Origin: Escherichia phage V18
Sequence record: NC_041937.1
Reading direction: 5' to 3' (one strand)
Length of the DNA: 64,000 bases
In this document: piece by piece, positions 1-64,000 of the stretch
Layout: each line of letters opens with the position of its first letter
Position numbering within the stretch: position 1 is the first letter of the stretch
Program-made: the position numbers and the translations under genes
The notes under the pieces: model-generated
The model's input: the letters and a program-made list of their open reading frames with translations, nothing else
Database searches by the model: none
What the model was told of the DNA's origin: nothing

Positions 1-8780: not shown

Positions 8781-9394
8781 TGGATATTATTGTTCTTAAC
8801 GCCCCACCCAGCAGTGGTAAGGATCACATTGCAGATCTCTTGTTGGAAGCTATTCCTAACTCACACCACCGTGAGGTTAAGGAAATGCTCTTCAGTGTGG
8901 CAATTAAGGCAGCTGGTGTAACTCCTCAACTCTGGAATGCACTTTATGACCGCCACTACAAAGAAGAGCCTTGCCCTTTCTTAATGATAGACGGCAAGCA
9001 TGTTTCTCCGCGAGAATGGATGATCCATTGTAGTGAAAATCTGATTAAACCTATCTTTGGTGAAGATGCTTTCGGTAAAGCCGCAGTCGCATCTTTGAAG
9101 AAAGATTTCCCTGAAGGTAAAGGGGTTATTGTTTACTCCGATGGGGGATTCAAAGAGGAGCTGGCATGCCTTAGCGAGTACGCATACAGCACAGGTGGAG
9201 ATCTGTTGTTGTTCCGTATTCACCGTGTAGGATATGACTGGGGAAATGATTCCAGAACCTATCTAAGTCTGGAAAAGAACGGAATAAAAGGGGTTGAGTT
9301 TGATGTTGTAAACCCTGAAGGTGCACCTTGGGAGTGTGCATCGGAGATTGTGTGCAAGTATATTGATGTTAAAGAGGCCCAAGAAGAATGTTAA
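8780..9394 (+). CDS. P-loop kinase, possibly deoxynucleoside monophosphate kinase
   Basis: 204 aa; N-terminal Walker A-like LNAPPSSGKD; nucleotide-metabolism neighbourhood. Confidence 0.45.
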   Translation: MDIIVLNAPPSSGKDHIADLLLEAIPNSHHREVKEMLFSVAIKAAGVTPQLWNALYDRHYKEEPCPFLMIDGKHVSPREWMIHCSENLIKPIFGEDAFGKAAVASLKKDFPEGKGVIVYSDGGFKEELACLSEYAYSTGGDLLLFRIHRVGYDWGNDSRTYLSLEKNGIKGVEFDVVNPEGAPWECASEIVCKYIDVKEAQEEC

Positions 9395-9981
9395 TCGGAA
9401 TTGATGTAGATCTGACACTGGTAGATTCAGGAACAGCATGGTGGGAGTGGTTGGAGCGTTTGTATGGTCCAGCCAGTAAGACAGTAGCTAAACCTTCTAA
9501 TGGGCTAATGTATTACGATCTGTCAAAGTATTGGCCTGATCGTCCCAAAGAAAACATCATAGGACCTTTTGATTTCTGGAGTGATCCGTTCCTCTACGAC
9601 TTCCTTAAGCCTGAAGAGGGGGCTATTGAGGTTATGAAAGATTTGGTGGCTCGTGGTCACAAGCTTGCATTTATCTCGGTATGCAAGAAAGGTCACCTTG
9701 CATCTAAATCAAGGTTCTTAAAGCGTTGGACCAGTGATTTTATGGATCTGGACGACCACACCCAGGGCCACGGCTTCTACGCCACACATTTCAAAGGGAA
9801 TGTGGCTGTAGATGTTATAATTGACGACAGGCATGAATACCTGAACCAATTCGCTTCACGACCTGAAGTTATTAAAATCCTAAAAGATACGCCTTATGAG
9901 CAATTCGAGGAGTTAAAGGTCAGTGTTGACTATACCGCTAATAGCTGGTATAAAATAGGAAAATTTTTAGAAGGTATTTGA
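9388..9981 (+). CDS. HAD-superfamily phosphatase, possibly 5'(3')-deoxyribonucleotidase
   Basis: 197 aa; N-terminal IGIDVDLTLV (DxDxT motif I). Confidence 0.45.
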   Translation: MLIGIDVDLTLVDSGTAWWEWLERLYGPASKTVAKPSNGLMYYDLSKYWPDRPKENIIGPFDFWSDPFLYDFLKPEEGAIEVMKDLVARGHKLAFISVCKKGHLASKSRFLKRWTSDFMDLDDHTQGHGFYATHFKGNVAVDVIIDDRHEYLNQFASRPEVIKILKDTPYEQFEELKVSVDYTANSWYKIGKFLEGI

Positions 9982-9982
9982 A

Positions 9983-10183
9983 ATGGGCAGATGTTCTAAA
10001 GGTGGCGATCCTGTAGTCAGATATGGTGACTGGCTAGAGGTGTATGATCTAGAAGGTAAGCTAGTGTATGCCTCTAGGATCACCCAAGATATGTGCTCTG
10101 ACATGTTCAACAGATACCTTGCATTTAAGGCCAACATAAACCCAGACGAAATTTCCAAAATTAAAACAAGGAGAGCTAAATAA
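9983..10183 (+). CDS. hypothetical protein
   Basis: 66 aa ORF coupled to thyX. Confidence 0.3.
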   Translation: MGRCSKGGDPVVRYGDWLEVYDLEGKLVYASRITQDMCSDMFNRYLAFKANINPDEISKIKTRRAK

Positions 10184-11166
10184 TGCTAAAACTGTGCACT
10201 GCAAAGATTATTGCTGACAGCATTTCCGAGAAAGGTAAGCGTATCACCACTTTTGAACTAGAGTATCCTCGAATTATTCACTCAGAGCTTATGACGCACC
10301 GAGTGTTCAGCCGAAACGCCATGTCTTCCCGTGCAGTACCTGTCGGCAAGATGCTGCAACAGATTGTGGAGAATCCGGCAATGCCAGTTCGCTTCGGTGT
10401 AAATAAGCGAGGAATGGAAGATGGTGGGGAACACGATCAAAAGATCCGTGTAGAGTACACTGACATGGAGCTAACTCCTGAAGAGTTTTGGAAAGAAGCT
10501 GCAAAAAACGCCGCTTGGCATGCAGAGAAGTTCGCCCTTGCTGGTTACCATAAGCAAGTATGTAACCGCTTAGTGGAGCCGTTCCAGCGCATGAAAACAG
10601 TTGTAACAAGCACCGAGTGGAATAATTTTTTCCACCTCCGTTGCTGGCACGATGCGGATCCTACGATTCAGATGTTAGCTAATTGTATGTGGGAGGCTCT
10701 TGAGAATAGCACTCCTGAAATCCTTAAACCGGGTCAATGGCACACCCCATATGTAGAGCACGTTTATTTGGACGGAGAGTTTAACTACGCTGTACGTGAC
10801 ACAGAAGGAAAGCTTTGCATTCTCGATACTAAAGAAGCTCTGTCTATCAGTGCTAGTTGCTGTGCACAAGTATCTTATCGAAATATTGACAGCACGTTTG
10901 AAAAGGCAGATAGTGTTGCTAAAAAATTGATTGGTGGGGATCGTATTCATGCAAGCCCTTACGAGCACCAGGCAACACCTATGGATCACGATAATGCAAT
11001 GGAACGTTTAAACTACTACCTGTCTTCATGTGAAATCACACAAGACATCAGTACTTGGCAGGAAGGTGTAACCCATCAAGACCGTGATGGTAAATTCTGG
11101 TCTGCCAACTTTTGTGGGTGGGTTCAGCACAGACAACTGCTTAATAACCACTTCGTGAAAGGTTAA
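10183..11166 (+). CDS. thyX: flavin-dependent thymidylate synthase ThyX
   Basis: 327 aa; ThyX signature RHR-x7-S-x-R seen as MTHRVFSRNAMSSRA. Confidence 0.8.
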   Translation: MLKLCTAKIIADSISEKGKRITTFELEYPRIIHSELMTHRVFSRNAMSSRAVPVGKMLQQIVENPAMPVRFGVNKRGMEDGGEHDQKIRVEYTDMELTPEEFWKEAAKNAAWHAEKFALAGYHKQVCNRLVEPFQRMKTVVTSTEWNNFFHLRCWHDADPTIQMLANCMWEALENSTPEILKPGQWHTPYVEHVYLDGEFNYAVRDTEGKLCILDTKEALSISASCCAQVSYRNIDSTFEKADSVAKKLIGGDRIHASPYEHQATPMDHDNAMERLNYYLSSCEITQDISTWQEGVTHQDRDGKFWSANFCGWVQHRQLLNNHFVKG

Positions 11167-11195
11167 TCCTATCACAGCGATAGGTAACTTTTGTG

Positions 11196-11224
11196 TTGAC
11201 TAATAGTATCAGATAATCTATAAT
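11196..11224 (+). promoter_or_regulatory. sigma70-like promoter (TTGACT-17-TATAAT)
   Basis: -35 at 11196-11201, -10 at 11219-11224. Confidence 0.6.
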
Positions 11225-11264
11225 AATGGCTCACTTTGTTAGTGAGCCAGAAATGGAGACAGAT

Positions 11265-11726
11265 ATGAGTAATGTTATGATTCCTAAAAAGACATTTATT
11301 TCAGTTACTTTGGATTTCCTATCTACCGTTCCAGGGTTTAACGTTCGCACACGAAACGGTCTCCGAGCTGCACTCTTTGCCGTAGGGTTTGATTTAAAAA
11401 GTATTGATGTTCTTCGTGGAAAAAACGTTCGATGCAAAAATAAGCCAACACATTATCGAAAGGCAGATGTATTTGCTGGTGTCATGCGTGCAGACTTTAG
11501 ATACCCGCAAATGTATAACGGTGTAGATATTTTAGATGTAGATAAAGCACCCGGTGAGGCAATGCTTGTTCAAGATCTTCCGTATGATATCCCTGTAGAG
11601 GATCGTGTTAATGTAAGAAAGTATACAAAACAATCTGAAAAGGCTGAAGATATTCATATTGTTGATGAACCTTTCAATTTTGAAGATCTGCATCGCCTGG
11701 AAAAATTATTCGGTATTGAAAGCTAA
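11265..11726 (+). CDS. hypothetical protein
   Basis: ORF frame opens at 11226 directly after the -10 box; first RBS-preceded ATG is 11265. Confidence 0.4.
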   Translation: MSNVMIPKKTFISVTLDFLSTVPGFNVRTRNGLRAALFAVGFDLKSIDVLRGKNVRCKNKPTHYRKADVFAGVMRADFRYPQMYNGVDILDVDKAPGEAMLVQDLPYDIPVEDRVNVRKYTKQSEKAEDIHIVDEPFNFEDLHRLEKLFGIES

Positions 11727-11736
11727 GGTGGTGAAG

Positions 11737-11967
11737 ATGAGTCATAACTCCAAGTGGAAGGATCTTGGTTTTGCAAGTCGGGCAGAGTATGTTGGTTGGC
11801 TTTGGTTCAACGGCCTGACAAACGATATTAAAATGTATGATGATGTTTATTATGACGAGTATACAGGTAAAATTATAAATATCTCTGTAGAAGAGGATAC
11901 CTTTATCCAGCAAGATACTGATACCTGCCTTGATAAATACGTTAATGAAGTGGAGGAAGCAAATTGA
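11737..11967 (+). CDS. hypothetical protein
   Basis: RBS AAGGTGGTG before ATG 11737; stop overlaps nrdA start. Confidence 0.35.
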   Translation: MSHNSKWKDLGFASRAEYVGWLWFNGLTNDIKMYDDVYYDEYTGKIINISVEEDTFIQQDTDTCLDKYVNEVEEAN

Positions 11968-14279
11968 TCACCAAGGTAATTAAAAGCAACGGATGTGAAG
12001 TGGCATTCGATCCAGAACGTTTAAATAAGGCAGCTATTTTCGGTGACGACGGTAACGGCAATTGGTCACATATTGCACTGGATGCCTACAAGCGGTTGTA
12101 TGATGGATGTACAACCAAAGAAGTTAACCAAGCTATTATAGACTCTTGTGTTAGCCGTAAAGACGAAGCACATTCCCGTATGGCTGGTCGTGTTCTTATT
12201 GGTCAGATCTATAAAGAGGCTTTTGGAGGGTTTACAAAGATCCCTTCCTTACCATCATTTTACAATGACATGGTTGAGAAAGGTTATTGGGAGGATATGG
12301 GTTATAGCTTTACCGAGCTAAACACTTTAGACGCTGTTATTGACCACAGTAAAGATCTCGGTTATGGCTATGCAGTCCTTAAACAGTTTCGCGACAAATA
12401 CGGGATCAAGGATACTCTTAAAGACACCTTGTTTGAATCTCCCCAGATGATGTTTATGGGGATAGCAATGGCTGTCATGAAGAATATGCCGAAAGAACGT
12501 CGTATCAACGATGTTGTAAAATTATACACTTATCTGTCCGACTTAAAGATCAATGCCCCGACACCGTACTTAAACGGGCTGCGCACAGGTAAGACAGGGT
12601 ATGCATCTTGTTGTGTAATAAAAGCTGACGATACAGCAAAATCTATTGGTGTGGCACGTGAAGTTGCGTACACAATGACGGTTAACCAAGCAGGTATCGG
12701 CTACTACTTATCCTCAAGATCTGCAGGCGATGGTGTTCGTGGTAACACTATTAAACATATGGGTAAGATTCCATATTATCGAGGTATTGATGCTGGTGTT
12801 AAGGAGAACAGACAACAATCACGTGGCGGTTCTGCAACAGTATCATTCCTTGCACTGGACCCGCAGATTGATGAGCTAATCCGTTTGAGAAACCCTATGA
12901 CTGTTGCTTCAAAAAGAATCAACACCATGGACTACTCCATCGGTATTAATAGGTCGTTTATCAACCGTGTGGCTAAGAATTTAGATTGGATGCTTGTTTC
13001 TTATAAGCACGCTCCTCAACTGCATGAGGGTATCTTCACCATGTCTATGGAGGAGTTCGATGCAGAGGTTGAGCGTATTGCTAAAGATGACAGTATTCCT
13101 AAGACATGGATCCGGGCTAGAGATCTTGCTGTTGAGCTGATCACGCAGCGTACTGAGGTGGGAAGACTGTACGTATACTGGACAGATGAGATGAATAGAC
13201 ATACACCTTTTAAAGATGTGATCTATTCAAGCAACCTGTGTGCAGAAATAGCCCTCCCGACAAAAGGCTATTCAGATATGCGTAATATCTTCAAGTACGA
13301 TGTTGATGATGGTGAGGTTGCATTGTGCTTCCTGTCATCTCTTGTAGCTGGAAGGGTTACCCCAGAGGAGTATGAGGATGTTGCATACTACACGGTGCTT
13401 ATGATTGACAATGTTATGGAAATCATGACATATCCGTATGAAAACATGGAGAGTACTGTTAAAAAACGCAGATCCATCGGGGTTGGCCTTACCAATGTTG
13501 CACATTTTATTGCCAGCCACAAGGTTACTTACGGATCTCCTGAAAGTAAACAGCTTGTTCACGATCTTGCAGAACTTCACAGCTACAGCTTGCATAAGGC
13601 AAGTTTACGGTTGGCAAAAGAGCGTGGTGTCTGCGAGTGGATGTATAAAACAAAATATCCAGAAGGTTGGTTACCAATCGACACTTATAACAAAGAGGTC
13701 GATAGTGTGGTGAAAGATCCTTCTCTTAAACAGGATTGGGAAGGGTTACGTAAAGAAATCATTGAAAATGGTGGGCTACGTAATAGCGTTCTTGAAGCAT
13801 ATATGCCTAATGAAAGCTCTTCGCTGGCAACAAACACCACTAACGGGGTTTATCCTGTCCGTGAGCACATTATCTTTAAAAAGTCGCCACAAGGGCAGGT
13901 GCTGTTTATCGTTCCTGAATACGATGAGTTGAAAGAGTATTACACTTCGGCTTGGGACGTTGATACTAACGACATGATCGATATGTATGCTGTGATTCAA
14001 AAATTCACAGGTCAGGCAATCAGCGCGGATTTATACATAGACTACACCAAGTTGAAAGATGGTAAAATTTCAATGAAGGAGCAGCTAGGGTACCTTATCC
14101 GTGCCACTAAATTCGGGATGAAGACATGGTATTATTTAAACTCTAGGGTTGGTGCTGGTGACTCCTTGGCAGAGGAACTTCATGCCAAGAAACAGGCTGA
14201 AGATGAAACCAGAAAGAACTATCCTTTGATTGCAGATAGTTCAGTTGAAGATCCGTATTGCGAAAGTTGTGCACTATAA
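11964..14279 (+). CDS. nrdA: ribonucleoside-diphosphate reductase large subunit (class Ia)
   Basis: 771 aa; N-terminal ATP-cone, active-site NLCAEI, C-terminal CESCAL. Confidence 0.9.
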   Translation: MITKVIKSNGCEVAFDPERLNKAAIFGDDGNGNWSHIALDAYKRLYDGCTTKEVNQAIIDSCVSRKDEAHSRMAGRVLIGQIYKEAFGGFTKIPSLPSFYNDMVEKGYWEDMGYSFTELNTLDAVIDHSKDLGYGYAVLKQFRDKYGIKDTLKDTLFESPQMMFMGIAMAVMKNMPKERRINDVVKLYTYLSDLKINAPTPYLNGLRTGKTGYASCCVIKADDTAKSIGVAREVAYTMTVNQAGIGYYLSSRSAGDGVRGNTIKHMGKIPYYRGIDAGVKENRQQSRGGSATVSFLALDPQIDELIRLRNPMTVASKRINTMDYSIGINRSFINRVAKNLDWMLVSYKHAPQLHEGIFTMSMEEFDAEVERIAKDDSIPKTWIRARDLAVELITQRTEVGRLYVYWTDEMNRHTPFKDVIYSSNLCAEIALPTKGYSDMRNIFKYDVDDGEVALCFLSSLVAGRVTPEEYEDVAYYTVLMIDNVMEIMTYPYENMESTVKKRRSIGVGLTNVAHFIASHKVTYGSPESKQLVHDLAELHSYSLHKASLRLAKERGVCEWMYKTKYPEGWLPIDTYNKEVDSVVKDPSLKQDWEGLRKEIIENGGLRNSVLEAYMPNESSSLATNTTNGVYPVREHIIFKKSPQGQVLFIVPEYDELKEYYTSAWDVDTNDMIDMYAVIQKFTGQAISADLYIDYTKLKDGKISMKEQLGYLIRATKFGMKTWYYLNSRVGAGDSLAEELHAKKQAEDETRKNYPLIADSSVEDPYCESCAL

Positions 14280-14283
14280 TTTT

Positions 14284-14306
14284 AAAGGGGCTTCGGCCCC
14301 ATTTTA
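14284..14306 (+). terminator. intrinsic terminator
   Basis: ggggc-ttcg-gcccc hairpin then atttt. Confidence 0.6.
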
Positions 14307-14318
14307 GAGGTTAGAATA

Positions 14319-15407
14319 ATGGCTGTATTTAATGCTGAGAACACCGCTCATAAAACTGGTGACTATCCGCTGTTTTTAGGACAGCAAATGGGTATGTACG
14401 ACTCTATCAACAAAAAATATCCACAACTGTTTGAACTATACAAAAAACAAAAAGAACAAGATTGGGCAGAGGATGAAGTGGATTTGTCGCAATCTATTTC
14501 AGATTTTGTAACATGCTCAAAGTCAACTTATGACGTGATGGTACAGACCTTGATGTGGCAATGGGAGGCTGATAGCGTTGCGGCAAGATCGATCATCTGC
14601 CTCTTTTCACCGTTCATCACTAATAGTGAGCTTTTCACTCTATTGATGAAACAGTCGGAGATTGAAGTTCTTCACGCACTAACTTACTCAGAGATTGTTA
14701 GACAATGCCTCCCCAATGCCCGTGAGATTATAGAAGAGATTCAGGAAAACCAAAACGTTCTGAGCAGATCCGGTGTTATTGTCAAATACATGCAAGAGCT
14801 AGAGGTTATTGGTGCAAAATACCGACTGGATCCTTCTAGTGTTGAAGAAGATGTTGTGCGGAAATGCATTCTTAGAGCGCTTTTTGCACTTTTAGCTCTG
14901 GAAAGTATTGAGTTTATTGCAAGTTTTGCATGCACTTTCGCAGTAGCTGAACAGGGTATCTTTGTTCAGGTGGCGCAGCTTGTTCAAAAAATCATGCTTG
15001 ACGAAATGCTACATTCGAAAGGTGATTTTGCCATCATTGATATCTTGCTTAACGATCCCGCATGGGAGAAAAGCTTCCTGGAGATAAAAGGGGAGTTAAA
15101 AGAGATTCTTGATGAAGTACGAACCAAAGAGTACGGTTGGAGTGACTATATTTTCAGCGAAGGAAGAGCGATTATAGGTCTTAACTCACCGTTGCTTAAA
15201 GAATGGGTTGACTATAACTGCTCACCGATTTATGATTACTACGACATCGACAAAGACTTTGTGCCGCCAACAAAGGACCCGCTACCGTTTATGCAGGTGT
15301 GGATGAAACCTTCATTGCAACAGACGGCGAACCAAGAAATGTCGAACACTGACTACCGCGTCAACACAACTGTTAACGACGCTGAAGAAGAAATTTGGGA
15401 GTTTTAA
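14319..15407 (+). CDS. nrdB: ribonucleoside-diphosphate reductase small subunit
   Basis: 362 aa; follows nrdA; iron-ligand helix pattern (ESIEFIASFACTF). Confidence 0.85.
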   Translation: MAVFNAENTAHKTGDYPLFLGQQMGMYDSINKKYPQLFELYKKQKEQDWAEDEVDLSQSISDFVTCSKSTYDVMVQTLMWQWEADSVAARSIICLFSPFITNSELFTLLMKQSEIEVLHALTYSEIVRQCLPNAREIIEEIQENQNVLSRSGVIVKYMQELEVIGAKYRLDPSSVEEDVVRKCILRALFALLALESIEFIASFACTFAVAEQGIFVQVAQLVQKIMLDEMLHSKGDFAIIDILLNDPAWEKSFLEIKGELKEILDEVRTKEYGWSDYIFSEGRAIIGLNSPLLKEWVDYNCSPIYDYYDIDKDFVPPTKDPLPFMQVWMKPSLQQTANQEMSNTDYRVNTTVNDAEEEIWEF

Positions 15408-15410
15408 TAT

Positions 15411-15689
15411 ATGAGCTGCGAAAAATCTTTTTTCATCATCATTTACGGTAAGGATAACTGCCCACACTGTGTCAGAGCAAAAGAATTTGCAATCAGCAAA
15501 GGTCTGCCTTTTGTATATAAGACACTTGGCGATGGCTACACAAAAGAAGAGCTTATTGAGAAGTGTAGTCCAATTGTCCCCAGAACGTTGCCGCAGATCT
15601 TCTTAGAAAGCGATCTTGACAGTATCCATATAGGCGGTGCCGACGATTTCATCTCTTTTGTTAAGAATGGTTTTGGAGAGAAAAAGTGA
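15411..15689 (+). CDS. glutaredoxin-like protein (NrdH/NrdC-type)
   Basis: 92 aa; CPHC redox motif near N-terminus. Confidence 0.75.
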   Translation: MSCEKSFFIIIYGKDNCPHCVRAKEFAISKGLPFVYKTLGDGYTKEELIEKCSPIVPRTLPQIFLESDLDSIHIGGADDFISFVKNGFGEKK

Positions 15690-16597
15690 AAGTTGTAAAA
15701 CGGGACGGTAGAGAAGAGTTCTATAACGGAATTAAGGTGATCAAGGCGGCAGAGTCCGCCTTACTTGAGTCTGGACATACTGAAGAAGAAGCTTACCGGA
15801 TCGCCTGCGCGGTTAATGAAGTTGTTGCTAACAATCTACCAACCGACCAGTGCACGATCTCTGTAAAAAATATCCATATCCTTGTTGAAGATGCTCTTAT
15901 GGATATGGGTTTAAAATGTGCAGCCAGAGAATACATCCAGTATAGACAGACAAGAGATAATAACAGAGAGGCAGGTGGAAAACTGCTTGCAGATATTAGT
16001 GGCTTCTTGGATCGAACTTGTGATGAATTTACAAAAGAAAACGCAAATAAGCCCACTAATCATGTACACACTCATCGTGACCTGCTTGCAGGCATCCTTA
16101 GCAAACACCTTGCATCAACACAGATCCTGCCAGACCGTGTTTCAGAAGAGCACAATAAAGGCTTCATCCATGTGCATGATCTTGACTACTTGATCAGTCC
16201 GTTAACAAACTGTTGTTTGGTAAATTATCCAGATATGTTGGAAAACGGATTCAACATTGGCAACGCCCATGTCAGTAAGCCGAAGTCAATAGGGGTTGCA
16301 ACAACAATCCTTAGCCAAATCTCTAGTGCGGTAGCTAGTGCTCAATATGGTGGTCAGACTATGAGCCATATTGATCATTATCTGGCACAGTATGCTGAAG
16401 CGACCTATGAGAAGAACCTTAAATTTTGCCAGGAACATTGGTTGCCAGATGCTGAGACTGTTGCAATGCAAATGACAGATAAAGACGTGTTTGACAGCAT
16501 GCAGACGTTGCTTTATCAGATCAACACACTAACCTCGGTAAACGGTAACCCCTTTTATCACATTAAGTTTAGGTTTGGACACTTCGGTCTTTGGTAG
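15686..16597 (+). CDS. nrdD: anaerobic ribonucleoside-triphosphate reductase, N-terminal segment
   Basis: ATP-cone N-terminus and NrdD-like body; frame lost near 16547, the last residues before the stop are out-of-frame. Confidence 0.8.
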   Translation: MKVVKRDGREEFYNGIKVIKAAESALLESGHTEEEAYRIACAVNEVVANNLPTDQCTISVKNIHILVEDALMDMGLKCAAREYIQYRQTRDNNREAGGKLLADISGFLDRTCDEFTKENANKPTNHVHTHRDLLAGILSKHLASTQILPDRVSEEHNKGFIHVHDLDYLISPLTNCCLVNYPDMLENGFNIGNAHVSKPKSIGVATTILSQISSAVASAQYGGQTMSHIDHYLAQYAEATYEKNLKFCQEHWLPDAETVAMQMTDKDVFDSMQTLLYQINTLTSVNGNPFYHIKFRFGHFGLW

Positions 16598-16796
16598 AAT
16601 GATTACCAAAAACTACCTGAAAGTCCACAAAATGGGTCTTGGTGAAGAACGTATTACACCTGTGTTCCCTAAAGTGCTGTTCTTCCTAGAAGAGGGTGTC
16701 AACATGAACCCTGGGGATCCTAACTACGATTTGAAACGATTAGCTCTGGAATGCTGTGCAGAACGTATCTACCTGACTTCGTATCTGTACCACTAA
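16575..16796 (+). CDS. nrdD: anaerobic ribonucleoside-triphosphate reductase, internal segment in a second frame
   Basis: GLGEERITPVFPK...GDPNYDLKRLALEC matches the NrdD core; frame lost again near 16773 and 16843. Confidence 0.6.
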   Translation: MDTSVFGRMITKNYLKVHKMGLGEERITPVFPKVLFFLEEGVNMNPGDPNYDLKRLALECCAERIYLTSYLYH

Positions 16797-16941
16797 ATAG
16801 AAAAGTGACAGGCTCGACAGATGGCAAAGTAACGAGCATGGGATATGTAGAAGTTTCTTATCGAAATATAGCGACCCTGTAACAGGCGAGGAGAAATACC
16901 TTGGCAGATTTAACTTAGGCGTTGTTAGCCTTAACCTGCCA

Positions 16942-17808
16942 ATGATTGCGGCAAAAGCTAAGACGGAAGGTGTTGATTTCTTTGCAGTTCTTGACGAATA
17001 CTTGGATCTTGCATACGAGGCTCACCTTGTAAGGGTTAATCGTCTAAAAGGAACAAAGGCGGGGCAGAACCCCATCATGTGGTGTGAAGGCGCTCTTGCT
17101 CGCCTGGATCCCGAAGAGAGTATTGATAAACTCTTCTATGACGGGTACGCTTCCATCAGTATTGGGTATATCGGTGTGTATGAAACCTGTCAGATTTTGG
17201 GTAGAGAAGGCGACAAGGCTTTAGCTCTTGGAATCCTTCAGCACATGAGAGATGCTTGTGAGCGATACAAGAAGGAAAGTAGACTAGCATTTAGCTTGTA
17301 CGGCACTCCTTCTGAGAGTCTATGCTATAAAGCTGCAACCTGTCTGGATCGTGAATATCCGGAAGTGTTGAAGCACGAGCATGAATATCTCACCAACAGT
17401 TTCCATCAGCCAGTATGGATAAATAGCTCTCCTTTTGATAAGTGGGAGTATGAGGAAGGTTTTGCTATGATCTCCTCTGGTGGCAACATCGGATACGTAG
17501 AGACACCTAACCTGAAAAACAACCTGGATGCTTTAGAGGCCCTTGTTGACTTCGGGTATAAACACATTATGTATTTTGGTATTAACCAACCTGTAGATAA
17601 ATGTCTCAAGTGTGGTTTCTCTGGTGAGTTCAGTGCAACAGCTAAAGGCTTTGTATGCCCAGAGTGTGGAAACCATGAAGAGGGAACGATCAGTGTAATT
17701 CGACGTGTGTCTGGATACCTTTCCAGTCCTAACTCCCGTCCTTACAATAAAGGTAAGCAAGCGGAAGTTATCGAGCGAGTTAAGCACTACGGAAGTTGTG
17801 GTTGCTGA
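16942..17808 (+). CDS. nrdD: anaerobic ribonucleoside-triphosphate reductase, C-terminal segment
   Basis: CLKCGF...CPECG zinc site and glycyl-radical region IRRVSGYL. Confidence 0.8.
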   Translation: MIAAKAKTEGVDFFAVLDEYLDLAYEAHLVRVNRLKGTKAGQNPIMWCEGALARLDPEESIDKLFYDGYASISIGYIGVYETCQILGREGDKALALGILQHMRDACERYKKESRLAFSLYGTPSESLCYKAATCLDREYPEVLKHEHEYLTNSFHQPVWINSSPFDKWEYEEGFAMISSGGNIGYVETPNLKNNLDALEALVDFGYKHIMYFGINQPVDKCLKCGFSGEFSATAKGFVCPECGNHEEGTISVIRRVSGYLSSPNSRPYNKGKQAEVIERVKHYGSCGC

Positions 17809-17871
17809 TTCTTGACAAAAGCCACAAGGATGTGGCATATTATTGACACACAGTGAGCTAGGAGGTGCAGT

Positions 17872-17988
17872 ATGTCATCAGGTATTTATAAAATTTGCAA
17901 GTGTGGTTGTCGTTGCAATCTTCGTTGGTGCAAGGCACTAGACGATTTTATTTGGCATTGCCCTAAATGTGATGCGGAGTATCTATGA
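17872..17988 (+). CDS. small cysteine-rich protein (38 aa)
   Basis: GGAGG RBS; MSSGIYKICKCGCRCNLRWCKALDDFIWHCPKCDAEYL; ATGA overlap with nrdG. Confidence 0.3.
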   Translation: MSSGIYKICKCGCRCNLRWCKALDDFIWHCPKCDAEYL

Positions 17989-18458
17989 ACATTGTCGGAT
18001 ACACAGAAATATCTTACACCGAAGGGCCAGGTATTAGAACTGCCTTGTGGGTATCTGGGTGCCCACACGCTTGCCCTGGTTGCTTTAATCAGGCATTTTG
18101 GTCAAAAGATAAGGGGAGGGAGTTCACTGAAGAAGATTTGCAAAAAATCTTGTCAGATTTAGATAACCTGTCTGTGTGCGGTATCTCTCTGCTGGGTGGA
18201 GAACCCTTAGCATACTATAATGAGCCAGATATTATTAGCCTGATGGAGAAAATTAAGGAAAAATTTGGTGACAAGAAAACTATTCTTGTATATACTGGGT
18301 TCACATTTGACCATATCTCTAGTGATGTTCTTAAACTGGCTGATATCATCATTGACGGTAAGTATGTAAAAGATTTACCAACCAAGAAACCGTTCCGAGG
18401 CAGCGATAACCAAAGAATGTTTAAAAAAGTAGCAGGCGGTTGGGTTCAGGTAGACTAG
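17985..18458 (+). CDS. nrdG: anaerobic ribonucleotide reductase activating protein (radical SAM)
   Basis: 157 aa; CPHACPGC cluster near N-terminus. Confidence 0.85.
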   Translation: MNIVGYTEISYTEGPGIRTALWVSGCPHACPGCFNQAFWSKDKGREFTEEDLQKILSDLDNLSVCGISLLGGEPLAYYNEPDIISLMEKIKEKFGDKKTILVYTGFTFDHISSDVLKLADIIIDGKYVKDLPTKKPFRGSDNQRMFKKVAGGWVQVD

Positions 18459-18461
18459 TTG

Positions 18462-18491
18462 TTGACAAAGCTTGGTTTAGATAGGTATAAT
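18462..18491 (+). promoter_or_regulatory. sigma70-like promoter (TTGACA-18-TATAAT)
   Basis: -35 at 18462-18467, -10 at 18486-18491. Confidence 0.6.
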
Positions 18492-18522
18492 TATCGTAAA
18501 ATGAAAGCAGAGGAGGTGCCAA

Positions 18523-18636
18523 ATGGCTAAAAAAGCCTTGAAGAAGGCGTACAAAAAAGAGATTGCGCTTGAGCTTAAGAAAAAACACAAGCGTGAAAAG
18601 AAACATCATGAAGATGAAGAGGGGGTGCAACAGTGA
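18523..18636 (+). CDS. small lysine-rich protein (37 aa)
   Basis: GAGGAGG RBS 7 nt upstream; MAKKALKKAYKKEIALELKKKHKREKKHHEDEEGVQQ. Confidence 0.3.
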   Translation: MAKKALKKAYKKEIALELKKKHKREKKHHEDEEGVQQ

Positions 18637-18983
18637 CACAAGAACGTATCGATTTGGCTAATAAGTTTGTAGATCTCATTTTGCCACGGTTAGTTACTCA
18701 ACATGCAGATGCTATTTCTACTAATCTTGATGGCTTACGCCTAATGCTGAATCGCACAGATGACCCTCGTATTCGGGCTGATTTAGAAGCCTCTGCCAAC
18801 AAACTGGAAAAGTTCTTGCAAGTAGACACGCAAGAAGCCTTACACAAGATTATGGTGGAAGGTTTCTCTAAAGAATTTACCATTAAAGAGCTTAAGGAGC
18901 TGATCCACCAAGAAGAGATGAATATCCGAGTTCAGGCTGTTGCAAGCAGCATGGAAGCGGCTATTGAAAAACTGTTGCAGTAA
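18633..18983 (+). CDS. hypothetical protein
   Basis: 116 aa ORF, GTG start overlapping previous stop. Confidence 0.4.
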   Translation: MTQERIDLANKFVDLILPRLVTQHADAISTNLDGLRLMLNRTDDPRIRADLEASANKLEKFLQVDTQEALHKIMVEGFSKEFTIKELKELIHQEEMNIRVQAVASSMEAAIEKLLQ

Positions 18984-19021
18984 AAGTACTTGGCACATCT
19001 CAATCTGAAAGGAGTCCCAAC

Positions 19022-19387
19022 ATGGGTCGAGCTAAAGAAACAAAACGCATGCGTGATGAAGCTAGAGAGGCTCGCAAATCTGATCGCCTGCGTAAGGCTG
19101 CTGAGAAATTTGCTGACGAACGAGAGCACACTGCTCCAGCTCTCCGACCAATGAATAAGAAGCAGCAAAAGTATCTTGATTACCTAGGGTCGCGTAAAAT
19201 TATCATTGTAAACGGAGTGTTTGGGTCTGGTAAAACATTCATGGCATCTGCTATGCAGGTGACCTTCTGCGTAAGAATGAAATTGATAAGATCATTGTTG
19301 CACGTCCTTACGTTCAGACAGGAAAGACTTCAGGATTTAAACCTGGAAATGCAATGCAGAAACTGTGGCCCTATCTTCGAAGCATGA
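19022..19387 (+). CDS. phoH: PhoH-like ATPase, N-terminal segment (frame broken near 19255)
   Basis: Walker A GVFGSGKT; sequence after AMQ is out-of-frame. Confidence 0.7.
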   Translation: MGRAKETKRMRDEAREARKSDRLRKAAEKFADEREHTAPALRPMNKKQQKYLDYLGSRKIIIVNGVFGSGKTFMASAMQVTFCVRMKLIRSLLHVLTFRQERLQDLNLEMQCRNCGPIFEA

Positions 19388-19809
19388 TGGACACGATTTG
19401 TCGTCGTGTTGGCAAAGGTGCTTTTGCCGCAATGCTGGGAGACGGTCAGAACAGCCGTATCGAGATTTGTGAAGTTGAAAGCATTCGTGGTCGTAGTTTC
19501 GATGAGCGATGCTTTGTCCTGATTGACGAGGCACAGCAAACTAACCCTGAAGAAATGTTGTCAATTATCACAAGGATCTCTGATCAAGCCACCCTTGTAA
19601 TTATGGGTGATAATAGCCAACGTGACATCCCTGGTAAATCTGGCCTTGCATGGGTGACGGATTTCTTTACTCGTCATCCAGATCCTGAGGTTGGAATGAT
19701 CAGCTTTGATAGTCCAGACGATGTCGTTCGTTCTGGGTTGGGTCGTCAGATCGCACTCAATCTTATTGAGGATCGTGCAAATCATATTTGGACCCCTGTT
19801 TCCGAGTAA
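19354..19809 (+). CDS. phoH: PhoH-like ATPase, C-terminal segment
   Basis: VLIDEAQ (Walker B) and IMGDNSQRDIPG match PhoH; this frame extends upstream to ~19258. Confidence 0.7.
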   Translation: MQKLWPYLRSMMDTICRRVGKGAFAAMLGDGQNSRIEICEVESIRGRSFDERCFVLIDEAQQTNPEEMLSIITRISDQATLVIMGDNSQRDIPGKSGLAWVTDFFTRHPDPEVGMISFDSPDDVVRSGLGRQIALNLIEDRANHIWTPVSE

Positions 19810-19816
19810 TACAGAA

Positions 19817-19833
19817 GGGTGGTTATTCCACCC
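19817..19833 (+). terminator. hairpin, possible weak terminator
   Basis: gggtgg-ttatt-ccaccc followed by ttaaatatct. Confidence 0.4.
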
Positions 19834-19853
19834 TTAAATATCTAAAACAGTTG

Positions 19854-19882
19854 TTGACAAATAGGTAAGCTTTAGATATTAT
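19854..19882 (+). promoter_or_regulatory. sigma70-like promoter (TTGACA-17-TATTAT)
   Basis: -35 at 19854-19859, -10 at 19877-19882. Confidence 0.6.
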
Positions 19883-19910
19883 TATCGGACAAAACAGAGA
19901 GAAGGACAGT

Positions 19911-20222
19911 ATGGCTACAATACAAGAGAAACTGAATAAAATATACTGCCTGTTTGTCTATAACGGCGAGACAATTTTGGCAAATAAAGGATCCAAGAAT
20001 GTGTGGACCAAGGACAGCGGTGGTAATATAATTAACTTAGCGTTGCTACGTGAGCGCCGACACAGATTCTTTATCGAGTCTCGAATTATTGAAAGCAGCA
20101 CTTGCTACAGAACAGGCGATAAAGTAATTGTTGACAATGATACGTGGTATGTGGTAGACTGGCAATCATTGAGTTGTGATGCTTCTGACAATCGTAAGTA
20201 TTCCATAGTGATTGCTAAATAA
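19911..20222 (+). CDS. hypothetical protein
   Basis: 103 aa ORF downstream of promoter. Confidence 0.4.
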   Translation: MATIQEKLNKIYCLFVYNGETILANKGSKNVWTKDSGGNIINLALLRERRHRFFIESRIIESSTCYRTGDKVIVDNDTWYVVDWQSLSCDASDNRKYSIVIAK

Positions 20223-20282
20223 AGGTAAATGTGAATCAGGTTTAAATAAATAGCTTTCAACTTCCAATATTAAGGATTTCTC

Positions 20283-21329
20283 ATGAATTTAACACCTCGC
20301 AGCACCATGGTACACGGCATGAAAGAAAAACAGAACGGTTTCGAACCTATGAGTAATAAAATGTTTGGTATGCCGGGTGGTATCATGGAAACATACAGCT
20401 ACCCAACACCTGTTGTTGACCACGTTCTTTATATCGACGATTTGGAAGACCTGCAGGATCATATGTCTCGTCTGCAGACGATCCGTATGGCTCAGCCGGA
20501 AGAAAGCATTCGGGTGATCATCAATAGCCCTGGGGGTTGCGTGCACATTGCAATGGCTTATCTACAGGCATTCCGCGAGTCTCAGGCAAGCGTTGTTGCA
20601 CATGCTGAAGGGATGTGCTGCTCTGCGGGAACAATCTTATGGCTGGGTTGTAAAGAACGCACTGTGGCTCCGGACACAGAATTTATGTTCCACTACTATC
20701 AAGGTGGCACTTATGGTAATGGTGTGAACATGAATACTCAGGTCAGCTACTGGAAAAAACGTTTTGAACGCCTGATCGAAAAATACTACGGTGGGGTGCT
20801 GACAGAAGATGAGATCGCATCCATCACAGCTGGTGGTGAAGTGTGGTTGGACGGAGAGGAGCTGGCAGCTCGAACTGGAGCCATCATTCTGGATGAAGGC
20901 AACATACAACGCATCCAGAATGGACAAAAACCTAAAAAGCTTCTGGCAAAAGGTGATGAAGGCGTGTTAGGTGAAGCAGGTCTTCCGGAGATTCACCAGT
21001 GCACCTCTTTAGATGAGCTAGTTCATGCTGTTGAATCTGCGAAAGCGGTTGGTTCGAAAGGTGATGTTCACACTGTGTTCCTGAATCTGCAGATGGAAAG
21101 TGGTGAGACCATTAAGATTGCCTTAGGTGAGATTACCTCAGAAGATCTGCAGCGATTCTCTGTCGTTGAACTTCAAGACATTCTGTCCCAATTGAAGACA
21201 ACCCTGAACGGCGGTGAAGAGGTTAAGGTAAAAGATAAGACTCGCAAGCGTCTGGTGGACAATATTATTAAAACAGCAAAAGAACTCAATGAAAAAATCC
21301 TGGGTGCAGGAATTGTCGAAGAAGCTTAA
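20283..21329 (+). CDS. ClpP-like serine protease with C-terminal extension
   Basis: INSPGG, GMCCSAG (Ser) and FMFHYYQGG (His) match ClpP catalytic blocks; 348 aa. Confidence 0.75.
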   Translation: MNLTPRSTMVHGMKEKQNGFEPMSNKMFGMPGGIMETYSYPTPVVDHVLYIDDLEDLQDHMSRLQTIRMAQPEESIRVIINSPGGCVHIAMAYLQAFRESQASVVAHAEGMCCSAGTILWLGCKERTVAPDTEFMFHYYQGGTYGNGVNMNTQVSYWKKRFERLIEKYYGGVLTEDEIASITAGGEVWLDGEELAARTGAIILDEGNIQRIQNGQKPKKLLAKGDEGVLGEAGLPEIHQCTSLDELVHAVESAKAVGSKGDVHTVFLNLQMESGETIKIALGEITSEDLQRFSVVELQDILSQLKTTLNGGEEVKVKDKTRKRLVDNIIKTAKELNEKILGAGIVEEA

Positions 21330-21342
21330 ACATTAATTCTAA

Positions 21343-21365
21343 AGCCCTCTTCGGAGGGCTTTTAT
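21343..21365 (+). terminator. intrinsic terminator
   Basis: agccctc-ttcg-gagggct hairpin then tttat. Confidence 0.6.
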
Positions 21366-21380
21366 GATCTGGAGATTTGC

Positions 21381-21914
21381 ATGACTTGTGCTAGAAAACC
21401 TGATGAACAACGTAACGCCTACGATGAGTATGTGACACCGGAGTGGTGTGCAGAAGGGCTGTATGACCTTATTCCGTTCCCAGAAGACTGGACCTACTTA
21501 GAGCCTTGCAGGAATAGTGCCTCAGGTGTGTTCTACTCCCGTATGCCGTTAGGATCTGCATGGGGAGAAATCCAAGAAGGTGTTGACTATCTGAATACAG
21601 AATACAACCATGTTGACTGTATTATCACCAACCCACCATACAGTTTGGCTCGTGAGTTTGTAGACAAGGCGTTGAAAGATGCTGACGTAGTTATTATGCT
21701 TTTGCGTCTTAATTTTCTGGAAAGCAAAGCCAGATTTGAATGGTGGCTTGATAATGCACCTACCACTGTGATCACAATATCTAAGCGTCCATCTTTTCAA
21801 TCAAATGGCAGAACTGACGGGCAAGCATATGCATATTTTGTGTGGGATAAGAAAAACCGTTTAGGCTTGCCGCCATTTATGTGGTTGGCACCACCAGAGG
21901 TAGACCTGAAATGA
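21381..21914 (+). CDS. small N6-adenine DNA methyltransferase
   Basis: 177 aa; YVTPEW, LEPCRNSASG, IITNPPY motifs; paralog of 7316-7830. Confidence 0.6.
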   Translation: MTCARKPDEQRNAYDEYVTPEWCAEGLYDLIPFPEDWTYLEPCRNSASGVFYSRMPLGSAWGEIQEGVDYLNTEYNHVDCIITNPPYSLAREFVDKALKDADVVIMLLRLNFLESKARFEWWLDNAPTTVITISKRPSFQSNGRTDGQAYAYFVWDKKNRLGLPPFMWLAPPEVDLK

Positions 21915-22195
21915 AGATGAGTGCTAAGGACAAATTACACCAGTTAGCGCTAAAACGTCCTGTAACGCTCCCTGACGAGCTTAACTCCATTTATGATGCG
22001 ATTGTAGGGGAGATACAAAATAAAGCGTTAGCAGGCTTTCTGGGATGCGGATTTTCGATAAATCTACCCTCGCATCTCTCAGATTACTTCCCGCACATTG
22101 TTGGAGATTTGAGAGCAGGAGGTCTGCAGGTAGATGTTGTTGGCATCTCCCCAGAGAAAAATAACACGGTTGCCTACTTGACAGTAACCTGGTAG
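21881..22195 (+). CDS. hypothetical protein
   Basis: 104 aa ORF overlapping previous gene end; start uncertain. Confidence 0.3.
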   Translation: MVGTTRGRPEMKMSAKDKLHQLALKRPVTLPDELNSIYDAIVGEIQNKALAGFLGCGFSINLPSHLSDYFPHIVGDLRAGGLQVDVVGISPEKNNTVAYLTVTW

Positions 22196-22231
22196 TTGTG
22201 TATTGTTGTTCTCAACAAGGGGGAGTCATTT

Positions 22232-22471
22232 ATGTACAAGTCATTTTCAATTTACTCAAGACAGGGGAAACACTACACAGAGATCCTGATCACTCAGAAA
22301 AAATCTGTAGAAGGTGAGTGGGAATATCACCATAAAATGTTGCGTCCAGATTGGGTTTTTGATAGACTTATTGCCATGATCCCTCTTGGAGAAGTATATC
22401 CTCTGACAGGCGGGAGGGATGTTTGGGATTTAATTGCTTACATAGATTCATTTAAGGAGCCCAGTGTATGA
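22232..22471 (+). CDS. hypothetical protein
   Basis: RBS AAGGGGGAG before ATG 22232. Confidence 0.35.
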   Translation: MYKSFSIYSRQGKHYTEILITQKKSVEGEWEYHHKMLRPDWVFDRLIAMIPLGEVYPLTGGRDVWDLIAYIDSFKEPSV

Positions 22472-22869
22472 AGATTGAGATCACCAAAGAAGGCAAGAAA
22501 GTGTCTGGCGACTATGCAACAGTAATTCGGGATTTAATGTTTGAAGCCACCAAGATCGGTACATCTAAAGTTGGTCAAACTGTTAGTGTGCAAAGTAATA
22601 TCGCCACAGGAGAGAAGGTATTCATTGTGGTCAAAGGGCAGGATCCTGTGGAAGGAACAGTGGGCCGAGGAGGTTACCTGTGCATTTCTGAAGAGCCTCG
22701 TATGCTAGTGGCTGACTCCGCTACTATAGGTGGGAAACGTGTGTGCGAGGCGGATGAGGTAATGATTATCCAGCCTGTTGACCCAGATGATCCAGCAACT
22801 TGGGTGGTAGGAAATGAAATCTTCTCTTTAGAAGAGTTATCCTTCCCAGCCCCGCGCTCTGTTCAGTAA
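22468..22869 (+). CDS. hypothetical protein
   Basis: 133 aa, ATGA coupling, N-terminus MKIEITKEG. Confidence 0.4.
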   Translation: MKIEITKEGKKVSGDYATVIRDLMFEATKIGTSKVGQTVSVQSNIATGEKVFIVVKGQDPVEGTVGRGGYLCISEEPRMLVADSATIGGKRVCEADEVMIIQPVDPDDPATWVVGNEIFSLEELSFPAPRSVQ

Positions 22870-22908
22870 TAATTTATCTTACCAGGGACGGTAGAAGCAG
22901 GAGGTAGC

Positions 22909-23142
22909 ATGAAAGTTAAATTTCTTACAGATTTAGGGTACCCTTCCTTGGTTGACTGTGTTGGTAAAATTGTGGAAGCAAAACGGCTATCTGCAAACGA
23001 GAATGTTGTCCTGGTTAAAGGGAAGGATTTACTAGCTGCAGGTGCAGAGTCTGGCAGGATCTCTCCTGATTATATGTATTACCTATCTTTAAGTAATCTG
23101 CCAGAGCGAGGCGGTAAAGGCCTTGAAGTTGTGGAGGAGTGA
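22909..23142 (+). CDS. small acidic protein, MK[VI]K...VEE paralog family
   Basis: 77 aa; MKVKFL start, LLAAGAESG core, ends EVVEE. Confidence 0.45.
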   Translation: MKVKFLTDLGYPSLVDCVGKIVEAKRLSANENVVLVKGKDLLAAGAESGRISPDYMYYLSLSNLPERGGKGLEVVEE

Positions 23143-23344
23143 CAGGTATGCTTCTGATTAACTGGGAAGACCTCTATGGGCCTTTATGGGAAAAGAGCAT
23201 GTATTTAAAATGGTGCGTTAATTTAGGGAGGCCTTCCAGTGTTTCAAGCCATGTTTATTGAGATGCTATCTGGGGTATTGTTACTGGTAGCCATCTTAGG
23301 TGGTGCAGTTCTGATGTATAACTATCTTGAAAAAGGAGACAGCA

Positions 23345-23530
23345 ATGGTAAAAAATAAATCTTTAGAGCAGGCTGAAAACCTTCTCCACGAGCTGGTAAA
23401 GGAGTGGAAAGTTGAATACTCAGATTTTAATGCACGAGAGGGTGAAGATTATTGGCCTACGGAGCGCTCAGAGGGCGAATGGTATCAAGATTTTATAGAG
23501 TGGTTATATCAGACGTGCGATGAGGGGTGA
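23345..23530 (+). CDS. hypothetical protein
   Basis: RBS AAAGGAGA before ATG 23345. Confidence 0.35.
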   Translation: MVKNKSLEQAENLLHELVKEWKVEYSDFNAREGEDYWPTERSEGEWYQDFIEWLYQTCDEG

Positions 23531-23991
23531 CGATGTTTGTTAAATATGTAAAAACGTGCCTCAACAGTCTTGGCAGAGAGCATTGGTACACCTTGCTTGA
23601 AAAAGGGGAAATTTTAACAAAATCTGGAAAGATAACTTTTATACATAGTAAAGGTAAAGACCCGTCACGACTTGTTATAGATGATTACGTTACAGGTGTG
23701 ACGTTCGAGGTCTCTGTGGAGAGGTTAATACGCAGAGCTGGCGGCCCTTATGACCGAAGAGAGTATGTTTTCGATTCCGTTACAGAGATGGGGGAGCATC
23801 CGTCTTTAATGTTCAGGATGGTAATCAGAGATATGAGGTCATCTATAGATAGGATTGTAAAGGACATTAAGGAACCTTTTAGAGTAAAAGTTAAGAAGTT
23901 TTTCGATTCTAAGATTAACATACTCGCCGTTGCACTAGGTGTAGTTCAACTTCTGTTAATTTTGCACTATTTTGAACTACTATTTAAGTAG
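23527..23991 (+). CDS. hypothetical protein with C-terminal hydrophobic anchor
   Basis: 154 aa; C-terminal ILAVALGVVQLLLILHYF. Confidence 0.4.
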   Translation: MTMFVKYVKTCLNSLGREHWYTLLEKGEILTKSGKITFIHSKGKDPSRLVIDDYVTGVTFEVSVERLIRRAGGPYDRREYVFDSVTEMGEHPSLMFRMVIRDMRSSIDRIVKDIKEPFRVKVKKFFDSKINILAVALGVVQLLLILHYFELLFK

Positions 23992-24053
23992 TAGTTGAGA
24001 TATGGCACAAAGGATGTGCCATAGTGAAATAAACTAAGAAAGAGGTAGAGAGA

Positions 24054-24401
24054 ATGCCAAAGATTAAAACGTTATTACTGTGGGTAACTGTTTTAGCTTT
24101 TATAGGGTACTGGACTTGGGAAACTGAATTAAAAGATATAGGATATACCAGTCTTGAGAGCAAGGCGTGCATTGGCATAACCGATGCGTTCAGGCAAAAT
24201 GCTATGGATCACGAATGTGTTGATGCAGATATAGATGAGAAACTGTCTAAGGACAAAGATTTTTACCATGGGCATGCTTTACTTGATAGTGGTGACACTG
24301 TAGAGTTCTGGTCGTGGTTTCGTGAAGATGGAACAATAAAAACAGCAGTAAAGATCTCTAACAAAGAGTTAATGCTGTTGCAGCAAAAGGAGGCTCAATG
24401 A
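24054..24401 (+). CDS. hypothetical protein with N-terminal transmembrane segment
   Basis: 115 aa; LLLWVTVLAFIGYW. Confidence 0.4.
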   Translation: MPKIKTLLLWVTVLAFIGYWTWETELKDIGYTSLESKACIGITDAFRQNAMDHECVDADIDEKLSKDKDFYHGHALLDSGDTVEFWSWFREDGTIKTAVKISNKELMLLQQKEAQ

Positions 24402-24685
24402 TCTGGATATCCTATGCTGATGGCACCATGCTGTATACTGCAGGTACCAGATATGAAGTTCAGGAGAACGATAAAAAATTTATCGTAAAAACATTTGACA
24501 AGGACGACAACCTTTTGCTAGAATTGACTTACAAGGTTGGAGAGGTATCCAATATCCAATTGGATTGTGGTCATAAAGATAACCCACTCAAAAAACCTGG
24601 AATAGGCAAGGCTTCAGAAGAACGTTTGTCTCGTATTGCAGAAAGCGTTTCTACACAAAAATCTAAGAAGGGGACTAGAAAATGA
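24398..24685 (+). CDS. hypothetical protein
   Basis: 95 aa, ATGA coupling. Confidence 0.35.
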   Translation: MIWISYADGTMLYTAGTRYEVQENDKKFIVKTFDKDDNLLLELTYKVGEVSNIQLDCGHKDNPLKKPGIGKASEERLSRIAESVSTQKSKKGTRK

Positions 24686-24750
24686 AAAACTTACGTTTTA
24701 ACACTGGCGCAATGGAAGAAGCAATATTCTAAACCAGGCGGGAGGGTTTT

Positions 24751-24936
24751 ATGAAGCACTATTGCCTGTCTGGTAGAATGGGTACAGATTGTGATTGGGT
24801 TTTCTTAAAACTTGTCAGCATTCGAGAGTTCATCCCAGAGGAAGAGCAAGAAAGCGAGCTGATGTCATGGATCAACCATTACGGTAACACTTTTCGGCAT
24901 GTTAAGGTAGAAGAGTTGCCAAGCGAGGCTGATTGA
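24751..24936 (+). CDS. hypothetical protein
   Basis: 61 aa ORF. Confidence 0.3.
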   Translation: MKHYCLSGRMGTDCDWVFLKLVSIREFIPEEEQESELMSWINHYGNTFRHVKVEELPSEAD

Positions 24937-25031
24937 CTATGATTGCATCAATATTAACGTTTATGGGTGGCGTGGCATTCGGATTCATTGTTTGCCTGTT
25001 TATAGTGATTATGTCTATGCGAGGCTGAATT

Positions 25032-25403
25032 ATGAAACTTTTTGAGTGGTTTAAAAAGTTTAAATATAAAGCTGTAGCCATCGTGCCGTGGTCAATTCAG
25101 TGGGTTGATGAAGGTGGTCTACCAATACCTGGTGACAAAGATACTGGGTACTGGATTATGATGGAGAACGGGTTTGGAAAGCGAAAGTATACGTGCACAA
25201 ACTCTACTCGATCTGCCACTAACTGGTCTAAATTCTACTGGGGAGCCAACGAGTGGGGAAGATACGCCACCAAATCAATGGCACTTATTGGTATAGCAGA
25301 GTACATTGCAGCCAGAGATAGGGTTGGAGACACTTATTACTATACTGCGGACGATATTCGTAACAGTGTTTACGTCCCACAACCACCTGATGGAGACCGT
25401 TGA
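25032..25403 (+). CDS. hypothetical protein
   Basis: 123 aa ORF. Confidence 0.4.
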   Translation: MKLFEWFKKFKYKAVAIVPWSIQWVDEGGLPIPGDKDTGYWIMMENGFGKRKYTCTNSTRSATNWSKFYWGANEWGRYATKSMALIGIAEYIAARDRVGDTYYYTADDIRNSVYVPQPPDGDR

Positions 25404-25627
25404 TGAAAGTTAAAGTTTTAGATTCAAGCTTCTATATTGGTCAGGAGCCCTTAGTGGGGAAAGTGTTTACTGCTGTCCCTAACGAAGATTACCCCGACCT
25501 TTTAAAAATAAAAGGGGCAGATCTTATTGCCGCTGGTGCATCTCATGAATGCTTTGACAGTCAGTGGACCTACAACTTTGCCCTAGGTGAGGATGTAGAG
25601 ATAGTGGAGGACGATCATGAAGGTTAA
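25400..25627 (+). CDS. small acidic protein, MK[VI]K...VEE paralog family
   Basis: MMKVKVLDSSFYIGQ...GADLIAAGAS...EIVEDDHEG. Confidence 0.45.
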   Translation: MMKVKVLDSSFYIGQEPLVGKVFTAVPNEDYPDLLKIKGADLIAAGASHECFDSQWTYNFALGEDVEIVEDDHEG

Positions 25628-25871
25628 AATTCTTGATTCTAACGTCTACTTGGGACAATCCTTCCTGAAGGGAAAGGTAGTTCCTGCGGTATACTTTGAA
25701 GGGTTGCCGTGGGATGATCCTGTGCGGCAACATCACAGTTATGTAGGCCACAACGTAGTGTTTATCTTAGGATCAGACCTGATCGCTGCTGGTGCACCGG
25801 AATATTATTTCGGGGAAGAATCCTATTATGCCTTTGGGGCAGGGTCAGATGCAGATATTGTAGAGCTGTGA
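25617..25871 (+). CDS. small acidic protein, MK[VI]K...VEE paralog family
   Basis: MKVKILDSNVYLGQ...GSDLIAAGAP...DIVEL; tandem to previous. Confidence 0.45.
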   Translation: MKVKILDSNVYLGQSFLKGKVVPAVYFEGLPWDDPVRQHHSYVGHNVVFILGSDLIAAGAPEYYFGEESYYAFGAGSDADIVEL

Positions 25872-25883
25872 TGGGTAACCGTT

Positions 25884-26279
25884 GTGAAAAATAAACTGTT
25901 CAAAGTTACAATGAAAATTCGCGGAGCTTGGAGCGTAAAGCAAGGGCGTATCCCAGAATTTGAGAAAGACTTCTACGTAGTCTCCACCTCGGAGGAGGCT
26001 GCATGCTGGCAGGCTGGCTATGCCTATGCAAGAACCTGGTACGAAGGATACCAGACTGGGGGCTATGACGGAGAAATTATCAGCAAGGGTGTGGAAGAAA
26101 TTAATGTGTTGACAAGTAAAAATTTTGTTATAGTGCATCCAGATTCCAGAGTGAAGCATTACTGGAATGCCAGAACAAAAACTTGGACACCGTTTGCAGA
26201 TTCTGCTACACCACTTTTAAACCAAAAAGCTCTTGACTCTGCCCCGAGCTACGGGGTTGTTGAAGAAAAGCTAGACTGA
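25884..26279 (+). CDS. hypothetical protein (paralog of 28089-28484)
   Basis: 131 aa; shared block HP-S-xxYW-xxxx-WTP. Confidence 0.45.
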   Translation: MKNKLFKVTMKIRGAWSVKQGRIPEFEKDFYVVSTSEEAACWQAGYAYARTWYEGYQTGGYDGEIISKGVEEINVLTSKNFVIVHPDSRVKHYWNARTKTWTPFADSATPLLNQKALDSAPSYGVVEEKLD

Positions 26280-26296
26280 AACAGTGAGGTGCCACT

Positions 26297-26587
26297 ATGA
26301 TGGATTTAGTTCTGAATATTGATAACGCAGGGGAGTTTAAAGACGATGGTGTAACAAGCATTGACCAACCATGCTCTGCCAAGATTGACTCAAAATGGGC
26401 CTACAAGTTTGACGGAGAGATCTTCGCAAATGATGAGAAGGTTGTAGATGCTGCAGCCATTTTGAACGCTCTAGGGTACGACCCTGTGAATTCTTTGATC
26501 AAGGATCCTGTTGAGTTTGCAGAGTATGTTCGAAAAATGGCAGATCTTGCTGTAGATATTTTAGATACTATCGATAATAAGCTGTAA
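26297..26587 (+). CDS. hypothetical acidic protein
   Basis: 96 aa ORF. Confidence 0.4.
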   Translation: MMDLVLNIDNAGEFKDDGVTSIDQPCSAKIDSKWAYKFDGEIFANDEKVVDAAAILNALGYDPVNSLIKDPVEFAEYVRKMADLAVDILDTIDNKL

Positions 26588-26593
26588 AAACTG

Positions 26594-26622
26594 TTGACAC
26601 AACGCTTCAGATTTAGTATCAT
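26594..26622 (+). promoter_or_regulatory. sigma70-like promoter (TTGACA-17-TATCAT)
   Basis: -35 at 26594-26599, -10 at 26617-26622, immediately upstream of the HPF-like gene. Confidence 0.6.
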
Positions 26623-26671
26623 TGTTTTCAAAGAGAGATAGTTATTCCCTCTTCCTTAAAAGGAACACGTT

Positions 26672-26992
26672 ATGCAAATTGAAATCACTGGCAACAATGT
26701 AGAAATCACAGAAGGTATGGTATCTTTTATTTCCCGCAAAATGTCCAAGCTGGAGCGTTTACATCCCTCTGTCAACTATGCACGTGTGAGTGTAAAAGTT
26801 GAAAATGATCACCAGGAAGTTATGGCGTTCATTTTTGACAATTCTGGAAAAGAAGTTATTGCCAAAGCTAAAGGCAGTGATGCTTACGAGGCAACTGACC
26901 GTATGGTAGATGTTGCAGCACGTCAGCTGGCTAAATGCGGTGGAAAGAAAGGTAAGGGGAAAGGCAAAGTAAAGATTGACTTTGGAGAATGA
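26672..26992 (+). CDS. hpf: ribosome hibernation promoting factor / RaiA-like protein
   Basis: 106 aa; MQIEITGNNVEITEG...KLERL nearly identical to the bacterial HPF N-terminus MQLNITGNNVEITEA...KLE; similarity continues through VKVEN...ARQLAK. Confidence 0.8.
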   Translation: MQIEITGNNVEITEGMVSFISRKMSKLERLHPSVNYARVSVKVENDHQEVMAFIFDNSGKEVIAKAKGSDAYEATDRMVDVAARQLAKCGGKKGKGKGKVKIDFGE

Positions 26993-27129
26993 GGTGCTAC
27001 AATGGGTGTGATTAAGAAATTAGTCACAAATGTAGAGATTGCATGCTTTGAAATTATGTTTGCAATCGCAGTTGTAGTTAATGTGTTAGGTTACGGCTAT
27101 TAATATCAAATAATTGAGGAGACCTCTAA

Positions 27130-27399
27130 ATGAAAATTAAATTATTCAAAACTGAGCTGGCAGACAAAAACTGTGGACTGGTTGAAGGCATGATTGTTGA
27201 AGCACAACCAGTGGACTATATGAAGGTGGTTCGTGATGCCCTAGGTGAAGGTTTTGATCTGATGGAGCCAGCTCTGCGAGAAGATGTTATCGAGATGGCT
27301 AAAAAGCACACACCTGAAGGTTTGGTGGTGTTTGTTGCACCGGGTAACGGAGAAGAGTTGATTGTAACTCCGGATGTGTATGAGATTGTAGAGGAATAA
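27130..27399 (+). CDS. small acidic protein, MK[VI]K...VEE paralog family
   Basis: MKIKLFKTE start, ends YEIVEE. Confidence 0.45.
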   Translation: MKIKLFKTELADKNCGLVEGMIVEAQPVDYMKVVRDALGEGFDLMEPALREDVIEMAKKHTPEGLVVFVAPGNGEELIVTPDVYEIVEE

Positions 27400-27490
27400 T
27401 CCTGCTTGGATTAGCATACTTCCTCGATAAGGAAGATTTGTAATTATTTGTGGGAAAGGAATCCCAATCTCTTACCAGAGGTGATACTAT

Positions 27491-27670
27491 ATGATTGTTT
27501 ATTTTAAAACTTCAGGTGGATACCCTGATTCTCAAAGCTTGATCGGAAAAACGTGCACAGCATACTCACCTCTTGATGAGGAGGTAAGCGATATTCTACG
27601 AAATATGTATCGGATTGACCCCCAAGAAGCTTTGATCAAAACCTTGTATTTGTCAAGGGCTCAGATATGA
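27491..27670 (+). CDS. hypothetical small protein (59 aa)
   Basis: RBS GAGGTGA before ATG 27491; below the ORF-track size cutoff. Confidence 0.3.
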   Translation: MIVYFKTSGGYPDSQSLIGKTCTAYSPLDEEVSDILRNMYRIDPQEALIKTLYLSRAQI

Positions 27671-27757
27671 AGTCTTTGGGAGCATTCCCTGAAGCAGATG
27701 ATGATGCCGTTTATTCGTTCATGACTCCTTTTGAAGCTATGGTTGTTGGGTGATAAT

Positions 27758-27949
27758 ATGAAAGTACGCTTTATTGGTGAAACAATTCCTGTGCATCTCC
27801 GGTCTCCTGAGGATTCTGCAGATCTTGCATCTCAAAAGGCGAGAGGTTATGATAAGAAAGTAACCTCAACCGATGTAGTGCTTGAGGCTACTAGCTACCT
27901 GACCCTGCTGCATTCTTTAATCATTATGGGTACTATTTCAGCAACCTGA
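27758..27949 (+). CDS. hypothetical protein
   Basis: ATG 27758 (MKVRFIGE) inside the 27731 ORF frame. Confidence 0.3.
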   Translation: MKVRFIGETIPVHLRSPEDSADLASQKARGYDKKVTSTDVVLEATSYLTLLHSLIIMGTISAT

Positions 27950-28088
27950 TGAATATCGGTGAGCTTGTATTTATTAGTGGTGGAGAAATTGTTAGCAAGC
28001 TCGGTGGCGATCCAGATGTCTTTCATGAAACCTGTCCTTTTGCATTTGTGGTAGGTTCAGATGTGGAAGTTATTGAGGAGGTGCGGTA

Positions 28089-28484
28089 ATGGTAAGCCTA
28101 TACCGTGTCGAGTATAGCTCGGATACTGTATACAACGTAAGAAGCAAAGATCGCAGCGACAGAGTGCAAGAAATGTATGTTCTTGCCGACAGTCCGTTAT
28201 CTGCAGCGTTCAAGGCAGGGGCTCTTGCATCTCGTTGGAAATTTGAAGGTGGATCTTTCTATGAAGAAACCCTTGAAGATTCTGTTGTTATTTCTTCTGT
28301 AGAGGTTTCAGATGACTACGAAGGGAAAAAGTTCGTAATGCGGCACCCACACAGCAATATTGCGTACTACTGGGACGTTCTGAACAACGAGTGGACCCCA
28401 GATCTTCAGAAGGCTACTGTGCTAACACCGTTTTTGGCAGATAAGTTCCCACCAGAAGGTAATTTATCTGCACTGTTTCAGTAA
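28089..28484 (+). CDS. hypothetical protein (paralog of 25884-26279)
   Basis: 131 aa; FVMRHPHSNIAYYWDVLNNEWTP versus FVIVHPDSRVKHYWNARTKTWTP. Confidence 0.45.
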   Translation: MVSLYRVEYSSDTVYNVRSKDRSDRVQEMYVLADSPLSAAFKAGALASRWKFEGGSFYEETLEDSVVISSVEVSDDYEGKKFVMRHPHSNIAYYWDVLNNEWTPDLQKATVLTPFLADKFPPEGNLSALFQ

Positions 28485-28502
28485 TTTTCTTGCACACAGG
28501 TG

Positions 28503-28531
28503 TTGACAACGCCAACCCTGTGTGAAATAAT
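28503..28531 (+). promoter_or_regulatory. sigma70-like promoter (TTGACA-17-AATAAT)
   Basis: -35 at 28503-28508. Confidence 0.55.
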
Positions 28532-28563
28532 ACCTTCATCTTAACAAGACAGGAGACCGATTG

Positions 28564-28821
28564 ATGAAGATTAAATTGAAAAACCTTGAAACGGCAGAGA
28601 TTCAGGACGGTGTTGATTTCCGTTCTAAAGATGGTGACATCTTAGAGGTAAATATTCCAACCTACGATCTGATCAAAGGTTTTGGCAACGTCCCCGAGGA
28701 AGGTATCGCAGACGTTCTTCTAATGTTAATCGTTAGTGGGACAGTGTTCTTGGGTGAAGGTGAGAACGCTATTGCAATCCCAAGCCATTTTTATGAAGTA
28801 GTTGACGAAGAGGTGCTGTAA
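28564..28821 (+). CDS. small acidic protein, MK[VI]K...VEE paralog family
   Basis: MKIKLKNLE start, ends YEVVDEEVL. Confidence 0.45.
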   Translation: MKIKLKNLETAEIQDGVDFRSKDGDILEVNIPTYDLIKGFGNVPEEGIADVLLMLIVSGTVFLGEGENAIAIPSHFYEVVDEEVL

Positions 28822-29172
28822 ATGAAAGTAGAAATTACTGGTTTTGATGTGAATGCGGTTCCGGAAGATATTTTAGCTAAACTTCCGGAAGGTTTTGGTA
28901 ACGGTGTTGTGGTGGATGCTGTTCCTCCTACCAAAGACATTCTGCTGCAGTATGGTGTAGCAGAGGAAGATGTCGATAAAGTTCTTACAATGATGGCAAT
29001 CGATCGTGTTGTCGTTGTTAAAGGTCTCGATAATTTTGAGAGTGATCCCCTGATTATTCGTGGAGATGACTACAAAATCATCGATAATGAAGGCCAAGAG
29101 TTCTATGAACCTTGTGCAGAAGATATTCTTAACTTATTACTGGAAGCAGGCACCGAAGAGGAGGACGAATAA
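28822..29172 (+). CDS. hypothetical acidic protein
   Basis: 116 aa; MKVEITGFD start, very acidic C-terminus. Confidence 0.45.
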   Translation: MKVEITGFDVNAVPEDILAKLPEGFGNGVVVDAVPPTKDILLQYGVAEEDVDKVLTMMAIDRVVVVKGLDNFESDPLIIRGDDYKIIDNEGQEFYEPCAEDILNLLLEAGTEEEDE

Positions 29173-29501
29173 TGAAGATTGACCCGTTACTGAAGGCTCG
29201 TGCAGAAAAAGCGTACACCATTAAGCTGACCACCCTGGTTCCTGCTTGTCATCCGGATGTAGGTTGGCCCGAAGGTCTGGTAGAGGGGACTGTAACAGCC
29301 GCATACCTTCCTAACATCAAATACCTTATGGAAATCTTAGAGATGGATGAGGAAACTGCAGAACAGTTCCAGTTGGATATGAAACAAAGTGGGACTTTGG
29401 TTATTCACGGGTGGTATAATACTAAAGATGCAGAAGACCCTCTGGTAACTTCTAATCTGGCATATGAAATCTTAGGGCCTTTGAACCTGGGGGAAGACTA
29501 A
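29172..29501 (+). CDS. hypothetical protein
   Basis: 109 aa, start/stop coupled. Confidence 0.4.
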   Translation: MKIDPLLKARAEKAYTIKLTTLVPACHPDVGWPEGLVEGTVTAAYLPNIKYLMEILEMDEETAEQFQLDMKQSGTLVIHGWYNTKDAEDPLVTSNLAYEILGPLNLGED

Positions 29502-29788
29502 TGAAAGATCTGGTTAAGATTAAGATTAAAGATACCAATGGAGAACTCAGCCATTTTGGAATTAATGATGGTGACGAGCTGATCGCACACTTGCCTACCA
29601 AGGAAGTTGTAAGCAAAGCGGTTGCCGGAGAAGAAGCTGCAATGCAGGCTGCAGGTGTGGATGAAAACTATGTAGCCATGTGCATGTGCCGAGATCAGGT
29701 TGTTCTGTATAAAGCGTATCGACCAAACGGAGCCACGGAGTGGCTTGTATTCCGACCTGAAGGATATGAAATCTTAGAGGCACTATGA
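29501..29788 (+). CDS. hypothetical protein
   Basis: 95 aa, start/stop coupled. Confidence 0.4.
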   Translation: MKDLVKIKIKDTNGELSHFGINDGDELIAHLPTKEVVSKAVAGEEAAMQAAGVDENYVAMCMCRDQVVLYKAYRPNGATEWLVFRPEGYEILEAL

Positions 29789-29877
29789 TAAATCTTGCCA
29801 AGGTTGCAATGGTCCTGCTAATTATTTGCTGGTCAGTAACCTTAACACTGTGTCTTGTATTTCAGTAAGGTGCTTAT

Positions 29878-30075
29878 ATGAACATCCTGATGTGGGTTGT
29901 AGCAGTGGCGTTTGTTGCATGTTTTTGCTGCTGGGTTGCGGTGAGGATTTCTGTAGCTACCTTCGGAAGTTGGGGTTCTCAGAGTGGGATATTAATATCC
30001 TTTCTTTTCGCAATGAAACAATCTCAGCCGCCCTGCTCTGTAAGAAATTCAAGTGGGAACCTTGTGAGGTCATGA
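29878..30075 (+). CDS. small membrane protein
   Basis: RBS TAAGGTG before ATG; hydrophobic WVVAVAFVACFCCWVAV. Confidence 0.35.
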   Translation: MNILMWVVAVAFVACFCCWVAVRISVATFGSWGSQSGILISFLFAMKQSQPPCSVRNSSGNLVRS

Positions 30076-30295
30076 ACTATCTAAGAACGGGGGATATCCC
30101 TGAAAGATTTAAAAAAGTTCTTGACGGCAAGGATAAATGATAGTATAGTGACTAACAAGAGGTGAGGAATGACTGATTTTACTGAAGCTTTGATGATGGC
30201 CTTGTCTGTTTTAGCGCTATCGGTATGTTTTGGGGCGTTATTCACATCTCTGGTTAAAGTTTTACATACAGTATTATTACCCAAGGAGCGCAGTA

Positions 30296-30547
30296 ATGAC
30301 GAAGATTGACTTGAATGCTGGCGACCATGTTGTTGTCAAATGCATCGGAGATTATCTTGGATTCACAATCGGCAATACTTACGAGGCGGTAGTGTCGAAG
30401 GTTTATCATGATAAAGTCCTCAGTCTTGTATTTGACTGCGATGATGATGGGGATGACCGATACGTCTGTGAGGTGCTGGCACGAGACGATAGTGAAGACC
30501 AGAAATTCCTGGTTATTGAACTGAACGGTATTTTTGTAGAACGTTAA
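30296..30547 (+). CDS. hypothetical protein
   Basis: RBS AAGGAG before ATG 30296. Confidence 0.4.
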   Translation: MTKIDLNAGDHVVVKCIGDYLGFTIGNTYEAVVSKVYHDKVLSLVFDCDDDGDDRYVCEVLARDDSEDQKFLVIELNGIFVER

Positions 30548-30575
30548 TTTAAAACAACATAAGGAGACTCTTACT

Positions 30576-30881
30576 ATGGCTAAATCTAAAGTTGAACTGT
30601 TCACCTCTCTTCCTTCTGACACTGCAGAACGTGATCGCCTTCGCAAAACAATCGAAGAACTGGTGGAACTCCAGCTTCAGATTAAAGACCTGAAAGATGC
30701 CATCAAGGATATCATTCTCGTTGAGAAGCAGGATCATCTATATTCTCCTAAATTCATCAAATCTCTGGTGGCTACAGAGTTTGATATCCGCTACGAAGCT
30801 GAAAAACGTCGCGCTAAGATTGAAGAAGAGGTTGAGCACATGTCTGAGGCAGACATTCTGTTCAAACGCTCTGTAGAATAA
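30576..30881 (+). CDS. hypothetical coiled-coil protein
   Basis: 101 aa; RBS AAGGAGA; followed by strong terminator. Confidence 0.45.
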   Translation: MAKSKVELFTSLPSDTAERDRLRKTIEELVELQLQIKDLKDAIKDIILVEKQDHLYSPKFIKSLVATEFDIRYEAEKRRAKIEEEVEHMSEADILFKRSVE

Positions 30882-30886
30882 TGACA

Positions 30887-30913
30887 AAAAGAGGGGCCCA
30901 AGCCCCTCTTTTT
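30887..30913 (+). terminator. intrinsic terminator
   Basis: agaggggc-ccaa-gcccctct hairpin then ttttt. Confidence 0.65.
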
Positions 30914-30936
30914 ACTATCTATGAAGGAGATTTGAG

Positions 30937-31263
30937 ATGGGTATACCGATCACTGTAAAAGAATTGAATGAACGTGATGCAGGCGGTCTATGGCCTGCAC
31001 GAAAAATACGCTGCGTCTATATGAAAGAGAATCTTGAACATCTTGATCAACAGATAAAGGTCGGCGATATTTTCGAGGTCTTCTATTCCAATCGGCGCAA
31101 CTGGGAAACCATTCAGCCTTCTGGTTTTGTTCTTGCCAAACTTGACACTGGAGAAGTGATTATCCCTGGGTTGGATATTGTCTTCGAAATTATCCAGGAG
31201 TGGGATCCGGATAAGATTAGATACGAAGAACTATTCGGTAAAGGTATTATCAAACCTGTGTGA
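30937..31263 (+). CDS. hypothetical protein
   Basis: 108 aa; RBS GAAGGAGA. Confidence 0.4.
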   Translation: MGIPITVKELNERDAGGLWPARKIRCVYMKENLEHLDQQIKVGDIFEVFYSNRRNWETIQPSGFVLAKLDTGEVIIPGLDIVFEIIQEWDPDKIRYEELFGKGIIKPV

Positions 31264-31271
31264 GGTGGATT

Positions 31272-31655
31272 ATGTCTACAAAGGCGGCTAAATACTCTTA
31301 CATGCCATCAACCTCTGCAGAGGTAGACTTTAGTTTCGATGTGTTTCCACTGTTTGAGGTGGTTCTGGCATACCCAACAATACTATCTACTCCTGAATCA
31401 CTTGTGCCTGTTAAGTTGCAGAACGCTATGCATTCTATGCACTACAACAATAAATGTAGGCACAGATGGTGTCAAGACGAGGAAAAAGATTTGGATAGTT
31501 TGAGGGATTTTGACAGTCACCTTTTGACACCTTTCAGCTACTCCAACCTTGATAAGCCTCATGGGTATAGCAAAATATCAAATTTAAGACACCTAGGACG
31601 CTCTGTGGCGTCCTTTTCTTTATCTGGTGCACGATTGCATACCTTGGACAGATAA
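31272..31655 (+). CDS. hypothetical protein
   Basis: RBS GAGGTGG before ATG 31272. Confidence 0.4.
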   Translation: MSTKAAKYSYMPSTSAEVDFSFDVFPLFEVVLAYPTILSTPESLVPVKLQNAMHSMHYNNKCRHRWCQDEEKDLDSLRDFDSHLLTPFSYSNLDKPHGYSKISNLRHLGRSVASFSLSGARLHTLDR

Positions 31656-31928
31656 TCCCGTTACAGAGCGTTTAAGAGCTTCCTACAAACAAATCTCTCT
31701 TTCGAGCGTAGCGAGAACGCACGTCCGTTTTGACCCAAATCACCATACGCTCGGATTTTAACCAAACCCTCGCGGCGTTTCTGTTGACACATTACCGCTA
31801 CCGTGATAGTATCCACACAGTTTGGAGAATATGGAATACACAATGAGAACATTGTCTGAAGTTTTAGTGGTGATCCTGATGATCATTACGTCTATAGCGG
31901 CTGTTGCCGGAATACTCACGGGTGGAAC

Positions 31929-32129
31929 ATGATCAACACACATGCATCTGAAGGAGTGACGACATGTAGCCTGGATGAGCCAGTTAAAGAGGAAAACTTA
32001 GATTCTGATGACTCTTCATCTTCGTCCCAGACAGATCCTGAGGCTGATGACCTAACGTGGGAAGACATCGTAGACATCTGGTTCTCTATTATGCCTGAGC
32101 ACGAAGAGTTCAGAGGTGGTAGACTATGA
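31929..32129 (+). CDS. hypothetical acidic serine-rich protein
   Basis: 66 aa ORF. Confidence 0.3.
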   Translation: MINTHASEGVTTCSLDEPVKEENLDSDDSSSSSQTDPEADDLTWEDIVDIWFSIMPEHEEFRGGRL

Positions 32130-32250
32130 AGCACCGAGCCCACACAGATTCCTCATGCTAAAGCATGGCCTGAAGAGGCAAACGTGCATAATTCCAGCGT
32201 ATTGGAACGTATAAAACCCTGTTCACACTCTCATTTCCAGAGGAGATTTC

Positions 32251-32466
32251 ATGAAGATAGAAATATTTGGTGGAGCTGACAACACTCGTGGCCTGATTTA
32301 CCTTGAATTTGATGAATCATACCTGCCAGAGGTGTTAAATATAGACTCTGTTGCTGAGGCTTTGGGAGTAAACCCTAAAGAACTCCACTCTTGTGCTGAG
32401 ATCGATGGTTGGGAAGAGACCATGAACATTGATTTCAGTGAAGTGGAGGATGAACCGCTAGACTGA
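32251..32466 (+). CDS. hypothetical acidic protein
   Basis: 71 aa; RBS AGAGGAG; MKIEIFGG start; last plus-arm gene. Confidence 0.4.
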   Translation: MKIEIFGGADNTRGLIYLEFDESYLPEVLNIDSVAEALGVNPKELHSCAEIDGWEETMNIDFSEVEDEPLD

Positions 32467-32593
32467 CGCACAATTAGCTGCCCGGCTAAAGTGCTGGAAG
32501 CACCTATAACACATCTTTCAACTAAATTTCCTACCACCACAATCACTTACCTCCCGCACATGACTGTTTGCTTGTTTAGTGAGCAGTCATGCC

Positions 32594-32621
32594 TTGACAT
32601 TCTTGCCTATCCTGATAAAAT
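32594..32621 (+). promoter_or_regulatory. sigma70-like promoter (TTGACA-16-TAAAAT) firing into ORF-free DNA
   Basis: -35 at 32594-32599, -10 at 32616-32621; no credible ORF downstream. Confidence 0.5.
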
Positions 32622-33160
32622 TAAGTTCTTCTCTTTTCTTTTACCGAGTAATTCGGGTTTTCTGTTCTCTTCGGTTTGAAGGGGTATGGAGATACACCTG
32701 AGTGAACAGGGTGAACAACCGAACCATTAGCTATGGCATTAGCATGGCGAAGCGGACGGGTGACGAAAGAGGGGCCGGAGGACACCAGTCACTGCCATAT
32801 GATATATGGGTGATAACCTGAAGAGTCTGAATAAGTGTTTAAGTACCAGTCAGAGGAAAAGGTGAATGGTAGCCGAAGGGGGGAGGGGGGTTTCTTGTAT
32901 CTTTAATTTGTATATTATGTATACACTTGTAAACCAATCTAATCTGAATCTGTTTACCACACAAAGCGGATAGAGACAAATATTGCCTATTAAACTTGAA
33001 TTATTTATAGAAAATACCACAACACCCCTTAAGTCTTTGATTTACACACAAATCCTACAGATATTCAACCTCCATATTTAACATACTTGTAACATATTCC
33101 ATACTCTACCTGTCTGATCAATTTCCCAACTACATTCTCATATTTTCCCTGTCTGTACTA

Positions 33161-33356
33161 CCCCTGCCCCGCCGGGAGTCCCGTCATATCTGGCTTTCCA
33201 GCAAATATCACACCCACAAATATCATTGCCTGAAGAGGGTTTCATCCCATAATACCTGCCTTACCTGAAGAGCGCTTCATACACCACGTAAATTTTTTAA
33301 TTGACCTCCCCCTGCCCCTCCGGAGAGGTTGGCTTTTCCCACACAGACCTGAAGAG
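33161..33356. repeat. cluster of short direct repeats
   Basis: cccctgcccc-g/t-ccgg-g-ag at 33161 and 33308; cctgaagag at 33229, 33264, 33348. Confidence 0.5.
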
Positions 33357-33976
33357 TCAGCCAGAAATATCTGAATAGGCCCGATCTGCCCAGTCAGGAG
33401 CCAGTAGCGACTGGAGTGCTGCCAGGCGGACGGAATGGGAATACTTCTCATTCTTATAACAATTCTCAAATATCGAGGCAGTGAGAGAAATTAATAGGCC
33501 AGGCCGTTCACACAGTGGCACAACATTTGCAACCTATCCTGTGGGGATGAATGAGAATACCTATCATTGTGAGAACTATTATCATTACGGGCAATTTAAC
33601 ATAATACCCATTATGCGCACCACTGGCGATACATACAGGGATTGATACCATGAGTTACAGTTTACACACATAACAATTATATTTCTTACTATTTGTGTGG
33701 GATATAGTTAGCAGCCAATAGATTAGATATTGACCTGTAGACTTCCAACCGTCTGGACGTCTAAACGCCCACACACCAAGGGTTATACATACATCGCTGA
33801 ATGTAAACAGGGCCGCAAAAATGCTACCATACCAGTTTGTAAATTTTTCATGCAGCACTTGACAAAGAGGAGAAAAACTTGTCTGACACAATGTCACACA
33901 ATATGACACTTTACACTGGACACACTAGGCACAAAAAAAAAAAACTGCAGTGACTAGGTCACCCCTTCAGGTGTTT

Positions 33977-34171
33977 CTATGACATAATATAAAAGCAGGG
34001 CAACTATTACAAATCTAAAGTTGCCTTGCTTGTTATGTCATGATTAACTAAATACAAGGCAACTATGATCTGATTAATAGTTTGCAGACAAACTATCACG
34101 GGGGTGATGGTTACTGCTTTTATATTATGTCGCGACTCCGTCGCGCCATGCCATTCGTTTGCATAGTTGCC
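33977..34171. repeat. palindrome-flanked iteron cluster
   Basis: 19-bp inverted arms at 33980-33998 and 34114-34132; GGCAACTAT copies at 33999, 34048, 34087 (variant) and inverted at 34017, 34163. Confidence 0.55.
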
Positions 34172-34824
34172 TTATTGTTACAGATAAAATAATTGTATTG
34201 TTAATTATTTCTTATCTTTCTATTAGTCATCTAATGATTCCAGTTAGTATAGTAACGTATAGTAAACATTAGACGACTAAATATTTCTCTGTTTATGATA
34301 ACTCACCGTAATAATTTCGGACTGTTTACGAAAAATGTTGACACCCTGGCTGATTTATGTTATGCAATTTAAACGAATAATTATTTTATGCAGGTATTGA
34401 CTATTCCGTTATTCTATGGTTGGAATAAATACTTAGCAGGCTATAGAATGGTGAGCGTACGTAAATTCTGAGATCTGTCGGCTATAGTTATACCCGATTT
34501 TTCACGTAGAACACGCTTTCGATGCTGTGTAAGTGTATGACTTATAAAGATTTTTAGTTGTTGACAAGATATTGGAGATGTGCATCAGGTTAAAATTTGT
34601 GCAATAGCGGCATTACGTGCACTTTTGGGAGAGAAAACGGGTAAAAATGGACTTGCTACCACACAATGAAAAATTATGCAATAGCTATTTTACATGTATG
34701 TTTGTACAGTGCGGGCAATTGATGGCTCGTCAATTATTCCACTTGCCAGGTAGGGCCGTTTATGGTAGGGGGAAGAGCAGACAAAAAGAAAGGGGCCTAA
34801 GCCCTTGATAATTCAGTTAAAAAA

Positions 34825-35244
34825 TTATAATGATTCGTATATTTCAAAAATCCGATTTGCCAGGTCGTTACGGTAGCGGAATTTTTCCTCACGTTTGATC
34901 ATCAGATCTTTAAAGCCATATTCTTTAAGCACTTCATTAACTTTATGGCGGCACACCTTCATATTATCTTGAGCGTCACCAATAAACTTGTTGCTGTGGT
35001 GCATTGCTTTAATTTCTTCTTCCAGGACCAGGGCAACTACCCGGACCGGATCAAGCTGGTAGGCGGTAACATCGATGCGGCATTGTAGACGGCTTTTAAC
35101 GTCTGCCACCGGATATACTGCAACCTCTTCCCCGTCAACATTGACAATAACTAGTTTACCATCGATCTCGAATCCTTTCGCCGCCGGACCGTGACAAAAA
35201 GCGTTATCAAAGCTATATGCCGGATTATTAGATTTAATGTTCAT
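34825..35244 (-). CDS. hypothetical protein (last gene of minus arm)
   Basis: 139 aa; RBS AGAGGTAAA upstream. Confidence 0.4.
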   Translation of the reverse strand: MNIKSNNPAYSFDNAFCHGPAAKGFEIDGKLVIVNVDGEEVAVYPVADVKSRLQCRIDVTAYQLDPVRVVALVLEEEIKAMHHSNKFIGDAQDNMKVCRHKVNEVLKEYGFKDLMIKREEKFRYRNDLANRIFEIYESL

Positions 35245-35388
35245 GGTGTTTTTACCTCTTAGTTAATTTTCTTACAACTTCCCTTCAAAAAAGAATATAG
35301 CAAAACTGCCGATCCCTGTCAACCAAGGATGGCATAATTTTTATGTGATCAAGGGGCTTTATTGCCCCTGACCATGTAACTTGTTGTA

Positions 35389-35652
35389 TTATTTGTTATT
35401 CATCCAGTTTTCCCAAGCTGCCTGATAATCTGCCTCACTGCGGCGGATCTCTTCTTGCTCTTCAAGCCGGATCTCTTCTTCCAGGTACCCCAAGATATCG
35501 GCTTTTTTGGTCTGGCGTAACATCCAATCATCTTTTTTACGGGTAAAGATCTTATATGCTTTCTCGCAAACCTCTTTTTTGCTACCTTTTTGGACTTTAA
35601 GAACTTTGTAGGCCATGTACTGAACTAGTTTGAGCTGATCAAGACGTTTCAT
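35389..35652 (-). CDS. hypothetical protein
   Basis: 87 aa; RBS AAAGAGGTAAA; GC hairpin in leader. Confidence 0.4.
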   Translation of the reverse strand: MKRLDQLKLVQYMAYKVLKVQKGSKKEVCEKAYKIFTRKKDDWMLRQTKKADILGYLEEEIRLEEQEEIRRSEADYQAAWENWMNNK

Positions 35653-35744
35653 GATGTTTACCTCTTTATGAGGTTCTGGTTTGGTGTGGGCCTTTTGGCC
35701 CGTGTCATTATCTTATTACTTACGGCGGCAAAATTCAAGTGTTT

Positions 35745-35987
35745 TTAATTGATAATCTTCCTCAGCTTGGAGTACAACCGCTCGATCATTTCGTTGGCAT
35801 TGGTGAAGCCATACCCTTGAGCGAACTCATCCGCGCCACCTTCGTGATCATGTTCTGCGTTCATCGCTTCCACAAAATGGAATTCAAGATTATTGAGGTA
35901 AGGGCTTGATGTTCCGTCCTCTTTTTCGATGAGATCCCAGATAGCATTAAAACGTGATTCAACTTCTTGATTAATCCAGCTTGACAT
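35745..35987 (-). CDS. hypothetical acidic protein
   Basis: 80 aa; RBS AGAGAGGAAA. Confidence 0.4.
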   Translation of the reverse strand: MSSWINQEVESRFNAIWDLIEKEDGTSSPYLNNLEFHFVEAMNAEHDHEGGADEFAQGYGFTNANEMIERLYSKLRKIIN

Positions 35988-36197
35988 AATGTTTTCCTCT
36001 CTTCTGGTTGTTGTGTGGGCACTTTTGCCCCTTCAAGATAAATAATATCCCACCACCTGGCAGATGTCAACGGTTTTTATAGTTTTTATATAACAGGCAC
36101 CCCCGGTGATTGTCTCCCCCCGTCGCCAGGTGCCACCCGTGAAACAAGTATAACAAAAAACAGGACAAAAACAAGCCCTGTTTTGTAGATATAAGGA

Positions 36198-36389
36198 TTA
36201 TATTTTTTCGCCTATGTAGTCCGGCCTATTCTTTTCGGTCATACGCTTAAGCATTTTTTGCAAAGAGTTAATATATAACACCAGATCGCTGACTACCAGG
36301 ACAACATTAATCAGCACATACCTAACCATAAAGGGAAAGATCGCCAACATTGCCGCCACGATCCCCATGGTAATAATTACCTTTCTCAT
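36198..36389 (-). CDS. small membrane protein
   Basis: 63 aa, two hydrophobic segments. Confidence 0.35.
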   Translation of the reverse strand: MRKVIITMGIVAAMLAIFPFMVRYVLINVVLVVSDLVLYINSLQKMLKRMTEKNRPDYIGEKI

Positions 36390-36399
36390 GGTTAGCGGT

Positions 36400-36675
36400 T
36401 TACGTAGCTTTACCGTTTACGGTTATCGGCAGATCCTCCAGGTCTGGATCTTCTTTAAGGTCGCGAGCAAGTTCACCGCACCGAACGCCCTCGAATCCGT
36501 AGTACTCTGTCGTGCCATCCTGGAAAGTTTTAGCGGCAAGGCATAGGCGATAAGTAACACCGATTTGATTGACGGCATGGATATCAGTTAGATCTACCTC
36601 TTTTGCCAGCTCTTTGGCCATTACAGGCGCATTAAGTCCAACAACCAGGGCAACCACTGCGATCATCTTTTTCAT
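36400..36675 (-). CDS. small secreted protein with signal peptide
   Basis: MKKMIAVVALVVGLNAPVMA signal-like N-terminus. Confidence 0.45.
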   Translation of the reverse strand: MKKMIAVVALVVGLNAPVMAKELAKEVDLTDIHAVNQIGVTYRLCLAAKTFQDGTTEYYGFEGVRCGELARDLKEDPDLEDLPITVNGKAT

Positions 36676-36766
36676 TGTATCTATCCTCTTTCTGCTACGT
36701 TTAAGGCGGCGGCAACCGCCTGTTTATGCTTTGTTGGTTAATTTTCGGGTATCGGTATAAATTAAA

Positions 36767-36982
36767 CTATGCTGTACGCTCAACTATAACAACGGCTTGA
36801 GGGATCTCACCTTCCACCACTATCAAGGCTTTTTTCTGCGTAATGGATATCTTTACCCGCTTCAGCGTGGCGGTAAAGTCTTTCATTTCGTCACGTGGTG
36901 TTTTAGTGCAATACCAGATCTCAGGCTTGCCGATCTGTAAGTTGCGTAAAAATTCCGTTTTGCCTGTTTTGTTAGTGATCAT
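36767..36982 (-). CDS. hypothetical protein
   Basis: 71 aa ORF. Confidence 0.35.
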   Translation of the reverse strand: MITNKTGKTEFLRNLQIGKPEIWYCTKTPRDEMKDFTATLKRVKISITQKKALIVVEGEIPQAVVIVERTA

Positions 36983-36991
36983 TTGCCAACC

Positions 36992-37096
36992 TCACCCGAT
37001 ACCGTTGGAAGACAAGATCACATTAGCCATGGTTGCAATCAGGCCAATACCCAGGGCAATAACCAGGATCACCGCATCAATTAATTTCTGTTTCAT
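36992..37096 (-). CDS. small hydrophobic peptide (34 aa)
   Basis: RBS AGGAAGAGGATAAA; MKQKLIDAVILVIALGIGLIATMANVILSSNGIG. Confidence 0.3.
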   Translation of the reverse strand: MKQKLIDAVILVIALGIGLIATMANVILSSNGIG

Positions 37097-37240
37097 GGTG
37101 TTTATCCTCTTCCTGTTGCGTTTAATGGGGCGCTTGTCTCCCCTACTTATTATGTTTTAATCTTCTTGTTCCAGGTGGCGGACCATTCCACCGCCTTATG
37201 TATTATGCTTTGTAAGATGGTTGTTTGTTTTCAAACTATT

Positions 37241-37420
37241 TTAACGATAATCATCGTACGCTTTATTAACCTGGCGAATATAACATTCAAAAGCCAGATC
37301 AATAGATTTATATTCACGGATATACTCACCATAGGAAACCACATACATTTCTATAGCTTCCTCATATGCGAGGAGAGTAGAATCCAAGCCTACGATCTCA
37401 GTCTTTGCAATAATAGCCAT
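37241..37420 (-). CDS. hypothetical small protein (59 aa)
   Basis: RBS AAAGAGGA before ATG; below ORF-track cutoff. Confidence 0.35.
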   Translation of the reverse strand: MAIIAKTEIVGLDSTLLAYEEAIEMYVVSYGEYIREYKSIDLAFECYIRQVNKAYDDYR

Positions 37421-37490
37421 GATTTTTATCCTCTTTGTGGTTGGTGGGCTTGCCCCTTTGATTTATATACTACAGTCTTATATGGTCATG

Positions 37491-37724
37491 TCAACTATTT
37501 TCAAAAAATTTTTCTGCCGTGATATTCTTCCCGGTGGGGTTCGCCACCTTCAAAATTTTATCATGCACTGGACGCCCAAAAGAATAAGCGCCGTACGCAG
37601 TAAGCCAATAATCCCCGTCAGGCTGTACTATTACCGCCGCATATGGTACGCCTTTTTCGTTTTTGCTGACAAAATAGATCACATTGCCATTAATAGCCTC
37701 AGCGCGTTTAATTTGTTCCATCAT
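37491..37724 (-). CDS. hypothetical protein
   Basis: 77 aa ORF. Confidence 0.4.
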   Translation of the reverse strand: MMEQIKRAEAINGNVIYFVSKNEKGVPYAAVIVQPDGDYWLTAYGAYSFGRPVHDKILKVANPTGKNITAEKFFENS

Positions 37725-37780
37725 GATGATTCACCTATCTTTATTTTTAATAGTTTCAGGCCTTTTTGGCCCCGCCAGGT

Positions 37781-38065
37781 TTATTTATTGATAGCGTGCA
37801 ACGGGAAAGGTACGCCAGGTTGATAGATAACTTTTACAACCTCATCGGGGCAAAAGAAATTACAAAATTCACCCCGATAAGCTTCATCTTCTTTTAATTC
37901 TTCATCAACATACTCAAAAAAGTAGTCGATGCTTGGATAATCCTGACCGGGATTATAGTCAACCATTGTCAGGACTAGTTCAAGATCGTTGCGTAGGATA
38001 TGCATACCTGCTTTTAAGTATTTTGCTTCCATTTCTACTACATCGCCAACGGTAACAATAGCCAT
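37781..38065 (-). CDS. hypothetical protein
   Basis: 94 aa; RBS TAGGAGTTAAAA; leader contains the G17 tract. Confidence 0.4.
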   Translation of the reverse strand: MAIVTVGDVVEMEAKYLKAGMHILRNDLELVLTMVDYNPGQDYPSIDYFFEYVDEELKEDEAYRGEFCNFFCPDEVVKVIYQPGVPFPLHAINK

Positions 38066-38101
38066 GATTTTAACTCCTATCTATCCGGTTAATGATTGGA
38101 G

Positions 38102-38118
38102 CCCCCCCCCCCCCCCCC
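38102..38118. repeat. homopolymeric C17 tract (G17 on the coding strand)
   Basis: 17 consecutive C residues counted in the sequence, 37-53 nt upstream of the 38065 start. Confidence 0.9.
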
Positions 38119-38298
38119 GACACCCTTTATTATCCATATTGTAGGGCTTGATGCAAGTACTTCTTTAAAAATTTTTTAAGCGCCTTGGGGGCCGCTGTAG
38201 CGCTAAAATAATAAAGGCCATGCAACCGCATAGCTTTATGTGATTATATCGCTGCAGGCCCTACCATGGGCCTTATTTTGCATCATTTGCTGGAATTA

Positions 38299-38616
38299 TT
38301 AAGAGAAAACATCGTTCACAATAGCGATCACAATGCCGCCCACCTTGTCACGGTCAACAATGCACAAATCACCATAGATCATGTGGTAGTCTGGATGATC
38401 TTTCACGGAATAGTCAATGAGTGTCTTCTTATCGTCCAGCTTACTAACTTCCATTCTCATAAAGATATGAGAATCATCAAAGGCATTATTCCGAAAAGTC
38501 ATAACCTGACCGCCAGGGCACCCGGTGATTTCCACCTCCACGCCGTCTACGATCTGACCATCAAAGAAATAAAGATTATTAGCGGGTATAAACATGATCA
38601 TTGCTCCTTTTTGCAC
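38299..38616 (-). CDS. hypothetical protein
   Basis: 105 aa; RBS AAAAGGAG. Confidence 0.4.
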   Translation of the reverse strand: MQKGAMIMFIPANNLYFFDGQIVDGVEVEITGCPGGQVMTFRNNAFDDSHIFMRMEVSKLDDKKTLIDYSVKDHPDYHMIYGDLCIVDRDKVGGIVIAIVNDVFS

Positions 38617-38640
38617 TGATTATTTTAACAGGGTTTAAAT

Positions 38641-38689
38641 TTACTTTATTGATGGCCCTGGAGTCAAGGCCATCTAAAAATAAATTTTA
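38641..38689. repeat. copy 1 of a conserved ~50-bp intergenic element
   Basis: ttactttattgatggccctggagtcaaggccatctaaaaataa; near-identical to copies at 42367 and 42987. Confidence 0.7.
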
Positions 38690-38694
38690 CAGGC

Positions 38695-38886
38695 CTACAA
38701 TCTCTTTATTCGTTTTACTGCTGCCTCAGCGCCTTGAGGGTAAAAATTATGGTAACCAATCACGCGGGTAATACTGATCGCCGCCTGATGATCTTCATAA
38801 TACCCCTTGAATATTTCTTGACCATCAACCAGCACAGCAATTTTTTCTTCTTTTTTGAAGTTAATAACGCGGATATTGTTGCTCAT
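38695..38886 (-). CDS. hypothetical protein
   Basis: 63 aa ORF. Confidence 0.35.
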   Translation of the reverse strand: MSNNIRVINFKKEEKIAVLVDGQEIFKGYYEDHQAAISITRVIGYHNFYPQGAEAAVKRIKRL

Positions 38887-39364
38887 TTTGTTTCTCCTTT
38901 TGGAACTTTGTCTGTGTGGTGGGGAGTGTCTCCCCGTTGATTGTTATTATCCATATTCAGGACCGGATTGCAACACCCAGGGAGAAAAAATTTGAAAAGT
39001 TAGGCCCCAGGGATCGGGGCCGTTATCAGGCACGTACAGCGATAAAATACATCCCTACGCCTAACAATATTTCAAGGGCGATGATCTCCAGCCATACCAT
39101 AACACGGCGCGCCTTATCGGTGCTGGGCTTATCCTTGGGTGTCATCGTCTCCCCCTTTCCTCCTGTTAGTAGTGACGTGGTTTGTAATGGTCCCCAGGAG
39201 TATTATCACCACGCACATTACAAGAAAAATTATCTCTGTCGTTGTTCGATCCATTGTTATAAAACTCCTTAAGATCAGGCCTGAAAATAAAGCTTTCGTT
39301 ATTGAATCCATCCCGCCAGGCGGCTGGCTTCAAATCTTCACTAAATGGATTAATTAACGTGGTA

Positions 39365-39736
39365 TTATTTAAACGGCTGGCCCACATATTTTCTATTCCT
39401 CTCAAATAAGCGATCCGCCTCAGTTAAACAAATCTCATGGGCGTGATCTCTGGTTTTAGCTTCATCGAAAACCTGTTGTGCAAGGCTGCAACGTAGGGAG
39501 ACTGGAAGATCACTATAATAGGCGTTGACAAACGTTTGAGCGTCGTACAGGTCTGAAAATACTTTACCCTTTCTATTATTCCCCTTGTCAACAATTGCAA
39601 GGATAACCAATACAATAGTTGCAACCACCCCCAGGAAAATAGATATAATAAACCATAAAAAGGCGGATCTTCCCATCTTGCCAGCGATCCAGGCGTTAAA
39701 CAAGGCAACCAATACAGCCAAAATAATAAATTCCAT
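39365..39736 (-). CDS. membrane protein
   Basis: RBS AAGAGG before ATG 39736 (MEFIILAVLV); two transmembrane segments. Confidence 0.4.
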   Translation of the reverse strand: MEFIILAVLVALFNAWIAGKMGRSAFLWFIISIFLGVVATIVLVILAIVDKGNNRKGKVFSDLYDAQTFVNAYYSDLPVSLRCSLAQQVFDEAKTRDHAHEICLTEADRLFERNRKYVGQPFK

Positions 39737-39877
39737 TCTATGTACCTCTTTTACAGTTCTGATTAACAATAAGGCGGCAAATATGCCGCCTGTTACCTGA
39801 TTAAAAATTATCGCCGTAAAGCTTTCCGCTTTCTGCCCATACCACCACGCGAGGCATACTATCCCACACGTCTTGTT

Positions 39878-40180
39878 TTAGATTAACGCGTGCAATTCTT
39901 CGGTGGTGCTCATACCGGGCACGGGCTGATTGTATACTGCAAAACGACCGCCTGCATAATCATAGGCCAGGGTTAAATCACACTGGATCATCTTTTTGAT
40001 CATGGCATTAAGCATGGCGTTAGCCGCATATTGATCACGTTTTAAAGGCAACTCTTTGATTAGTTTGCGATAGTTTTCGATATGGTCGCACACTGTTTCA
40101 CGAGGAAGATCTTTCATATCCTCGCGAAAGGTAACCAGGTTAAACATAACGGTGTCAATAGCTTTGGTAGTGTTTTTCAT
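39878..40180 (-). CDS. hypothetical protein
   Basis: RBS AAAGAGGA before ATG 40180. Confidence 0.4.
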   Translation of the reverse strand: MKNTTKAIDTVMFNLVTFREDMKDLPRETVCDHIENYRKLIKELPLKRDQYAANAMLNAMIKKMIQCDLTLAYDYAGGRFAVYNQPVPGMSTTEELHALI

Positions 40181-40268
40181 GATGTTATCCTCTTTGTTTT
40201 GTGTGGGGCAAATCATCGCCCCCTTGAGTTTTAATATAGCAGGTTTTTAGGTTATTGCAACACTTTAT

Positions 40269-40478
40269 TTATGAAAAAGTCATCTCACCATATTCATCGA
40301 CATCAAACCGCCAATCATTGGCCTCGATAAGGCCGATCAGGTTTTCTGCGGTGAACTGTTCTAGATAGGCCTCCTCCAGGTCTACGTAAACCTTGCGGGA
40401 TAGCTCCCGTACCGTCTCGGTGATCAGTTCTTCCAGTCTTCCACTTTGTTTTCTTGTTTGGCGGTCAGATCTAGCCAA
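40269..40478 (-). CDS. hypothetical acidic protein
   Basis: 69 aa ORF. Confidence 0.35.
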   Translation of the reverse strand: MARSDRQTRKQSGRLEELITETVRELSRKVYVDLEEAYLEQFTAENLIGLIEANDWRFDVDEYGEMTFS

Positions 40479-40497
40479 GTGGTATCAATGTACCCGC

Positions 40498-40890
40498 TTA
40501 CAGTGTTTTCATGGCTGTAATGGCTGTACTTGTCGCGTTCAACACTGGCTGATAACTCGCATCGTGCATTGTGCCGAACAAGTGACGAATTGATCGGAAC
40601 TTGGTCAGGGCCCTTACTTTACGCAAAAATTTTTCTAAATCCACGTTTTCAGCACTGATTGAAGCGCCGTCACCCTGGCACCAAAAGCCGGACCAATGTA
40701 CTTCGGTATCTTCAAGGCCGTACTCTGGAAAGATATATTCTTTGTAGTGTTCAATTACACTTTCTGCAAAAAAGTCATCCCCGCTGCGTTCTTCTCTTTC
40801 GCGGACCATTTCAATGGCTTTTTCTTTTTGTTCGTCGGTCAGCACGTCGAAAGATAAATTGCAACCTGTAGTAATGTTAACGGTAGTCAT
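40498..40890 (-). CDS. hypothetical protein
   Basis: 130 aa; RBS ATAGGAGAAAA; promoter and leader hairpin upstream. Confidence 0.4.
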   Translation of the reverse strand: MTTVNITTGCNLSFDVLTDEQKEKAIEMVREREERSGDDFFAESVIEHYKEYIFPEYGLEDTEVHWSGFWCQGDGASISAENVDLEKFLRKVRALTKFRSIRHLFGTMHDASYQPVLNATSTAITAMKTL

Positions 40891-40946
40891 GATGTTTTCT
40901 CCTATTTTCTTTGTTAGTGGCGGGAAGTTTTCCCGTTTACGTGTTT

Positions 40947-40975
40947 AAGTATACTTATCAAGATTTACTTGTCAA
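40947..40975 (-). promoter_or_regulatory. sigma70-like promoter (TTGACA-17-ATACTT)
   Basis: plus-strand tgtcaa at 40970-40975 and aagtat at 40947-40952. Confidence 0.5.
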
Positions 40976-41225
40976 CACTATTTTTTAAATTATTGTGGCG
41001 CAAAATGTTTAAAATCTCCTCAACGTCATCAACACGGCGGCAATTTTTAAACGCTACCAATTGCCCCATGATTTTAATCACTGGGCGGCCTTGCCAGTGC
41101 CCCTGGAGAAAGCGCGCCTTGACTTTATCGGTGGAACTATCACGCCACCAAATAGCCTTGTTGTTGCAGTAGTAAAAATTATTCAGGACAACATCAACTT
41201 TATCAAAATTTTTTAATTTACGCAT
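40965..41225 (-). CDS. hypothetical protein
   Basis: 86 aa ORF. Confidence 0.35.
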   Translation of the reverse strand: MRKLKNFDKVDVVLNNFYYCNNKAIWWRDSSTDKVKARFLQGHWQGRPVIKIMGQLVAFKNCRRVDDVEEILNILRHNNLKNSVDK

Positions 41226-41430
41226 GGCGTTTACTCCTTTCTCTCTTTGATGTGGTTAGTATAGCTAACCTGTTGACGATGTCAAGGTTAAATAAAAAAC
41301 TGTCAATGATATTTTTAACGCCATAAAACGGCCCTAAGCGATGTTTTCAGGTTAAAGGGGGGGCGATTGCATAGGTGGGGCCTTTTTGGCGCTTACAGGG
41401 CCAACCAGGGGCGCTATTCGTAGGATAGAA

Positions 41431-41457
41431 ATAAAAAGCCCCGCACAATGGCGGGGC
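41431..41457 (-). terminator. intrinsic terminator
   Basis: gccccgc-6 nt loop-gcggggc then U5 on the minus-strand transcript, just after the 41466 stop. Confidence 0.6.
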
Positions 41458-41465
41458 GTTGGTTG

Positions 41466-41687
41466 TTATTTGTCTTTATGGCGGTATCGTTCTGCCTGTC
41501 GTTCACGTTCCAAAAGTAGGCCGGGCAATTTACGATCATAATGATTGCGCCAGATCTTCCCAAACCTTTTTGGCTTATTCAGTTTATTGTTACGCTGGCG
41601 GCGTTCTGGCAGCTCTTCGGAATCATGAGGGCGCTTTACAATTTTCTCGAAATTAATTTTCATATATTCCCCCCTTGCTAACTTCAA
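41466..41687 (-). CDS. hypothetical basic protein
   Basis: 73 aa, Arg/Lys-rich. Confidence 0.4.
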   Translation of the reverse strand: MKLARGEYMKINFEKIVKRPHDSEELPERRQRNNKLNKPKRFGKIWRNHYDRKLPGLLLERERQAERYRHKDK

Positions 41688-42004
41688 TATTGGCCTGAAT
41701 AGCCGATACGGCGCTTTATAACTTCCTGATCTGTGTGGTCATATCCCCAAAAGTCTACGATTTTTGCGCCTCCAGCCTTTAGGCGGTATAGTGTTTCTTG
41801 CATCTTGTAAGCTGGGATCGGTCGCGGTGTTACCTGGTCGCCTCTCTCATCCTTGTACTTGATAATGTAGTCTTCGTTGTCGTTGAATGCCCAAAATGGG
41901 TATTCTGTGAGCGCGTTGCTATCTTTTTCGTTTTTAGATTGGATCTTGTTTACAATTAAAGCCGTAGCAATAGCGCCAATGATAAAACTAGCCCCGCTAA
42001 TCAT
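41684..42004 (-). CDS. membrane protein
   Basis: 106 aa; N-terminal SFIIGAIATALIV. Confidence 0.4.
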   Translation of the reverse strand: MISGASFIIGAIATALIVNKIQSKNEKDSNALTEYPFWAFNDNEDYIIKYKDERGDQVTPRPIPAYKMQETLYRLKAGGAKIVDFWGYDHTDQEVIKRRIGYSGQY

Positions 42005-42079
42005 GTACTTTCTCCTTTCATGGTGTTAATAAATTATCTTTATAGATGGCCCTGCAACCAGGACCACCGAAAAAACAGC

Positions 42080-42325
42080 TTATTTGACGATACCGACAAA
42101 ACAGATCCCGCCTTCCCCTATATAGGCAATATCGGTAATTTTATAATTTGTCAAGATCTGCTTATTTAGTTCATTAATAAAATCGGTCATTGCGTTGGTG
42201 TAGTTGTCTTCCGTGTCTAAGGCATAATCCCAGGTGTACACCTTTTTACGTCCGAAGCCTTTTACCATGATACGGGCGCTTTTGGTGTTGGTAGGGGCAT
42301 AATATTTGGTGATTAGTGCTGCCAT
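42080..42325 (-). CDS. hypothetical protein
   Basis: 81 aa ORF. Confidence 0.4.
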   Translation of the reverse strand: MAALITKYYAPTNTKSARIMVKGFGRKKVYTWDYALDTEDNYTNAMTDFINELNKQILTNYKITDIAYIGEGGICFVGIVK

Positions 42326-42366
42326 GGTTTTAACTCCTATGCATTAGTTCAGTGTTAACAGTATAA

Positions 42367-42417
42367 AGTTTACTTTATTGATGGCCCTGGTGTCAAGGCC
42401 ATCTAAAAATAAGCTTA
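42367..42417. repeat. copy 2 of the conserved ~50-bp intergenic element
   Basis: 51 nt identical to 42987-43037. Confidence 0.8.
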
Positions 42418-42755
42418 CTCGTTTTCTTCCAGCTCCGCAAGCTCTTCTTTTGCTTCTTCCAACCCTGTCTGTAATTCCTGGTATTCTTCATCGTCCTCAA
42501 TATCCAGCTGTCGATGTAGTCGCTAAATCCGCAGCGGTAAGCGATAGGATCTAGCTCCTTGAGGATACGCGACGGAAGAAAAGAAATGTTTCCGATCATA
42601 ATTTCGCCGTAGATCTCGTCTAACCATTCATCATAGTTTTCGTCGTACTTGTCCTCGTCGATTTCAAAGTTATCGATCTTATTCTCAAGGTCTGCGATCT
42701 GTTTTTTCAGCGCGGCGATCTGCATGGCTTTTTCTGCGGCGGTCATAGTAGTCAT
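42393..42755 (-). CDS. hypothetical coiled-coil acidic protein (3' end probably frameshifted)
   Basis: tracked frame ends in a K/R-rich tail; an alternative frame gives an acidic end LDIEDDEEYQELQTGLEEAKEELAELEENE with stop at 42416. Confidence 0.4.
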   Translation of the reverse strand: MTTMTAAEKAMQIAALKKQIADLENKIDNFEIDEDKYDENYDEWLDEIYGEIMIGNISFLPSRILKELDPIAYRCGFSDYIDSWILRTMKNTRNYRQGWKKQKKSLRSWKKTSKLIFRWP

Positions 42756-42806
42756 GGTGTTTTTCTCCTTTTGTGTGTTCTGGGAAGTTTTCCCGTTTAT
42801 GTGCTT

Positions 42807-42834
42807 ATTATAGCGATTTAAGTTAGCTTGTCAA
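42807..42834 (-). promoter_or_regulatory. sigma70-like promoter (TTGACA-16-TATAAT)
   Basis: plus-strand tgtcaa at 42829-42834 and attata at 42807-42812. Confidence 0.5.
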
Positions 42835-42954
42835 TTAAAAGTTTAAGAAAAATTTTGCGACACCGTTGGCGCTACCCATCAACATTTGCGCCAGGATGTA
42901 CCCAATGATGCAAACGATGATGGTTACCTTTGTGTGCTGGCGTGTAGTGCTCAT
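42835..42954 (-). CDS. small hydrophobic peptide (39 aa)
   Basis: MSTTRQHTKVTIIVCIIGYILAQMLMGSANGVAKFFLNF. Confidence 0.3.
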   Translation of the reverse strand: MSTTRQHTKVTIIVCIIGYILAQMLMGSANGVAKFFLNF

Positions 42955-42986
42955 CTTCAAGCCTCCTTTTTCGCTTAATTGAGATT

Positions 42987-43037
42987 AGTTTACTTTATTG
43001 ATGGCCCTGGTGTCAAGGCCATCTAAAAATAAGCTTA
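42987..43037. repeat. copy 3 of the conserved ~50-bp intergenic element
   Basis: 51 nt identical to 42367-42417. Confidence 0.8.
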
Positions 43038-43183
43038 GTAAATTTTCAGTACTTTACCGTCCAACCTGTCAAGCTGGATCTCGATAGCTGCAGAAAACCT
43101 ATTGTACACCACGTCGCCCATAGAATCCAACCAGTCTATGACGTTATACACTTGCTCTTTGTTCTTGCAGGTCCGGATCCGTT

Positions 43184-43396
43184 TCATGATGTAAGCCGGA
43201 TCAATATTGGTACTCTCGTTGGGGCCTTTACCACCACCTGGAATGGCTTTAAGGTGCCTTTTGCGTTCATCTCACGCGCTTTTGCGGCGCGGTTGTTATA
43301 TGTTACACAACGGCGGCAAATGTTGATCAAATGCATGTCAATAATTTTTTCATCGTTTGCCAACTCGTTCATGATGCGGCGTACGTTCTTATTCAT
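43184..43396 (-). CDS. hypothetical protein
   Basis: 70 aa ORF; C-terminal part may be out of frame. Confidence 0.3.
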   Translation of the reverse strand: MNKNVRRIMNELANDEKIIDMHLINICRRCVTYNNRAAKAREMNAKGTLKPFQVVVKAPTRVPILIRLTS

Positions 43397-43443
43397 GATC
43401 TTTTTCCTTTGTGCTGGCGGGAAACATTCCCGCCTTTTGTGTC

Positions 43444-43472
43444 TAGTTTACTTAAATTTTGCAGCGTGTCAA
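43444..43472 (-). promoter_or_regulatory. sigma70-like promoter (TTGACA-17-AAACTA)
   Basis: plus-strand tgtcaa at 43467-43472. Confidence 0.45.
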
Positions 43473-43478
43473 TGATTT

Positions 43479-43877
43479 TTATTCGTGGGCGCATGTTACA
43501 ATGTGCTTTTTATAACCCAGGTGGTCAGCAAGTGCCGACAAAAACTCTTCTTCGTAGATCCAGCCGTCGGCAGTGATCCCCATAGCATCTAATGCGCTTT
43601 CAAGTGCTGCGTTGGCTTTATCGTAACCGTGACCGCTCGCCTTGCCGCCAGTATAACCGTACTTATTGTTCTTGTTGTCGTGAATCCAAAACACGCAGTA
43701 GTAAGTGTTCCCGCTGGCTGCGGCATAATACCGGATCTCAGCTACTTCGTGCAAATTATTGTCATCGTCCAGGCCCACCAGATTATAAGCCTTGTAAAAT
43801 CCACGATCACGGCGGCAGTTCTTAACATCAGAAAAAGAGAAGTTAGCATTATCAAAATTAAAGGTAGTGGTTTTCAT
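43479..43877 (-). CDS. hypothetical protein
   Basis: 132 aa; RBS AAGAGGATAAA. Confidence 0.4.
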   Translation of the reverse strand: MKTTTFNFDNANFSFSDVKNCRRDRGFYKAYNLVGLDDDNNLHEVAEIRYYAAASGNTYYCVFWIHDNKNNKYGYTGGKASGHGYDKANAALESALDAMGITADGWIYEEEFLSALADHLGYKKHIVTCAHE

Positions 43878-43941
43878 GATTTTATCCTCTTAGTGTCTTT
43901 TGTGCTTTCAGTGTATTTTGTGTCAGACTATATGTCAATAC

Positions 43942-44139
43942 TTATTTTTTATTAAACCAGTGGTTGATCTGACCTTTTGTCAGGGCGCAACGGTTAAGCT
44001 GTTGCAGGGTATAGCTATGACCGCGACGGAATTTATAAAGGCCTTGCCCGTTGTTGATGGTTACATCCACCCGGCAAATCACTTGATTGGTGACCACCTG
44101 GCGAGTATTGCGACGTACTTTAATTCCGTAGGCGTTCAT
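43942..44139 (-). CDS. hypothetical basic protein
   Basis: 65 aa; RBS AGAGGATAAA. Confidence 0.35.
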   Translation of the reverse strand: MNAYGIKVRRNTRQVVTNQVICRVDVTINNGQGLYKFRRGHSYTLQQLNRCALTKGQINHWFNKK

Positions 44140-44215
44140 GATTTTTATCCTCTCTGTTAATTAGTGTGGTGTTGTTCACCTTGCGAGGATAAGAATAACA
44201 GAACTATCCGAGCTG

Positions 44216-44386
44216 TCAACCATTGGTTAGAATTATTTTTTGGGCAGAATCCCCGCCCAGGTTAACCATCATTTTTTCGTACTCTTCTTTATGTTCCAAT
44301 GCTTCCGTTTTAGCCTTTTCGACCAGGGTGATAGCCTCAGCGTCATTAATCGCTACATTTCCCAGGTGAGTAGCATTACCTTTCAT
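44216..44386 (-). CDS. hypothetical small protein (56 aa)
   Basis: strong RBS GAGGAGGT 7 nt before ATG; translation checked by hand. Confidence 0.4.
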   Translation of the reverse strand: MKGNATHLGNVAINDAEAITLVEKAKTEALEHKEEYEKMMVNLGGDSAQKIILTNG

Positions 44387-44544
44387 TTTTGTACCTCCTC
44401 TTCAATTGTTTACCCTACAGCATGGGCCTACCAGGTTTGCAAGATTTCACCCTCTCCCACCTGGTCAGTTAGGTCCTGCCAGGCTGGCCCCGCCAGGTTG
44501 CAGCGGTTGGCGCATTATGTTAGAAAAAAAATTTTGAAAAGGTG

Positions 44545-44573
44545 TTGACAGCGGCCCCGCCAGGTGGCACAAT
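44545..44573 (+). promoter_or_regulatory. sigma70-like promoter on the plus strand inside the minus arm
   Basis: TTGACA at 44545-44550, 17-nt GC-rich spacer, CACAAT. Confidence 0.4.
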
Positions 44574-44670
44574 ATACCTATCGAAAGGACGGCAGGCACC
44601 GGTGACGGGGGAGACAACCACCGGGGATGGGCGCTGCATAAAATGAGAACGGTTATCATTATCATTTAAA
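44574..44670 (+). ncRNA. candidate small non-coding element, copy 1
   Basis: no ORF; GGGAGACAACCACCGGGG core and GAGAACGGTTATCATTATCATT tail; paralogous to 44720-44800. Confidence 0.3.
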
Positions 44671-44719
44671 AATTTATGCAAAAAATCCTTGCTTTCTTTG
44701 TCCTGTGTGATACTATAAT

Positions 44720-44800
44720 AACAAGCCGGGGCAACAGGGGCCGGGAGACAATCACCGGGCCTGCCCGTTATTCTGCAAACGAGAATGATTATCATTCAAA
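44720..44800 (+). ncRNA. candidate small non-coding element, copy 2
   Basis: TATAAT at 44714-44719 upstream; GGGAGACAATCACCGGG core and palindrome GAATGATTATCATTC. Confidence 0.3.
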
Positions 44801-44913
44801 ATTCTAAATGAGAACTCCTCGCATTTAACAAATTTAATTAGCATGCTAATTACCTTCCGTAACAATTTCCTATAAAATAGTACCCCATAAAATATTCCCA
44901 TATAGAAATTTTA

Positions 44914-45089
44914 AAAATCCATTTCTGAAAACGAAAAATCGATTTCGTTCCCAAAAATTTTAGACCTGGTGCTGGACCAATTTCAAGAAAATCCGATTCA
45001 GAAAACGAAAAACAGATCGAGTACCGAAAAATTTATCGAGAAAAATTTTCAGAAAATTCAATCTTTGAAACGAAAAACAGATCGAGTAC
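44914..45089. repeat. tandem direct repeats (three units of ~66-74 bp)
   Basis: gaaaacgaaaaa(c/t)... at 44927, 45001, 45067; a 23-mer is identical between units 2 and 3. Confidence 0.7.
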
Positions 45090-45401
45090 TTGGAAAGCTG
45101 TGCCGCAACTTCAAGATAGTGGTTGGATTATTACCATAAAAGGTCAAGGGTAAGCGGAGGAAGTTCCCGTAGAAGGGTGTGAGCATGTGCGGGAAATCTG
45201 TAATGGTGATCTGGAATATGGTGCAAACGATAGGATGAGTGATTCATCTCGTCGTGCCTGCTCTGAAAAATCCATTTTAGTTTTCGATCCATTTTCTGAT
45301 TTTCTAAGGATTTTAAAATATCCGGGCAGGTAAAATATCAAAAGGAGGAAATCCATTTTAGAAATCCCCCTTACACTTGATATGCCAGGAATTTTCAAGT
45401 A

Positions 45402-45728
45402 TCAGCTGTTTTTGTTTTTAGGTTTGTACATGCGCAGAGGTATGGTCGTAACAGTCCATCTCCCCAGCCCTTCCCAGTTCCAGTTGTAGGCATGGTACCC
45501 GGTTATGCATGCACTGCTAGAGTGGTCATAGGCATAAGAGAACGCTATACGCACCAAATGGAACCAGTCTTTCCACGGTTGTGGTCCGTAAGCTTTTCTC
45601 CAACACCGACACAAACTAAATGTCTCAAGAATAGGCAGGATAACAAATCCATACACCGCCACCAGAATAGCCAGCGCAATGATTGTCAGGAATACATACC
45701 CTGCAGTTGAAACGATGATCTCTGTCAT
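45402..45728 (-). CDS. membrane protein
   Basis: 108 aa; N-terminal YVFLTIIALAILVAVYGFVILPIL. Confidence 0.4.
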   Translation of the reverse strand: MTEIIVSTAGYVFLTIIALAILVAVYGFVILPILETFSLCRCWRKAYGPQPWKDWFHLVRIAFSYAYDHSSSACITGYHAYNWNWEGLGRWTVTTIPLRMYKPKNKNS

Positions 45729-45928
45729 TTGTCGTCCCCTTTCTTACGGATATAGATGTGAGAGCCTGCCTGTATATAAATTTCTCGACCATCTTCTGCA
45801 AAGATATGAAATACACGATCACCTTCATACTCGATACGTGATATCTTCATAATGGTCTTTCCACCTGGGATGCGGATCTCGTCCCCCACAGCGATGTTCC
45901 ATGCAGATTTAAGCTTAAACATCTGCAC
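45725..45928 (-). CDS. hypothetical small protein
   Basis: 67 aa ORF. Confidence 0.4.
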   Translation of the reverse strand: MQMFKLKSAWNIAVGDEIRIPGGKTIMKISRIEYEGDRVFHIFAEDGREIYIQAGSHIYIRKKGDDK

Positions 45929-46160
45929 CCTCCTTTGGGAGCTCTAACTCTGGCATAGCCATATACGCCACAACAGGGTTGTAATCAAAGTAGAAATGAC
46001 CGTTAATTATCCCAGTTTTGTGAGCATAGTCACCAGATCCTGCAAGAACAACCTCGCAAACTCCGAAATCCACCTTGCCATTCTCATCTGCCATGGCTAC
46101 AATATACTTTCCTAGAGGCATGTTTTTAACGCCGTCTACAAATGTCCACCCTTTGTTCAT
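45915..46160 (-). CDS. hypothetical protein
   Basis: 81 aa ORF. Confidence 0.4.
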   Translation of the reverse strand: MNKGWTFVDGVKNMPLGKYIVAMADENGKVDFGVCEVVLAGSGDYAHKTGIINGHFYFDYNPVVAYMAMPELELPKEGADV

Positions 46161-46180
46161 ACTTTATCTCCTGCATTCTC

Positions 46181-46513
46181 TTAAGGTAACCAGTAAACAA
46201 TCTCGCCTTTCAGCTTCATGTCGTTTCCAACATAAATTTGCCAGCCATCCATCTTAGCAGCTGCAGGCCCAAAGTCATCCGCACCCCTTACCTCTTTCCA
46301 GGTCCCGTAGTCAGGTTGCCAGATGTAAAATCCACCATCTTTATCCCATGCTCCGTACACTACGTTTAACAGGTTTCCCATTGCAACAATGGTGGGCCGT
46401 GGGAATAATACATCTACAGATGCGCCACAATTTCTGGTATCTTTTAAGTTGCAATCCCAAAAGATGTCTGCCAGTGTGGCGGCGATAGCTTTACGTCTTT
46501 CCAATGTTACCAT
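46181..46513 (-). CDS. hypothetical protein
   Basis: 110 aa ORF. Confidence 0.4.
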   Translation of the reverse strand: MVTLERRKAIAATLADIFWDCNLKDTRNCGASVDVLFPRPTIVAMGNLLNVVYGAWDKDGGFYIWQPDYGTWKEVRGADDFGPAAAKMDGWQIYVGNDMKLKGEIVYWLP

Positions 46514-46710
46514 ATCATACTCACTTTGTTAATAAGTTCTAAAACTTTCTGTCTTACTTTGTCAAGGTCTGTGGATTCAAAAACTGTACGGTATCCCCAA
46601 CTTTGCCCATAGGAGTGACTGCAATCCCCGTAGCACCATTGCTCAATTTGATAGTATTCAAGGAACGGGTGCTGTCTAACTATGATACCATCTCGGTTAA
46701 AAATTACCAT
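46507..46710 (-). CDS. hypothetical protein
   Basis: 67 aa ORF. Confidence 0.35.
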   Translation of the reverse strand: MVIFNRDGIIVRQHPFLEYYQIEQWCYGDCSHSYGQSWGYRTVFESTDLDKVRQKVLELINKVSMIW

Positions 46711-46773
46711 AATACATCGCTCTCTGTTAGTTTATGCGTATATTATACACTGCAGTCTTCAGATGTCAACCTC

Positions 46774-46968
46774 TTACAGATTGCTCCAGTACAATCGGCA
46801 TTTACATTTTGGGCAATGAGGTTCTTTTATGTAATAACCGTCAGTCTTTGGAACACTTTTTGGTGCAGTTTTAAGATTGTACCTGGTAAAACATCGGAAG
46901 CAGGTTACCTCTCCCACCTGTTGATCGTTGATCCACTCACCAGAGTAAAGTTCTTTCTTGTTTCTCAT
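46774..46968 (-). CDS. small zinc-ribbon protein
   Basis: RBS GGGAGAG before ATG 46968; CFRC...CPKCKC. Confidence 0.4.
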   Translation of the reverse strand: MRNKKELYSGEWINDQQVGEVTCFRCFTRYNLKTAPKSVPKTDGYYIKEPHCPKCKCRLYWSNL

Positions 46969-47164
46969 AATTCTCTCCCAAATCATCTGCAATCTTATAC
47001 CAAAATCTCCAGCCAGAAAGCACACGGGAACACTTTGAGGATTGAATCTTTACTTGGCTCGGAAGTTCTTTTCCGTATGGTAGGTAGAAATACCCTCCTG
47101 CAGATTCGAATATAGCTCCTTCGGTTGTATCTACCACAGCAAGAATTAAGATTTTAGTCTCCAC
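46937..47164 (-). CDS. hypothetical protein
   Basis: 75 aa; own promoter-like TTGACG-17-TATAGT upstream. Confidence 0.4.
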   Translation of the reverse strand: METKILILAVVDTTEGAIFESAGGYFYLPYGKELPSQVKIQSSKCSRVLSGWRFWYKIADDLGENYEKQERTLLW

Positions 47165-47252
47165 AGTGCTCTCCTCTCTTAGTTGTTGTGGAAACTATAT
47201 CACCTCAGAAGATGGTCGTCAACACTTTTAACCTTTCATGATTGAAAAGTAT

Positions 47253-47543
47253 TCAGCATTGGGTCCTGGGTAGAACTGGGTATACAGCTAGATTGCCATA
47301 AGCAGTCTCTTTGTCGGCTGCCAGTGCTTGAGGGAACTCACGGGCAATATCTTTCGCTATACCTGCACCCATTGTGTGAAAGCAGTTACAACCGTGGATC
47401 ATGTGGCCTGACCCTTTCTTGAAAATGGAGATTAGATCTCCCTTTACAGTATCAATAATCACGGTATGCCAACTCCTCTTCCGCAATTTCAAAAAACTCA
47501 GTCCAGCACTGTGGCATATTGGAGTTACCGAAGTGGCTTTCAT
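47253..47543 (-). CDS. short protein with TARG1/DarG-type macrodomain-like N-terminal motif (possibly truncated)
   Basis: VKGDL...HGCNCFHTMGAGIAKD resembles the TARG1 block VKGDL...HCISEDCRMGAGIA; only ~96 aa. Confidence 0.3.
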   Translation of the reverse strand: MKATSVTPICHSAGLSFLKLRKRSWHTVIIDTVKGDLISIFKKGSGHMIHGCNCFHTMGAGIAKDIAREFPQALAADKETAYGNLAVYPVLPRTQC

Positions 47544-47877
47544 AGTAAAGGTTCTCACCACTTGGAAGGTAGAAATCTGTTACCTCATAGAATCCACAAT
47601 CGTCGCACTCACCTTCTTCAAACTTGGCCTCAACCTTAATACCGAGGAAGGTAAAAAGTTTATGGATATCTTCAGTTTCGAACTCCCAGTGAATGTTGTT
47701 TTCCGCATCGGTATAGAACTGGATCAGCAGACCATTGTCCAGTTTACCAAAATACTCTGTGAAGTAACTTCCTTCCCAGAAATCTTTATGACAAATAATA
47801 TCCATGCGTTTACCCATAATAATGGTGTGAGCGTTTTGGGCATCGTCACGAATCAGTTTTGGCATTTCATAGCTCAT
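47452..47877 (-). CDS. hypothetical acidic protein
   Basis: 141 aa ORF. Confidence 0.4.
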   Translation of the reverse strand: MSYEMPKLIRDDAQNAHTIIMGKRMDIICHKDFWEGSYFTEYFGKLDNGLLIQFYTDAENNIHWEFETEDIHKLFTFLGIKVEAKFEEGECDDCGFYEVTDFYLPSGENLYYESHFGNSNMPQCWTEFFEIAEEELAYRDY

Positions 47878-47945
47878 CTTAGTTCTCCGGGTTCAACAGG
47901 TGGTGGCGCTACAGGAAGATCATAAAACATGGCTATCACAGTCTC

Positions 47946-48143
47946 TTACACAGGAATTGCTTCAAATAGACCGTTATCTATACCGTCCTTCAGGTAGAGG
48001 TTATATTCTATGTCGGTATCTGTATAAAGGGCAGCATCCAGCATTCTATCCGTGAGTCCATCCATCGGGGGGAGAAACCACCACCCACGCCAGTCAAAGT
48101 AACAGCCTGGTGCATCTTCTCTTACACGGATTCGATAAATCAT
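47946..48143 (-). CDS. hypothetical protein
   Basis: 65 aa ORF. Confidence 0.35.
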   Translation of the reverse strand: MIYRIRVREDAPGCYFDWRGWWFLPPMDGLTDRMLDAALYTDTDIEYNLYLKDGIDNGLFEAIPV

Positions 48144-48239
48144 GAGCAGTGGCCTCCTGTTAGTTATACATCCCAGTTTTCTTCGTTCATCACGTCCTCC
48201 CGTTCTATGAAGTTATAATTGCACACCTTTCAACCTGTG

Positions 48240-48656
48240 TCAACAGAAAACTTCAACAAATTCTTCCACAGTTTTAATGTCGTGGGAAAAAGGTTTACGG
48301 CTATAACGGGCAATAGCACTATCAACCACCGCCCGGTACTCCAAATCTTCAGAATATTTCATGAAGCATTGTAGCGTCTCTGGACAGATAGCTAAATAGC
48401 TCCACCACCCCTCTTCAGATTGGTAGTCGAATCCCATACTCTCCAACCATGAAGCATATACGCCTGCACCCTCAAGCCAGTGAGTGTTTTCATCCAGGAA
48501 CTTGTTAACAGACATGTGGGCTTCCAAGCATTTATCCAACTCTTTTCCGTTAACCAGCCACGCACTGACCGTGGCGCATCCAAGGTCTACAGATTGAGTT
48601 GACAGGTTGTATTGGTCATAGTTCTCAGGCTTAACAATGATATCTTCTAATGTCAT
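48240..48656 (-). CDS. hypothetical protein
   Basis: 138 aa ORF. Confidence 0.4.
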   Translation of the reverse strand: MTLEDIIVKPENYDQYNLSTQSVDLGCATVSAWLVNGKELDKCLEAHMSVNKFLDENTHWLEGAGVYASWLESMGFDYQSEEGWWSYLAICPETLQCFMKYSEDLEYRAVVDSAIARYSRKPFSHDIKTVEEFVEVFC

Positions 48657-48718
48657 TTTTCAGATCTCCTTATACAAAAATGCCCCACCCTTTCGGGCAG
48701 GGCTATGTCAGTTAGGTG

Positions 48719-49153
48719 CTAAAAGTATTCATAGAAGTATCCATCTGGAGCTGGAATTTTTTCATGAATGTAGTAACCAATATATATTCCGGTTTCTCTG
48801 CTACAAGAGTTGTGGGATACCCATTCTTTAAGAACGTTACCATTCATGTCCAACCTCCTTACATTTTTGCACCGTCTACCGCTGGTGCTTCTATGCAACA
48901 GAATATCCTCCGTCTGCTTATCTTTATTTTCTCCCCAAGTCGTTAAACGGATATTATCAAAAGAGTACCCTTTGAAATCATCTATCCTGTCACAAGAAGG
49001 CTTTTTCCTTTTGTCGTATCCGCTGGCTACCCACTGATCATACAACTCTTTGTAACCGTTTAGGTATAGCCACTCCTTAAACTCTTTTTTGGTGTAAGTC
49101 GGAGGAGGGTGACCTCTTTGCTTGCTGTTGCACTTTTGAGCCTTGTACAACAC
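48719..49153 (-). CDS. putative HNH-family endonuclease
   Basis: PSCDRIDDFKGYSFDNIRLTTWGEN resembles the HNH_3 core (DxID...DN...EN). Confidence 0.35.
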   Translation of the reverse strand: MLYKAQKCNSKQRGHPPPTYTKKEFKEWLYLNGYKELYDQWVASGYDKRKKPSCDRIDDFKGYSFDNIRLTTWGENKDKQTEDILLHRSTSGRRCKNVRRLDMNGNVLKEWVSHNSCSRETGIYIGYYIHEKIPAPDGYFYEYF

Positions 49154-49263
49154 ACGTATTACACCTTTTTCTGAAGAGTCTTTAGCAAATTGGTCAGCCT
49201 CCCTGCTGGCCTTCTTGCAACACTCTTTGCACGTTGATTTGTTGCTGGTATAGAAGTCGGACC

Positions 49264-50490
49264 TTAGAAAGGGATCGAGTCATCGAACTCATACTGTGCT
49301 GGATTCTGATCCATTGGGTCATCTTCCTCATCATTTACAGGAGGAGCGTCTACAGTGTTTTGCTGTGGAGCTGCTTCCTGTTTGGCAGCTTGAGGTTCTT
49401 GATGGTCAGTGGACCCAGCACCGTTCTTGATCCAATCGTACAACGGCTCAGCCAGATTAGTCAAGACATCTTTTGCTTCTGCAGTAATTGCCGCTGCAAA
49501 ATCATCAACTTTCGTTTTCTTGTCAATACGGCGACAAGCGTTCAACACCGCATTGCCGACACTGGCACCTACTTCATCTTCAGTTCGGTTGGTGGCTTGA
49601 GCATACTCTTTCTTAAGCTCAATGGTGACTACGTGCAGTGTTTTAGCCACGCCTAGTGGGTCGTCCACCTTAAACCCGCGATCCAGGATGATCTGCAACG
49701 CATTGATGCTATGTCCCGTCTCCACACCGATAGGGTCGTAAGAGGATTTACGCTTGCCACCAGAGCCTTGAGTGCCGTTCTCTGCCTTAGGAGGATAGGC
49801 CTTGAAACCACTGATAATGTTTCCGGTGTCTTTGTCAACAATGGCTGCAACACGACCACCTACCACCAGGTCTTTAAGCTGCTCATCAGTGACAACCATA
49901 GCACCTTCGCCAATCTTGTGGTCATTAACAGTAACCACGTTGCCAACAATCTGAGTCACATCACCATAGATGCGTAAAACGTCCTGATTGGCATTCTGCT
50001 GAGGTTTCTGCTTCTGGCCTTGTGATTGTGCACCTTGTTGCTGTTTTTGCTGCTGAGTCGCTGCTGGAGCCTCTCCTGCACCCAGCTTAACCATCTTAGC
50101 CAGTGAGCCTTTGTAATAGGTCTTACCGTTATGCTCGTTTGCCTTCAAAGGGATATTTACGATCCATCCTGGCGTTACGGTTTCCCACTTGTCATCAATC
50201 TTAACAGAGACAGAGTCTTGATGACCCGGTTTAAGCAGTTTATCACCCATGCTGATCCAGACTTCTTCACCACCTTGAAGCAGGTTATCAGAGGAATCCA
50301 GTTCAGAAATCAGTAAAGAGATGGTGTGGCTGGATTCAATTTTCTTACCTTGCCACACAGTGGTTTTAATACCTGTTGTAGGATCAGTACCTTTGATAGG
50401 CTTGATGCTGACACGTTTAATCATGCCGTGAGCCAGTAAAACAGTTTCACGCGGATTCATCGGGTTAGCGAATTGTTGAATAACGCTCAT
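49264..50490 (-). CDS. SSB-like protein with conserved acidic C-terminal tip
   Basis: 408 aa; Gln-rich linker; C-terminus EFDDSIPF like bacterial SSB DFDDDIPF. Confidence 0.5.
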   Translation of the reverse strand: MSVIQQFANPMNPRETVLLAHGMIKRVSIKPIKGTDPTTGIKTTVWQGKKIESSHTISLLISELDSSDNLLQGGEEVWISMGDKLLKPGHQDSVSVKIDDKWETVTPGWIVNIPLKANEHNGKTYYKGSLAKMVKLGAGEAPAATQQQKQQQGAQSQGQKQKPQQNANQDVLRIYGDVTQIVGNVVTVNDHKIGEGAMVVTDEQLKDLVVGGRVAAIVDKDTGNIISGFKAYPPKAENGTQGSGGKRKSSYDPIGVETGHSINALQIILDRGFKVDDPLGVAKTLHVVTIELKKEYAQATNRTEDEVGASVGNAVLNACRRIDKKTKVDDFAAAITAEAKDVLTNLAEPLYDWIKNGAGSTDHQEPQAAKQEAAPQQNTVDAPPVNDEEDDPMDQNPAQYEFDDSIPF

Positions 50491-50855
50491 TATTTGTCTC
50501 CTTGTTCTTCGTTAGTGTTTGCCGTGTGTGCAAACCCTGCCTGAATTAATTTGTCCTGAACTTGAGCCAACAGGCCCATTGCAAAACTTGTGGTCCCAGA
50601 GAGAGCCATCAGCATATCTCGTTGTTGAGCTACCCAACCTAAGGCATAGTCCAAACGACGATATTTTTCTTCTTCGCGCAGAGCCTGAAATAATTGTTCA
50701 GCCTCCGGTTGTTGTGTGAGCTCCTGAAGTCTTCCCATGAAAGAAGAAAGCACTAGCAAAAGAGACACTTGATCTTTACTTAACCCTAAGAAAAATTCTT
50801 GAGGTTGTTCTTGCTCGTTCATTGCAACCGACGTTTGATCGTTCATTTGTTCCAT
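50490..50855 (-). CDS. hypothetical protein
   Basis: 121 aa ORF. Confidence 0.4.
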   Translation of the reverse strand: MEQMNDQTSVAMNEQEQPQEFFLGLSKDQVSLLLVLSSFMGRLQELTQQPEAEQLFQALREEEKYRRLDYALGWVAQQRDMLMALSGTTSFAMGLLAQVQDKLIQAGFAHTANTNEEQGDK

Positions 50856-50938
50856 TATGGAATCTCCGATTTTATTTGAACAACATAGAAGGAGACACTA
50901 TTTTAGCATCCCCTTCTGCAAATTACAATAGGTATTTG

Positions 50939-51184
50939 TTAGCCAATCACTTCAAAAGTTCCCCAATTCCCGTCCAGCAGGCAGGTGATCGGATCCCCAT
51001 CGTCGTCAAAGATTTCAAAGTTTTCAGCATCCAGGATGTGACCCTCGAACACGATACTTTCGTCTCCACCACCAGAAATAACAGCGTATTCCTTACCTTG
51101 AGTCAAGTTTTGACACCCTTTGCCACCAAAACCTACTTCAACACAACGTACTTTCTGTCCTGCGCGAGCAACTGCTTCAGTCAT
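50939..51184 (-). CDS. hypothetical protein
   Basis: 81 aa ORF. Confidence 0.4.
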   Translation of the reverse strand: MTEAVARAGQKVRCVEVGFGGKGCQNLTQGKEYAVISGGGDESIVFEGHILDAENFEIFDDDGDPITCLLDGNWGTFEVIG

Positions 51185-51201
51185 CTTAAGGTCTCCTGAT
51201 A

Positions 51202-51522
51202 TTAATCGTCAAGTTCAAAATAGATTTTAACAGCTTCATCAAAGATTGGAATCCCGATGTTGTTGATAAGCTGCCAAACTACCATATCTTTACCTGGATC
51301 TGGGAGAATGTCAACCTTTCTCCATGCGCTGTATACCCAGTTCGGACCGCCTTCTGCACTAACTGGCAGATTTTCACCAGCTTCTTGTAGATACTTATAC
51401 AGCAAAAGATATTCTGGATACTCTAGAACACTGTCCTCTGTAGTATATAGCAGTTCACGGTATACTTTTAAGAACCCTGCTGGGGTAATGTTTTCAGTCT
51501 TCATTTGCCGCTTCTCCTGCAT
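51202..51522 (-). CDS. hypothetical protein
   Basis: 106 aa ORF. Confidence 0.4.
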   Translation of the reverse strand: MQEKRQMKTENITPAGFLKVYRELLYTTEDSVLEYPEYLLLYKYLQEAGENLPVSAEGGPNWVYSAWRKVDILPDPGKDMVVWQLINNIGIPIFDEAVKIYFELDD

Positions 51523-51676
51523 TCATCAGGTCTGCCATAGCGTCACCCACGAAGAGGACAACCACATCGTTGACAGCGTCAGCATCATCTTTGTTGACGT
51601 TGCTGAATTTAGGACACACAGCAATGATCATATAGACACCGTTACCAACCTGAACTGTCCGTGTGGTGCACATCAT
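51494..51676 (-). CDS. hypothetical protein
   Basis: 60 aa ORF starting ATGATG. Confidence 0.35.
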   Translation of the reverse strand: MMCTTRTVQVGNGVYMIIAVCPKFSNVNKDDADAVNDVVVLFVGDAMADLMNAGEAANED

Positions 51677-51882
51677 GGCGGTATTTGTGCCTTCTTTGAA
51701 GGCGAAGCTTGAAGACGCTCCTCTAAAGTGTTACCGGTAGATTTCAGAAGCGCCAGCTCGTCCAAGGCATAGATGATATCTCCGGAAGTTAGTGTTGCCT
51801 TGCCATCAGACACCATAATCACTCCATCAGCACCGTCAAGCTTAGAGGCTTCAAAGATATCAATATCCCAAATATTTTTCAT
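51673..51882 (-). CDS. hypothetical protein
   Basis: 69 aa ORF, ATGA coupling. Confidence 0.35.
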   Translation of the reverse strand: MKNIWDIDIFEASKLDGADGVIMVSDGKATLTSGDIIYALDELALLKSTGNTLEERLQASPSKKAQIPP

Positions 51883-52214
51883 TACGCTTCCTCGTCGTCT
51901 AAGTAATCATCAAGAGAGGTGAAGATTTCACCGAAGTATTCTAAGATTTCTAGCTCACGTGTGGTGCAGCAAACATAATCTCCTTGGTCGTCCTTAATAG
52001 TGGCCTCTTTACCCAGAACATCTACTTCAAATTCATCGTTCAGCAGGACGGCCCCTGTGTAAACTTTGTCAGCTGTGCAGTCCCGAAAAGCAGAGTCCTT
52101 TTCCAGATAGTCTGGCTTAACCTTGGCTTTAATTCGTTGATATTGTTTGGTCATTGCTGTGGTCTCCTTTCGTTTTGATAGGGCCATTATATTAGGCCCC
52201 ATCACTGTTGTCAA
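51882..52214 (-). CDS. hypothetical protein (paralog of 52218-52472)
   Basis: shared KP(D/E)...D-AF(R/K)DCT...KDD(Q/E)GD. Confidence 0.4.
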   Translation of the reverse strand: MTTVMGPNIMALSKRKETTAMTKQYQRIKAKVKPDYLEKDSAFRDCTADKVYTGAVLLNDEFEVDVLGKEATIKDDQGDYVCCTTRELEILEYFGEIFTSLDDYLDDEEA

Positions 52215-52217
52215 GTA

Positions 52218-52472
52218 TTAATGTTCAGGTTTTACAAAAACTACTTCATTAACAGTGCACCAGACAGAGTCTCCTTCGTCATCTTTAAAGGTAAGGCACT
52301 GTGCTGAGTTTTCCAGCTCATCAATCTCTTCTTGTGATAAAGGGGCCCCTTCTTCCAGAAGGGCTTTTACCAGAGGGTTCTCACAAAACTCTGCTTCATA
52401 AATTGCACCGACTGTGCAATCTTTAAAAGCTCGGTCATTTGCAACGCATTCTGGCTTCAAAGTAATTTTCAT
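52218..52472 (-). CDS. hypothetical protein (paralog of 51882-52214)
   Basis: 84 aa; tandem paralog. Confidence 0.4.
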   Translation of the reverse strand: MKITLKPECVANDRAFKDCTVGAIYEAEFCENPLVKALLEEGAPLSQEEIDELENSAQCLTFKDDEGDSVWCTVNEVVFVKPEH

Positions 52473-52548
52473 CTTGGCAGTCTCCTTAGTTATTTAAAAA
52501 TCAACGCTCTGTTTGTGTGAAGCATCTTATATCTAATCTTACTTCTTG

Positions 52549-52947
52549 TCAATGACTATTTTCAATCAGCCACACAGGGTCGAGGTAGATTTGTTGGCGT
52601 GTTGCCCAATGACAAACTTCATTGTACATCTGCACCTCTTTGTCTGTCAATTCACGAATAGGCTCATCTATACCCTCATTTTTGTGGTAATCCCAGTCGG
52701 CATCGATTTCCCACAGCCATGACTTGTTGTCACCACGCTTACGCACACAGAAGTCACCAGGACGGCCTGCCAGTGCATTTAAGAACTCGTTCTCTGCTCG
52801 CTCTTGAAGAATGCTAAGGAGCAAAACGTTGGAGCATGACCGTAAAATATGCTTCAGCTCACAATCATCAATCTCAACTTCAATACGTTGTTTGACTGTG
52901 TGGGTACCTTTTACTAACATCCTACCTCCTCTAAACGAACTCTGCAA
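52549..52947 (-). CDS. hypothetical protein
   Basis: 132 aa ORF. Confidence 0.4.
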   Translation of the reverse strand: MQSSFRGGRMLVKGTHTVKQRIEVEIDDCELKHILRSCSNVLLLSILQERAENEFLNALAGRPGDFCVRKRGDNKSWLWEIDADWDYHKNEGIDEPIRELTDKEVQMYNEVCHWATRQQIYLDPVWLIENSH

Positions 52948-53125
52948 GGGTTGTGTTGTTCACTGCACCACAGTAAATGGAGTATCCCAGCCCATTAGAG
53001 TGCAGAAACCACGGCGTGCCGAAATTATCTTTCACGTAGACATCGCCGTTGCTTGTAAAGGGCCAATATTCTTCACCAAGGGTGAAATACCTACTCATAC
53101 CCTCAGCCAGATACTTTACTTTCAT
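52931..53125 (-). CDS. small protein of a tandem paralog family
   Basis: LGEEYWPFTSNGDVYVKDNFGTPWFLHSNG. Confidence 0.4.
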   Translation of the reverse strand: MKVKYLAEGMSRYFTLGEEYWPFTSNGDVYVKDNFGTPWFLHSNGLGYSIYCGAVNNTTLAEFV

Positions 53126-53349
53126 AGGTCCTCTTCAACAGCTACAAACTTGGCAAGCAGGGTGGTTCCGTAGATATGATACTCACCGTTTGCCAGATGG
53201 GAGATAAACCAGGCAATCCCTTCCTCGTCTTTAATCATCTTGTTTGCACGATTTTTATCGTAATAAACCTCGTAGGTCTTTCCTTCTTTAAAGAAGGACA
53301 GGTCTGTCATCTTTTCTTCTACAAAAGTAGCTTTAACCAAAGTTGTCAT
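53122..53349 (-). CDS. small protein of a tandem paralog family
   Basis: EGKTYEVYYDKNRANKMIKDEEGIAWFISHL. Confidence 0.4.
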   Translation of the reverse strand: MTTLVKATFVEEKMTDLSFFKEGKTYEVYYDKNRANKMIKDEEGIAWFISHLANGEYHIYGTTLLAKFVAVEEDL

Positions 53350-53720
53350 TGATCGGTCTCCTTCTTGTTAAGTCTGAATACTGCAATAATAGCATTCCCA
53401 AGGTGCAGTGTCAAATCATTTCCAAGATACCACAGCATCCCACGGTCATCTTTAATGAAAGGGTAACAATCTGGTGCCTTCCAGACATTGTACACTTTGC
53501 CAACCTGAAAGAAATCAGGCCCTGTTGGGATTTTAGTTCCAGGCCACACTTGAGATACCTGAACACATTCCACCTGCATAATAACAGGGATAGTCATGGA
53601 TGTAAATGTTTTTGTTGGTTCTACTACCATAAAAGTCTCCTCTTTGCTCAACAACACTTCCATGTGTTGATAGTTTACATTAGTGACAATCACCCCAATT
53701 ACGACCACACAAGTATTCAC
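53346..53720 (-). CDS. small protein of a tandem paralog family
   Basis: VGKVYNVWKAPDCYPFIKDDRGMLWYLGND. Confidence 0.4.
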   Translation of the reverse strand: MNTCVVVIGVIVTNVNYQHMEVLLSKEETFMVVEPTKTFTSMTIPVIMQVECVQVSQVWPGTKIPTGPDFFQVGKVYNVWKAPDCYPFIKDDRGMLWYLGNDLTLHLGNAIIAVFRLNKKETDQ

Positions 53721-56457
53721 CTGTGATCTGGAACGGGACTCCCATCATTTTAGAAGCTTGCCAGAAGCAATGCACCACCATTTCACCCACAGGGCTCCAG
53801 ATAAGCTCAAGCTTTCCGTCATCGTTCAGGATAGGATCGTACACCGTGTTTCCGTCTCTGTCAACCACTTCGTTTCCGTCCTCATCCTTGCGTGCCTTTT
53901 TGTACTTATGACCGTCGAACACATGAAGTTTGGCCTCCTGCTCTGCCTTAAATGCTTCCAGTTCTTCGATTGTGTCGAAGGTGTACACAGTCTTATACTT
54001 CGGTGTGTCAGGGACTTGAAGCTGATATTCGTCATGGTAATAGATAATACGACGAACACCTTCATCGTACCACCCACGCTTCACCATTTGGTGGTGCATG
54101 AGTATCCCAACTAAGTCACACAGCGATGCACCACCATTCTGTTGGTATGCATTAAGTAAAGAGTGTTTAGATCGGGTCCAGATAGCATGACCATCAAAAG
54201 AGTAGATAAACTTCTTACCCGTTGCTTCCCAGAATTTCTCCAGATCTTCTTTACGCCCCTTAAGACCGGGGTTGGCATCCCAAAGTGCATCGATTACCCT
54301 TTGTCCCAACTCTGGAGAGATGTCCAGCATATCTGCAACTTTATCTTTTTGTGCCCCATACATAACCCCATACGTGATAGGTTTACCGTCGTTACGAGAC
54401 ACCTCTCTGCCTGCTACTTTTGTATATGCTTCAGCATTGTTTTGGTGTGCGTCCCCGTTACTTACAACATCATAATACAATCCGTTGTCGAACTCAAAGG
54501 CACCCCAAGCCCCGATAAGCTGCTCTAAGTTGGACCCGTCAATACCGATCTCAAAGTATCCTGGAGGAACACCCCACAGACTACGCATCTCTTTACCCAT
54601 GACCACTTTAGGAGATGGTTTAGGCATGTTTGCACAAATACTGTGTTTCTGTCGGGAAGTGTTTGTTAACCCAGAGCTTTTAGCAGGAAGCTTATGGTCA
54701 ATCTTCAAACGTGGATGATTAAGAAGACCAGTATCAACCTTATCCTCCTTGATTGGATCAAGTACCGATCTGCGGTTTCGCAATGATAACCACAAGACGA
54801 TATCTTTAGCCATCTCTCCGTTCAATTTTTCAAGATTCGGGCATAGGTGTCCAAACGTATCTTTCAGTTGCGGAGAAGTAATAAGTGCCCTAGCTTTTCT
54901 ACGTATTTTCCCGAATACTTCCTTTTTAATCCTTTCGGAGTTAGGAAAGCTTCGGAACTTGTGCACGGTTGTCTGGAACTTAGCATCAGTTTTGTTCCAG
55001 AAGTTGATAATCAGGTCACAATACTCTGACTCTAAAAGCTCGTCCATATATGCATATACTCGTGCATCAACATCTGCATCAGGTAGAGCTTTCTTCTTGC
55101 TGTCTTTAGTTACATCCTTAGTTCTCCACATTGTCGGAAGCCAACCAGCACTGATCAGGTATCGCTTAATGTCGTCCTGGTTGCTGATTTTCATAGGTAT
55201 CTTGCAGTCCGGCATTCGCTTCTGCTGTAGATCACTTATTGCCTGATCCATTAGCTCTTTAGGTAAAGGTTGTGGTGTGGAGGTGCCCTTAATATAGCCT
55301 CTCAAGAAATCAGCCATCTTATCGGGGTCTTTGCAGCCCATCTCTTCACACCATTTTATCCCCATCTTACTGACATCTCCTGTAGAGGTAAATGCTCGCT
55401 TAGGCGGGGCTTTGAACTCTAAAGCGCTCATATCTACAGGATAGCCAAGCTTATCTTTTAACCATTTCCAACCATTATTGGAGATTGTCCCATCTTGGTT
55501 AAACGGCTTTTCAGGGAACTTGGGCCGCTGAGACATTGACAGCTCTTTTAAAGGTAGTTGCGGTTCAACACGATCAGCGATTTCTTTCATCCACGCATCG
55601 CAACGGTCACGTAAAGCAATAGCTCCATCTATGTCAAAATACACACCCTGACGGGCCTGCAGCTCCATCAGGAAGTGCTGCAGCATGCCTCGGCGTAATG
55701 CGTTCTTCCAGGTGATCTTCTTGAACCCTTTCGGCTTCTCTTTGGCAGGATCGTACATAAAGTTCTGCATGTCAGATTTGCCGTAGAATACACCTTTTGA
55801 TTCCGCTACCAGCTCTTTCCAGAGCAGCTCCTGGATGATAACGTCCTCGAATACACGATCCACATACTTCCACAACGGAAGATCGCGCCAGTCATCAATT
55901 TGAACTTTCTGGTTACCAAGGGCGTAGCCCCATGCCATAAGGCCGTGAGGACCAACAGGTTGCATTTTCTTAGTAACCGGGTTGAATACAGCGTCCGGAC
56001 AACCTTTTGGTAAAGGGCGATCAGGCCACAAGATTCGGCTCATAGCCAACGTATCAAACAGGTTAACCTGGTGGTCGTTGATAGTCCCCATGCATTTAGG
56101 ATCACGGAACATATCAAAATGAATACCGGATAATCTTTCCATCAGCATAAAGTCATAACTGTAGCAGTTATGGCAGTTCAAAGCTGTTGGTGACCAGTCG
56201 GAATTGCCTGTAAGCCAACCTTCCAACTCCGAAAAATCTGCTATGCGAACTTCAAAATCTTTATAAAGAGTTTTCTTTGCCAGAATAAAGTTCTTAGCCT
56301 TTTCTATATCCTCCTCGGAGTAGTGTGTGCGGCTATTTAGAGGAAGGAACAGCATAAAACGGTTCTTATTCAGCTCTTTAAACAGACCGCAGTGATAATA
56401 AAGATCTGGGTCTTCCAGCAAACCGGATGACTCAAAATCGAACGACCACATACTCAT
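53680..56457 (-). CDS. DNA polymerase, family A (Pol I/T7-like) with 3'-5' exonuclease domain
   Basis: 925 aa; N-terminal FDFESSGL (Exo I), motif B-like KPITYGVMYGAQ, motif C YYHDEYQ. Confidence 0.9.
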   Translation of the reverse strand: MSMWSFDFESSGLLEDPDLYYHCGLFKELNKNRFMLFLPLNSRTHYSEEDIEKAKNFILAKKTLYKDFEVRIADFSELEGWLTGNSDWSPTALNCHNCYSYDFMLMERLSGIHFDMFRDPKCMGTINDHQVNLFDTLAMSRILWPDRPLPKGCPDAVFNPVTKKMQPVGPHGLMAWGYALGNQKVQIDDWRDLPLWKYVDRVFEDVIIQELLWKELVAESKGVFYGKSDMQNFMYDPAKEKPKGFKKITWKNALRRGMLQHFLMELQARQGVYFDIDGAIALRDRCDAWMKEIADRVEPQLPLKELSMSQRPKFPEKPFNQDGTISNNGWKWLKDKLGYPVDMSALEFKAPPKRAFTSTGDVSKMGIKWCEEMGCKDPDKMADFLRGYIKGTSTPQPLPKELMDQAISDLQQKRMPDCKIPMKISNQDDIKRYLISAGWLPTMWRTKDVTKDSKKKALPDADVDARVYAYMDELLESEYCDLIINFWNKTDAKFQTTVHKFRSFPNSERIKKEVFGKIRRKARALITSPQLKDTFGHLCPNLEKLNGEMAKDIVLWLSLRNRRSVLDPIKEDKVDTGLLNHPRLKIDHKLPAKSSGLTNTSRQKHSICANMPKPSPKVVMGKEMRSLWGVPPGYFEIGIDGSNLEQLIGAWGAFEFDNGLYYDVVSNGDAHQNNAEAYTKVAGREVSRNDGKPITYGVMYGAQKDKVADMLDISPELGQRVIDALWDANPGLKGRKEDLEKFWEATGKKFIYSFDGHAIWTRSKHSLLNAYQQNGGASLCDLVGILMHHQMVKRGWYDEGVRRIIYYHDEYQLQVPDTPKYKTVYTFDTIEELEAFKAEQEAKLHVFDGHKYKKARKDEDGNEVVDRDGNTVYDPILNDDGKLELIWSPVGEMVVHCFWQASKMMGVPFQITGEYLCGRNWGDCH

Positions 56458-56515
56458 ATACAGTTCTCCTTAAAGGGGAGGCGGTTGTACTACCCCTCCC
56501 ACTCTTTGTTAAACA

Positions 56516-58222
56516 TTAAAAAGGCGTTTCATCATCCTCAAAACCAGGGACCGGGTCAGAGGATGGATCATCGTACTGGAGGTCTTCCTGCGTGTCAACA
56601 GGCTTAACAGTAGGAGTTACAACCTTATCAGCCACAACCTTGCCCATAGGTGTTTCTACAACTGCATGCTCCTGATCCTCAAACATAGCCTGAGGTCTCC
56701 AAACAACCTCCCCGCCTTCTCCGTCTGTAAACATTTGCATTTCTTTGTCCCAGTACCAATTACTGGCATCATGGAACTTACCTGTGTGCGGGTCCATAAC
56801 CAAAGTGTCAGCAATACCTAGAGTTTTTGCTGGACGGTTTTTAAGACCTACCAGACGGACACGTCCACGAGAACGATCCACCATTTCTTCGGCCTCGACA
56901 CCTATGACTACCCAACTCAACTGTTCAAGCCCAGCCGATCCTCGCAAATTCTCTTTTCGCACAGGATACCAGAAAGGTAACGGGTTACCATCCTTGTCCT
57001 TAGGAGGCACAATCTCTGTACGTTTGAGGTGAGCGATCACCAAGATAAACACATTAAACTGCTTACAAAACGCAGCCAGTTGGGTCATAGCCATGTCCAG
57101 TTCTTTTCGCTCATCCTTAACATTAAGCCCTGAAATTACCATGGACAGGTGATCCAGCACAATATAACGACAATGGTACAGGCAAACCATTTGCTTAAGC
57201 TTGGTAATCAACTCGTCCACCGGAATAGACCCGAAATGTTTGAACACTTTGATTTTTCCAGCTTTTGCCCATGATTGGTGAATCTCTGCGTGTTCTTGAT
57301 CAGTTAAAAACTGGCTAGGATCTTCAACAAACTCTTTAACATCAAACCCTAACTGGTTTGCATACAAGGAGTTAATTGCTTCCTCTGGGTCCTCCTCAAG
57401 ATGGATCATGCATAGACGATCATCCTCTTCATAGTCATCAGCCTTCGGGCATGTCGGGTCCATTAGGTATCTTGCAATACAGTGTTCCAGTTTTTTAGCC
57501 ACGGTTGTTTTACCGCCCCCTGATGGCCCTGTAAGCATTACGAGTGTCCCTTTGTGCAAGCCTTTTAGCATTTTTTGCAGTTTTGGGAACTCTGCGCTGA
57601 TATCTACCCCGTTGGAAGTCTTTTTCCGCAAAGACTCGATAGAGAAGTCTTCTAAATCCGACACAGCATCAGGCACATATTTAACAGGATGCCGGAACAT
57701 GTTGACAATATCTTCCAGCTTTTTAGCCTTCAGCATGTCACGGATATCTTTTACACCGTCAGGATCGTTTACCTCACCGGGGTATTCTACGTGGTAAACG
57801 TTATCAGCCATCAAAAATGCTGCAATATTGTGCGTGGCCTCGACACCTTTAATGACGTGTTTTTGCTTCTCTACCTCGTTAGCTGCATCGTTATCCATTG
57901 CCAGCACAACTGTTCCATAGCTACGGATAAACTTCTCATTGTTTGCAAAAGTATCTACTGCGTTTGCACATCCACAGTTAATTCCAACAAAAGGTAGGCA
58001 AGGTTTTCCTGCCAGATCACCACCGTTGATAACTGCGTCGATCCCGTCCTGGACCTCTTTAGCCCACTGCTTCACCTTTGCCGGGGCTTTAGCGTTGGTG
58101 AGAATCCCTTTTACTTGTATCTGATATGCAGCCTGCCATGCTGCAATAACATCACCTTCTCCCTCACAAACGTTAATCTGCTTACGGTTGTTGGAAGATG
58201 CACACAGCTTTTGACCAAACAT
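56516..58222 (-). CDS. primase-helicase (T7 gp4-like): TOPRIM plus DnaB-family helicase
   Basis: 568 aa; TOPRIM VLAMDNDAANE; Walker A TGPSGGGKT; acidic C-terminus ending EDDETPF. Confidence 0.85.
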   Translation of the reverse strand: MFGQKLCASSNNRKQINVCEGEGDVIAAWQAAYQIQVKGILTNAKAPAKVKQWAKEVQDGIDAVINGGDLAGKPCLPFVGINCGCANAVDTFANNEKFIRSYGTVVLAMDNDAANEVEKQKHVIKGVEATHNIAAFLMADNVYHVEYPGEVNDPDGVKDIRDMLKAKKLEDIVNMFRHPVKYVPDAVSDLEDFSIESLRKKTSNGVDISAEFPKLQKMLKGLHKGTLVMLTGPSGGGKTTVAKKLEHCIARYLMDPTCPKADDYEEDDRLCMIHLEEDPEEAINSLYANQLGFDVKEFVEDPSQFLTDQEHAEIHQSWAKAGKIKVFKHFGSIPVDELITKLKQMVCLYHCRYIVLDHLSMVISGLNVKDERKELDMAMTQLAAFCKQFNVFILVIAHLKRTEIVPPKDKDGNPLPFWYPVRKENLRGSAGLEQLSWVVIGVEAEEMVDRSRGRVRLVGLKNRPAKTLGIADTLVMDPHTGKFHDASNWYWDKEMQMFTDGEGGEVVWRPQAMFEDQEHAVVETPMGKVVADKVVTPTVKPVDTQEDLQYDDPSSDPVPGFEDDETPF

Positions 58223-58239
58223 CTGGGAGTTGGCCTTTA

Positions 58240-58509
58240 CTATGCTACTACAGACCAGTGCCCTTTCTGCTCTTTCGGCTTAGACCAGTCACGCTTTTTG
58301 AAACCAGACAGATTTCCGTAGCGGTCGTAATATGGGAAATATGTTGCAGTGACTGTCACACCGTCTTCTTGGGACAATGCTGATCGCACACCAAAATATT
58401 GTGCAGCCATCAGACCGATATTTTGTTGTGGGACAGGGACAATTTTAGTATTTTCTAAAACAGTCTCTACAGTTTCAACCTCTTTTTCATCACGATAGTC
58501 TCGTTTCAT
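58240..58509 (-). CDS. primase RNA-polymerase-domain N-terminal segment, frame-separated from the primase-helicase
   Basis: RSALSQEDG...YDRYGNLSGFKKRD resembles the T7 gp4 segment YSALTARGIS...YRDQNGNIVSQKVRD; no Cys4 zinc-binding domain. Confidence 0.55.
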   Translation of the reverse strand: MKRDYRDEKEVETVETVLENTKIVPVPQQNIGLMAAQYFGVRSALSQEDGVTVTATYFPYYDRYGNLSGFKKRDWSKPKEQKGHWSVVA

Positions 58510-58582
58510 ACTACCCCCACTTTTGTATCTTGTTGCAACTGGGTTAGGTTCTCCATAGCGGCTATATGCAGAGGATATAAAC

Positions 58583-59368
58583 TTATTCCCCTCTCCTTAC
58601 TACAGGCTCGTTTGCTAAGAATACAGCTTTTGCCCAGCCACGTGGTGTGAGGCTTCGAATCATCTTCGTTCTTGCACTCTTTCCACCAAGCTTGGCGTGT
58701 TGCATGGAATACCCGCTAACCACGTCAACTATTTGCGGGACAGGTTTTGTGTCCGGGATTATAAATCCATTACCTATCCAGCCGCAAGTTATTTTTGGAT
58801 AGGCATCACGTGGAGCTATAAATTCAGGAAACCATGGGTTTACATCATCCTCAGGTAAATACCCGCCATAGTCAGAAGGATGAAAACGGTAATCAGGTTT
58901 GCGCCACAGTGTGGACATAACACCAACAGGATTCTCTACATGCCACGGGCAATCGTAAATCTCTCCCAGCTCTTCCGCAACCCGAGCATCCTTTACAGCA
59001 TTAATTTGGATCATGGGGTCCTTAGCCAGCTTTTTCTTAAAATGTGCAGCACCCGATACCGCTAAATGCGTGCACGGAGGAAATGCAAGAATAAAGTCTG
59101 GAGCTGGATACATGCAAAAAGTTTCCTGAGGGAACCACGGGTCAATCCAATAGTCAACATAGTGAATGTTGGGATGATCGGTTATCACCTCTGCATAACT
59201 GCCGTGATCAGCACCTTCTGCGTTAAAGCACAGGCACAGATATCCAGCTTTTGCCCAGTCAATGACTGCACCACCAGACCCGTCAAATAGACTCCACACA
59301 ACACCTTTGTGGTAGTGTTCTTTGTAGATAAATTTCAATTTGCTGTCTCCTAATGCAAAAAGCCCCAC
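58583..59368 (-). CDS. putative DNA cytosine-5 methyltransferase-like protein
   Basis: 261 aa; SLFDGSGG (motif I-like), FPPCTH (PC motif), HVENPVG (ENV motif). Confidence 0.5.
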   Translation of the reverse strand: MGLFALGDSKLKFIYKEHYHKGVVWSLFDGSGGAVIDWAKAGYLCLCFNAEGADHGSYAEVITDHPNIHYVDYWIDPWFPQETFCMYPAPDFILAFPPCTHLAVSGAAHFKKKLAKDPMIQINAVKDARVAEELGEIYDCPWHVENPVGVMSTLWRKPDYRFHPSDYGGYLPEDDVNPWFPEFIAPRDAYPKITCGWIGNGFIIPDTKPVPQIVDVVSGYSMQHAKLGGKSARTKMIRSLTPRGWAKAVFLANEPVVRRGE

Positions 59369-59389
59369 CCTTTCGGGCAGGGCCTAGTG

Positions 59390-59872
59390 TTAAACCCGGA
59401 TACCTATTGTATACTCGGTGGATACCAATGTCAAATCTAAATTTAAAATTTCTTGCATCTCATAATATGCGTCCAGGGTGAGATACATTTCCCCATCCTT
59501 TTCTACATACTTGTCCAAGTGCTTGAGGCATTTCGGATAACTATCAAGTGCAGCTTTCAGACACTCAAATTCTGTGCTGTTGATGAATCCTTCCATCTTA
59601 GCTACCCGTTCTGGAGTAACGATAGCACTGTAGTGAGATTTAGCTTCCTGAATGCAATGGGTCCAAGCATCAACTTTCTCTTCAAAAAGTCCGAAGAACT
59701 TCTTTTTGGTGAGCTTCAGATTCTTTAAGTGCTTAAGCACTCGGTTGCCGATCACAGCTACATCACGAAACTTAAGGATCACTTTGTCGATATCCTCGCG
59801 GCCTATTTTCACAAAGCAAGCCTCGCACATTTCAGGAGTGGCATAGCCTACTTTCCACATAAAATCTGACAT
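59390..59872 (-). CDS. hypothetical protein
   Basis: 160 aa ORF. Confidence 0.4.
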   Translation of the reverse strand: MSDFMWKVGYATPEMCEACFVKIGREDIDKVILKFRDVAVIGNRVLKHLKNLKLTKKKFFGLFEEKVDAWTHCIQEAKSHYSAIVTPERVAKMEGFINSTEFECLKAALDSYPKCLKHLDKYVEKDGEMYLTLDAYYEMQEILNLDLTLVSTEYTIGIRV

Positions 59873-59884
59873 AGCACTCTCTCC

Positions 59885-60280
59885 TTATTCCTGAAAAGCA
59901 ACGATATCATATGAACTTGCAGATGATCCTGGTGAAGAATGACTCCAGTCTAGGTCATCAGAGTAGTCAGCGTACTGTGCACCACTACGTAGTTTGTATT
60001 TTACCCACTTACCTGGTGCAGGGTTTTCACCACCTTCCCATACTTCCCAGCCTTCTGGCAGGCCGTCCTGGGGGTAGTCATCCACCTCACTAATAATCTT
60101 AGGGTTTGGCACCAAGATCCCCGCAGGCTCTTCCTTCCGGATAAGTGTCCACACAGCGCAGGTGTCTGAGCAGGCGCATGATAGCAAAGTATATCCACTA
60201 TTCAGAACTTCTGCAAGCTCTTTTTCAGCATCTTCTAATTTGGTTAAGTGGTATTGGATAATCTTCACACCTGTAATCAT
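59885..60280 (-). CDS. hypothetical protein
   Basis: 131 aa ORF. Confidence 0.4.
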   Translation of the reverse strand: MITGVKIIQYHLTKLEDAEKELAEVLNSGYTLLSCACSDTCAVWTLIRKEEPAGILVPNPKIISEVDDYPQDGLPEGWEVWEGGENPAPGKWVKYKLRSGAQYADYSDDLDWSHSSPGSSASSYDIVAFQE

Positions 60281-60624
60281 CAGAAACCTCCCACTTCTTC
60301 AGCAAATGCAGCTGCTGTCGTCGCTGCATCCAGATAGGACTCTAGTTCACGGGATGCACGTTTGTAAATTGAGTGGCGCATATCGTTTGGCAGTTGGTGG
60401 AAGTCCACCTCTTCACCGTTGTGGTAAACATGCACATCGGTAATTTGTCTAAATCCGTAATAGTCAACATCAGAATCACGGCACTCTGGGTCTGGCAACT
60501 GGACAACTGCCTGAGCTTCCACAGTGAACATATCGTCAAGTTCGAAATCGATTTCAAAAGTGTATGGTTTATAACGTTTCATCATTTGATTGTGCTCTTT
60601 ATTGATCAGACTTATCTTTCGCAA
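60280..60624 (-). CDS. hypothetical protein
   Basis: 114 aa ORF. Confidence 0.4.
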   Translation of the reverse strand: MRKISLINKEHNQMMKRYKPYTFEIDFELDDMFTVEAQAVVQLPDPECRDSDVDYYGFRQITDVHVYHNGEEVDFHQLPNDMRHSIYKRASRELESYLDAATTAAAFAEEVGGF

Positions 60625-61924
60625 TTAAGGTCGGGGTAAGTTTGTAATAACGGAAGCCACCACCACCTTTCCAGTTTACAGACTTAGAAATACCACCTTG
60701 ATCTTCGCCATCGATCACTTTTTCCAAGCGCGGAATAATATGGGTATGACAATGATCACCTAGCTCGATTGAGATCCAACGTCTTTTCATCTTGTGAGCT
60801 ACAGCAGCAGTAGTTCCCGAACCACCGAATGAATCCAATACCAAATCGCCTTCTCGCGTACACATTTCTAAAATCCGCTTCAAAAGAGCTTCTGGTTTTT
60901 TCCCATTTTTGAAACTGACGCCGCCTTCATTTGCTATTCCATTCCAACTAATGTCTGTCCAAACATCAGTTATTAGTTCCGCAGGTTGCATCTCACCGTC
61001 AATTTCCAAAAGTCTATTGGAGTAAAAGACCATTTGCCTACCATTTGCGATATAAAATCCTTCAACATCCTCATTTGGATGTACATAAACCTTATCCCTA
61101 TCTTTCTTTGACTTCTCGATAGTTTCTTTTCTCTTTATTTTAGCACCACCACCAATTGCAACAGATTGAAATACACGTTCTGCATTATCAGTTGCGAATT
61201 GTGCTAATTCATCATCGAATGTATCAGGCAGTTTTTTCTTGGCTTCTTTTGCATCTTTATAACCATTGGCCTTTGCAAACGCATCGGCAATACCGCACCA
61301 CGTCCAATTTTTATAATGGTCATCCGGGTTTAATAGGTATTTGTTATATCCTGTATCATACCCTTTAGGTATATAGATTTTGTTAAGCGGTTTCTGGGTG
61401 CGATCTTTTGCATATACAAGCAAAAAGTTTGCTGTGGAGAAAACTGTGGCTCCTGTTGCCTTAAATCCCGAAGGGGAATTTGTGGTCATCGATATGGTAT
61501 TTAACTGATTTGCACGACCAAAAATCTCGTCCATCAAAACTTTTAAATACGCCATTTCGCAATCATCTAAGTGAACGAATATTACCCCATCATCACTTAG
61601 AAGATTACGAATTATTTCTAACCTATCCCTCATTAAGCCCAGCCAAATGGAATGCTCCAGGCTATCATCGTAGTGCTCAAAAGCCCTTCCGGTATTGAAT
61701 GGTGGGTCTATGTAAACACACTTCACTTTGCCTGCATACTCTTGCTCTAGCGCCTTCAATGCTAATAAGTTATCTCCAAAAATCAGTTTATTATCAAAAA
61801 TATCGTTTTCGGTCACTTTCTGGCTGTGGTAAGACTTGCTAGAATCCTCTAACAAAATGTGCGGCTCTAACTTTTTGCGCTCGTTTTTACCTATCCAGGT
61901 AAGTTCTAATTTGGTTTTGCTCAT
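60599..61924 (-). CDS. DNA N6-adenine/N4-cytosine methyltransferase, type III Mod / ParB-methylase-like
   Basis: 441 aa; YIDPPFNTG (DPPF motif) upstream of LDSFGGSGTT (SAM-binding); N-terminal ELTWIGK. Confidence 0.8.
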   Translation of the reverse strand: MSKTKLELTWIGKNERKKLEPHILLEDSSKSYHSQKVTENDIFDNKLIFGDNLLALKALEQEYAGKVKCVYIDPPFNTGRAFEHYDDSLEHSIWLGLMRDRLEIIRNLLSDDGVIFVHLDDCEMAYLKVLMDEIFGRANQLNTISMTTNSPSGFKATGATVFSTANFLLVYAKDRTQKPLNKIYIPKGYDTGYNKYLLNPDDHYKNWTWCGIADAFAKANGYKDAKEAKKKLPDTFDDELAQFATDNAERVFQSVAIGGGAKIKRKETIEKSKKDRDKVYVHPNEDVEGFYIANGRQMVFYSNRLLEIDGEMQPAELITDVWTDISWNGIANEGGVSFKNGKKPEALLKRILEMCTREGDLVLDSFGGSGTTAAVAHKMKRRWISIELGDHCHTHIIPRLEKVIDGEDQGGISKSVNWKGGGGFRYYKLTPTLIAKDKSDQ

Positions 61925-61985
61925 CGTTTGGTGCTCTCCTTAGTTTTTGTGGGGAGGAGTGCCTCCCCTTTATACTCACATCTTA

Positions 61986-62327
61986 CTACTCAAGGTCTTC
62001 AGAGTCAAGCTCAAAAAGAATCAAACTGTGCATGCCTGCAGAGAGATTAACACACCCTGCAACAATAAGGGTTTGATAGTAAGGTTCAGCACCCTCAATG
62101 TCTTCGTTAAAATCCACAACAAGGTAGTCACCTTTGTTAAAGGTGTATTTGTCCGATGTAAACGCAAAACCTGCCCAGTCCCCTACTGCAGGATCTTTAT
62201 CAGTCACCTTTGTTAGCAGTAGATCTTTTTCACGAGATCTTTTAGTAAAATCGTGAATCACAACATCCTTCTCTTCAGGAGTCGGATTGCCACACACGTA
62301 GTTAACGATATTTCTCCACAAACTCAT
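61986..62327 (-). CDS. hypothetical protein
   Basis: 113 aa ORF. Confidence 0.4.
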   Translation of the reverse strand: MSLWRNIVNYVCGNPTPEEKDVVIHDFTKRSREKDLLLTKVTDKDPAVGDWAGFAFTSDKYTFNKGDYLVVDFNEDIEGAEPYYQTLIVAGCVNLSAGMHSLILFELDSEDLE

Positions 62328-63694
62328 ACGTCCCCCTCTTCTGCTCTGGTTTCAAAATCTTTCCTGACAATTTTGTCTAAGTCAGGGAATGTTGTATTGT
62401 AAAACTCTACGACTCGCGGGTCAACAATAATGTCAACTTCTCTTAGCGGACGCAACAAGTTTATTCCTTGTATTGTCTTAACTCTACTCAAAGCGACATA
62501 CGTCATCCCAGGAGAGAAAGCTCCGTTCTTTCCAAGGTCTAGGTTGTAACAATCTAGCGTAAGTCCTTGACTTTTATGAGATGTTACGGCGTACCCAGAT
62601 TTCAGAGGAAGTTGCTTGTATGACCCAATCACTACCCTCTCTATAAACTTCTCCATCTTCCTTTCTGCAATGTTGTATCTCTGAGATGGCTTATACTCGT
62701 TATTCTCCCACAACCTCTGCTCTATGTCAACCTGTGTTCCATCTTCAAGCTCTACCACCACCGCCTTGTTCTTAAATTTAACAATCGTGGCACGTGTTCC
62801 GTTAACATAATAAGGTACTTTGTGCGTCGGGTCAACATCGTTGGCGGTTATCATAACTTTCATGCCAATTTTCAACTTCATCTCCTGCTCAACTGGCAGG
62901 GTGGAGGGAAACTTACCCTTCATTTCACCAGTGTATACCTTCTCTGGGGCGTTGATGGCATCATAGAACCTTCTGTTCACTTCCTCTGCTTGTTTGTTGG
63001 TGGCGCAAATTGTGAGAGCATCTGTTGGTACACCACCTTTGTAACAGCGAGCATTAAGTTCTGCTACAACCTCTTTTATGCGACGACCCTCACGAACACA
63101 GTTGAGCATTGTGGCAAATCGAATAGACTCCTGTCGGAACTGATCTATTAGGGCTATGTTGTGGAGGTCAAGCTCTTTCCAAGATTCGGTATAGCAACAC
63201 AGGTCCGTATGGTAGAAGTTGAAATAGGCTTCCTTCTCCATAGAAGAGACAACAGGAGGTGCCTGGTAAAAATCGCCAAACAATATGACCTGTATGCCTC
63301 CGAAAGGTTTGTCATTTTTTCGAAGGAAGCGGAGTTTCCTATCCATCTCTATAAACTTATCAGCGCGGATCATAGAGATTTCATCGATAATTAGGATGGT
63401 AAATGCCTTGCTTTTCAAAGGCTTTGCTGTTTTTGCCCTTATTGCGGTCCAGTCTGACTCCATGCTCACACCTGCTGCAAGATCGAAGGTTCGGTGTGCT
63501 GTTGCTCCATTAACGTTTAAAGCGGCTACCCCTGTCGGGGCAACCGTTATGCAAGAGTCTCCATACATTGACTGGATCATGTTGATGAGATACGTCTTCC
63601 CACAACCTGCAGGCCCTGAAACGAAGACATTCTCACCACTCATGATTGCAACGAGGGCAGCATCTGTGCCTACATCATACTGCCCTTTTTCCAT
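62324..63694 (-). CDS. SF1B DNA helicase (Dda/RecD-like)
   Basis: 456 aa; Walker A VSGPAGCGKT, IIDEISM, TSHKSQGLT, YVALSRV. Confidence 0.8.
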   Translation of the reverse strand: MEKGQYDVGTDAALVAIMSGENVFVSGPAGCGKTYLINMIQSMYGDSCITVAPTGVAALNVNGATAHRTFDLAAGVSMESDWTAIRAKTAKPLKSKAFTILIIDEISMIRADKFIEMDRKLRFLRKNDKPFGGIQVILFGDFYQAPPVVSSMEKEAYFNFYHTDLCCYTESWKELDLHNIALIDQFRQESIRFATMLNCVREGRRIKEVVAELNARCYKGGVPTDALTICATNKQAEEVNRRFYDAINAPEKVYTGEMKGKFPSTLPVEQEMKLKIGMKVMITANDVDPTHKVPYYVNGTRATIVKFKNKAVVVELEDGTQVDIEQRLWENNEYKPSQRYNIAERKMEKFIERVVIGSYKQLPLKSGYAVTSHKSQGLTLDCYNLDLGKNGAFSPGMTYVALSRVKTIQGINLLRPLREVDIIVDPRVVEFYNTTFPDLDKIVRKDFETRAEEGDV

Positions 63695-63972
63695 TACGCC
63701 TCCTCGTAAAGAATGTCGATAGTGTTACCGTCACGATCAACTACATATTCAATAGGGTCTCCATCTTTGCGTGCTTCCGGAGCTACCACAATCTCATAGC
63801 GGCATGCACGGCACTTAGCGCTATTGTGTTGGTATGGCACACTAACCACATCTGCAGGGTCAACCATAACAGTCATTACAGTGCCGTAGCTCTTTGCATA
63901 CTCTTTGCTGGCGCAGTGTAGGCCATAGGAGCACGCAGCTTCAGGATCATCCTCTACAAAGTTACGAGGCAT
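63694..63972 (-). CDS. hypothetical protein
   Basis: 92 aa ORF. Confidence 0.35.
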   Translation of the reverse strand: MPRNFVEDDPEAACSYGLHCASKEYAKSYGTVMTVMVDPADVVSVPYQHNSAKCRACRYEIVVAPEARKDGDPIEYVVDRDGNTIDILYEEA

Positions 63973-64000
63973 GGATACAAAAGCACCTTGGTATTGTGGG

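Follow-up and report, generated by a model that had tools for sequence, protein, structure and literature searches.

Tandem copies of a conserved non-coding cassette with predicted Fur operators and convergent promoters in an rV5-like coliphage

The window analysed here, a 64,000-nucleotide stretch of Escherichia phage V18 (NC_041937.1), contains tandem copies of a conserved non-coding element that we read, at a probability of roughly 0.45, as a Fur-gated control cassette with convergent promoters and not as a pair of small-RNA genes. Read along the plus strand, each copy would comprise an early-type sigma-70 promoter, then a core of ~45 bp, then at least one operator for the host regulator Fur. 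The identities of the motifs, their arrangement and their conservation are observed directly, and are laid out below before the regulatory reading and its competitors are weighed.

Results

At 80-95% identity, 120 phage records match the interval 44100-45200; Vequintavirus (rV5-like) coliphages account for nearly all of them, and the window comes from an rV5-like phage of this genus. The repeated segments sit in a ~1-kb stretch flanked by small minus-strand genes. Many annotators leave this stretch empty, as in the record of phage naam, while other records call a single hypothetical ORF in it (ECML10_000150; ORF198 of rV5). The map in the rV5 genome paper carries an unexplained 'non-coding' box, and the origin of replication could not be located in that work.

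A first-pass annotation of the window had described an 'ORF-free island' holding two paralogous non-coding elements, each preceded by a plus-strand promoter-like site, and had interpreted them as a duplicated small-RNA gene or as two operator cassettes. Both repeated segments are present at the positions it gave: 16 of 17 bases of the shared core are identical between 44609-44625 and 44743-44759, 134 nt apart, and the 3' motif GAGAAY...TATCATT occurs at 44641-44673 and again at 44777-44809, 136 nt apart. The promoter-like site ahead of each segment (TTGACA at 44545; TATAAT at 44714) is likewise present, and conserved. The description of paralogous non-coding elements is borne out. The island is not strictly free of ORFs: it contains a 91-aa minus-strand frame (44520-44795), but that frame does not behave as coding (see below).

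Among 9 genomes of the genus, 44540-44830 is almost invariant, and the adjacent 44400-44530 differs by indels and substitutions. Synonymous-type differences amount to 0.05 here versus 0.29 in the neighbouring 56-aa gene (the latter value being that of one genome pair), and selection appears to act on the nucleotide sequence of the region itself. The segment containing the second copy (~44728-44832) is recognisable in two subfamilies. Distant blastn searches align it at 72-88% identity with Phapecoctavirus, Mydovirus, Certrevirus and Seunavirus as well as with Serratia and Enterobacter phages, and 249 records match overall. A blastn search for a host origin of the cassette returned a single chance-level match of 26 nt across 5,426 E. 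coli genomes. Pattern scans of IMG/VR with the box and the core flank returned mostly unrelated contigs, the true relatives among them being only L068 and L073.

The core motif, GGGAGACAAyCACCGGG, has three matches in the window at no more than 3 mismatches versus 0.13 expected, a number reached in 0 of 100 shuffles. The third of these, at 36102-36118 on the minus strand, was overlooked in the first-pass annotation. An nhmmer model trained solely on cores of other genera and run over the 64 kb found exactly three places, corresponding to copy 2 (E=1.5e-7), copy 3 (E=7e-7) and, marginally, copy 1 (E=0.44). Copy 2 (44728-44770) contains GGGAGACAATCACCGGG at 44743-44759, reads GGCA-N5-GGTGATTGTCTCC on the minus strand, and is the ancestral, widely conserved copy. 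Copy 1 (44588-44636, the nhmmer envelope running 44636-44588) contains GGGAGACAACCACCGGG at 44609-44625; it is a diverged paralogue, invariant within the genus save one substitution in one genome. Copy 3 (36091-36136, plus strand) is inverted with respect to the other two and is kept in 211 phage records. Here it consists of core and promoters with no Fur box; its orthologues in Seunavirus and Certrevirus do carry Fur boxes.

Over its ~45 bp the plus-strand core is conserved as primary sequence, GGGAGACAAyCACC...TGCC. The conserved primary sequence of the minus strand can be written cWGAAT-rrC-rGGCA-N5-GGTGwTTGTCTC, with variation concentrated in the 5-nt spacer. To the eye, the core has no apparent fit to sigma-54 promoters, marbox, IscR type-2, Zur or boxA motifs. 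Taken together, the sequence analyses define a conserved 45-bp core with three copies per genome.

Read on the opposite strand, the 3' motif GAGAAY...TATCATT is, by its sequence, a Fur box, that is, a 19-bp inverted repeat matching GATAATGATAATCATTATC (7-1-7 form TGATAATnATTATCA). In copy 1 two such sites overlap within 44642-44666: AATGATAACCGTTCTCATT on the minus strand at 44642-44660, and a site shifted by 6 bp at 44648-44666. The first of these, GATAATGATAACCGTTCTC on the minus strand, has 16 of 19 matches to the canonical sequence and is the sole match at that level in the window, versus 0.03 expected. The copy 2 box at 44778-44796 (AATGATAATCATTCTCGTT in minus-strand reading; TTGAATGATAATCATTCTC) agrees with the E. 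coli consensus at 15 of 19 positions. It is accompanied by a weaker Fur-like box at 44807-44825, 29 bp from the first, a spacing equal to that in the arrays of other genera, where the palindrome AAATGAgAATnATTCTCATTT occurs 2-4 times per locus at a fixed 29-bp interval.

A position weight matrix built from the boxes of other genera only, with this genus left out, was used to scan the 64 kb. Its best score, 27.3 bits, falls on 44642-44660, with 24.7 bits at 44778-44796 and 16.6 bits at 44807-44825; the remaining matches above 13.5 bits all lie within 33434-33586. In shuffled windows the maximum for the same matrix averaged 13.4 bits and never exceeded 18.5 bits. In the reciprocal scan, a matrix from all collected phage boxes was run over 26 kb of E. 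coli K-12, and its top 9 matches all fell in the fepA-fes, fepD-entS and fepB-entC intergenic regions, which make up ~3% of that sequence; the best match outside them scored 10.5 bits. These three regions are known as the classical Fur-regulated promoters of the ent/fep cluster. The phage boxes differ from the E. coli consensus in their right half-site, which is ATTCTCA in ~90% of them versus ATTATCA. Measured from the universal plus-strand promoter described next, they are located at about +54 to +100, outside the classical position of a repressing Fur site.

The plus-strand site heading copy 1 (44545-44573) is an early-type sigma-70 promoter by sequence, TTGACA-17-CACAAT (10/12) plus an upstream TG; ahead of it, 44518-44540 is an A/T tract. 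It is essentially invariant among the 9 genus genomes, conforms to the GTTGACA sites found at the head of genes in other parts of the window, and fits the published Certrevirus early-promoter consensus, AAAA-N3-TGTTGAC-N19-TATAAT (PMC7344957). The site heading copy 2 (44689-44719, plus strand) combines TTGCTT (44689-44694) with either of two candidate -10 elements, TACTAT at 44711-44716 after 16 nt or TATAAT at 44714-44719 after 19 nt, and is near-invariant in the genus. Other genera have TTGCAA-17-TATATT or TTGCTT/TTGATC-16/17-TATTCT, often with TGn, at the same distance from the core. The site heading copy 3 (36147-36174, minus strand) reads TTGTTT-16-TATACT with TGn, is likewise in GGGAGACAA orientation, and overlaps the terminator of the upstream gene. 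Across all genera, 15 of 16 core copies are accompanied on the GGGAGACAA strand (plus for copies 1 and 2) by TTGnnn-16..18-TAnnnT, often with TGn, and in most copies the -10 of this promoter ends 37-42 nt from the core motif.

A second promoter-like site, on the minus strand of copy 2 (44770-44799), consists of TTGAAT (44799-44794), an 18-nt spacer and CAGAAT (44775-44770), with a predicted start at ~44763 and aimed at the downstream early genes (44386 and below). It is weak by consensus, matching at only 8 of 12 positions and falling below the threshold of the promoter scan used. The copy 2 Fur box lies in its spacer and covers -34 to -16. TTGAAT, the minus-strand -35, occurs with 9 of 12 promoter-proximal boxes versus 1 of 13 upstream boxes (Fisher p=0.001), and CAGAAT or GAGAAT stands at the -10 position in most copy 2 orthologues. 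In Mydovirus, one Certrevirus and the copy 3 orthologues this hexamer is CTGAAT or CGGAAT and lacks the critical A, and in copy 1 the minus-strand promoter is degenerate. The predicted starts at ~44724 (plus) and ~44763 (minus) face one another across the core, ~40 bp apart. The starts predicted for the other copies are ~44581 (plus) at copy 1 and ~36097 (plus) and ~36140 (minus) at copy 3. On both strands the distance between promoter-like site and core is fixed and conserved, the activity of the sites being predicted. With the plus-strand promoter opposed by a Fur-overlapped minus-strand one, either strand may be the transcribed one.

It is extremely improbable that the region instead encodes the 91-aa protein annotated as hypothetical at 44520-44795 on the minus strand (rV5 ORF198 / ECML10_000150; phrog_14993). 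Eight of 9 genus members keep the frame open, as does Certrevirus, and PHROGs has a family for it, phrog_14993, which exists only because annotators call ORF198. Its in-frame dN/dS of 0.49 is the lowest among the three frames, a value that rests on few substitutions and is inconclusive alone. Against these points, the frame starts at an ATG within the Fur box with no Shine-Dalgarno sequence ahead of it, is is shortened to 14 aa in phage Alma, and stops after 6-26 codons in Phapecoctavirus, Mydovirus and Seunavirus despite conserved DNA. Column entropy at codon positions 1-3 is 0.50, 0.56 and 0.44, showing no third-position excess, and synonymous sites are constrained about as much as the rest. 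The frame breaks and the codon-position test were decisive: as judged from these alignments, ORF198 does not behave as coding, and phrog_14993 can be removed as a spurious protein family.

Evidence for a structured RNA was sought on both strands. Neither ~90-nt segment is followed by a canonical terminator on either strand, and the only U-rich tails in the segments are of the UUAUUCU type. Rfam 15 gave no match at gathering score in the window and none at E<=5 in 43800-45600, and six related loci gave chance-level matches only. Covariation, which the first-pass annotation had named as a check, was assessed with RNAalifold on 21 copies; the consensus energies were -3.1 and -1.6 kcal/mol on the two strands, and almost no consensus pairs emerged on either. 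Folded singly, 15 copies give structures that differ from copy to copy, with neither strand preferred (summed energies -226 versus -219 kcal/mol). A short stem closing a UGwUUGUCU loop can be drawn in most copies, and in three Certrevirus-type sequences U-G pairs keep this stem on the minus strand only, which is weak evidence. In other genera copy 1 is replaced by a ~100-nt block that, folded on both strands, has no strand preference and no robust structure.

Two further RNA candidates were considered and set aside. The Klebsiella phage record OY978796.1 annotates a tRNA-Met over the homologous stretch, an annotation that looks misplaced because ARAGORN finds no tRNA there, nor a tRNA-like element in the window. 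A small-RNA gene at copy 3 ending at the adjacent terminator (z=-3.1) does not serve as a general model, since the terminator is that of the upstream gene and, in CR8, works in one direction only.

Discussion

Fur binding, promoter activity and the regulatory logic of the cassette are suggested by the motifs and their placement. In copy 2 the Fur box would act not only downstream of the plus-strand promoter but also within the spacer of the facing minus-strand site, TTGAAT-18-CAGAAT. In an iron-replete cell Fur-Fe2+ would occupy the boxes and shut the minus-strand promoter, and only short plus-strand transcripts would remain, running into the Fur array. In an iron-starved cell Fur would depart, the minus-strand promoter would fire, the limit on plus-strand transcripts would be lifted, and the converging transcription units may interfere with each other or pair across the core, thus setting the output. 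Iron-dependent Fur occupancy would thereby tie early transcription partly to the iron status of the host, and the placing of Fur-box motifs next to facing promoters suggests, short of proof, such a dependence on host iron. Copy 1 is a diverged duplicate that kept the strongest plus-strand promoter and the strongest Fur box and lost the minus-strand -10. Several points count against the Fur-gated model: the ATTCTCA half-site may belong to a different regulator of similar specificity, the minus-strand promoter is weak and in some lineages lacks the critical A, the boxes are not placed classically with respect to the plus-strand promoter, the model gives no account of the strong conservation of the core, and copy 3 has the core and promoters without a Fur box.

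As a whole, the interpretation in the first-pass annotation is partly supported. Its 'two operator cassettes' proves correct in essence, the 3' motif being by sequence an operator of the Fur-box type; its 'duplicated small RNA gene' is not supported, with no terminator, no Rfam match and no consensus fold found on either strand. More specifically, it is unlikely that each plus-strand promoter makes a trans-acting small RNA of 50-200 nt containing the GGGAGACAAyCACC core, with the Fur boxes doing no more than marking or limiting its 3' end. In favour, no other element accompanies the core as universally as the plus-strand promoter (15/16 copies), that at 44545 is of a strong early type, and AT skew goes positive on the plus strand across 44400-45200. 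All three window copies fold slightly better in the plus-strand-RNA orientation, and the plus-strand RNA of copy 2 beats shuffles (z=-2.35), its GC hairpin being followed by UUAUUCU. No canonical terminator follows, however; the hairpin of copy 1 leads into AUAAAAUG, and consensus structure, covariation and Rfam matches are lacking. In Certrevirus, two C-to-T changes (CCTGG/CCGGG, a U-G pair on one strand but C-A on its complement) leave the inner stem intact solely on the opposite strand, and the 3' third of the segment, the motif itself, is better explained at the DNA level as an operator palindrome predicted to bind protein. The same wobbles, in the three Certrevirus-type sequences, would favour a product of the other strand, namely a minus-strand RNA under Fur repression, be it a small RNA or a 5' leader, that begins with the core. 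A minus-strand promoter overlapped by the Fur box, a -10-to-core distance that is fixed in the copy 2 and copy 3 orthologues, and slightly better folding in the minus-strand orientation in 10 of 15 copies all agree with such a product. We nevertheless consider it fairly improbable, since it too has no terminator and no conserved fold and its -10 is poor in several lineages. The same small likelihood attaches to the idea that its loop presents GGUGAUUGUCUCC, an anti-Shine-Dalgarno-like CUCC, as a functional analogue of the RyhB-type iron-sparing RNAs, to which it has no sequence similarity (no Rfam match).

Two other explanations leave RNA products aside. The palindromes might be operators of a phage-encoded regulator or of a host regulator other than Fur, merely resembling Fur boxes. 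A regulator of similar specificity is conceivable because ATTCTCA systematically replaces ATTATCA in the right half-site, and the boxes are grouped with other phage-specific repeats in control islands. We give this explanation little weight: the phage-derived matrix selects exactly the known Fur sites of the ent/fep cluster, and the box is conserved across two subfamilies while its flanks have diverged, as expected of a conserved host factor. GAGAAT-type hexamers are, besides, known from classical Fur operators such as iucA. It is very unlikely that the ~1-kb non-coding island is a transcription-activated replication origin, with the Fur boxes as a gate or as a Fur-titrating decoy and with tandem plus-strand promoters firing into AT-rich iterons at 44830-45400, as at the T7 primary origin. 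The two tandem promoters do aim into a stretch of 30% GC that has no convincing ORF and holds three direct repeats of ~47 nt containing GATC, and the rV5 origin, as noted above, was not located in the genome paper. Copy 3, however, has the same promoter and core with no adjacent AT-rich iteron region, there is no GC-skew switch at the island, and nothing ties Fur to origin function.

The Fur-gated cassette may be part of a wider pattern. It is possible, though less likely than not, that rV5-like and phAPEC8-like virulent phages sense the state of the host through arrays of host-factor operators that gate early transcription or the choice of strand in the control islands. The operators in question would be the Fur boxes, joined in sister genera by a perfect CpxR-type repeat, all set into the repeated convergent-promoter cassette with its conserved 45-bp core. 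If this reading is true, strictly lytic phages possess an environmental-sensing switch gated by iron limitation. Phages of the rV5-like and phAPEC8-like groups are common gut inhabitants and common components of therapeutic and biocontrol cocktails; iron is normally limiting both in the gut and in infected tissue. If host Fur binds the arrays, a strictly lytic phage would tune its early expression to iron availability, and the in vivo performance of such phages could be affected relative to rich laboratory media. To our knowledge, the regulatory regions of rV5-like and phAPEC8-like phages are essentially uncharacterised. For neither group did our literature search return any account of Fur boxes, small RNAs or mapped transcripts, nor anything relevant for the core and box motif strings, so far as that search goes leaving the cassette with no prior description.

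Comparison with known systems

Several known phage elements share part of this organisation. Like the PeSL cassettes of T4-type phages, the element is short and repeated, places an early promoter next to a GC stem-loop among small early genes, and in copy 3 overlaps a terminator. PeSLs, however, are numerous and serve as recombination modules, whereas the present cassettes number about three per 64 kb and have a strongly conserved core and Fur boxes. The antitermination RNAs of HK022, putL and putR, are also paralogous non-coding elements located just past early promoters in opposite orientations, but they adopt a two-stem fold with covariation, and a conserved fold was not found here. In the P2 (Pe/Pc) and 186 (pR/pL) switches, as is predicted for copy 2, promoters converge within tens of bp with operators between them, so that interference is possible. 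Those switches use phage repressors and decide between lysis and lysogeny; here the site resembles that of a host repressor, the phage is lytic, there are three copies, and the convergence is predicted.

The closest parallels of the boxes themselves are the Fur-repressed enterobacterial sigma-70 promoters (fepA-fes, fepB-entC, iucA, ryhB), with which they share a 19-bp A/T-rich inverted repeat with GATAAT-type hexamers, adjacent sites in arrays and, at the weak minus-strand promoter predicted in copy 2, an overlap with the -35 to -10 region, and whose ent/fep members the phage matrix recovers. In contrast to these promoters, the phage cassette is located in the non-coding early control region of a virulent phage, prefers the ATTCTCA half-site, places a box also downstream of a facing promoter, and has no iron-related gene in view. 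Fur boxes are known from temperate phages, at the stx1 promoter and upstream of sitABCD on lambdoid prophages (PMC6969025). There, as is predicted here, a phage-borne operator plugs into the Fur regulon of the host. The stx1 and sitABCD boxes control prophage cargo or virulence genes, whereas the present ones, 2-4 in number and conserved across two subfamilies, stand in the early regulatory region of lytic phages. What appears to be new is a predicted host-repressor operator array within a repeated convergent-promoter cassette of lytic phages.

Proposed control islands and the third core copy

The third copy of the ~45-bp core is inverted and lies within 36091-36190, between the terminator of a minus-strand ORF (36198..36389) and the annotated minus-strand promoter P168 (36069..36041, TTGACA-17-TATTAT), and it is kept in 211 phage records, Phapecoctavirus and Certrevirus among them. 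On the plus strand it folds into a 5' hairpin followed by a terminator hairpin (z=-3.1), the latter being part of the upstream gene. Copy 3 of the Seunavirus and Certrevirus loci, L249 and L250, lies within another long non-coding island (L249:3780-4140; L250:1060-1420). The same parts recur in this island, where the core and Fur boxes are accompanied by AAAACGCGTTTTA palindromes, CTTTACA repeats and an early promoter; this suggests that there are several control islands per genome, assembled from shared modules.

Repeats of the GGCCCCGCCAGGT type carrying CCWGG (Dcm) sites recur in the window at 44418-44569 and 36050-36069. Repeats of this type also lie in the spacers of two promoters, the plus-strand one at 44545 and the minus-strand one at 36069.

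An unannotated second cluster of four Fur-like boxes, scoring 14-20 bits, is found at 33434-33586, arranged as two pairs with an offset of 18 nt and 116 nt apart. The surrounding zone (~32.8-34.6 kb), on which the gene arms of the two strands converge, is poor in ORFs, and conservation of the cluster is limited to Vequintavirus (118 records).

Surroundings of the tandem copies

In eight related phage loci (L003, L004, L007, L008, L249, L250, L251, L252) the copy-2 cassette adjoins a conserved non-coding block of about 100 nt, CTACCGGCGATCCACCTTCC...GTTAGCCCCGCCTTTTCGCCGTGGGGTGGCG, which holds the place of copy 1 of the window, downstream of an orthologous early promoter. One segment of the block, CCGGCGATCCACCTTCC, is similar to the core, and the central hairpin of the block covaries (CCAGG/CCTGG versus GCCG/CGGC), the block as a whole folding about equally well on either strand.

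Directly downstream of the copy-1/copy-2 region, a minus-strand 56-aa gene (phrog_21957, 44216-44386) occurs in frameshifted or truncated forms in several genus members; either it evolves very fast or its coding status is doubtful. Annotation of the Klebsiella phage locus L003 places tRNA-Lys, tRNA-Ile and tRNA-Met at OY978796.1 10349-11044, none of which was reproduced by ARAGORN, and the tRNA coordinates in this record are probably misplaced.

Beside the cassettes, a low-GC stretch (30% GC, 44830-45400) holds three ~47-nt direct repeats containing GATC (..GAAAACGAAAAACAGATCGAGTAC.., 44914-45099) and AAATCCATTTTAG repeats at 45268 and 45349, and it looks iteron-like. Plus-strand AT skew is positive across 44400-45200, and the flanks differ.

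Of 12 related loci, 9 have a perfect GTAAA-N5-GTAAA direct repeat immediately upstream of the promoter that heads the copy-2 cassette on the plus strand (L003:1418, L004:1482, L008:1129, L009:1119, L010:1129, L249:11940, L250:11929, L251:11929, L073:11566); at the corresponding place of the window the repeat is absent. L249 has an additional such repeat near copy 3. The GTAAA repeats are invariant in the related loci and the spacer between them is variable, an arrangement of the CpxR-type consensus.

Follow-up and report, generated by a model that had tools for sequence, protein, structure and literature searches.

A three-unit repeat array at the centre of a conserved, gene-free module in rV5-like phages

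Introduction

Iteron-type replication origins, such as lambda ori, P1 oriR, and those of iteron plasmids, are direct repeats of short boxes in the same orientation, with iterons of 17 to 22 bp lying in an A/T-rich, bent-looking context into which transcription is directed. At the T7 primary origin, T4 oriF and oriG, and ColE1 RNA II, tandem host or phage promoters lead into a non-coding stretch, and ColE1-type origins have a structured primer RNA of approximately 0.5 kb. The CsrB and RsmZ sponges, ToxI, and the pseudo-ToxI of phage phiTE are promoter-driven non-coding RNAs composed of tandem protein-binding motifs, and the partition sites F sopC and P1 parS have tandem units longer than iterons. 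In rV5-like phages, no replication origin has been mapped (PMC3606486).

Phages of the rV5-like and phi92-like groups are in common use for therapy and as models, and they include members of the BASEL collection and O157 typing phages. The stretch analyzed here (hereafter the window) comprises 64,000 nucleotides of Escherichia phage V18 (NC_041937.1) and is an rV5-like coliphage genome (Vequintavirus). An initial annotation made from the letters alone had pointed to three tandem units carrying a common motif in this DNA and had proposed a second iteron-type origin, a partition-like site, or a recombination hotspot. In this study, we compared the array and its surroundings with those of related phages. 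As judged from sequence comparison, it belongs to an undescribed, gene-free control region of approximately 1 kb (hereafter the module), kept almost unchanged in rV5-like phages of many bacterial hosts, which is probably transcribed to a non-coding RNA or is a protein-docking site. Little DNA near the early genes is as conserved as this region, parts of which are conserved across subfamilies.

Results

Three tandem units and their boxes

A repeat search detected three direct copies of 47 nt at 44914–44960, 44988–45034, and 45053–45099 (spacing 74 and 65), the second and third being 79% and 62% identical to the first, and a shifted self-match of the region against the whole window gave an E value of 1.4e-9 by BLAST. 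Boxes of the AAATCCATTT type (hereafter box A) occur six times on the plus strand, at 44915, 44989, 45054, 45268, 45285, and 45349, with irregular spacings of 74, 65, 214, 17, and 64 bp. Three copies of AAATCCATTT are exact and lie within 445 bp (range scanned for exact copies, 44300–45450); those at 44989, 45054, and 45285 are weaker. In the 64 kb, AAATCCATTTT is exact only at 45268 and 45349 and has one mismatch at 44915, and GAAAACGAAAAA is exact at 44927 and 45001, against a chance expectation of 0.8 matches in the window. The repeat search, the self-match, and the box scans agree that the three units and the AAATCCATTT-type boxes are real, and the gene positions agree with the placement of the array between two minus-strand genes. 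The motif that the initial annotation had assigned to all three units was found in the first two, and the third reads GAAACGAAAAAC, with one A fewer; the reported 23-mer identity between units 2 and 3 exists, but over 22 nt (45003–45024 and 45068–45089). Tandem Repeats Finder, which had been suggested as a check, did not report the array and returned only mini-repeats of 14 to 15 bp at 44867 and 45026. The same program recorded a homopolymer run of 17 C at 38102–38118. Because comparison with other genera moved the start of the first unit upstream, the array is taken as 44882–45093 (Table 1).

Table 1 Features of the module, with positions in the window unless another locus is named
Feature	Position	Strand	Remarks
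P1, sigma-70-type promoter-like site	44545–44573	+	TTGACA-17-CACAAT, TG before -10; opposes flanking genes
U2a, GC-rich conserved element with GGGAGACAACCACCGGG	44577–44637	+	Paralogue of U2b
Fur-box-like site 1	44645–44663		16/19 vs E. coli Fur consensus, read on minus strand
P2, promoter-like site	44689–44719	+	TTGCTT-16-TACTAT, overlapping TATAAT; read from sequence
U2b, most widely conserved element (...GGGAGACAATCACCGGGCCTGCCCGTTATTC)	44722–44773	+	80–88% identical in other subfamilies
Fur-box-like palindrome 2	44781–44799		15/19
Degenerate third Fur-like box	44806–44826		29 bp from palindrome 2, spacing as in other genera
19-bp palindrome (TTAATTAGCATGCTAATTA) overlapping candidate P3	44834–44866	+	P3 TTAGCA-17-AACAAT at 44838–44866
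Repeat unit a	44882–44952	+	Degenerate A/T tract, box A (AAAATCCATTT), GAAAACGAAAAA, core CGATTTCGTTCCC
Repeat unit b	44953–45026	+	A/T tract, 26-nt spacer, box A, GAAAACGAAAAAC, core GATCGAGTACCG
Repeat unit c	45027–45093	+	Two A/T tracts, box A variant AAAATTCAATC, GAAACGAAAAAC, core GATCGAGTAC
Variable-sequence, fixed-length segment (~172 nt)	45094–45265	+	Consensus RNA fold signal on plus strand only
Two box-A copies (AAAATCCATTTT, GATCCATTTT)	45267–45296	+	About 17–18 bp apart; counterpart of 12-bp-phased clusters in other genera
Two AAATATC boxes	45316–45339	+	17 bp apart
Last box-A copy (GAAATCCATTTT)	45348–45359	+	AAGGAGG before it; ~40 bp from stop codon of 108-aa minus-strand gene
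HNH insertions at right edge of module	L023 3093–3680; L025 3068–3634; L026 2844–3515		

Coding status and conservation within Vequintavirus

The genes around the array are all small, early, and on the minus strand. The array is bounded by 45402–45728 on one side and by 44216–44386 or 43942–44139 on the other; the flanking ORFs encode small hypothetical proteins that correspond only to PHROGs of unknown function, and no Pfam match was found for them. We aligned 19 Vequintavirus genomes with an overall divergence of 6 to 10%. In the ORFs within 44387–45401, the variable columns were distributed evenly across the codon positions (e.g., 14/14/15 and 39/40/42), and in the flanking genes they fell mainly at third positions (10/5/54, 23/14/56, and 6/4/32). 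No reading frame is open across the module in every genus. The flat codon-position variation and the lack of a common open frame leave the annotated ORFs (rV5 ORF198, ORF199, and those in other records) unsupported, and protein coding was rejected; 44387–45401 is thus non-coding and strongly constrained. Databases leave this region blank or fill it with such ORFs, and the small hypothetical genes annotated there should be regarded with caution. The 56-aa minus-strand ORF at 44216–44386, the left bound of the module, showed flat variation (16/21/22) and many indels among relatives; it is perhaps no real gene, and the non-coding stretch may then extend to approximately 44200.

In the 19 genomes, the blocks 44550–44850, 44900–44960, 44987–45058, 45266–45322, and 45340–45372 were invariant or nearly so and more conserved than the flanking genes, and 44961–44986 and 45094–45265 were free in sequence but almost never in length. 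The former of these two segments includes the 26-nt spacer of unit b, of fixed length and varying sequence. The initial annotation had proposed comparing the repeat copy number among related isolates, with free variation or absence pointing to neutral slippage. The number was three, with no indels, in all 19 aligned genomes, 114 of the 115 matching records covered at least 80% of a 561-nt query over 559–561 nt, and the array recurs in other genera, so copy number is clearly neither free nor reduced to absence in relatives. The 22-nt identity between units b and c is specific to the lineage. On these alignments, the units are under purifying selection and are not products of slippage.

In a database search, 44400–45500 was matched by 120 phage records with up to 94% identity and with coverage of at least 80% in 110 of them. 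Approximately 16 to 20 records of 128–143 kb labeled as Campylobacter jejuni phages (MG0656xx: A141, C7, C2, and others) are about 92% identical to the region, and the sequence filed under CP057073.1 as an E. coli "plasmid" of 137,565 bp is that of a Vequintavirus; all of these seem to be mislabeled or contaminant entries.

The module in deeper relatives

The triple array also occurs in Mydovirus, Seunavirus, Certrevirus, Henunavirus, and W70, having been found in Mydo, PVP-SE1, CR8, phiTE, Hena1, W70, and several uncultured contigs. Array length is 195–216 bp everywhere, and the core spacing across the other genera is about 63–71 and 74–84 bp (Mydo, 67/74; PVP-SE1, 67/75; Hena1, 69/76; CR8 and phiTE, 63/78; W70, 64/84); the spacing of 75/65 in the window results from a shift of the unit a core. 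The AT content of the array is 68% in the window and 51% in CR8 and phiTE, and neither AT-richness nor purine-richness is kept across genera; both were rejected as conserved properties.

When the left part of the module was used as the query in a distant search, the 60- to 100-nt U2b element (44722–44830) was recovered at 80–88% identity from 271 records; the PVP-SE1 version as a query found 353 records. The matches span Vequintavirinae, Stephanstirmvirinae (phi92 and phAPEC8 types), and Aeromonas phages and are nearly always unannotated. The order of elements is common to these loci: a promoter and a GC-rich element; a second promoter and U2; one to seven palindromes of the TGAGAATnATTCTCA form about 29 bp apart; a third promoter, the three tandem units, and about 170–180 bp of unalignable sequence; and then three or four box-A-like repeats (12-bp spacing), two or three AAATATC boxes, and the stop codon of the next minus-strand gene. 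In the PVP-SE1 group, box A is present in both orientations, including the inverted one. In a very distant contig (L043), U2 and the palindromes are kept, the three tandem units of approximately 65 bp are unrelated in sequence, and the module is co-oriented with the neighboring genes.

The neighboring genes are not the same from genus to genus. A neighbor of about 275 aa in other genera was considered as an initiator and rejected, as it has no known domain and is missing from the window; also rejected were small plus-strand ORFs that other genera have upstream of the module, in several of them at its left edge, and that belong to three mutually unrelated families likewise missing from the window. 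Directly at the right edge, PVP-SE1, Hena1, and Aeromonas phage 2L372D carry inserted HNH homing-endonuclease genes, and SYGMH1 has a gene annotated as Clp protease (L020 2570–3145). The borders of the module are insertion hot spots.

Searches of plasmids, of E. coli genomes, and of 185,000 bacterial species genomes returned no homologue; the one exception was a phage genome that had been filed as a plasmid. Of the Rfam 15 families, none reached its gathering score, whether against the window or against seven related loci, and only chance-level matches (E up to 10) were obtained. None of the database records listed by the searches annotates the module as an origin or an RNA, and in the literature searched we found nothing on it and no transcriptomes, transcript data, or origin mapping for rV5-like relatives. 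The box marked "non-coding" in the rV5 paper was considered and is a different region, the 2.6-kb gap between ORF163 and ORF164. In the window, this gap corresponds to a second large ORF-poor region, at about 32000–34600, which lies at the strand and GC-skew switch and contains the least stable duplex of the window (34171–34270), short tandem repeats (33884 and 34247), and a run of 13 A.

Promoter-like sites, U2 elements, and palindromes in the left half

The array is the center of the approximately 1-kb non-coding module, in which three promoter-like sites of the host type oppose the neighboring genes. P1 has plus-strand orthologues in Mydo, PVP-SE1, and W70 (strong in W70), and in P2 the hexamers are kept across genera with a varying spacer. 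The P3 counterpart in the window is weak (4/6 + 4/6, 8/12) and falls under the threshold of the promoter scan; at the same position, the scan found P3 in Mydo (TTGACT-17-GATACT) and PVP-SE1 (TTGACA-18-GAAAAT), and that of W70 (TTGACA-17-GATATA) was read by eye. In the other genera, the -10 element of P3 ends 0–7 nt ahead of the block that opens the array. Three plus-strand sigma-70-like sites each were found in Mydo (2278, 2438, and 2595) and PVP-SE1 (2300, 2460, and 2586), the latter having six sites in total versus 1.6 expected. The AT skew on the plus strand is positive at the module only, unlike in the neighboring DNA. A terminator-like site on the plus strand was found neither in the window nor in three other genera (L022, L023, and L027), and a weak terminator-like hairpin on the minus strand lies within unit a.

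The U2a block is 98% conserved in the 19 genomes, and covariation support for the U2 elements is weak. A third U2-type copy (GGGGAGACAATCACCGGGGGTGCC) lies on the minus strand at 36090–36140. A terminator-like hairpin and a promoter-like site (TTGTTT-16-TATACT) immediately precede this copy, and a TTGACA-type promoter-like site resembling rV5 P168 directly follows it; with this copy, the genome has a three-member family of GC-rich, promoter-proximal elements sharing a conserved loop sequence. Other genera have a different first element, ...CGCCACCCCACGGCGAAAAGGCGGGGCTAAC...GGTGGATCGCCGG (L022 2310–2420, L023 2330–2440, and equivalents), with a possible pseudoknot in which CCCC:GGGG is swapped for CCAA:TTGG in Hena1-like phages. 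The Vequintavirus counterpart at 44400–44540 is indel-rich and degenerate-looking, and a duplicated U2 (U2a) stands in its place.

The only sites in the 64 kb with at least 15 of 19 matches to the Fur consensus GATAATGATAATCATTATC are those at 44645, the top match in the window, and 44781. Relative to the promoter starts, they are about 60 bp downstream for P1 and P2 and about 58–90 bp upstream for P3. Four Fur-like palindromes were also observed at 33436–33584, in pairs 18 bp apart and clustered with AAATATC boxes at 33203, 33218, 33365, and 33468. Since Fur-like palindromes and AAATATC boxes occur at both non-coding regions, one DNA-binding factor, possibly host Fur, may serve both.

The units and the right half

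The cores of 27 units from nine lineages could be aligned without gaps, with the common blocks AAAAT(A/C)C..., TGAAAA, and TC(G/A)AG. RNAalifold found no base pair common to the 27 cores, and the folding of single units gave weak mean z scores of -0.76 and -0.46. One hairpin per unit, whether in RNA, in ssDNA, or as a terminator, was therefore rejected, and the units carry no RNA-specific signal. With no common pairing and with AT and purine content not kept, the units are read as sequence-specific recognition elements, being neither hairpins nor a generic unwinding element; each is best described, from the alignment, as a linear composite motif consisting of an A/T tract, box A (AAAATCCATTT), GAAAAAC, and a TCGAG-type core.

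Downstream of the array, length is conserved more than sequence. Measured from the third unit core, the first AAATATC box lay 235–241 bp away at 11 of 13 loci (247 and 251 bp at the remaining two), and the first right-hand box lay 189–194 bp away wherever this box was recognizable. The intervening DNA cannot be aligned between genera and is only 57–75% identical among alleles within Vequintavirus. There, 45094–45265 (172 nt) has at least three very divergent alleles of the same length; its flanks are invariant, and elsewhere the genomes are about 92% identical. About 63% of its columns vary, close to the synonymous rate. The pattern of equally long, divergent alleles points to cassette-like exchange or to very rapid evolution with length or fold constrained. 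As the distances shift by a few bases and not by whole helical turns, a folded domain would fit better than helical phasing.

The consensus fold of 45085–45275 had an energy of -14.8 kcal/mol on the plus strand, with 33 pairs, 5 to 6 of them compensatory, versus -2.2 on the minus strand. Column-shuffle z scores were -2.18 for the plus strand (7 of 300 shuffles), +0.37 for the minus strand, and +0.64 for a coding control, and the covariation score was matched by 1 of 500 shuffles. Of the cells, 95.5% pair, the shuffles already giving 93.5%. Four further sequences keep 30 to 33 of the 33 pairs, and the divergent, 57%-identical allele L003 keeps 18. The fold signal, confined to the plus strand, is modest and not decisive. 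With only 19 variable columns out of 183, the Mydo group offered no power for a structure test.

Discussion

Our best, tentative reading is that the right half of the module encodes an early non-coding RNA of about 0.45–0.5 kb, in which the repeated linear motifs would serve to bind one factor in several copies. We infer that host RNA polymerase would transcribe it early from P3 (approximately 44838–44866), against the surrounding genes, so that the three units would form its 5' body, followed by a folded domain of fixed size and free sequence and then by the 3' box-A cluster, near which the RNA presumably ends. The left half would consist of two promoter-driven elements, U2a and U2b, and the Fur-box-like palindromes, which are spaced 29 bp apart and follow P2 shortly before P3, are probably operators controlling P3. 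Linear unit motifs, a 3' box-A cluster, and a folded domain between them together suggest a multivalent platform, a sponge or a scaffold, for several copies of one presumed binding partner. The promoter abutting the array in other genera and the plus-strand-only fold downstream point to a role at the RNA level, in which the motifs would act in RNA and not in DNA. Against it stand the missing plus-strand terminator, the weak P3 of the window, units without a common structure, the modest fold signal of the variable segment, the weak covariation of the U2 elements, the inverted box A of the PVP-SE1 group, and the palindromes, which are DNA-type sites.

The main rival, which we consider unlikely, is a replication origin or initiation zone in which the box-A copies and cores are DNA iterons for a phage or host initiator and transcription from P1 to P3 activates or primes replication, as at lambda ori, the T7 primary origin, T4 oriF and oriG, and ColE1. 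Phages of this group need an origin (none mapped; PMC3606486), and the six box copies in the same orientation, the 12-bp-phased cluster of other genera, the promoters pointing into the array, the presence of box A in both orientations in the PVP-SE1 group, and the unit b spacer, which varies in sequence but not in length, would all suit one. The duplex at 44770–44920, around P3 and unit a, is the third or fourth least stable of the 64 kb in a context where the array is 68% AT; however, AT-richness is not kept (51% in CR8 and phiTE), and the larger, less stable non-coding region at about 32–34.6 kb is an equally good candidate, if not a better one. The cumulative GC skew turns near 32 kb, at the strand switch and not at the module, so skew was rejected as evidence for an origin here. 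No initiator-like gene is adjacent and the neighbors change between genera; DnaA boxes with at least 8 of 9 matches and the IHF consensus WATCAANNNNTTR are absent from both strands of 44380–45410; and distances differ by 1–5 bp and not by helical turns, with irregular box spacing in the window. Thus, of the initial interpretation, a functional, non-CRISPR element made of short-box direct repeats stands, and the iteron-origin and partition readings miss most of their defining features.

It is less probable still that the module is a transcription-control region or insulator, in which operators and converging promoters separate and time two leftward early operons, the units being regulator sites that modulate RNA polymerase and the RNA product being irrelevant. 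The plus-strand promoters do converge on leftward genes, palindromic operator-like boxes 29 bp apart lie about 58–64 bp upstream of the P3 start, similar palindromes cluster with AAATATC boxes in the other non-coding region (33.2–33.6 kb), the annotators of phiTE placed a terminator within the module, and unit a contains the weak minus-strand hairpin. For this purpose, however, a simple terminator would suffice, and about 450 bp of conserved architecture with exact distances would be left unaccounted for; moreover, the stems are AT-rich and not kept as hairpins, and in contig L043 the module has the same orientation as the genes beside it.

A pac recognition site bound by the small terminase is very unlikely. 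Multi-repeat sites are typical of pac and cosB, the module is approximately 2 kb from terminase genes in contig L043, and several database records begin or finish inside it, but such record starts are few and consistent with the arbitrary opening of circular assemblies. In rV5-like phages, the module belongs to the early region and is separated from the terminase gene by tens of kilobases; in phiTE it is at 39 kb with the terminase at 108 kb.

Neutral slippage or duplication without function has practically no likelihood and is refuted by the comparative data, since the degeneracy of the repeats (62–79% identity) and the lineage-specific b/c identity, which would fit it, are set against invariant cores, a fixed copy number, and conservation across genera and subfamilies. 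A CRISPR array, for which the initial annotation had also judged the repeats too degenerate, was rejected because the copies are divergent (79% and 62% identical) and their number is fixed at three in all relatives; the "spacers" contain conserved A/T tracts, and the sole Rfam CRISPR match (16.9 bits versus a threshold of 36) lies off the array at 45163–45196. A type III antitoxin RNA (ToxI or pseudo-ToxI) was rejected on unit length (67–75 nt), divergence, and the lack of a toxin gene, and the pseudo-ToxI locus of phiTE, at 106.7 kb near tRNA and terminase genes, is separate from the phiTE module at 39 kb. A tandem-repeat centromere of the sopC or parS kind was rejected on the lack of consensus pairing in the 27 cores and of adjacent partition genes.

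If the reading as an early non-coding RNA is extended beyond this genome, the loci could constitute an undescribed, widely conserved family of early phage non-coding RNAs, a triple-repeat RNA of about 0.5 kb accompanied by small U2-type RNAs (three copies per genome), in Vequintavirinae, Stephanstirmvirinae, and Aeromonas phages, with more than 350 sequenced genomes. Fur-box operators would tie expression to the iron status of the host, and the long RNA would act on a conserved host or defence factor by sequestering or scaffolding it. We regard this proposal as possible but doubtful. Whether it is an RNA platform or an origin, the module offers a defined, testable cis element with which to study how the programme of these phages begins, its coordinates, motifs, and distances being given exactly.

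Compared with iteron origins, the module shares the directly repeated short boxes in one orientation, the A/T-rich, bent-looking context, and the inward transcription, but its units are 65–75 bp and irregularly spaced in the window, no Rep gene is adjacent, DnaA and IHF sites are lacking, and AT-richness is not kept across genera. Its tandem promoters leading into a non-coding stretch resemble those of the T7, T4, and ColE1 origins, and the predicted RNA has the size of the structured ColE1 primer; the downstream element of those origins needs little specific sequence, whereas the module keeps its motifs and exact distances from genus to genus and yielded no RNase H-type or primase site. Like F sopC and P1 parS, it has tandem units longer than iterons and dyads in some units, but it has no flanking partition genes, the dyads are not kept, and the phages are lytic. 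The likeness to Fur boxes concerns only the neighboring palindromes, as matches of 15/19 or more to GATAATGATAATCATTATC are confined to the module in the window, and the putative sites do not overlap a -35/-10 pair as in the usual repressor arrangement. We take the TGAGAATnATTCTCA form of the palindromes to resemble the aerobactin (iucA) operator. With regard to the repeat RNAs, the module has no GGA motifs, unlike CsrB and RsmZ, and differs from ToxI in having divergent units of 67–75 nt instead of 36 nt, a copy number fixed at three, and no toxin partner. Nevertheless, it shares with them the predicted plan of a promoter-driven non-coding RNA of tandem protein-binding motifs, and, as seen from the pseudo-ToxI of the related phage phiTE, a repeat RNA does occur in this phage lineage.

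Follow-up and report, generated by a model that had tools for sequence, protein, structure and literature searches.

Background

The closest homologue of the locus described here for which a phenotype has been demonstrated is gene tk.4 of bacteriophage T4. In a transposon screen it was the sole T4 gene specifically required on E. coli expressing DarTG2, a defence that ADP-ribosylates DNA; a clean knockout became DarTG2-sensitive, and the gene, which is dispensable in the laboratory, was named adfM, for 'anti-DarT factor, macrodomain' (10.1101/2025.11.20.689424). For gp104 of PhiKZ, the AdfM of a chimallivirus, there is biochemical evidence that the protein takes DarT2-made ADP-ribose off DNA (PMC13309987). 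For T4 Tk.4 itself, support for a DarTG2 role comes from genetics only. The macrodomain of PhiKZ AdfM is more distantly related and keeps the catalytic Lys. A further group of phage macrodomains, the Poa1p-like Adpp proteins, dephosphorylates ADPR-1P and counters aRES defence when linked to NARP1 (10.64898/2026.01.28.702374). The literature on tk.4 as a target of the sRNA ArcZ, or on a missense variant in T4 stocks, is irrelevant here.

The sequence under study (the window, i.e. the whole stretch of 64,000 nucleotides from Escherichia phage V18, NC_041937.1) derives from an rV5-like phage (Vequintavirus). It carries what is very probably a broken Vequintavirus orthologue of T4 tk.4/adfM, the remnant of which has lost macrodomain activity. 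Judged from its sequence, the locus is a member of the T4 Tk.4/AdfM family by descent, but not an intact one.

Reading frame and gene neighbourhood

The relevant open reading frame is on the minus strand and ends at 47253. It is 96 aa long when read from an ATG at 47543 and 102 aa at its longest, from a GTG at 47561. The original prediction had placed the gene at 47253–47543 and pointed to a VKGDL-x14 block of the TARG1/DarG type. The motif is real, in the form VKGDL-x12-HGCNCFHTMGAGIAKD, but the spacer from VKGDL to HGCNCF in VKGDLISIFKKGSGHMIHGCNCFHTMGAGIAKD is 12 residues rather than 14. Likewise, an ORF with its minus-strand end at 47253 exists, but its proposed boundaries are wrong, since in the relatives the macro gene starts at a GTG equivalent to window position 47462 (by homology to slur12 CUL03238.1 and to P0001, the intact orthologue from phage Bas59 EduardKellenberger). 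This start overlaps the stop codon of the upstream gene by 11 nt. The ATG at 47543 was rejected as the true start, as the stretch 47463–47543 is another frame of the conserved upstream gene's 3' end, and all relatives begin at the VIIDT/MIIDT codon. The upstream gene itself (47452..47877, minus strand) encodes a 141-aa protein of PHROG 8157, function unassigned, with 99.3% identity to FV3_00192; it is its 3' end, read in another frame, that supplies the spurious N-terminal extension of the ORF from 47543.

The remnant macrodomain reading frame therefore occupies 47253..47462 on the minus strand (GTG, 69 codons, TGA), with its start placed by homology. Its 69-aa product consists of 58 native residues (VIIDTVKGDL...ETAYGNL) followed by 11 frameshifted residues (AVYPVLPRTQC). 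The native in-frame residues 1–58 lie at 47289..47462 (minus strand), where tblastn of the FV3 macro protein gives 96.6% identity. In the P0001 model they correspond to strand 1, helix 1, strand 2, the first ADP-ribose-binding loop (HGCNCFHTMGAGIA) and two helices.

Downstream, at 46998..47164 (minus strand), is a small gene homologous to the 56-aa FV3_00190. It too is broken in frame, by a 1-nt deletion at 47069 that gives rise to a 75-aa ORF at 46937–47164. Its strong sigma-70-like promoter (47194..47222, minus strand; TTGACG, a 17-nt spacer, TATAGT and a TG extension) overlaps the macro gene's native stop codon and is also conserved in slur12 and ECO111 5-P. On the other side, about 1.2 kb upstream of the macro gene, the window contains a 539-bp segment (48725–49263) that is missing in FV3 and may be a mobile, homing-endonuclease-like insertion. 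A 144-aa ORF there (48719–49153, minus strand) has no Pfam hit, and slur12 has a 192-aa hypothetical CDS at the matching place.

Relationship to known macrodomains

The counterpart CDS in slur12 is a 152-aa 'Macro domain protein', and elsewhere the same gene is annotated as 'Poa1p-like family protein' or 'phosphatase'. Even the 69-aa remnant is readily assigned. It matches positions 54–111 of PHROG 335 ('phosphatase') with E = 5.6e-23 (4e-59 for the intact slur12 protein) and residues 1–59 of T4 Tk.4 in BLASTP, with 45% identity over 60 aa and E = 5e-20. P0001 and T4 Tk.4 align over their full length with 39% identity and 67% similarity (E = 6e-44). The reservation that the motif match might be fortuitous can accordingly be dropped, the PHROG 335 similarity being far beyond chance. 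By tblastn, the family was found in 2,831 of 50,697 phage records, the T-even copies being gene tk.4. In a large protein database it forms 267 clusters, and among the best ~120–150 listed most members are 145–180 aa long, with few decay alleles.

Searches with general macrodomain profiles distinguish clearly between the remnant and the intact protein. Against Pfam Macro (PF01661; gathering score 22 bits) the scores are 15.3 bits for the remnant and 14.3 bits for the 102-aa ORF, both below gathering and both matching model positions 1–32 of 118, while the intact slur12 orthologue reaches 25.9 bits and passes. A search with general macrodomain profiles, which had been proposed as a check, thus sees the ORF itself only weakly, below threshold, but is positive for its intact orthologue. 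In NCBIfam, the DarG model NF048014 gives the intact orthologue E = 1.7e-11 and 44 bits, and the remnant 13.8 bits, against a cut-off of 250 bits; this cut-off is set at equivalog level for a macrodomain plus a DarT-binding C-terminal domain, 338 model positions compared with a protein of 152 aa. Among solved structures the best match of the remnant is Poa1p (E = 0.005), and TARG1 was not found in that search with the remnant alone. The intact single sequence and a 36-member family profile, on the other hand, match SCO6735, BT1257, the DarG macrodomains (5M3I, 5M31), TARG1 and Poa1p, with E-values for the family profile of ~1e-14 to 6e-11. An hhalign comparison of the family with human TARG1, the sequence of which was checked against PDB entry 2LGR, gives 97.7% and E = 1.4e-12, with VKGDL aligned on VKGDL and MGAGIA on MGAGIA, in agreement with the original prediction.

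Structure prediction gives a similar picture. The AlphaFold2 model of P0001 has a pLDDT of 94.8 and six strands (residues 2–8, 20–25, 64–71, 74–82, 114–116 and 144–149), and its best Foldseek match in the PDB is TARG1 (E = 3.8e-10), followed by Poa1p and DarG (TM 0.74–0.77). The remnant, in a single-sequence run that is a weak test of foldability, yields a model with a pLDDT of 41.6 and no sheet. The macrodomain fold is therefore found where the intact orthologue is modeled, but not for the remnant. As a statement about family, the earlier assignment to the TARG1/DarG type is borne out by the Pfam Macro score of the intact orthologue and by its best structural matches.

Compared with T4 Tk.4/AdfM, the intact Vequintavirus orthologue is a stand-alone macrodomain of the same length. 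Both have the invariant HGCNCFHTMGAGIA, NxYTQ and PxIGxGI(G/A)G motifs, and both genes are found within an early-gene cluster of small ORFs. The window copy differs from T4 Tk.4 in that residues 59–80 and ~100–149 are missing and the frame is shifted, and its place is between a PHROG 8157 gene and the 56-aa gene, as opposed to the tk.3-tk.4-vs neighbourhood of T4.

The DarG macrodomain (PDB 5M31, 5M3E, 5M3I) belongs to the same fold class as P0001, and its profile match to the family has E = 3.5e-14, with N26 of the family aligned with N22 of DarG in the first loop. However, the catalytic Lys (K80 in DarG, K78 in PhiKZ) is replaced by an invariant Gln in the Tk.4 family. This residue, Q84, stands opposite the Lys of the DarG PTKKHW motif (K80 of TaqDarG), and in the window its codon is out of frame. 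The phage protein also lacks the DarT-binding C-terminal domain of DarG, and its gene has no darT beside it. The neighbouring small phage ORFs gave no DarT-type Pfam hit, and FV3 and slur12 have the same synteny.

TARG1/OARD1 (PDB 4J5S) is the top Foldseek hit of the intact orthologue, with identical VKGDL and MGAGIA motifs, but overall identity is only ~25%, and the catalytic K84 and D125 of TARG1 align with Q84 and G124 of the family. With yeast Poa1p and phage Adpp the intact phage family has in common the fold class and the H-x-C-N-C motif of the first loop. The likeness to Poa1p, which is longer (180 aa), is the historic source of the 'phosphatase' annotation. Unlike Adpp, the macro gene has no NARP1 linkage, either in the four flanking ORFs or in the annotation of the corresponding 65 kb of FV3, and the likeness of the Adpp of Vibrio phage Gary to the Tk.4 family is known here only via the resemblance of both to Poa1p.

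The two deletions

The DNA of the locus is ~98% identical to the macro-domain genes of rV5-like phages. A 2-kb query covering it matches 121 phage records, with up to 98.2% identity, and every good match spans ~215 bases more than the window does. Alignment of the window with slur12 and ECO111 5-P resolves this difference into two deletions.

The first, of 65 bp, has its junction at 47288/47287. It removes codons D59 to N80 (including K60, G62 and N80) and shifts the frame after residue 58. The second, of 150 bp, has its junction at 47230/47229 and takes approximately residues 100–149, that is, the C-terminal third with the IPKIGCGIGGLKW loop, the last helix and the last strand. It spares the native stop codon, directly in front of which it ends, and leaves intact the next promoter, whose -35 box overlaps that codon. 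Between the two deletions, direct reading and alignment show an island of 58 bp of macro-gene DNA (47230..47287, minus strand). Its native frame encodes LYTQFYPGPNAEYFSIMKG (residues 81–99); here it is out of frame and holds the premature stop. Microhomology at either junction amounts to 1–2 nt at most. The original prediction had allowed that an ORF of ~96 aa might be truncated, and with 65 and 150 bp missing from a 459-nt gene this was correct. Rescue of the gene by programmed frameshifting or an intron was rejected, as 150 bp of the coding sequence, with the second binding loop in it, are missing altogether.

Both deletions appear confined to this record. Each of the 117 Vequintavirus records in the phage collection has the full-length gene of 459 nt (152 aa) in one piece. 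Neither junction sequence had a match in IMG/VR, GTDB genomes or JGI metagenomes, the macro locus had none in RefSeq E. coli, and the gene-position index has no gene on record with the exact 69-aa remnant product.

Indels elsewhere in the window

The macro gene is far from the only interrupted gene. Of the proteins of FV3, 127 have a homologue in the window, and for 16 of these the homologue is divided between reading frames; the helicase/primase, PhoH, NrdD, a Dam-like methyltransferase and the small gene directly downstream of the macro remnant are among them. Examples of split genes are found at 2372–2814, 7316–8117, 15686–17808, 19022–19806, 27491–28086 and 29878–30137, and further ones at 39804–40890, 41656–42004, 43038–43396, 46998–47164, 51497–51882 and 56519–58590. 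Relative to FV3, the coding sequence of the window shows 22 deletions and 6 insertions of a single base, together with two longer deletions, of 13 and 43 bp. The 43-bp deletion (at 43223, in the minus-strand homologue of FV3_00178 at 43038–43396) is private to the window, and the 13-bp deletion (at 44251) is in a small early gene. The four deletions of at least 13 bp, i.e. these and the two in the macro gene, cluster within 43.2–47.3 kb.

In PhoH, identity is 99–100% on either side of a 1-nt deletion. The replicative helicase/primase (56519–58590, minus strand; 692 aa in FV3) has lost 1 nt at ~58245, which shifts its frame, and nearly all of 114 matching relatives span one base more than the window at this site. 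Phage vB_Eco_Alma has the same helicase span as the window, and separate primase and helicase features are annotated there. The nrdD gene (15686–17808, plus strand) has three frameshifting indels within 320 bp, at 16545 (-2), 16771 (-1) and 16843 (+2). The first of them is at the position where an HNH homing-endonuclease insertion splits nrdD in FV3, and may be either a scar left by the endonuclease or part of the general indel load.

Substitutions behave differently from indels. They look selected: 18,460 aligned codons contain no more than ~2 genuine in-frame stops. Most of the small deletions lie in runs of 1–2 bases, outside homopolymers, and there is no enrichment at CCWGG or GATC, with 5 of 46 close to such a site (background 5.7%), so that a platform signature based on homopolymers or Dcm/Dam motifs was rejected as an explanation of them. 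Taken together, the 16 split genes out of 127, the private indels and the selected substitutions suggest a damaged or error-laden sequence.

Two further differences in organization were observed. The DNA polymerase gene (53680–56457, minus strand) is a contiguous ORF of 925 aa in the window, while that of FV3 is interrupted by an 842-bp HNH-endonuclease segment (at 54033/54034); this is a presence/absence polymorphism of a homing endonuclease among Vequintaviruses. The rightward and leftward gene blocks are separated by a CDS-free region of ~2.2 kb in FV3 (104,328–106,594; ~33.3–35.4 kb in the window), and the equivalent ~2-kb region of Bas54 tolerated no transposon insertions in the HIDEN-SEQ study.

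Origin of the deletions

The macro deletions are private, and they stand among dozens of private, deletion-biased and frame-breaking indels, a load that a viable lytic phage is unlikely to carry. Both points favour damage or error at the level of the record, and it is on balance probable, if by a modest measure of confidence, that the deletions are part of it and do not reflect selected gene loss. The real phage would then have an intact adfM-type gene, a reading to which we incline slightly and which fits equally with the locus being a broken copy as it stands in the window. The frame-split genes include the helicase/primase, which is presumably essential, every indel tested (in the helicase, the 43-bp deletion and the macro deletions) is private to the window, and the indels, in contrast to the substitutions (~2 nonsense codons in 18,460), show no sign of purifying selection. 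The macro junctions, moreover, have no microhomology beyond 1–2 nt, whereas natural loss alleles show repeats (QFY, WEH). Against an artefact, consensus errors are not usually deletions as long as 43–150 bp, clean losses of 65 and 150 bp are atypical of base-calling errors, and the small deletions match no familiar platform error profile.

Genuine loss of the adfM-type gene, either neutral, in hosts without DarTG2, or selected, where the macrodomain is costly or sensed, is possible but rather doubtful. It would agree with the dispensability of tk.4 in the laboratory for T4 (10.1101/2025.11.20.689424) and with the split tk.4 of a T4 mutant clone, and with the position of deletion 2, which just fails to reach the downstream promoter. 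Short-read assemblies contain Vequintavirus-like contigs with at least three more decay alleles of independent origin (loci L006:1501–1866, L007:1501–1779 and L008:1501–1779, and protein P0054). In P0015, on a syntenic contig of 135.5 kb, the N-terminus of the upstream gene is fused to macro residues 87–152 at a shared QFY; P0017, seen in two samples, has an in-frame deletion between two WEH repeats; and P0054 has a frameshift. The existence of these natural alleles makes a real deletion plausible, and they point to recurrent loss of adfM-type genes. On the other hand, the gene is kept in every one of the sequenced Vequintaviruses compared, frameshifts are also found in genes that a viable phage would be expected to need, which means that the deletions are not specific to the macro gene, and two separate deletions in a single 459-nt gene with no junction microhomology would be unusual. 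In the T4 mutant clone, the laboratory mutant T4_7t1 (OL964745.1, L004:631–1006), the annotation divides tk.4/adfM into two short 'macro domain-containing' CDSs.

Function of the intact gene

By homology with T4 AdfM and by analogy with PhiKZ AdfM, the intact Vequintavirus protein most likely removes DarT2-made ADP-ribose from phage DNA. In the proposed scheme, a stand-alone macrodomain of 152 aa, belonging to the TARG1/DarG/Poa1p structural clade, would free the thymidines of phage DNA from the ADP-ribose attached by DarT2, which would let the phage replicate in DarTG2 hosts. In the window copy, the frame is shifted after residue 58 by the 65-bp deletion, and the C-terminal third is taken by the 150-bp deletion. 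The suggestion that a phage macrodomain could reverse DNA ADP-ribosylation of the DarT type was right for the family, given the T4 tk.4 genetics and the PhiKZ AdfM biochemistry.

The label 'TARG1/DarG-type' does not, however, extend to catalysis. Throughout the Tk.4 family, Gln84 takes the place of the catalytic Lys found in DarG (K80), TARG1 (K84) and PhiKZ AdfM (K78), and Gly that of TARG1 D125. SCO6735 and BT1257 also carry Gln at the catalytic Lys position of DarG and TARG1. In addition, the first loop of Tk.4/AdfM, H23-x-C-N26-C, resembles that of Poa1p, including Poa1p H23. With Gln in place of the catalytic Lys and a Poa1p-like HxCNC motif, the ancestral chemistry could differ, and that of the Tk.4/AdfM family may differ from that of DarG.

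These same residues bear on a different function, that of an ADPR-1''-phosphate phosphatase of the Adpp/Poa1p kind acting against NAD+ depletion by aRES, or some other ADP-ribose-directed role, which we consider unlikely. It would account for Poa1p as the best solved relative of the remnant, for the common H-x-C-N-C motif with its H23 and for the lack of the DarG/TARG1 catalytic Lys. It would also fit the annotation of T4 Tk.4 and many homologues as 'A1pp phosphatase', and the dephosphorylation of ADPR-1P by Poa1p-like phage macrodomains (10.64898/2026.01.28.702374). Adpp is, however, defined by its position in a NARP1 operon, no more than two genes away from Adps and Namat. The four nearest neighbours of the macro gene have no Adps/Namat-type Pfam hit, the annotation of the matching 65 kb of FV3 contains no NARP1-type gene, and NARP1 linkage of family members was sought in two Vibrio phages with none found. 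Furthermore, T4 Tk.4 is a much closer homologue and has a demonstrated DarTG2 phenotype, in keeping with the preferred role in removing ADP-ribose from DNA.

If the deletions were real and adaptive, with Vequintaviruses repeatedly discarding an adfM that is sensed by some host defence, the gene would be both counter-defence and trigger, but this is very unlikely.

What the remnant retains

Two of the six beta-strands defined by the P0001 model remain in frame in the remnant. Macrodomains need both loops for ADP-ribose binding. Loop 1 (HGCNCFHTMGAGIA) is kept, and loop 2 (IPKIGCGIGG) is inside the 150-bp deletion. There are 16 family-invariant residues (H23, G24, N26, C27, M31, G32, G34, A36, D50, N80, Y82, T83, Q84, P117, G120 and G122), and the first nine, H23 to D50, are retained. 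Those lost from the remnant product, about 6–7 of the 16, comprise N80, P117, G120 and G122, which are deleted, and Y82, T83 and Q84, which are encoded but out of frame; this means that the invariant NxYTQ motif and the PKIGxG loop are both missing from the product. Without four strands, loop 2 and these invariant residues, the remnant cannot form the ADP-ribose pocket, and we conclude with high confidence that it is a non-functional macrodomain. The notion that the ORF itself could perform an anti-defence function does not survive this, only residues 1–58 being in frame.

A functional mini-protein, be it a truncated ADP-ribose binder or an anti-defence factor, is extremely improbable: the remnant retains its GTG start with a GAGGAG-like ribosome-binding site ahead of it, as well as N26 within the first ligand loop and a strong PHROG 335 score, but these are outweighed by the missing strands, loop and invariant residues, the poor pLDDT of the remnant model, the lack of any gene with such a product in the gene-position index, and the length of the family members listed, which, a few decay alleles aside, are mostly of full size.

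Implications

The discovery value of the locus is small. The family, with members in about 2,800 of 50,697 phage records, is already known, its anti-DarTG2 role has already been reported, and the copy here is disrupted and offers no novelty. The numerous private, frame-breaking deletions in the window mean that findings of a 'short ORF' or 'truncated gene' within it need to be checked against relatives first. For the genus, the gene annotated variously as 'phosphatase', 'Poa1p-like' or 'macro domain' in Vequintavirus genomes can be labelled as the AdfM/Tk.4 orthologue. If the sequence is accurate, a phage with the broken macro allele should be sensitive to DarTG2.

Follow-up and report, generated by a model that had tools for sequence, protein, structure and literature searches.

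The C-terminal ends of two replication proteins of Escherichia phage V18, an SSB-like protein and a primase-helicase, follow the pattern of the SSB tip, and these tips probably act as docking peptides on the replication proteins of rV5-like phages, with the phage polymerase, host SSB-binding proteins or both as putative partners. Both genes lie on the minus strand of the window, i.e. the whole 64,000-nucleotide stretch analysed. The SSB-like gene (49264..50490) encodes a 408-aa protein that belongs to phrog_4477 and is the ortholog of Bas52_0087; its disordered acidic C-terminal tail covers residues 358-408 (49267..49419, minus strand; pLDDT <50 for 358-401) and finishes in the tip EFDDSIPF, the last eight codons (49267-49290, minus strand). 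In agreement with the ends EFDDSIPF and EDDETPF given in the first-pass annotation, the 408-aa ORF closes in ...NPAQYEFDDSIPF-stop and the 568-aa primase-helicase ORF (56516..58222), comprising the TOPRIM and SF4 (DnaB-like) helicase part, closes in ...VPGFEDDETPF-stop, with the tip EDDETPF encoded by the last seven codons (56519-56539, minus strand).

Over the last 30 residues the net charge is -10 for the SSB-like protein and -9 for the primase-helicase (-12 and -8 for T7 gp2.5 and gp4), and only these two of the 265 window ORFs of at least 60 aa combine an acidic run with a PF end. A search with the 408-aa family gave 250 cluster representatives at E values up to 1e-3; a PF end was present in 113 of 150 representatives of this family and in 52 of 63 non-redundant helicase tails, 60 of the 63 having an aromatic end. 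The tip motif persists to ~30% and ~43% identity, while the neighbouring linkers vary freely. The SSB-like family has the tip consensus DFDDDIPF, with the pattern D-F-D-D-D-[ILV]-P-F, and the helicase family the pattern D-x-D-[DN]-D-[ETS]-P-F; position -3 is I, L or V in 106 of 113 SSB-like tails whereas it is E, T, S or C in 50 of 52 helicase tails. The window protein itself has Ser at -4 in place of the consensus Asp, and its EFDDSIPF corresponds to SFDDDIPF in the RudolfGeigy (Bas52) record. When the SSB-like profile was aligned to E. coli SSB with hhalign, the match was confined to the tail (92.7% probability), and the homologs P0049 and P0052-54 end in EPPMDFDDDIPF, identical to E. coli SSB across 12 residues. 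Judged from sequence, the tail of the SSB-like protein belongs with the C-terminal tips of bacterial SSB (E. coli ...DFDDDIPF) and not with the ...DF tails of the gp2.5 type; like bacterial-type SSBs, the protein joins a disordered low-complexity linker to an acidic C-terminal tip of the D-D-D-[IL]-P-F kind, but in this phage the same kind of tip is also found on the helicase. The helicase tail reads as a variant of the SSB tip with a polar residue at -3, for which we found no earlier report. Across six lineages, the helicase and SSB tail types agree in about half: in lineage L015 a helicase ending ...GSF occurs with an SSB-like ...VPF, and in L020 the helicase lacks an acidic tail, the 408-family member ends ...LPW and a separate gp2.5-type SSB is present, a co-occurrence which calls into question the 408-aa family as replicative SSB.

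In the predicted model of the SSB-like protein, an OB-type beta domain (residues 1-138) is followed by a Q-rich disordered linker (139-168), a small beta domain (170-231), a four-helix bundle (252-354) and the acidic tail. The predicted OB fold resembles SSB, and a Foldseek search against the PDB returned weak OB-fold matches only. The protein matches phrog_4477 over its full length (E 9e-173), but this family carries an unknown-function label and nearly all records of the protein say hypothetical; sequence searches gave no match in the PDB and none in Pfam, neither to PF00436 nor to the gp2.5-type PF21265, and hhalign assigned a probability of 0.2% to a likeness with gp2.5. The label 'SSB-like', which is not readable from the sequence, is a putative one drawn from the structure prediction and the tail, and the body, with its two beta domains and four-helix bundle and without a PF00436 match, differs from bacterial SSB. 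The window yielded neither a gp2.5-like ORF nor any further SSB; a weak tblastn match at 32341-32676 (E 0.065) with a gp2.5-like query, considered as a second SSB, was discarded as it lies in no coherent ORF. Among the gp2.5-type and bacterial-type SSB matches sampled in the phage collection (a sample, not an exhaustive set), none came from a genome of rV5 size. Directly upstream, a 121-aa gene of phrog_7310 (50490..50855, minus strand), whose stop overlaps the start of the SSB-like gene (ATAATGA), forms with it a pair kept in all rV5-like relatives examined, and its product is a possible partner of the SSB-like protein.

The SSB-like protein is 99% identical (404/408) to Bas52_0087 of phage RudolfGeigy, encoded at the same genomic position, and both D252 and Y351, the residues mutated in escape phages of Bas52_0087, are present. 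Bas52_0087 is the trigger of the DRT10/UG17 defence system and was described as folding like an SSB, carrying an FDDDIPF tip and being genetically linked to SbcB, which binds the SSB tip; expressed alone, it was neither toxic nor enough to trigger DRT10 (bioRxiv 10.64898/2026.04.29.721553). An SSB-like protein with a host-type tip had thus already been reported in 2026, while the helicase tail, the polymerase and the capped tip variants described below lie outside the discussion of that preprint, which gives no per-phage data on the capped variants (10.64898/2026.04.29.721553).

In relatives, the primase-helicase is one 692-aa protein, of which the 568-aa ORF represents only a part. In the window, the loss of one nucleotide near 58243 (GG to G) cuts the gene into two ORFs, and the N-terminal segment (58240..58590, minus strand) aligns to residues 2-116 of the 692-aa protein; the start ATG of the relatives is missing in the window, the next in-frame ATG being at 58509. 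A programmed frameshift or a gp4A/4B-like split was rejected because the 98.7%-identical EmilHeitz allele does not have the deletion and at least six similar ones occur in the window; the split is probably a sequencing error, one of these at least six small frame-breaking deletions, which distinguish the window from its Vequintavirus siblings. The protein is assigned as a T7 gp4 homolog, with a BLASTP match to gp4 from TOPRIM through helicase (residues 88-605, E 2e-21), Pfam matches to DnaB_C and AAA_25, and membership of phrog_239. The Cys4 zinc-binding domain of the T7 type is absent: T7 gp4 has four cysteines in residues 1-65, whereas the N-terminal region of the phage protein has none (0 cysteines among residues 1-130 of P0057, an intact ortholog).

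The neighbouring gene (53680..56457, minus strand) encodes a T7 gp5-like DNA polymerase of 925 aa with an N-terminal 3'-5' exonuclease region. Its assignment to family A in the first-pass annotation was borne out, T7 gp5 being the closest solved relative by sequence: the sole PDB sequence matches were T7 gp5 chains (E ~1e-15), the score against PF00476 was 31.8 bits, slightly below the cut-off of 34.3, and matches were found to phrog_17 and phrog_8888. Compared with T7 gp5 (704 aa), the polymerase has a larger insertion of another sequence at the thioredoxin-binding site; this insertion is conserved among the polymerases of the group, and clear similarity to the T7 thioredoxin-binding domain was not seen in it by alignment. 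Conservation was assessed on the polymerases of the collected loci, the homolog search having yielded only 99-100% identical sequences. In all six divergent polymerases compared, a GKK/GKR pair aligns with T7 R590/R591, and the alignment of the six places a gap at the T7-specific segment bearing K587 and K589; T7 R599/K600 correspond to H/A in the window polymerase. The front basic patch of T7 (K587, K589, R590, R591) appears, by alignment, half conserved, with two of its four residues retained.

The gene block itself is that of a known phage group. The 8,959-nt region is covered to at least 80% by 110 phage records in a nucleotide search, nearly all at 90-99% nucleotide identity (about 98%), and its gene order is that of DrSchubert and rV5_ev147; 49264-58222 is the ordinary replication module of an rV5-like Vequintavirus. 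ThyX, class I and class III ribonucleotide reductases, PhoH and a ClpP-like protease do occur together, as had been noted, in a plus-strand nucleotide-metabolism block at 10183..21329 (ThyX, 10183-11166; NrdA, 11964-14279; NrdB, 14319-15407; NrdD, 15686-17808, frame-split in the window; NrdG, 17985-18458; PhoH, 19022-19809, also frame-split; ClpP-like protease, 20283-21329). However, the claim that this is a mosaic fitting no single textbook phage type did not hold, these 110 records placing it as a standard Vequintavirus, and the clean clustering with a well-described phage group that the first-pass annotation had named as speaking against it is what was found. Escherichia phage rV5 and its genus (PMC3606486, PMC8594841) share ~98% nucleotide identity, the gene order and the nucleotide-metabolism set with the window, and the rV5 paper of 2013 had already described the same polymerase, the gp4d-type helicase and the NrdAB/NrdDG/thymidylate synthase set (PMC3606486). 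The present data therefore add little on phage diversity, the genome type, replication genes and nucleotide-metabolism set having been known since then. Some siblings carry homing endonucleases at two nearby sites, where the window has none, although a 5'-truncated remnant of an HNH homing endonuclease lies just downstream of the SSB-like gene (48719..49153, minus strand).

Under the docking mechanism that we propose, each partner protein would offer a hydrophobic pocket, with basic residues beside it, that takes up the terminal Phe and its carboxylate. Six tips of lower affinity, with their polar -3 residue, would be exposed on the helicase hexamer and would tether the adjacent phage polymerase, as the gp4 tails do on T7 gp5. 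On ssDNA, the SSB-like protein would present host-type tips to any protein with an SSB-tip pocket; the candidate partners are exonuclease I and similar host factors, and perhaps the phage polymerase as well. There are precedents for both sides of this proposal. In T7, the Phe-ended acidic tails of gp4 and gp2.5 dock on basic patches of gp5 (PMC8472574, PMC12339929), and a DTDF peptide is seen bound in PDB 6P7E (PMC12339929, PMC8472574). The SSB of phage HK620 needs its last six residues (NDYPPF) to recruit the phage-encoded Sak4, a precedent of tip-mediated recruitment within a phage system (PMC5928155), but this SSB is a distant one of the bacterial type, and what it recruits is a RecA-like annealase instead of a polymerase.

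The reading in which the main partners of the tips are the SSB-interacting proteins of the host (exonuclease I, RecQ, PriA, Pol III chi, RNase HI and others), which would be recruited to phage DNA or competed off host SSB, has in our estimate close to an even chance of being right. The SSB-like tail is of the bacterial type and the body is not gp2.5-like, and mimicry of host SSB is for this reason no less likely than T7-style docking on the polymerase. It is consistent with the family consensus and the 12-residue identity of some members with E. coli SSB, as well as with the SSB-like protein being the sole SSB detected in the window, and the DRT10 preprint, which notes the tip, ties the 99%-identical Bas52_0087 to SbcB-dependent control. 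On the other hand, it leaves the tip on a gp4-type helicase unexplained, and this helicase variant has a polar residue at -3, the position at which a hydrophobic Ile contributes to SSB-tip binding. Further points against it are the failure of Bas52_0087 alone to cause toxicity or trigger DRT10 in the preprint, and the viability of Bas49, Bas50 and Bas54, in which 15 residues follow ...IPF; since these capped phages are viable, a free Phe at the C-terminus is no strict requirement.

That the main function of both tails is to bind the family A polymerase of the phage itself, in the manner of T7 gp2.5 and gp4 on gp5, is the likeness which the first-pass annotation had drawn, and we hold it as a serious possibility, though short of an even one. 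One part of the likeness stands, the helicase and polymerase being gp4 and gp5 homologs with both tails acidic and Phe-ended, and one part does not, the SSB-like protein not being gp2.5-like. The T7 replisome has in common with that of the rV5-like phage, a 137-kb myovirus, a gp4-type helicase-primase, a family A polymerase, Phe-ended acidic tails and adjacent helicase and polymerase genes; it differs by its gp2.5 SSB, unrelated to the 408-aa protein, its zinc-binding primase domain, and tails ending ...DF instead of ...PF. Docking on the polymerase is also in line with the synteny of the helicase-polymerase gene pair in every distant contig examined, with helicase tails such as ...DFDNDTPF that resemble T7 gp4 ...SNDTDF, with the K/R pair conserved at R590/R591, and with the last two residues being common to both tails within each phage (DF/DF in T7, PF/PF in rV5). 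Nevertheless, it gives no reason for the SSB-like tail to copy the tip of host SSB almost exactly; the basic patch of T7 is half missing, the co-variation of the tails is inconsistent across lineages, and the systematic difference at -3 between the families suggests different affinities or partners.

Some members of these families have further residues after the tip. In DrSchubert, EmilHeitz and MaxBurger, an intact 207-aa HNH gene starts within a 15-aa extension after ...IPF, the cap sequence being APVGLQYGKSRIHAL. Such extensions, of 14-16 residues and conserved as AP[IV]GLQYx(3-4)[LI]x[CAV][MILF], come after the tip in 48 viral contigs, on ordinary phage SSBs and three helicases among others, and are present in three of the eight BASEL Vequintavirus phages (Bas49, Bas50 and Bas54, whereas Bas48, Bas51, Bas52, Bas53 and Bas55 are uncapped); no description of them was found in the searchable literature. 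An origin as a by-product of the homing endonuclease, whose ribosome-binding site and start would be read in the upstream frame, was rejected as an account of all cases: in PVP-SE1 no endonuclease accompanies the extension, the HNH gene behind the helicase-linked extension of lineage L019 is a different one and starts well past the stop, and a DrSchubert-type endonuclease lies downstream in only ~5 of the 48 loci. Among the rV5-likes, the extension is always paired with a full-length endonuclease and the by-product reading still holds locally. An extended SSB of Vibrio type gave no megablast match in E. coli genomes. More speculatively, the ...PF tip might be a portable code by which unrelated phage replication proteins dock into one set of SSB-tip pockets, and the extension may switch or redirect the tip, an idea that we regard as doubtful. 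The proposed carriers are gp4-type helicases, the 408-aa family, gp2.5-type and bacterial-type phage SSBs and phrog_2544 proteins; the pockets could be of host or phage origin, and the extension might act as a cap, a degron or a second motif, turning the tip off or redirecting it.

It is improbable that the tails are purely autoregulatory, each folding back over the DNA-binding surface of its protein to adjust the binding of ssDNA, without any specific partner. In both T7 gp2.5 and E. coli SSB, the acidic tail also makes contact with the DNA-binding surface of the same protein. For gp2.5, AlphaFold puts the tail in the positive groove of the protein (PMC12339929), and weak binding between tail and OB fold is cited for E. 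coli SSB (PMC5928155); but generic acidity would suffice for such a role, which explains neither the terminal P-F in two unrelated proteins nor the 12 residues shared with host SSB. Chance resemblance, or functionless low-complexity ends, could be entertained for motifs so short but is refuted by their conservation beside freely varying linkers and by the rarity of such ends in the window, both of them on replisome proteins.

Three points are of modest value. In the BASEL phages, a defence-triggering protein occurs naturally with its tip capped or uncapped, a ready-made experiment, and the extension after the tip in many phage SSBs, which appears undescribed, is cheap to test. In the T7 paradigm, helicase and SSB tails share patches on the polymerase, while in the bacterial paradigm the SSB tip is an interaction hub; a gp4-type helicase with an SSB-tip-like end, in an abundant group of E. 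coli phages, would link the two.

A nucleotide search of a phage collection with the 8,959-nt region matched 122 phage records, 110 of which covered at least 80% of the query in a single alignment, nearly all at 90–99% identity. The top matches (~98%) were Vequintavirus (rV5-like) coliphages, e.g. inoa, naam, DrSchubert (Bas50) and rV5_ev147, and the gene order of the window was that of the matched Vequintavirus records. The V18 genome is an ordinary Vequintavirus. The nucleotide-metabolism genes cited in the first-pass annotation as a mosaic outside textbook phage types were all located in the window: ThyX (PF02511, 10183–11166), NrdA (11964–14279, plus strand), NrdB (14319–15407, plus strand), NrdD (15686–17808), NrdG (17985–18458), PhoH (19022–19809) and a ClpP-like protease (20283–21329). 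The mosaic itself was not borne out: the genome clusters cleanly with a well-described group, of which this combination is the normal make-up. Sixteen records labelled 'Campylobacter phage' (e.g. MG065655, MG065635) share ~98% identity with rV5-like phages of E. coli and probably represent mislabelled or contaminant assemblies.

All genes of the 47–62 kb segment lie on the minus strand. The two acidic tails had been read exactly: the 408-aa SSB-like protein (49264–50490, minus strand) ends ...NPAQYEFDDSIPF, and the 568-aa primase-helicase ORF, with DnaB_C and AAA_25 domains (56516–58222, minus strand), ends ...GFEDDETPF. The net charge of their last 30 residues was −10 and −9, respectively, with T7 gp2.5 (...EADEDGDF) at −12 and T7 gp4 (...DWSNDTDF) at −8 as references; as a control for chance, an acidic run followed by a PF end occurred in only 2 of the 265 ORFs of the window. 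One further genuine acidic-aromatic end was that of NrdB (...NDAEEEIWEF), which provided an internal example of such a motif; in ribonucleotide reductases, the large subunit is the docking site for the tail of the small subunit.

A search of 1.84 billion representatives with the profile of the 408-aa protein family recovered 250 members with E values no higher than 1e-3. Among the best 150 of these 250, 113 ended in PF (69 IPF, 23 LPF, 14 VPF) preceded by D-D-D. The tip consensus of the family is DFDDDIPF. E. coli K-12 SSB ends ...NEPPMDFDDDIPF, and the homologs P0049 and P0052–54 end EPPMDFDDDIPF, identical to the host SSB over 12 residues. The family profile matched E. coli SSB with 92.7% probability, the match being confined to the tail, and had no match to T7 gp2.5 (0.2% probability), a comparison that clearly separates the two hypotheses. 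By sequence, the tail of this family is a bacterial SSB tip of the host type, and the T7 analogy originally drawn for both proteins fails for the SSB.

The 408-aa protein had no Pfam match and no match in a PDB sequence search; it belongs to phrog_4477 (E 9e-173), a PHROG of unknown function, and of 253 phage records, nearly all label it "hypothetical protein". An AlphaFold2 model (25 homologs, mean pLDDT 74) predicted a beta domain (residues 1–138), a Q-rich disordered linker (139–168), a small beta domain (170–231), a four-helix bundle (252–354) and a disordered tail (358–408). The SSB-like protein and its tip are already known from a 2026 preprint (10.64898/2026.04.29.721553), which reports that DRT10, a reverse-transcriptase defence system, depends on Bas52_0087 for its triggering. 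In that work Bas52_0087 has a predicted SSB-like structure containing two OB folds, carries an FDDDIPF motif resembling the E. coli SSB C-terminal tip, and yields escape through D252V or Y351C. Bas52 is phage RudolfGeigy, and bas52_0087 is the positional ortholog of the window protein (404/408 identical), in which D252 and Y351 are both present. A 121-aa gene (50490–50855, minus strand; phrog_7310, function unknown) precedes the SSB-like gene in every rV5-like relative checked; it overlaps it by ATAATGA and is translationally coupled to it, and its product could be a partner of the SSB-like protein.

For the helicase and the polymerase, the T7 analogy held. An intact primase-helicase ortholog (P0057, 692 aa), 100% identical across the 568 aa of the window, matched T7 gp4 over a span reaching from the RNA-polymerase domain of the primase to the helicase (E 2e-21); cysteines are lacking in its first 130 residues, compared with four in the T7 zinc finger, and the zinc-binding domain is therefore absent. 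The 925-aa family A polymerase (53680–56457, minus strand) matched only T7 gp5 chains among PDB sequences (E ~1e-15). Both proteins are genuine T7 relatives. In an alignment of this polymerase, T7 gp5 and five divergent polymerases of related loci, a conserved GKK/GKR pair occupied the position of T7 R590/R591, the T7-specific segment with K587 and K589 was missing, and T7 R599/K600 were replaced by H/A in V18. At the site of the gp5 thioredoxin-binding domain (thumb), a larger insertion of ~130 aa (residues ~255–420), kept across the group, may bind a different processivity factor. In relatives, introns or homing endonucleases repeatedly break up the replication genes of this phage group: the polymerase CDS of EmilHeitz is joined from two pieces, and in PVP-SE1 a LAGLIDADG gene splits the polymerase and the helicase CDS is joined from two pieces. 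The V18 polymerase is uninterrupted.

Across 117 helicase homologs of more than 500 aa, 63 distinct tails occurred, 60 with an aromatic end and 52 ending in PF, with the consensus D-[EDF]-D-[DN]-D-[ETS]-P-F. The SSB tip pattern fits this consensus except at position −3, which is polar in 50/52 helicases versus I/L/V in 106/113 SSB-like proteins. Forms such as ...DFDNDTPF also recall the ...SNDTDF of T7 gp4. No description of an SSB-tip-like helicase tail was found in the searchable literature.

With DrSchubert as reference, at least six window genes were broken by 1–2-nt deletions: a homing endonuclease (2354–2814), an N6-methyltransferase (7316–8129), NrdD (15686–17808), PhoH (19022–19809), a 130-aa ORF (51497–51885) and the primase-helicase (56519–58590). 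At about one deletion per 10 kb, essential genes included, errors of sequencing or assembly are the most likely source. The nearest primase-helicase allele, that of EmilHeitz (98.7%), is unbroken, the difference being a single G in GTAGTAGGCAT; the split into 89-aa and 568-aa ORFs is therefore a probable error of this kind, and both a programmed frameshift and a gp4A/4B-like arrangement were rejected as its cause. The primase-helicase ATG of relatives is absent from the window. In EmilHeitz (locus L013, 2665–3336), a 223-aa homing endonuclease lies exactly at the Dcm-like methyltransferase/primase-helicase junction, and the 3' end of its cassette supplies this ATG. In the window the junction carries no endonuclease (58583–58600, gtaaggaga/ggggaataag), and no ATG, GTG or TTG start follows it until 58509.

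Some members of the helicase and 408-aa families run on past the tip with AP[IV]GLQY and 7–9 further residues to a hydrophobic end; this extension of 14–16 aa, AP[IV]GLQYx(3-4)[LI]x[CAV][MILF], follows ...DDIPF. A degenerate DNA scan found the junction in 48 viral contigs, most of them encoding ordinary bacterial-type phage SSBs with an OB domain near-identical to that of E. coli SSB and ending ...EPPMDFDDDIPFAPIGLQYPALLNCM, together with three gp4-like helicases and several 408-family members. Copies of the extension lie in DrSchubert (L001 3935–3982), PVP-SE1 (L017 13183–13230), locus L019 (~8017–8064) and loci L022–L069. Since the copies differ by synonymous codons and in their downstream genes, selection seems to act on the peptide itself; the string IGLQY did not occur in the literature searched. 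The extension is present in Bas49, Bas50 and Bas54 and absent from Bas48, Bas51, Bas52, Bas53 and Bas55, as well as from the window, where the 408-aa protein ends ...IPF-stop (49264–49290). Relative to DrSchubert, a deletion removed the extension and the ~60 first codons, including a Cys-rich segment, of a 5'-truncated HNH homing endonuclease (48719–49153, minus strand), so that the 408-aa protein encoded upstream again has a free ...IPF end.

In T7, the acidic gp4 and gp2.5 tails bind basic patches of gp5, PDB 6P7E shows a bound DTDF peptide, and gp2.5 without its terminal Phe no longer binds the polymerase (PMC12339929, PMC8472574, 10.64898/2026.02.22.705581). A simple T7 model is weakened by the absence of half of the T7 basic patch from the polymerase and by tail types that do not appear to co-vary cleanly among six lineages. 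It is also weakened by the 15 residues that follow ...IPF in three viable sibling phages and by a distant contig (L020, 10001–11371), in which the helicase has no acidic tail and a short 408-family member (...DDDLPW) directly adjoins a gp2.5-type SSB (PF21265, ...DDGEEPF), so that the 408-family may not always be the replicative SSB. We favour a reading in which both tips serve as docking peptides. Helicase tips would tether the adjacent polymerase in T7 fashion, given the homology, the conserved synteny and a basic site that is conserved in part. For the SSB-like tip, host proteins that have SSB-tip pockets would be further targets, in view of its identity in sequence to host SSB and of the link to SbcB made in the Bas52_0087 preprint. 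The SSB and Sak4 of HK620 illustrate that a phage SSB tip is able to recruit a phage-encoded partner (PMC5928155). Both tails are real, conserved and functional-looking motifs, of which only the SSB-tip-like tail of the helicase and the capped variants are modestly new.

Follow-up and report, generated by a model that had tools for sequence, protein, structure and literature searches.

What are the small genes that lie downstream of the DNA polymerase gene in the replication arm of Escherichia phage V18, and did they arise from one another by local duplication? The window, that is, the whole stretch of 64,000 nucleotides that was analysed (NC_041937.1), comes from an rV5-like Vequintavirus with 97-98% nucleotide identity to phages navn and FFH2. 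Downstream of the polymerase gene and entirely on the minus strand, small accessory genes form a conserved block whose reading direction matches that of the replication genes (Table 1), and at least 80% of this 3-kb block was covered in 114 of 116 matching phage records. It holds two tandem-duplicated families, referred to here as family A (ORFs 53346, 53122, and 52931) and family B (ORFs 52218 and 51882). The overall explanation preferred here, at a probability of roughly 0.6, is that these are old tandem families with an accessory role, and that the 53122 protein adopts a barrel of the type seen in Gp54 of phage Bas11.

Table 1. Genes and promoter-like sites of the block and of related or compared ORFs in the window.
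Feature	Position	Strand	Length (aa)	PHROG	pI; net charge	Remarks
DNA polymerase	53680-56457	-	925			upstream of block
Family A gene 1	53346..53630	-	94	phrog_12922		ATG 53630 behind RBS AAAGAGGAGA
Family A gene 2	53122..53349	-	75	phrog_12623		start overlaps gene 1 stop (ATGA)
Family A gene 3	52931..53125	-	64	phrog_12802		ATGA overlap with gene 2
Intervening gene	52549..52920	-	123	phrog_6273		ATG 52920 behind AGGAGG; between families A and B
Sigma-70-like promoter	52524..52552	-				TTGACA-17-TAAGAT, 10/12 matches; upstream of family B gene 1
Family B gene 1	52218..52472	-	84	phrog_12544	4.2; -12
Sigma-70 promoter	52186..52214	-				TTGACA-17-TATAAT, perfect consensus; upstream of family B gene 2
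Family B gene 2	51882..52154	-	90	phrog_11936	4.2; -12.5	ATG 52154 behind AAAGGAGA
Fourth superfamily member (ORF 50939)	50939..51184	-	81	phrog_4927	4.1	profile matches; missing from the sequence-only reading
ORF 45725	45725..45928	-	67	phrog_14110		grouped with family A by the sequence-only reading

Two gene starts had to be corrected, as the ORF ends previously taken as starts, 53720 and 52214, lie too far upstream. The gene of ORF 53346 begins at ATG 53630 behind its ribosome-binding site and not at GTG 53720, the PHROG match spanning residues 31-124 of the long ORF, and its protein consists of a short N-terminal extension followed by a small beta-barrel domain. Similarly, the gene of ORF 51882 begins at ATG 52154 and not at TTG 52214, which belongs to the -35 hexamer of a perfect sigma-70 promoter; four such perfect sites are present in the window against 0.06 expected. 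In family B, the two genes form separate cassettes, both equipped with a sigma-70-like promoter and a ribosome-binding site. The three family A genes overlap from stop to start and are translationally coupled. Judging from promoter-like sequences only, the block genes would be expressed early.

The relationship within family A was examined by comparing Smith-Waterman scores with those of 2000 shuffles, from which Gumbel P values were derived. ORFs 53346 and 53122 scored 60 against 21.9+/-3.8 for shuffled sequences (P 1.6e-6), and 53122 and 52931 scored 53 against 23.9+/-4.6 (P 1.7e-4); both scores were above all 2000 shuffles, as was that of the family B pair. The remaining pair, 53346 and 52931, scored 35 (P 0.016) and is weak taken alone. 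Blastp within the family gave E values of 2e-5 and 0.003. Profile-profile comparison with hhalign, based on shallow ortholog profiles, linked 53122 to 53346 (82% probability, E 1e-5), 53122 to 52931 in an end-to-end alignment (E 0.048), and 53346 to 52931 (E 0.054). An HMM built from non-window sequences, from which the genes' own orthologs had been excluded, found all three genes, with E values of 1.7e-7, 4e-6, and 2e-5 (the last for 52931), the best reversed decoy reaching 0.6, and hhalign of the external profile against the family A genes gave 86-92% and E 5e-7 to 6e-6 (90% and E 1.4e-6 for 52931). The three genes are adjacent, similar in length, and collinear in alignment, sharing the motifs (F/Y)(F/W)xxGxxY ... 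(K/x)D(D/E/N)xGxxW. Shuffles, hhalign, and the non-window HMM together indicate that they are true paralogs, in agreement with the sequence-only reading, which had assigned a common block to all three.

That reading had also paired 51882 with 52218, and here the similarity is stronger still: the Smith-Waterman score is 98 against 27.1+/-4.9 (P 5e-9), hhalign gives 97% and E 8e-11, and reciprocal PHROG cross-matches were found at 8e-6 and 1.6e-5, making the two a second set of true paralogs. The gene between the two families (phrog_6273) had no significant match to either of them in sequence or profile searches. By contrast with the trio and the pair, the proposed inclusion of the distant 45725 in family A did not survive. 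Its comparisons with the three members gave P values of 0.18, 0.59, and 0.76, it had no match in the non-window HMM listing (E up to about 2.5), it was not recruited in any of five iterated-profile rounds, and it showed no PHROG cross-matches. Among the proposed relatives, significant similarity was lacking for 45725 only, and shuffles and profile searches do not support it as a family A member.

Beyond the block, the family A motifs define a wider, phage-only domain superfamily. In other phages, usually in replication or early modules, the domain occurs in single genes, in adjacent genes, or as 2-5 repeats per protein. An exhaustive search with the family A profile found the repeat proteins P0081, P0082, P0086, P0088, and P0091, in which the same domain carries (F/W)TxGKxYxV ... 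DDxG(D), and a profile made from multi-repeat proteins alone recovered all three family A genes and ORF 50939. The multi-repeat proteins are 179-571 aa long with 2-5 fused repeats and no Pfam family above threshold, whereas in the window the domains lie in separate coupled genes and have an extra C-terminal strand region. The two whose surroundings were looked up, P0081 and P0088, adjoin phage replication genes, and genes for a D5-type primase-helicase, an SNF2 helicase, and Prim-Pol are found next to outside relatives. P0078, P0080, P0083, P0085, P0087, and P0089 were rejected as spurious, as they are beta-propeller or internally repetitive proteins that amplify a short DxxGxxW-like motif.

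ORF 50939 is a fourth member of this superfamily. The non-window profile found it at E 1.3e-6, further profile searches found it at 3e-6 and 1e-4, and in the iterated superfamily profile it reached 5e-9 at convergence, the best decoys lying at 0.35-1.9 over five rounds. The iterated profile converged without family B, 45725, 24398, or 30230, and hmmsearch with the superfamily gave family B E values of 0.13-1.5, within decoy range. Against DUF7244 (PF23896; gathering threshold 27 bits), 50939 reached 14.5 bits (E 0.039) and P0091 reached 21.8 bits, both below the threshold. When all proteins were compared with Pfam and NCBIfam, only ORF 51202, a neighbour, had a match above threshold (DUF7238), and none of the paralogs had one. 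Word-indexed homolog searches returned close Vequintavirus orthologs only. A tblastn search of phage genomes with 53122 likewise returned Vequintavirus records only, bar one weak match in Cronobacter phage CR9 (E 0.3), which falls within a 'membrane protein' gene. Families A and B were not found around the polymerase in 4MG, KB57, and F5M1E, nor at the locus of the weak CR9 match; in the parts of genomes covered, they were thus not seen downstream of the polymerase in three other Vequintavirinae genera, Seunavirus, Mydovirus, and Certrevirus. Searches of the polymerase region in other genera gave one weak candidate, L004_2666 (E 0.012-0.025).

Structure prediction covered one member of each family. 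The AF2 model of 53122 is a six-stranded beta-barrel with a prominent beta1-beta2 loop, which superposes on Gp54 of Escherichia phage Bas11 (JohannLBurckhardt; PDB 9AXB), a protein of 66 aa with a six-stranded barrel whose topology has been described as very rare (Zhang et al., Nature 2024, PMC11578894). Gp54 is non-essential and directly triggers the bacterial immunity protein CapRel-SJ46, which even close homologues fail to activate; the authors speculate that Gp54 inhibits another defence system, and they put a promoter directly in front of gene 54 (PMC11578894). Gp54 and 53122 are alike in being small phage proteins with six strands and in having a long loop between beta1 and beta2, the FxxG and GxxW motifs of Gp54 and family A fall in register, and both are encoded among small hypothetical genes. 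However, identity between Gp54 and family A is 14%, the PHROGs differ (phrog_7421 versus phrog_12623, phrog_12922, and phrog_12802) with hhalign E values of 0.27-0.42, and searches for a sequence link found no PDB sequence match to 9AXB, no HMM match for gene 54, and no PHROG match of Gp54 other than phrog_7421. Gp54 also has no reported tandem paralog array, its neighbour bas11_0053 showing no evident similarity. Since small beta-barrels are common, the similarity of fold alone is no proof of homology or shared function. According to BFVD, many small enterobacterial phage ORFs have the same fold, and a genome may hold several of them. The literature search turned up nothing relevant on rV5 paralogs or Gp54-fold relatives, and no description was found of this family, its fold link to Gp54 of Bas11, or the alternation between separate genes and repeats. 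For family B, the moderately confident model of 52218 (pLDDT 75) predicts a barrel of the SH3-like type, possibly five-stranded, into which residues 33-55 (~23 residues) are inserted as a helical segment. The model resembles SH3-like domains (NCF2 SH3, 2DMO; HERC2 Mib/Herc2, 9L8Y; the retroviral integrase C-terminal domain) at 4-13% identity, but the protein has no SH3 sequence signatures and differs in its helical insert; as modelled, this likeness is one of fold class and gives no evidence of family membership.

Repeated local duplication, as had been proposed from the sequence, fits the trio and the pair, which are adjacent and collinear, and fails for the distant 45725. The duplications are old and not recent: the paralogs share only 28-40% amino acid identity, their DNA similarity persists only at the KDDxG motif, and the block is present in nearly all matching records. 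Nor is the process unexplained in kind, as had been suggested: the surrounding block of small early accessory genes evolves fast, and duplication of the family A domain recurs across many phages, giving tandem genes as well as intragenic repeats. The divergent relative L008/L009 has seven family A genes against three here; the additional ones most resemble 53122, and an extra L008 paralog had no match in deposited phages. In all six genes pN lies far below pS, the three genes that allowed an estimate of dS have a dN/dS of 0.11-0.19, and the same phage pair shows 90-95% amino acid identity in the polymerase against 43-73% in the block genes, which are under purifying selection and diverge far faster than the polymerase. 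The anatomy of the locus suggests that unequal recombination duplicated whole gene units and that purifying selection acted on the copies as they later diverged, much faster than core genes, with copy number still varying between lineages. Tandem paralog arrays of small early genes are a general phenomenon in large lytic phages, and they share with this block adjacent short related genes, a variable early region, and differing copy number.

How far the relationships extend can be weighed at both extremes. That the similarities reflect chance or composition, with no paralog families at all, is hardly credible and is refuted for the trio and the pair; this would hold for 45725 alone (P 0.18-0.76, no profile match) and could draw on the weakness of 53346/52931 by itself (P 0.016, hhalign E 0.054), but three pairs beat every shuffle, outside profiles find family A while decoys fail, and the genes are adjacent, collinear, and alike in length. 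At the other extreme, families A and B and 50939 may form one superfamily descended from a single ancestral SH3-like barrel (GxxY...DDxGD) by at least six duplications in the arm, which is conceivable although somewhat doubtful. The hhalign comparison of the external repeat profile with the family B alignment gave E 0.0016 with both motifs collinear, but its probability was only 16%. The N-terminal domain of a bridging protein, L011_10279, matches both the superfamily profile (4.5e-8) and the family B HMM (0.011), as well as phrog_4927 (8e-5), phrog_17459 (0.005), and phrog_12544 (0.03); the models of 53122 and 52218 are both small beta-barrels, and Smith-Waterman comparison of 50939 with family B gave P about 0.02. 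However, the iterated profile converged without family B, whose E values stayed in the decoy range, and SH3-like folds arise often. Broader still, and unlikely, is the view that family A, 50939, and maybe family B belong to a large unnamed superfamily of mini-barrels of the Gp54-Bas11 or SH3-like type, which would be among the commonest building blocks of enterobacterial phage accessory genes and would grow and shrink, as tandem genes or intragenic repeats, in an arms race.

With regard to function, the block proteins may be non-essential, diversifying early protein-binding modules that act on host proteins in host takeover or counter-defence, a role that we put forward tentatively as the best inference. 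The paralogs would then provide different or redundant specificities, and such proteins, like Gp54 of Bas11, would suit recognition by host immune sensors. DNA and RNA are common ligands of SH3, Sm, OB, and KOW-like barrels, and the genes lie between the polymerase and other replication-arm genes, with outside relatives also in replication modules and fold-class matches that include RecD SH3, the integrase C-terminal domain, and KOW; nevertheless, nucleic-acid-binding accessory factors of replication or transcription are improbable. With a pI of 4.1-5.0 and net charges as low as -12, the proteins are acidic and fit nucleic acid binding poorly, they were not seen downstream of the polymerase in the covered parts of Seunavirus, Mydovirus, and Certrevirus, which share the replication machinery, and they diverge faster than the polymerase and vary in copy number. 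The same acidity, with net charges of -10 to -12.5 over 81-90 residues and pI 4.1-4.2, and the strong sigma-70 promoter of each family B gene recall Ocr and ArdA, which are acidic early proteins. Family B, and perhaps 50939, would on this basis be DNA-mimic-type inhibitors of host DNA-binding proteins such as restriction enzymes, which is a specific version of the counter-defence role. It seems quite unlikely, as the predicted fold is an SH3-like barrel, we know of no DNA mimic with such a barrel, and no homology to anti-restriction families was found in Pfam, NCBIfam, or PHROGs.

The explanation preferred here, old tandem families of accessory genes with a Gp54-type barrel in 53122, involves no new kind of biology but ordinary phage accessory-gene biology, small paralogous early genes without assigned function being routine in large lytic phages. 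What is new is the membership of 50939 in a superfamily that elsewhere forms repeats within proteins, the seven-gene family A array in the divergent relative, the acidity, predicted fold, and promoters of family B, and the combination of purifying selection with a divergence far faster than that of the polymerase. If the fold assignment holds, the Gp54-type barrel would be a common scaffold among the small genes that lack annotation in phages of E. coli, Salmonella, and Klebsiella. If the unlikely large superfamily were true, its mini-barrel members would be counter-defence effectors as well as targets of CapRel-type host sensors, this double role would drive the gain and loss of copies, and three versus seven copies would be the trace of that arms race. 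In rV5-like phages, which serve as biocontrol agents against E. coli O157, the block would offer a testable set of candidates for proteins that interact with the host or trigger immunity. With three or four family A-type copies side by side in this phage genus and seven in a relative, it also provides a diverged series in which to ask what this fold binds.

The window phage is an rV5-like E. coli phage of the genus Vequintavirus, and the 3-kb stretch at 50800-53800 shows 97-98% DNA identity to phages navn, rV5_ev168 and FFH2, with at least 80% of it covered in 114 of 116 matching records. Two sets of small genes, here called family A (53346, 53122 and 52931, named by window position) and family B (52218 and 51882), follow immediately downstream of the gene for a 925-aa family-A DNA polymerase, and public annotation describes all genes of interest as hypothetical proteins. 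There are 16-18 unannotated records labelled "Campylobacter phage" with Campylobacter jejuni as host (e.g., MG065655, MG065666, and MG065690) that show 93-100% identity to this E. coli rV5-like phage over the searched regions; these host labels look doubtful.

Features of the small-gene block and perfect sigma-70-type sites (window coordinates)
Feature	Position	Strand	Remarks
DNA polymerase gene	53680-56457	-	unbroken
Family A gene 1	53346-53630	-	ATG 53630, 94 aa; preceded by AAAGAGGAGA; PHROG profile begins at same residue
Family A gene 2	53122-53349	-	ATGA overlap with preceding stop; own Shine-Dalgarno
Family A gene 3	52931-53125	-	ATGA overlap with preceding stop; own Shine-Dalgarno
Unrelated gene, phrog_6273	52549-52920		123 aa; after family A
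Family B gene 1	52218-52472	-	behind promoter-like TTGACA-17-TAAGAT (52552-52524)
Family B gene 2	51882-52154	-	behind perfect TTGACA-17-TATAAT (52214-52186)
Perfect site	18462-18491	+	
Perfect site	42807-42834	-	
Perfect site	46742-46769	-	
Perfect site	52186-52214	-	

The overlaps and individual Shine-Dalgarno sequences indicate that the three family-A genes are translationally coupled. Two starts proposed in the sequence-only reading were replaced: GTG 53720 sits within the end of the polymerase gene, and TTG 52214 is itself the -35 hexamer of the perfect promoter, the real start of the 51882 gene being ATG 52154. Perfect TTGACA-N16-18-TATAAT sites number four in the window against 0.06 expected, and promoter-like sites at 45-57 kb, mostly on the minus strand, number 36 against 20.8+/-4.7. 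The polymerase gene is split by an annotated HNH endonuclease gene in FFH2, and at the same place by an unannotated 168-aa ORF in a contig of a divergent relative (L008). Between ORFs 48240 and 49264, where FFH2 has only a 62-nt gap, the window carries a 144-aa ORF (48719-49153, -) with a match (E 7e-24) to the C-terminal half of the endonuclease VII / HNH-type family phrog_1035. Together these ORFs suggest mobile homing-endonuclease genes.

The proposed grouping of these genes by shared motifs mostly held up where the trio and the pair are concerned. When Smith-Waterman scores were compared with 2000 shuffles, P was 1.6e-6 for 53346/53122, 1.7e-4 for 53122/52931, 0.016 for 53346/52931, and 5e-9 for the family-B pair. 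Profile-profile comparison with hhalign, using shallow ortholog profiles, gave 82% and E 1e-5 for 53122-53346 and 97% and E 8e-11 for the family-B pair, and aligned 53122 with 52931 end to end at E 0.048. ORF 45725, which had been counted as a further family-A relative, scored at chance level against all three (P 0.18-0.76). Local duplication thus holds for both families, although it is ancient and of a familiar kind: DNA similarity between paralogs is confined to the KDDxG motif, implying old duplications. The five genes fall into five separate PHROGs with weak reciprocal cross-hits. Some orthologs of family-A gene 1 (proteins P0032 and P0033) have 11 aa duplicated internally, with CHPFIKEKAPN preceding CYPFIKDD; this probably explains two-piece megablast matches that exceed the query by ~35 nt, e.g., in rV5_ev168.

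Word-indexed homologue searches found nothing beyond close Vequintavirus orthologs. An exhaustive profile search with the family-A alignment against 1.84 billion representative proteins returned, besides orthologs, two diverged orthologs (P0079 and P0084), a 60-aa protein (P0090), and five proteins of 179-571 aa (P0081, P0082, P0086, P0088, and P0091) with 2-5 tandem copies of the family-A domain; a number of long repetitive hits were judged spurious. An HMM trained solely on the external repeats and P0090, leaving out the diverged orthologs, matched 53122 (1.7e-7), 50939 (1.3e-6), 53346 (4e-6), and 52931 (2e-5) among the window's 560 ORFs, the top reversed decoy being 0.6, and hhalign gave 86-92% probability between the external profile and each family-A ortholog set. 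Iteration to convergence retained exactly these four window members (50939 at 5e-9), with family B, 45725, 24398, and 30230 within decoy range; this independent route therefore confirms the trio, adds ORF 50939 as a fourth member, and rules out 45725. Family B gave E 0.0016 at only 16% probability in hhalign against the external profile, with both motifs collinear, and one sequence bridges the two, a slight sign that family B might be related. Two small plus-strand genes with a GxxYxV...DDxGD-like pattern (24398-24685 and 30296-30547; hypothetical in phage Bas49) matched the external profile at E 4e-4 and 0.04 and were dropped on iteration; they are perhaps distant members located in the other small-gene cluster.

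Neighbours of the external relatives include primase-helicase, SNF2 helicase, and Prim-Pol genes, and in some cases two multi-repeat genes stand side by side. On unrelated phage contigs, two neighbouring genes at L011 2550-4668 encode proteins with four repeats each (358 and 346 aa), and a 60-aa single-domain gene lies beside a 141-aa gene with the domain N-terminal at L010 61-665; L011_10279 carries the domain joined to a stretch that Pfam marks as DUF3310.

The AlphaFold2 model of 53122, made from the family-A alignment, is confident (pLDDT 89, pTM 0.76) and comprises six strands, with a short helix in the long beta1-beta2 connection. Its fold matches Gp54 of phage Bas11 (PDB 9AXB), a non-essential 66-aa protein and a direct activator of the CapRel-SJ46 toxin-antitoxin defence (PMC11578894). 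Gp54 (sequence from MZ501085.1) belongs to phrog_7421 and has no cross-hit to the family-A PHROGs, and HMM and hhalign comparisons gave nothing significant, although FxxG and GxxW are in register in the best alignment. The link is therefore at the fold level, and homology is a plausible possibility. Small Bas11 ORFs at 33759-33929, 37578-37943, and 47201-47653 match the FTxGKxY...DDxG superfamily profile weakly (E 4e-4 to 2e-3), the first being kept at convergence; gene 54 itself has no match to it. Foldseek against BFVD found many uncharacterised 60-80-aa proteins (TM 0.7-0.8) in Drexlerviridae and other phages of enterobacteria; a single genome often encodes several of them, as vB_EcoS_NBD2 does with four.

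The divergent relative was found in NCBI assembly GCA_012894635.1 (136.8-kb contig) and run SRR3715619, with 90-95% amino-acid identity to the window phage in the polymerase and 77-82% DNA identity in core genes. At the same location it carries seven family-A genes, followed by the family-B pair and a 50939 ortholog; the four extra copies are closest to the 53122 type and have no match in deposited phage genomes. Orthologs of the small genes are 43-73% identical in amino acids, compared with 90-95% for the polymerase; pN lies far below pS in all six genes, and dN/dS is 0.11-0.19 for the three with unsaturated dS. These are therefore genuine genes under constraint, which evolve much faster than the core and are fluid in copy number. 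Compared with FFH2, one G is missing from the window near 51708, within 51494-51882 (-) (CAAGGCTTC -> CAAGCTTC), splitting a 129-aa phrog_8284 gene (FFH2 ORF197) into 69- and 60-aa ORFs, either by a real frameshift or by sequencing error. In P0065, a 131-aa database variant, the first two-thirds of the 51882 protein run into the C-terminal part of the 51494 ORF product (window parts 51882-52154 and 51494-51676), with the junction at a CTTR microhomology common to both; this implies a natural ~300-nt deletion across the block.

Proximity to the polymerase might suggest nucleic-acid binding, a role that is disfavoured: family A proteins are slightly acidic (pI 5.0-6.5), those of family B and ORF 50939 strongly so (pI 4.1-4.2, net charge -10 to -12.5), and neither family was found beside the polymerase in Seunavirus 4MG, Mydovirus KB57, or one Certrevirus, sister genera that share this replication machinery. 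From its charge only, family B could possibly comprise DNA mimics. What is added here is the fold match to Gp54, the fourth member ORF 50939, a wider repeat-forming domain family, and the difference between three and seven family-A copies in the two phages. The small size and barrel fold of the proteins, the sigma-70-type promoters, rapid divergence, changes in copy number, occurrence in one genus only, and Gp54 as the one characterised structural relative tentatively suggest (probability about 0.35) that these genes encode early, non-essential accessory factors that bind proteins in host takeover or counter-defence and that can also become targets of immune sensors.
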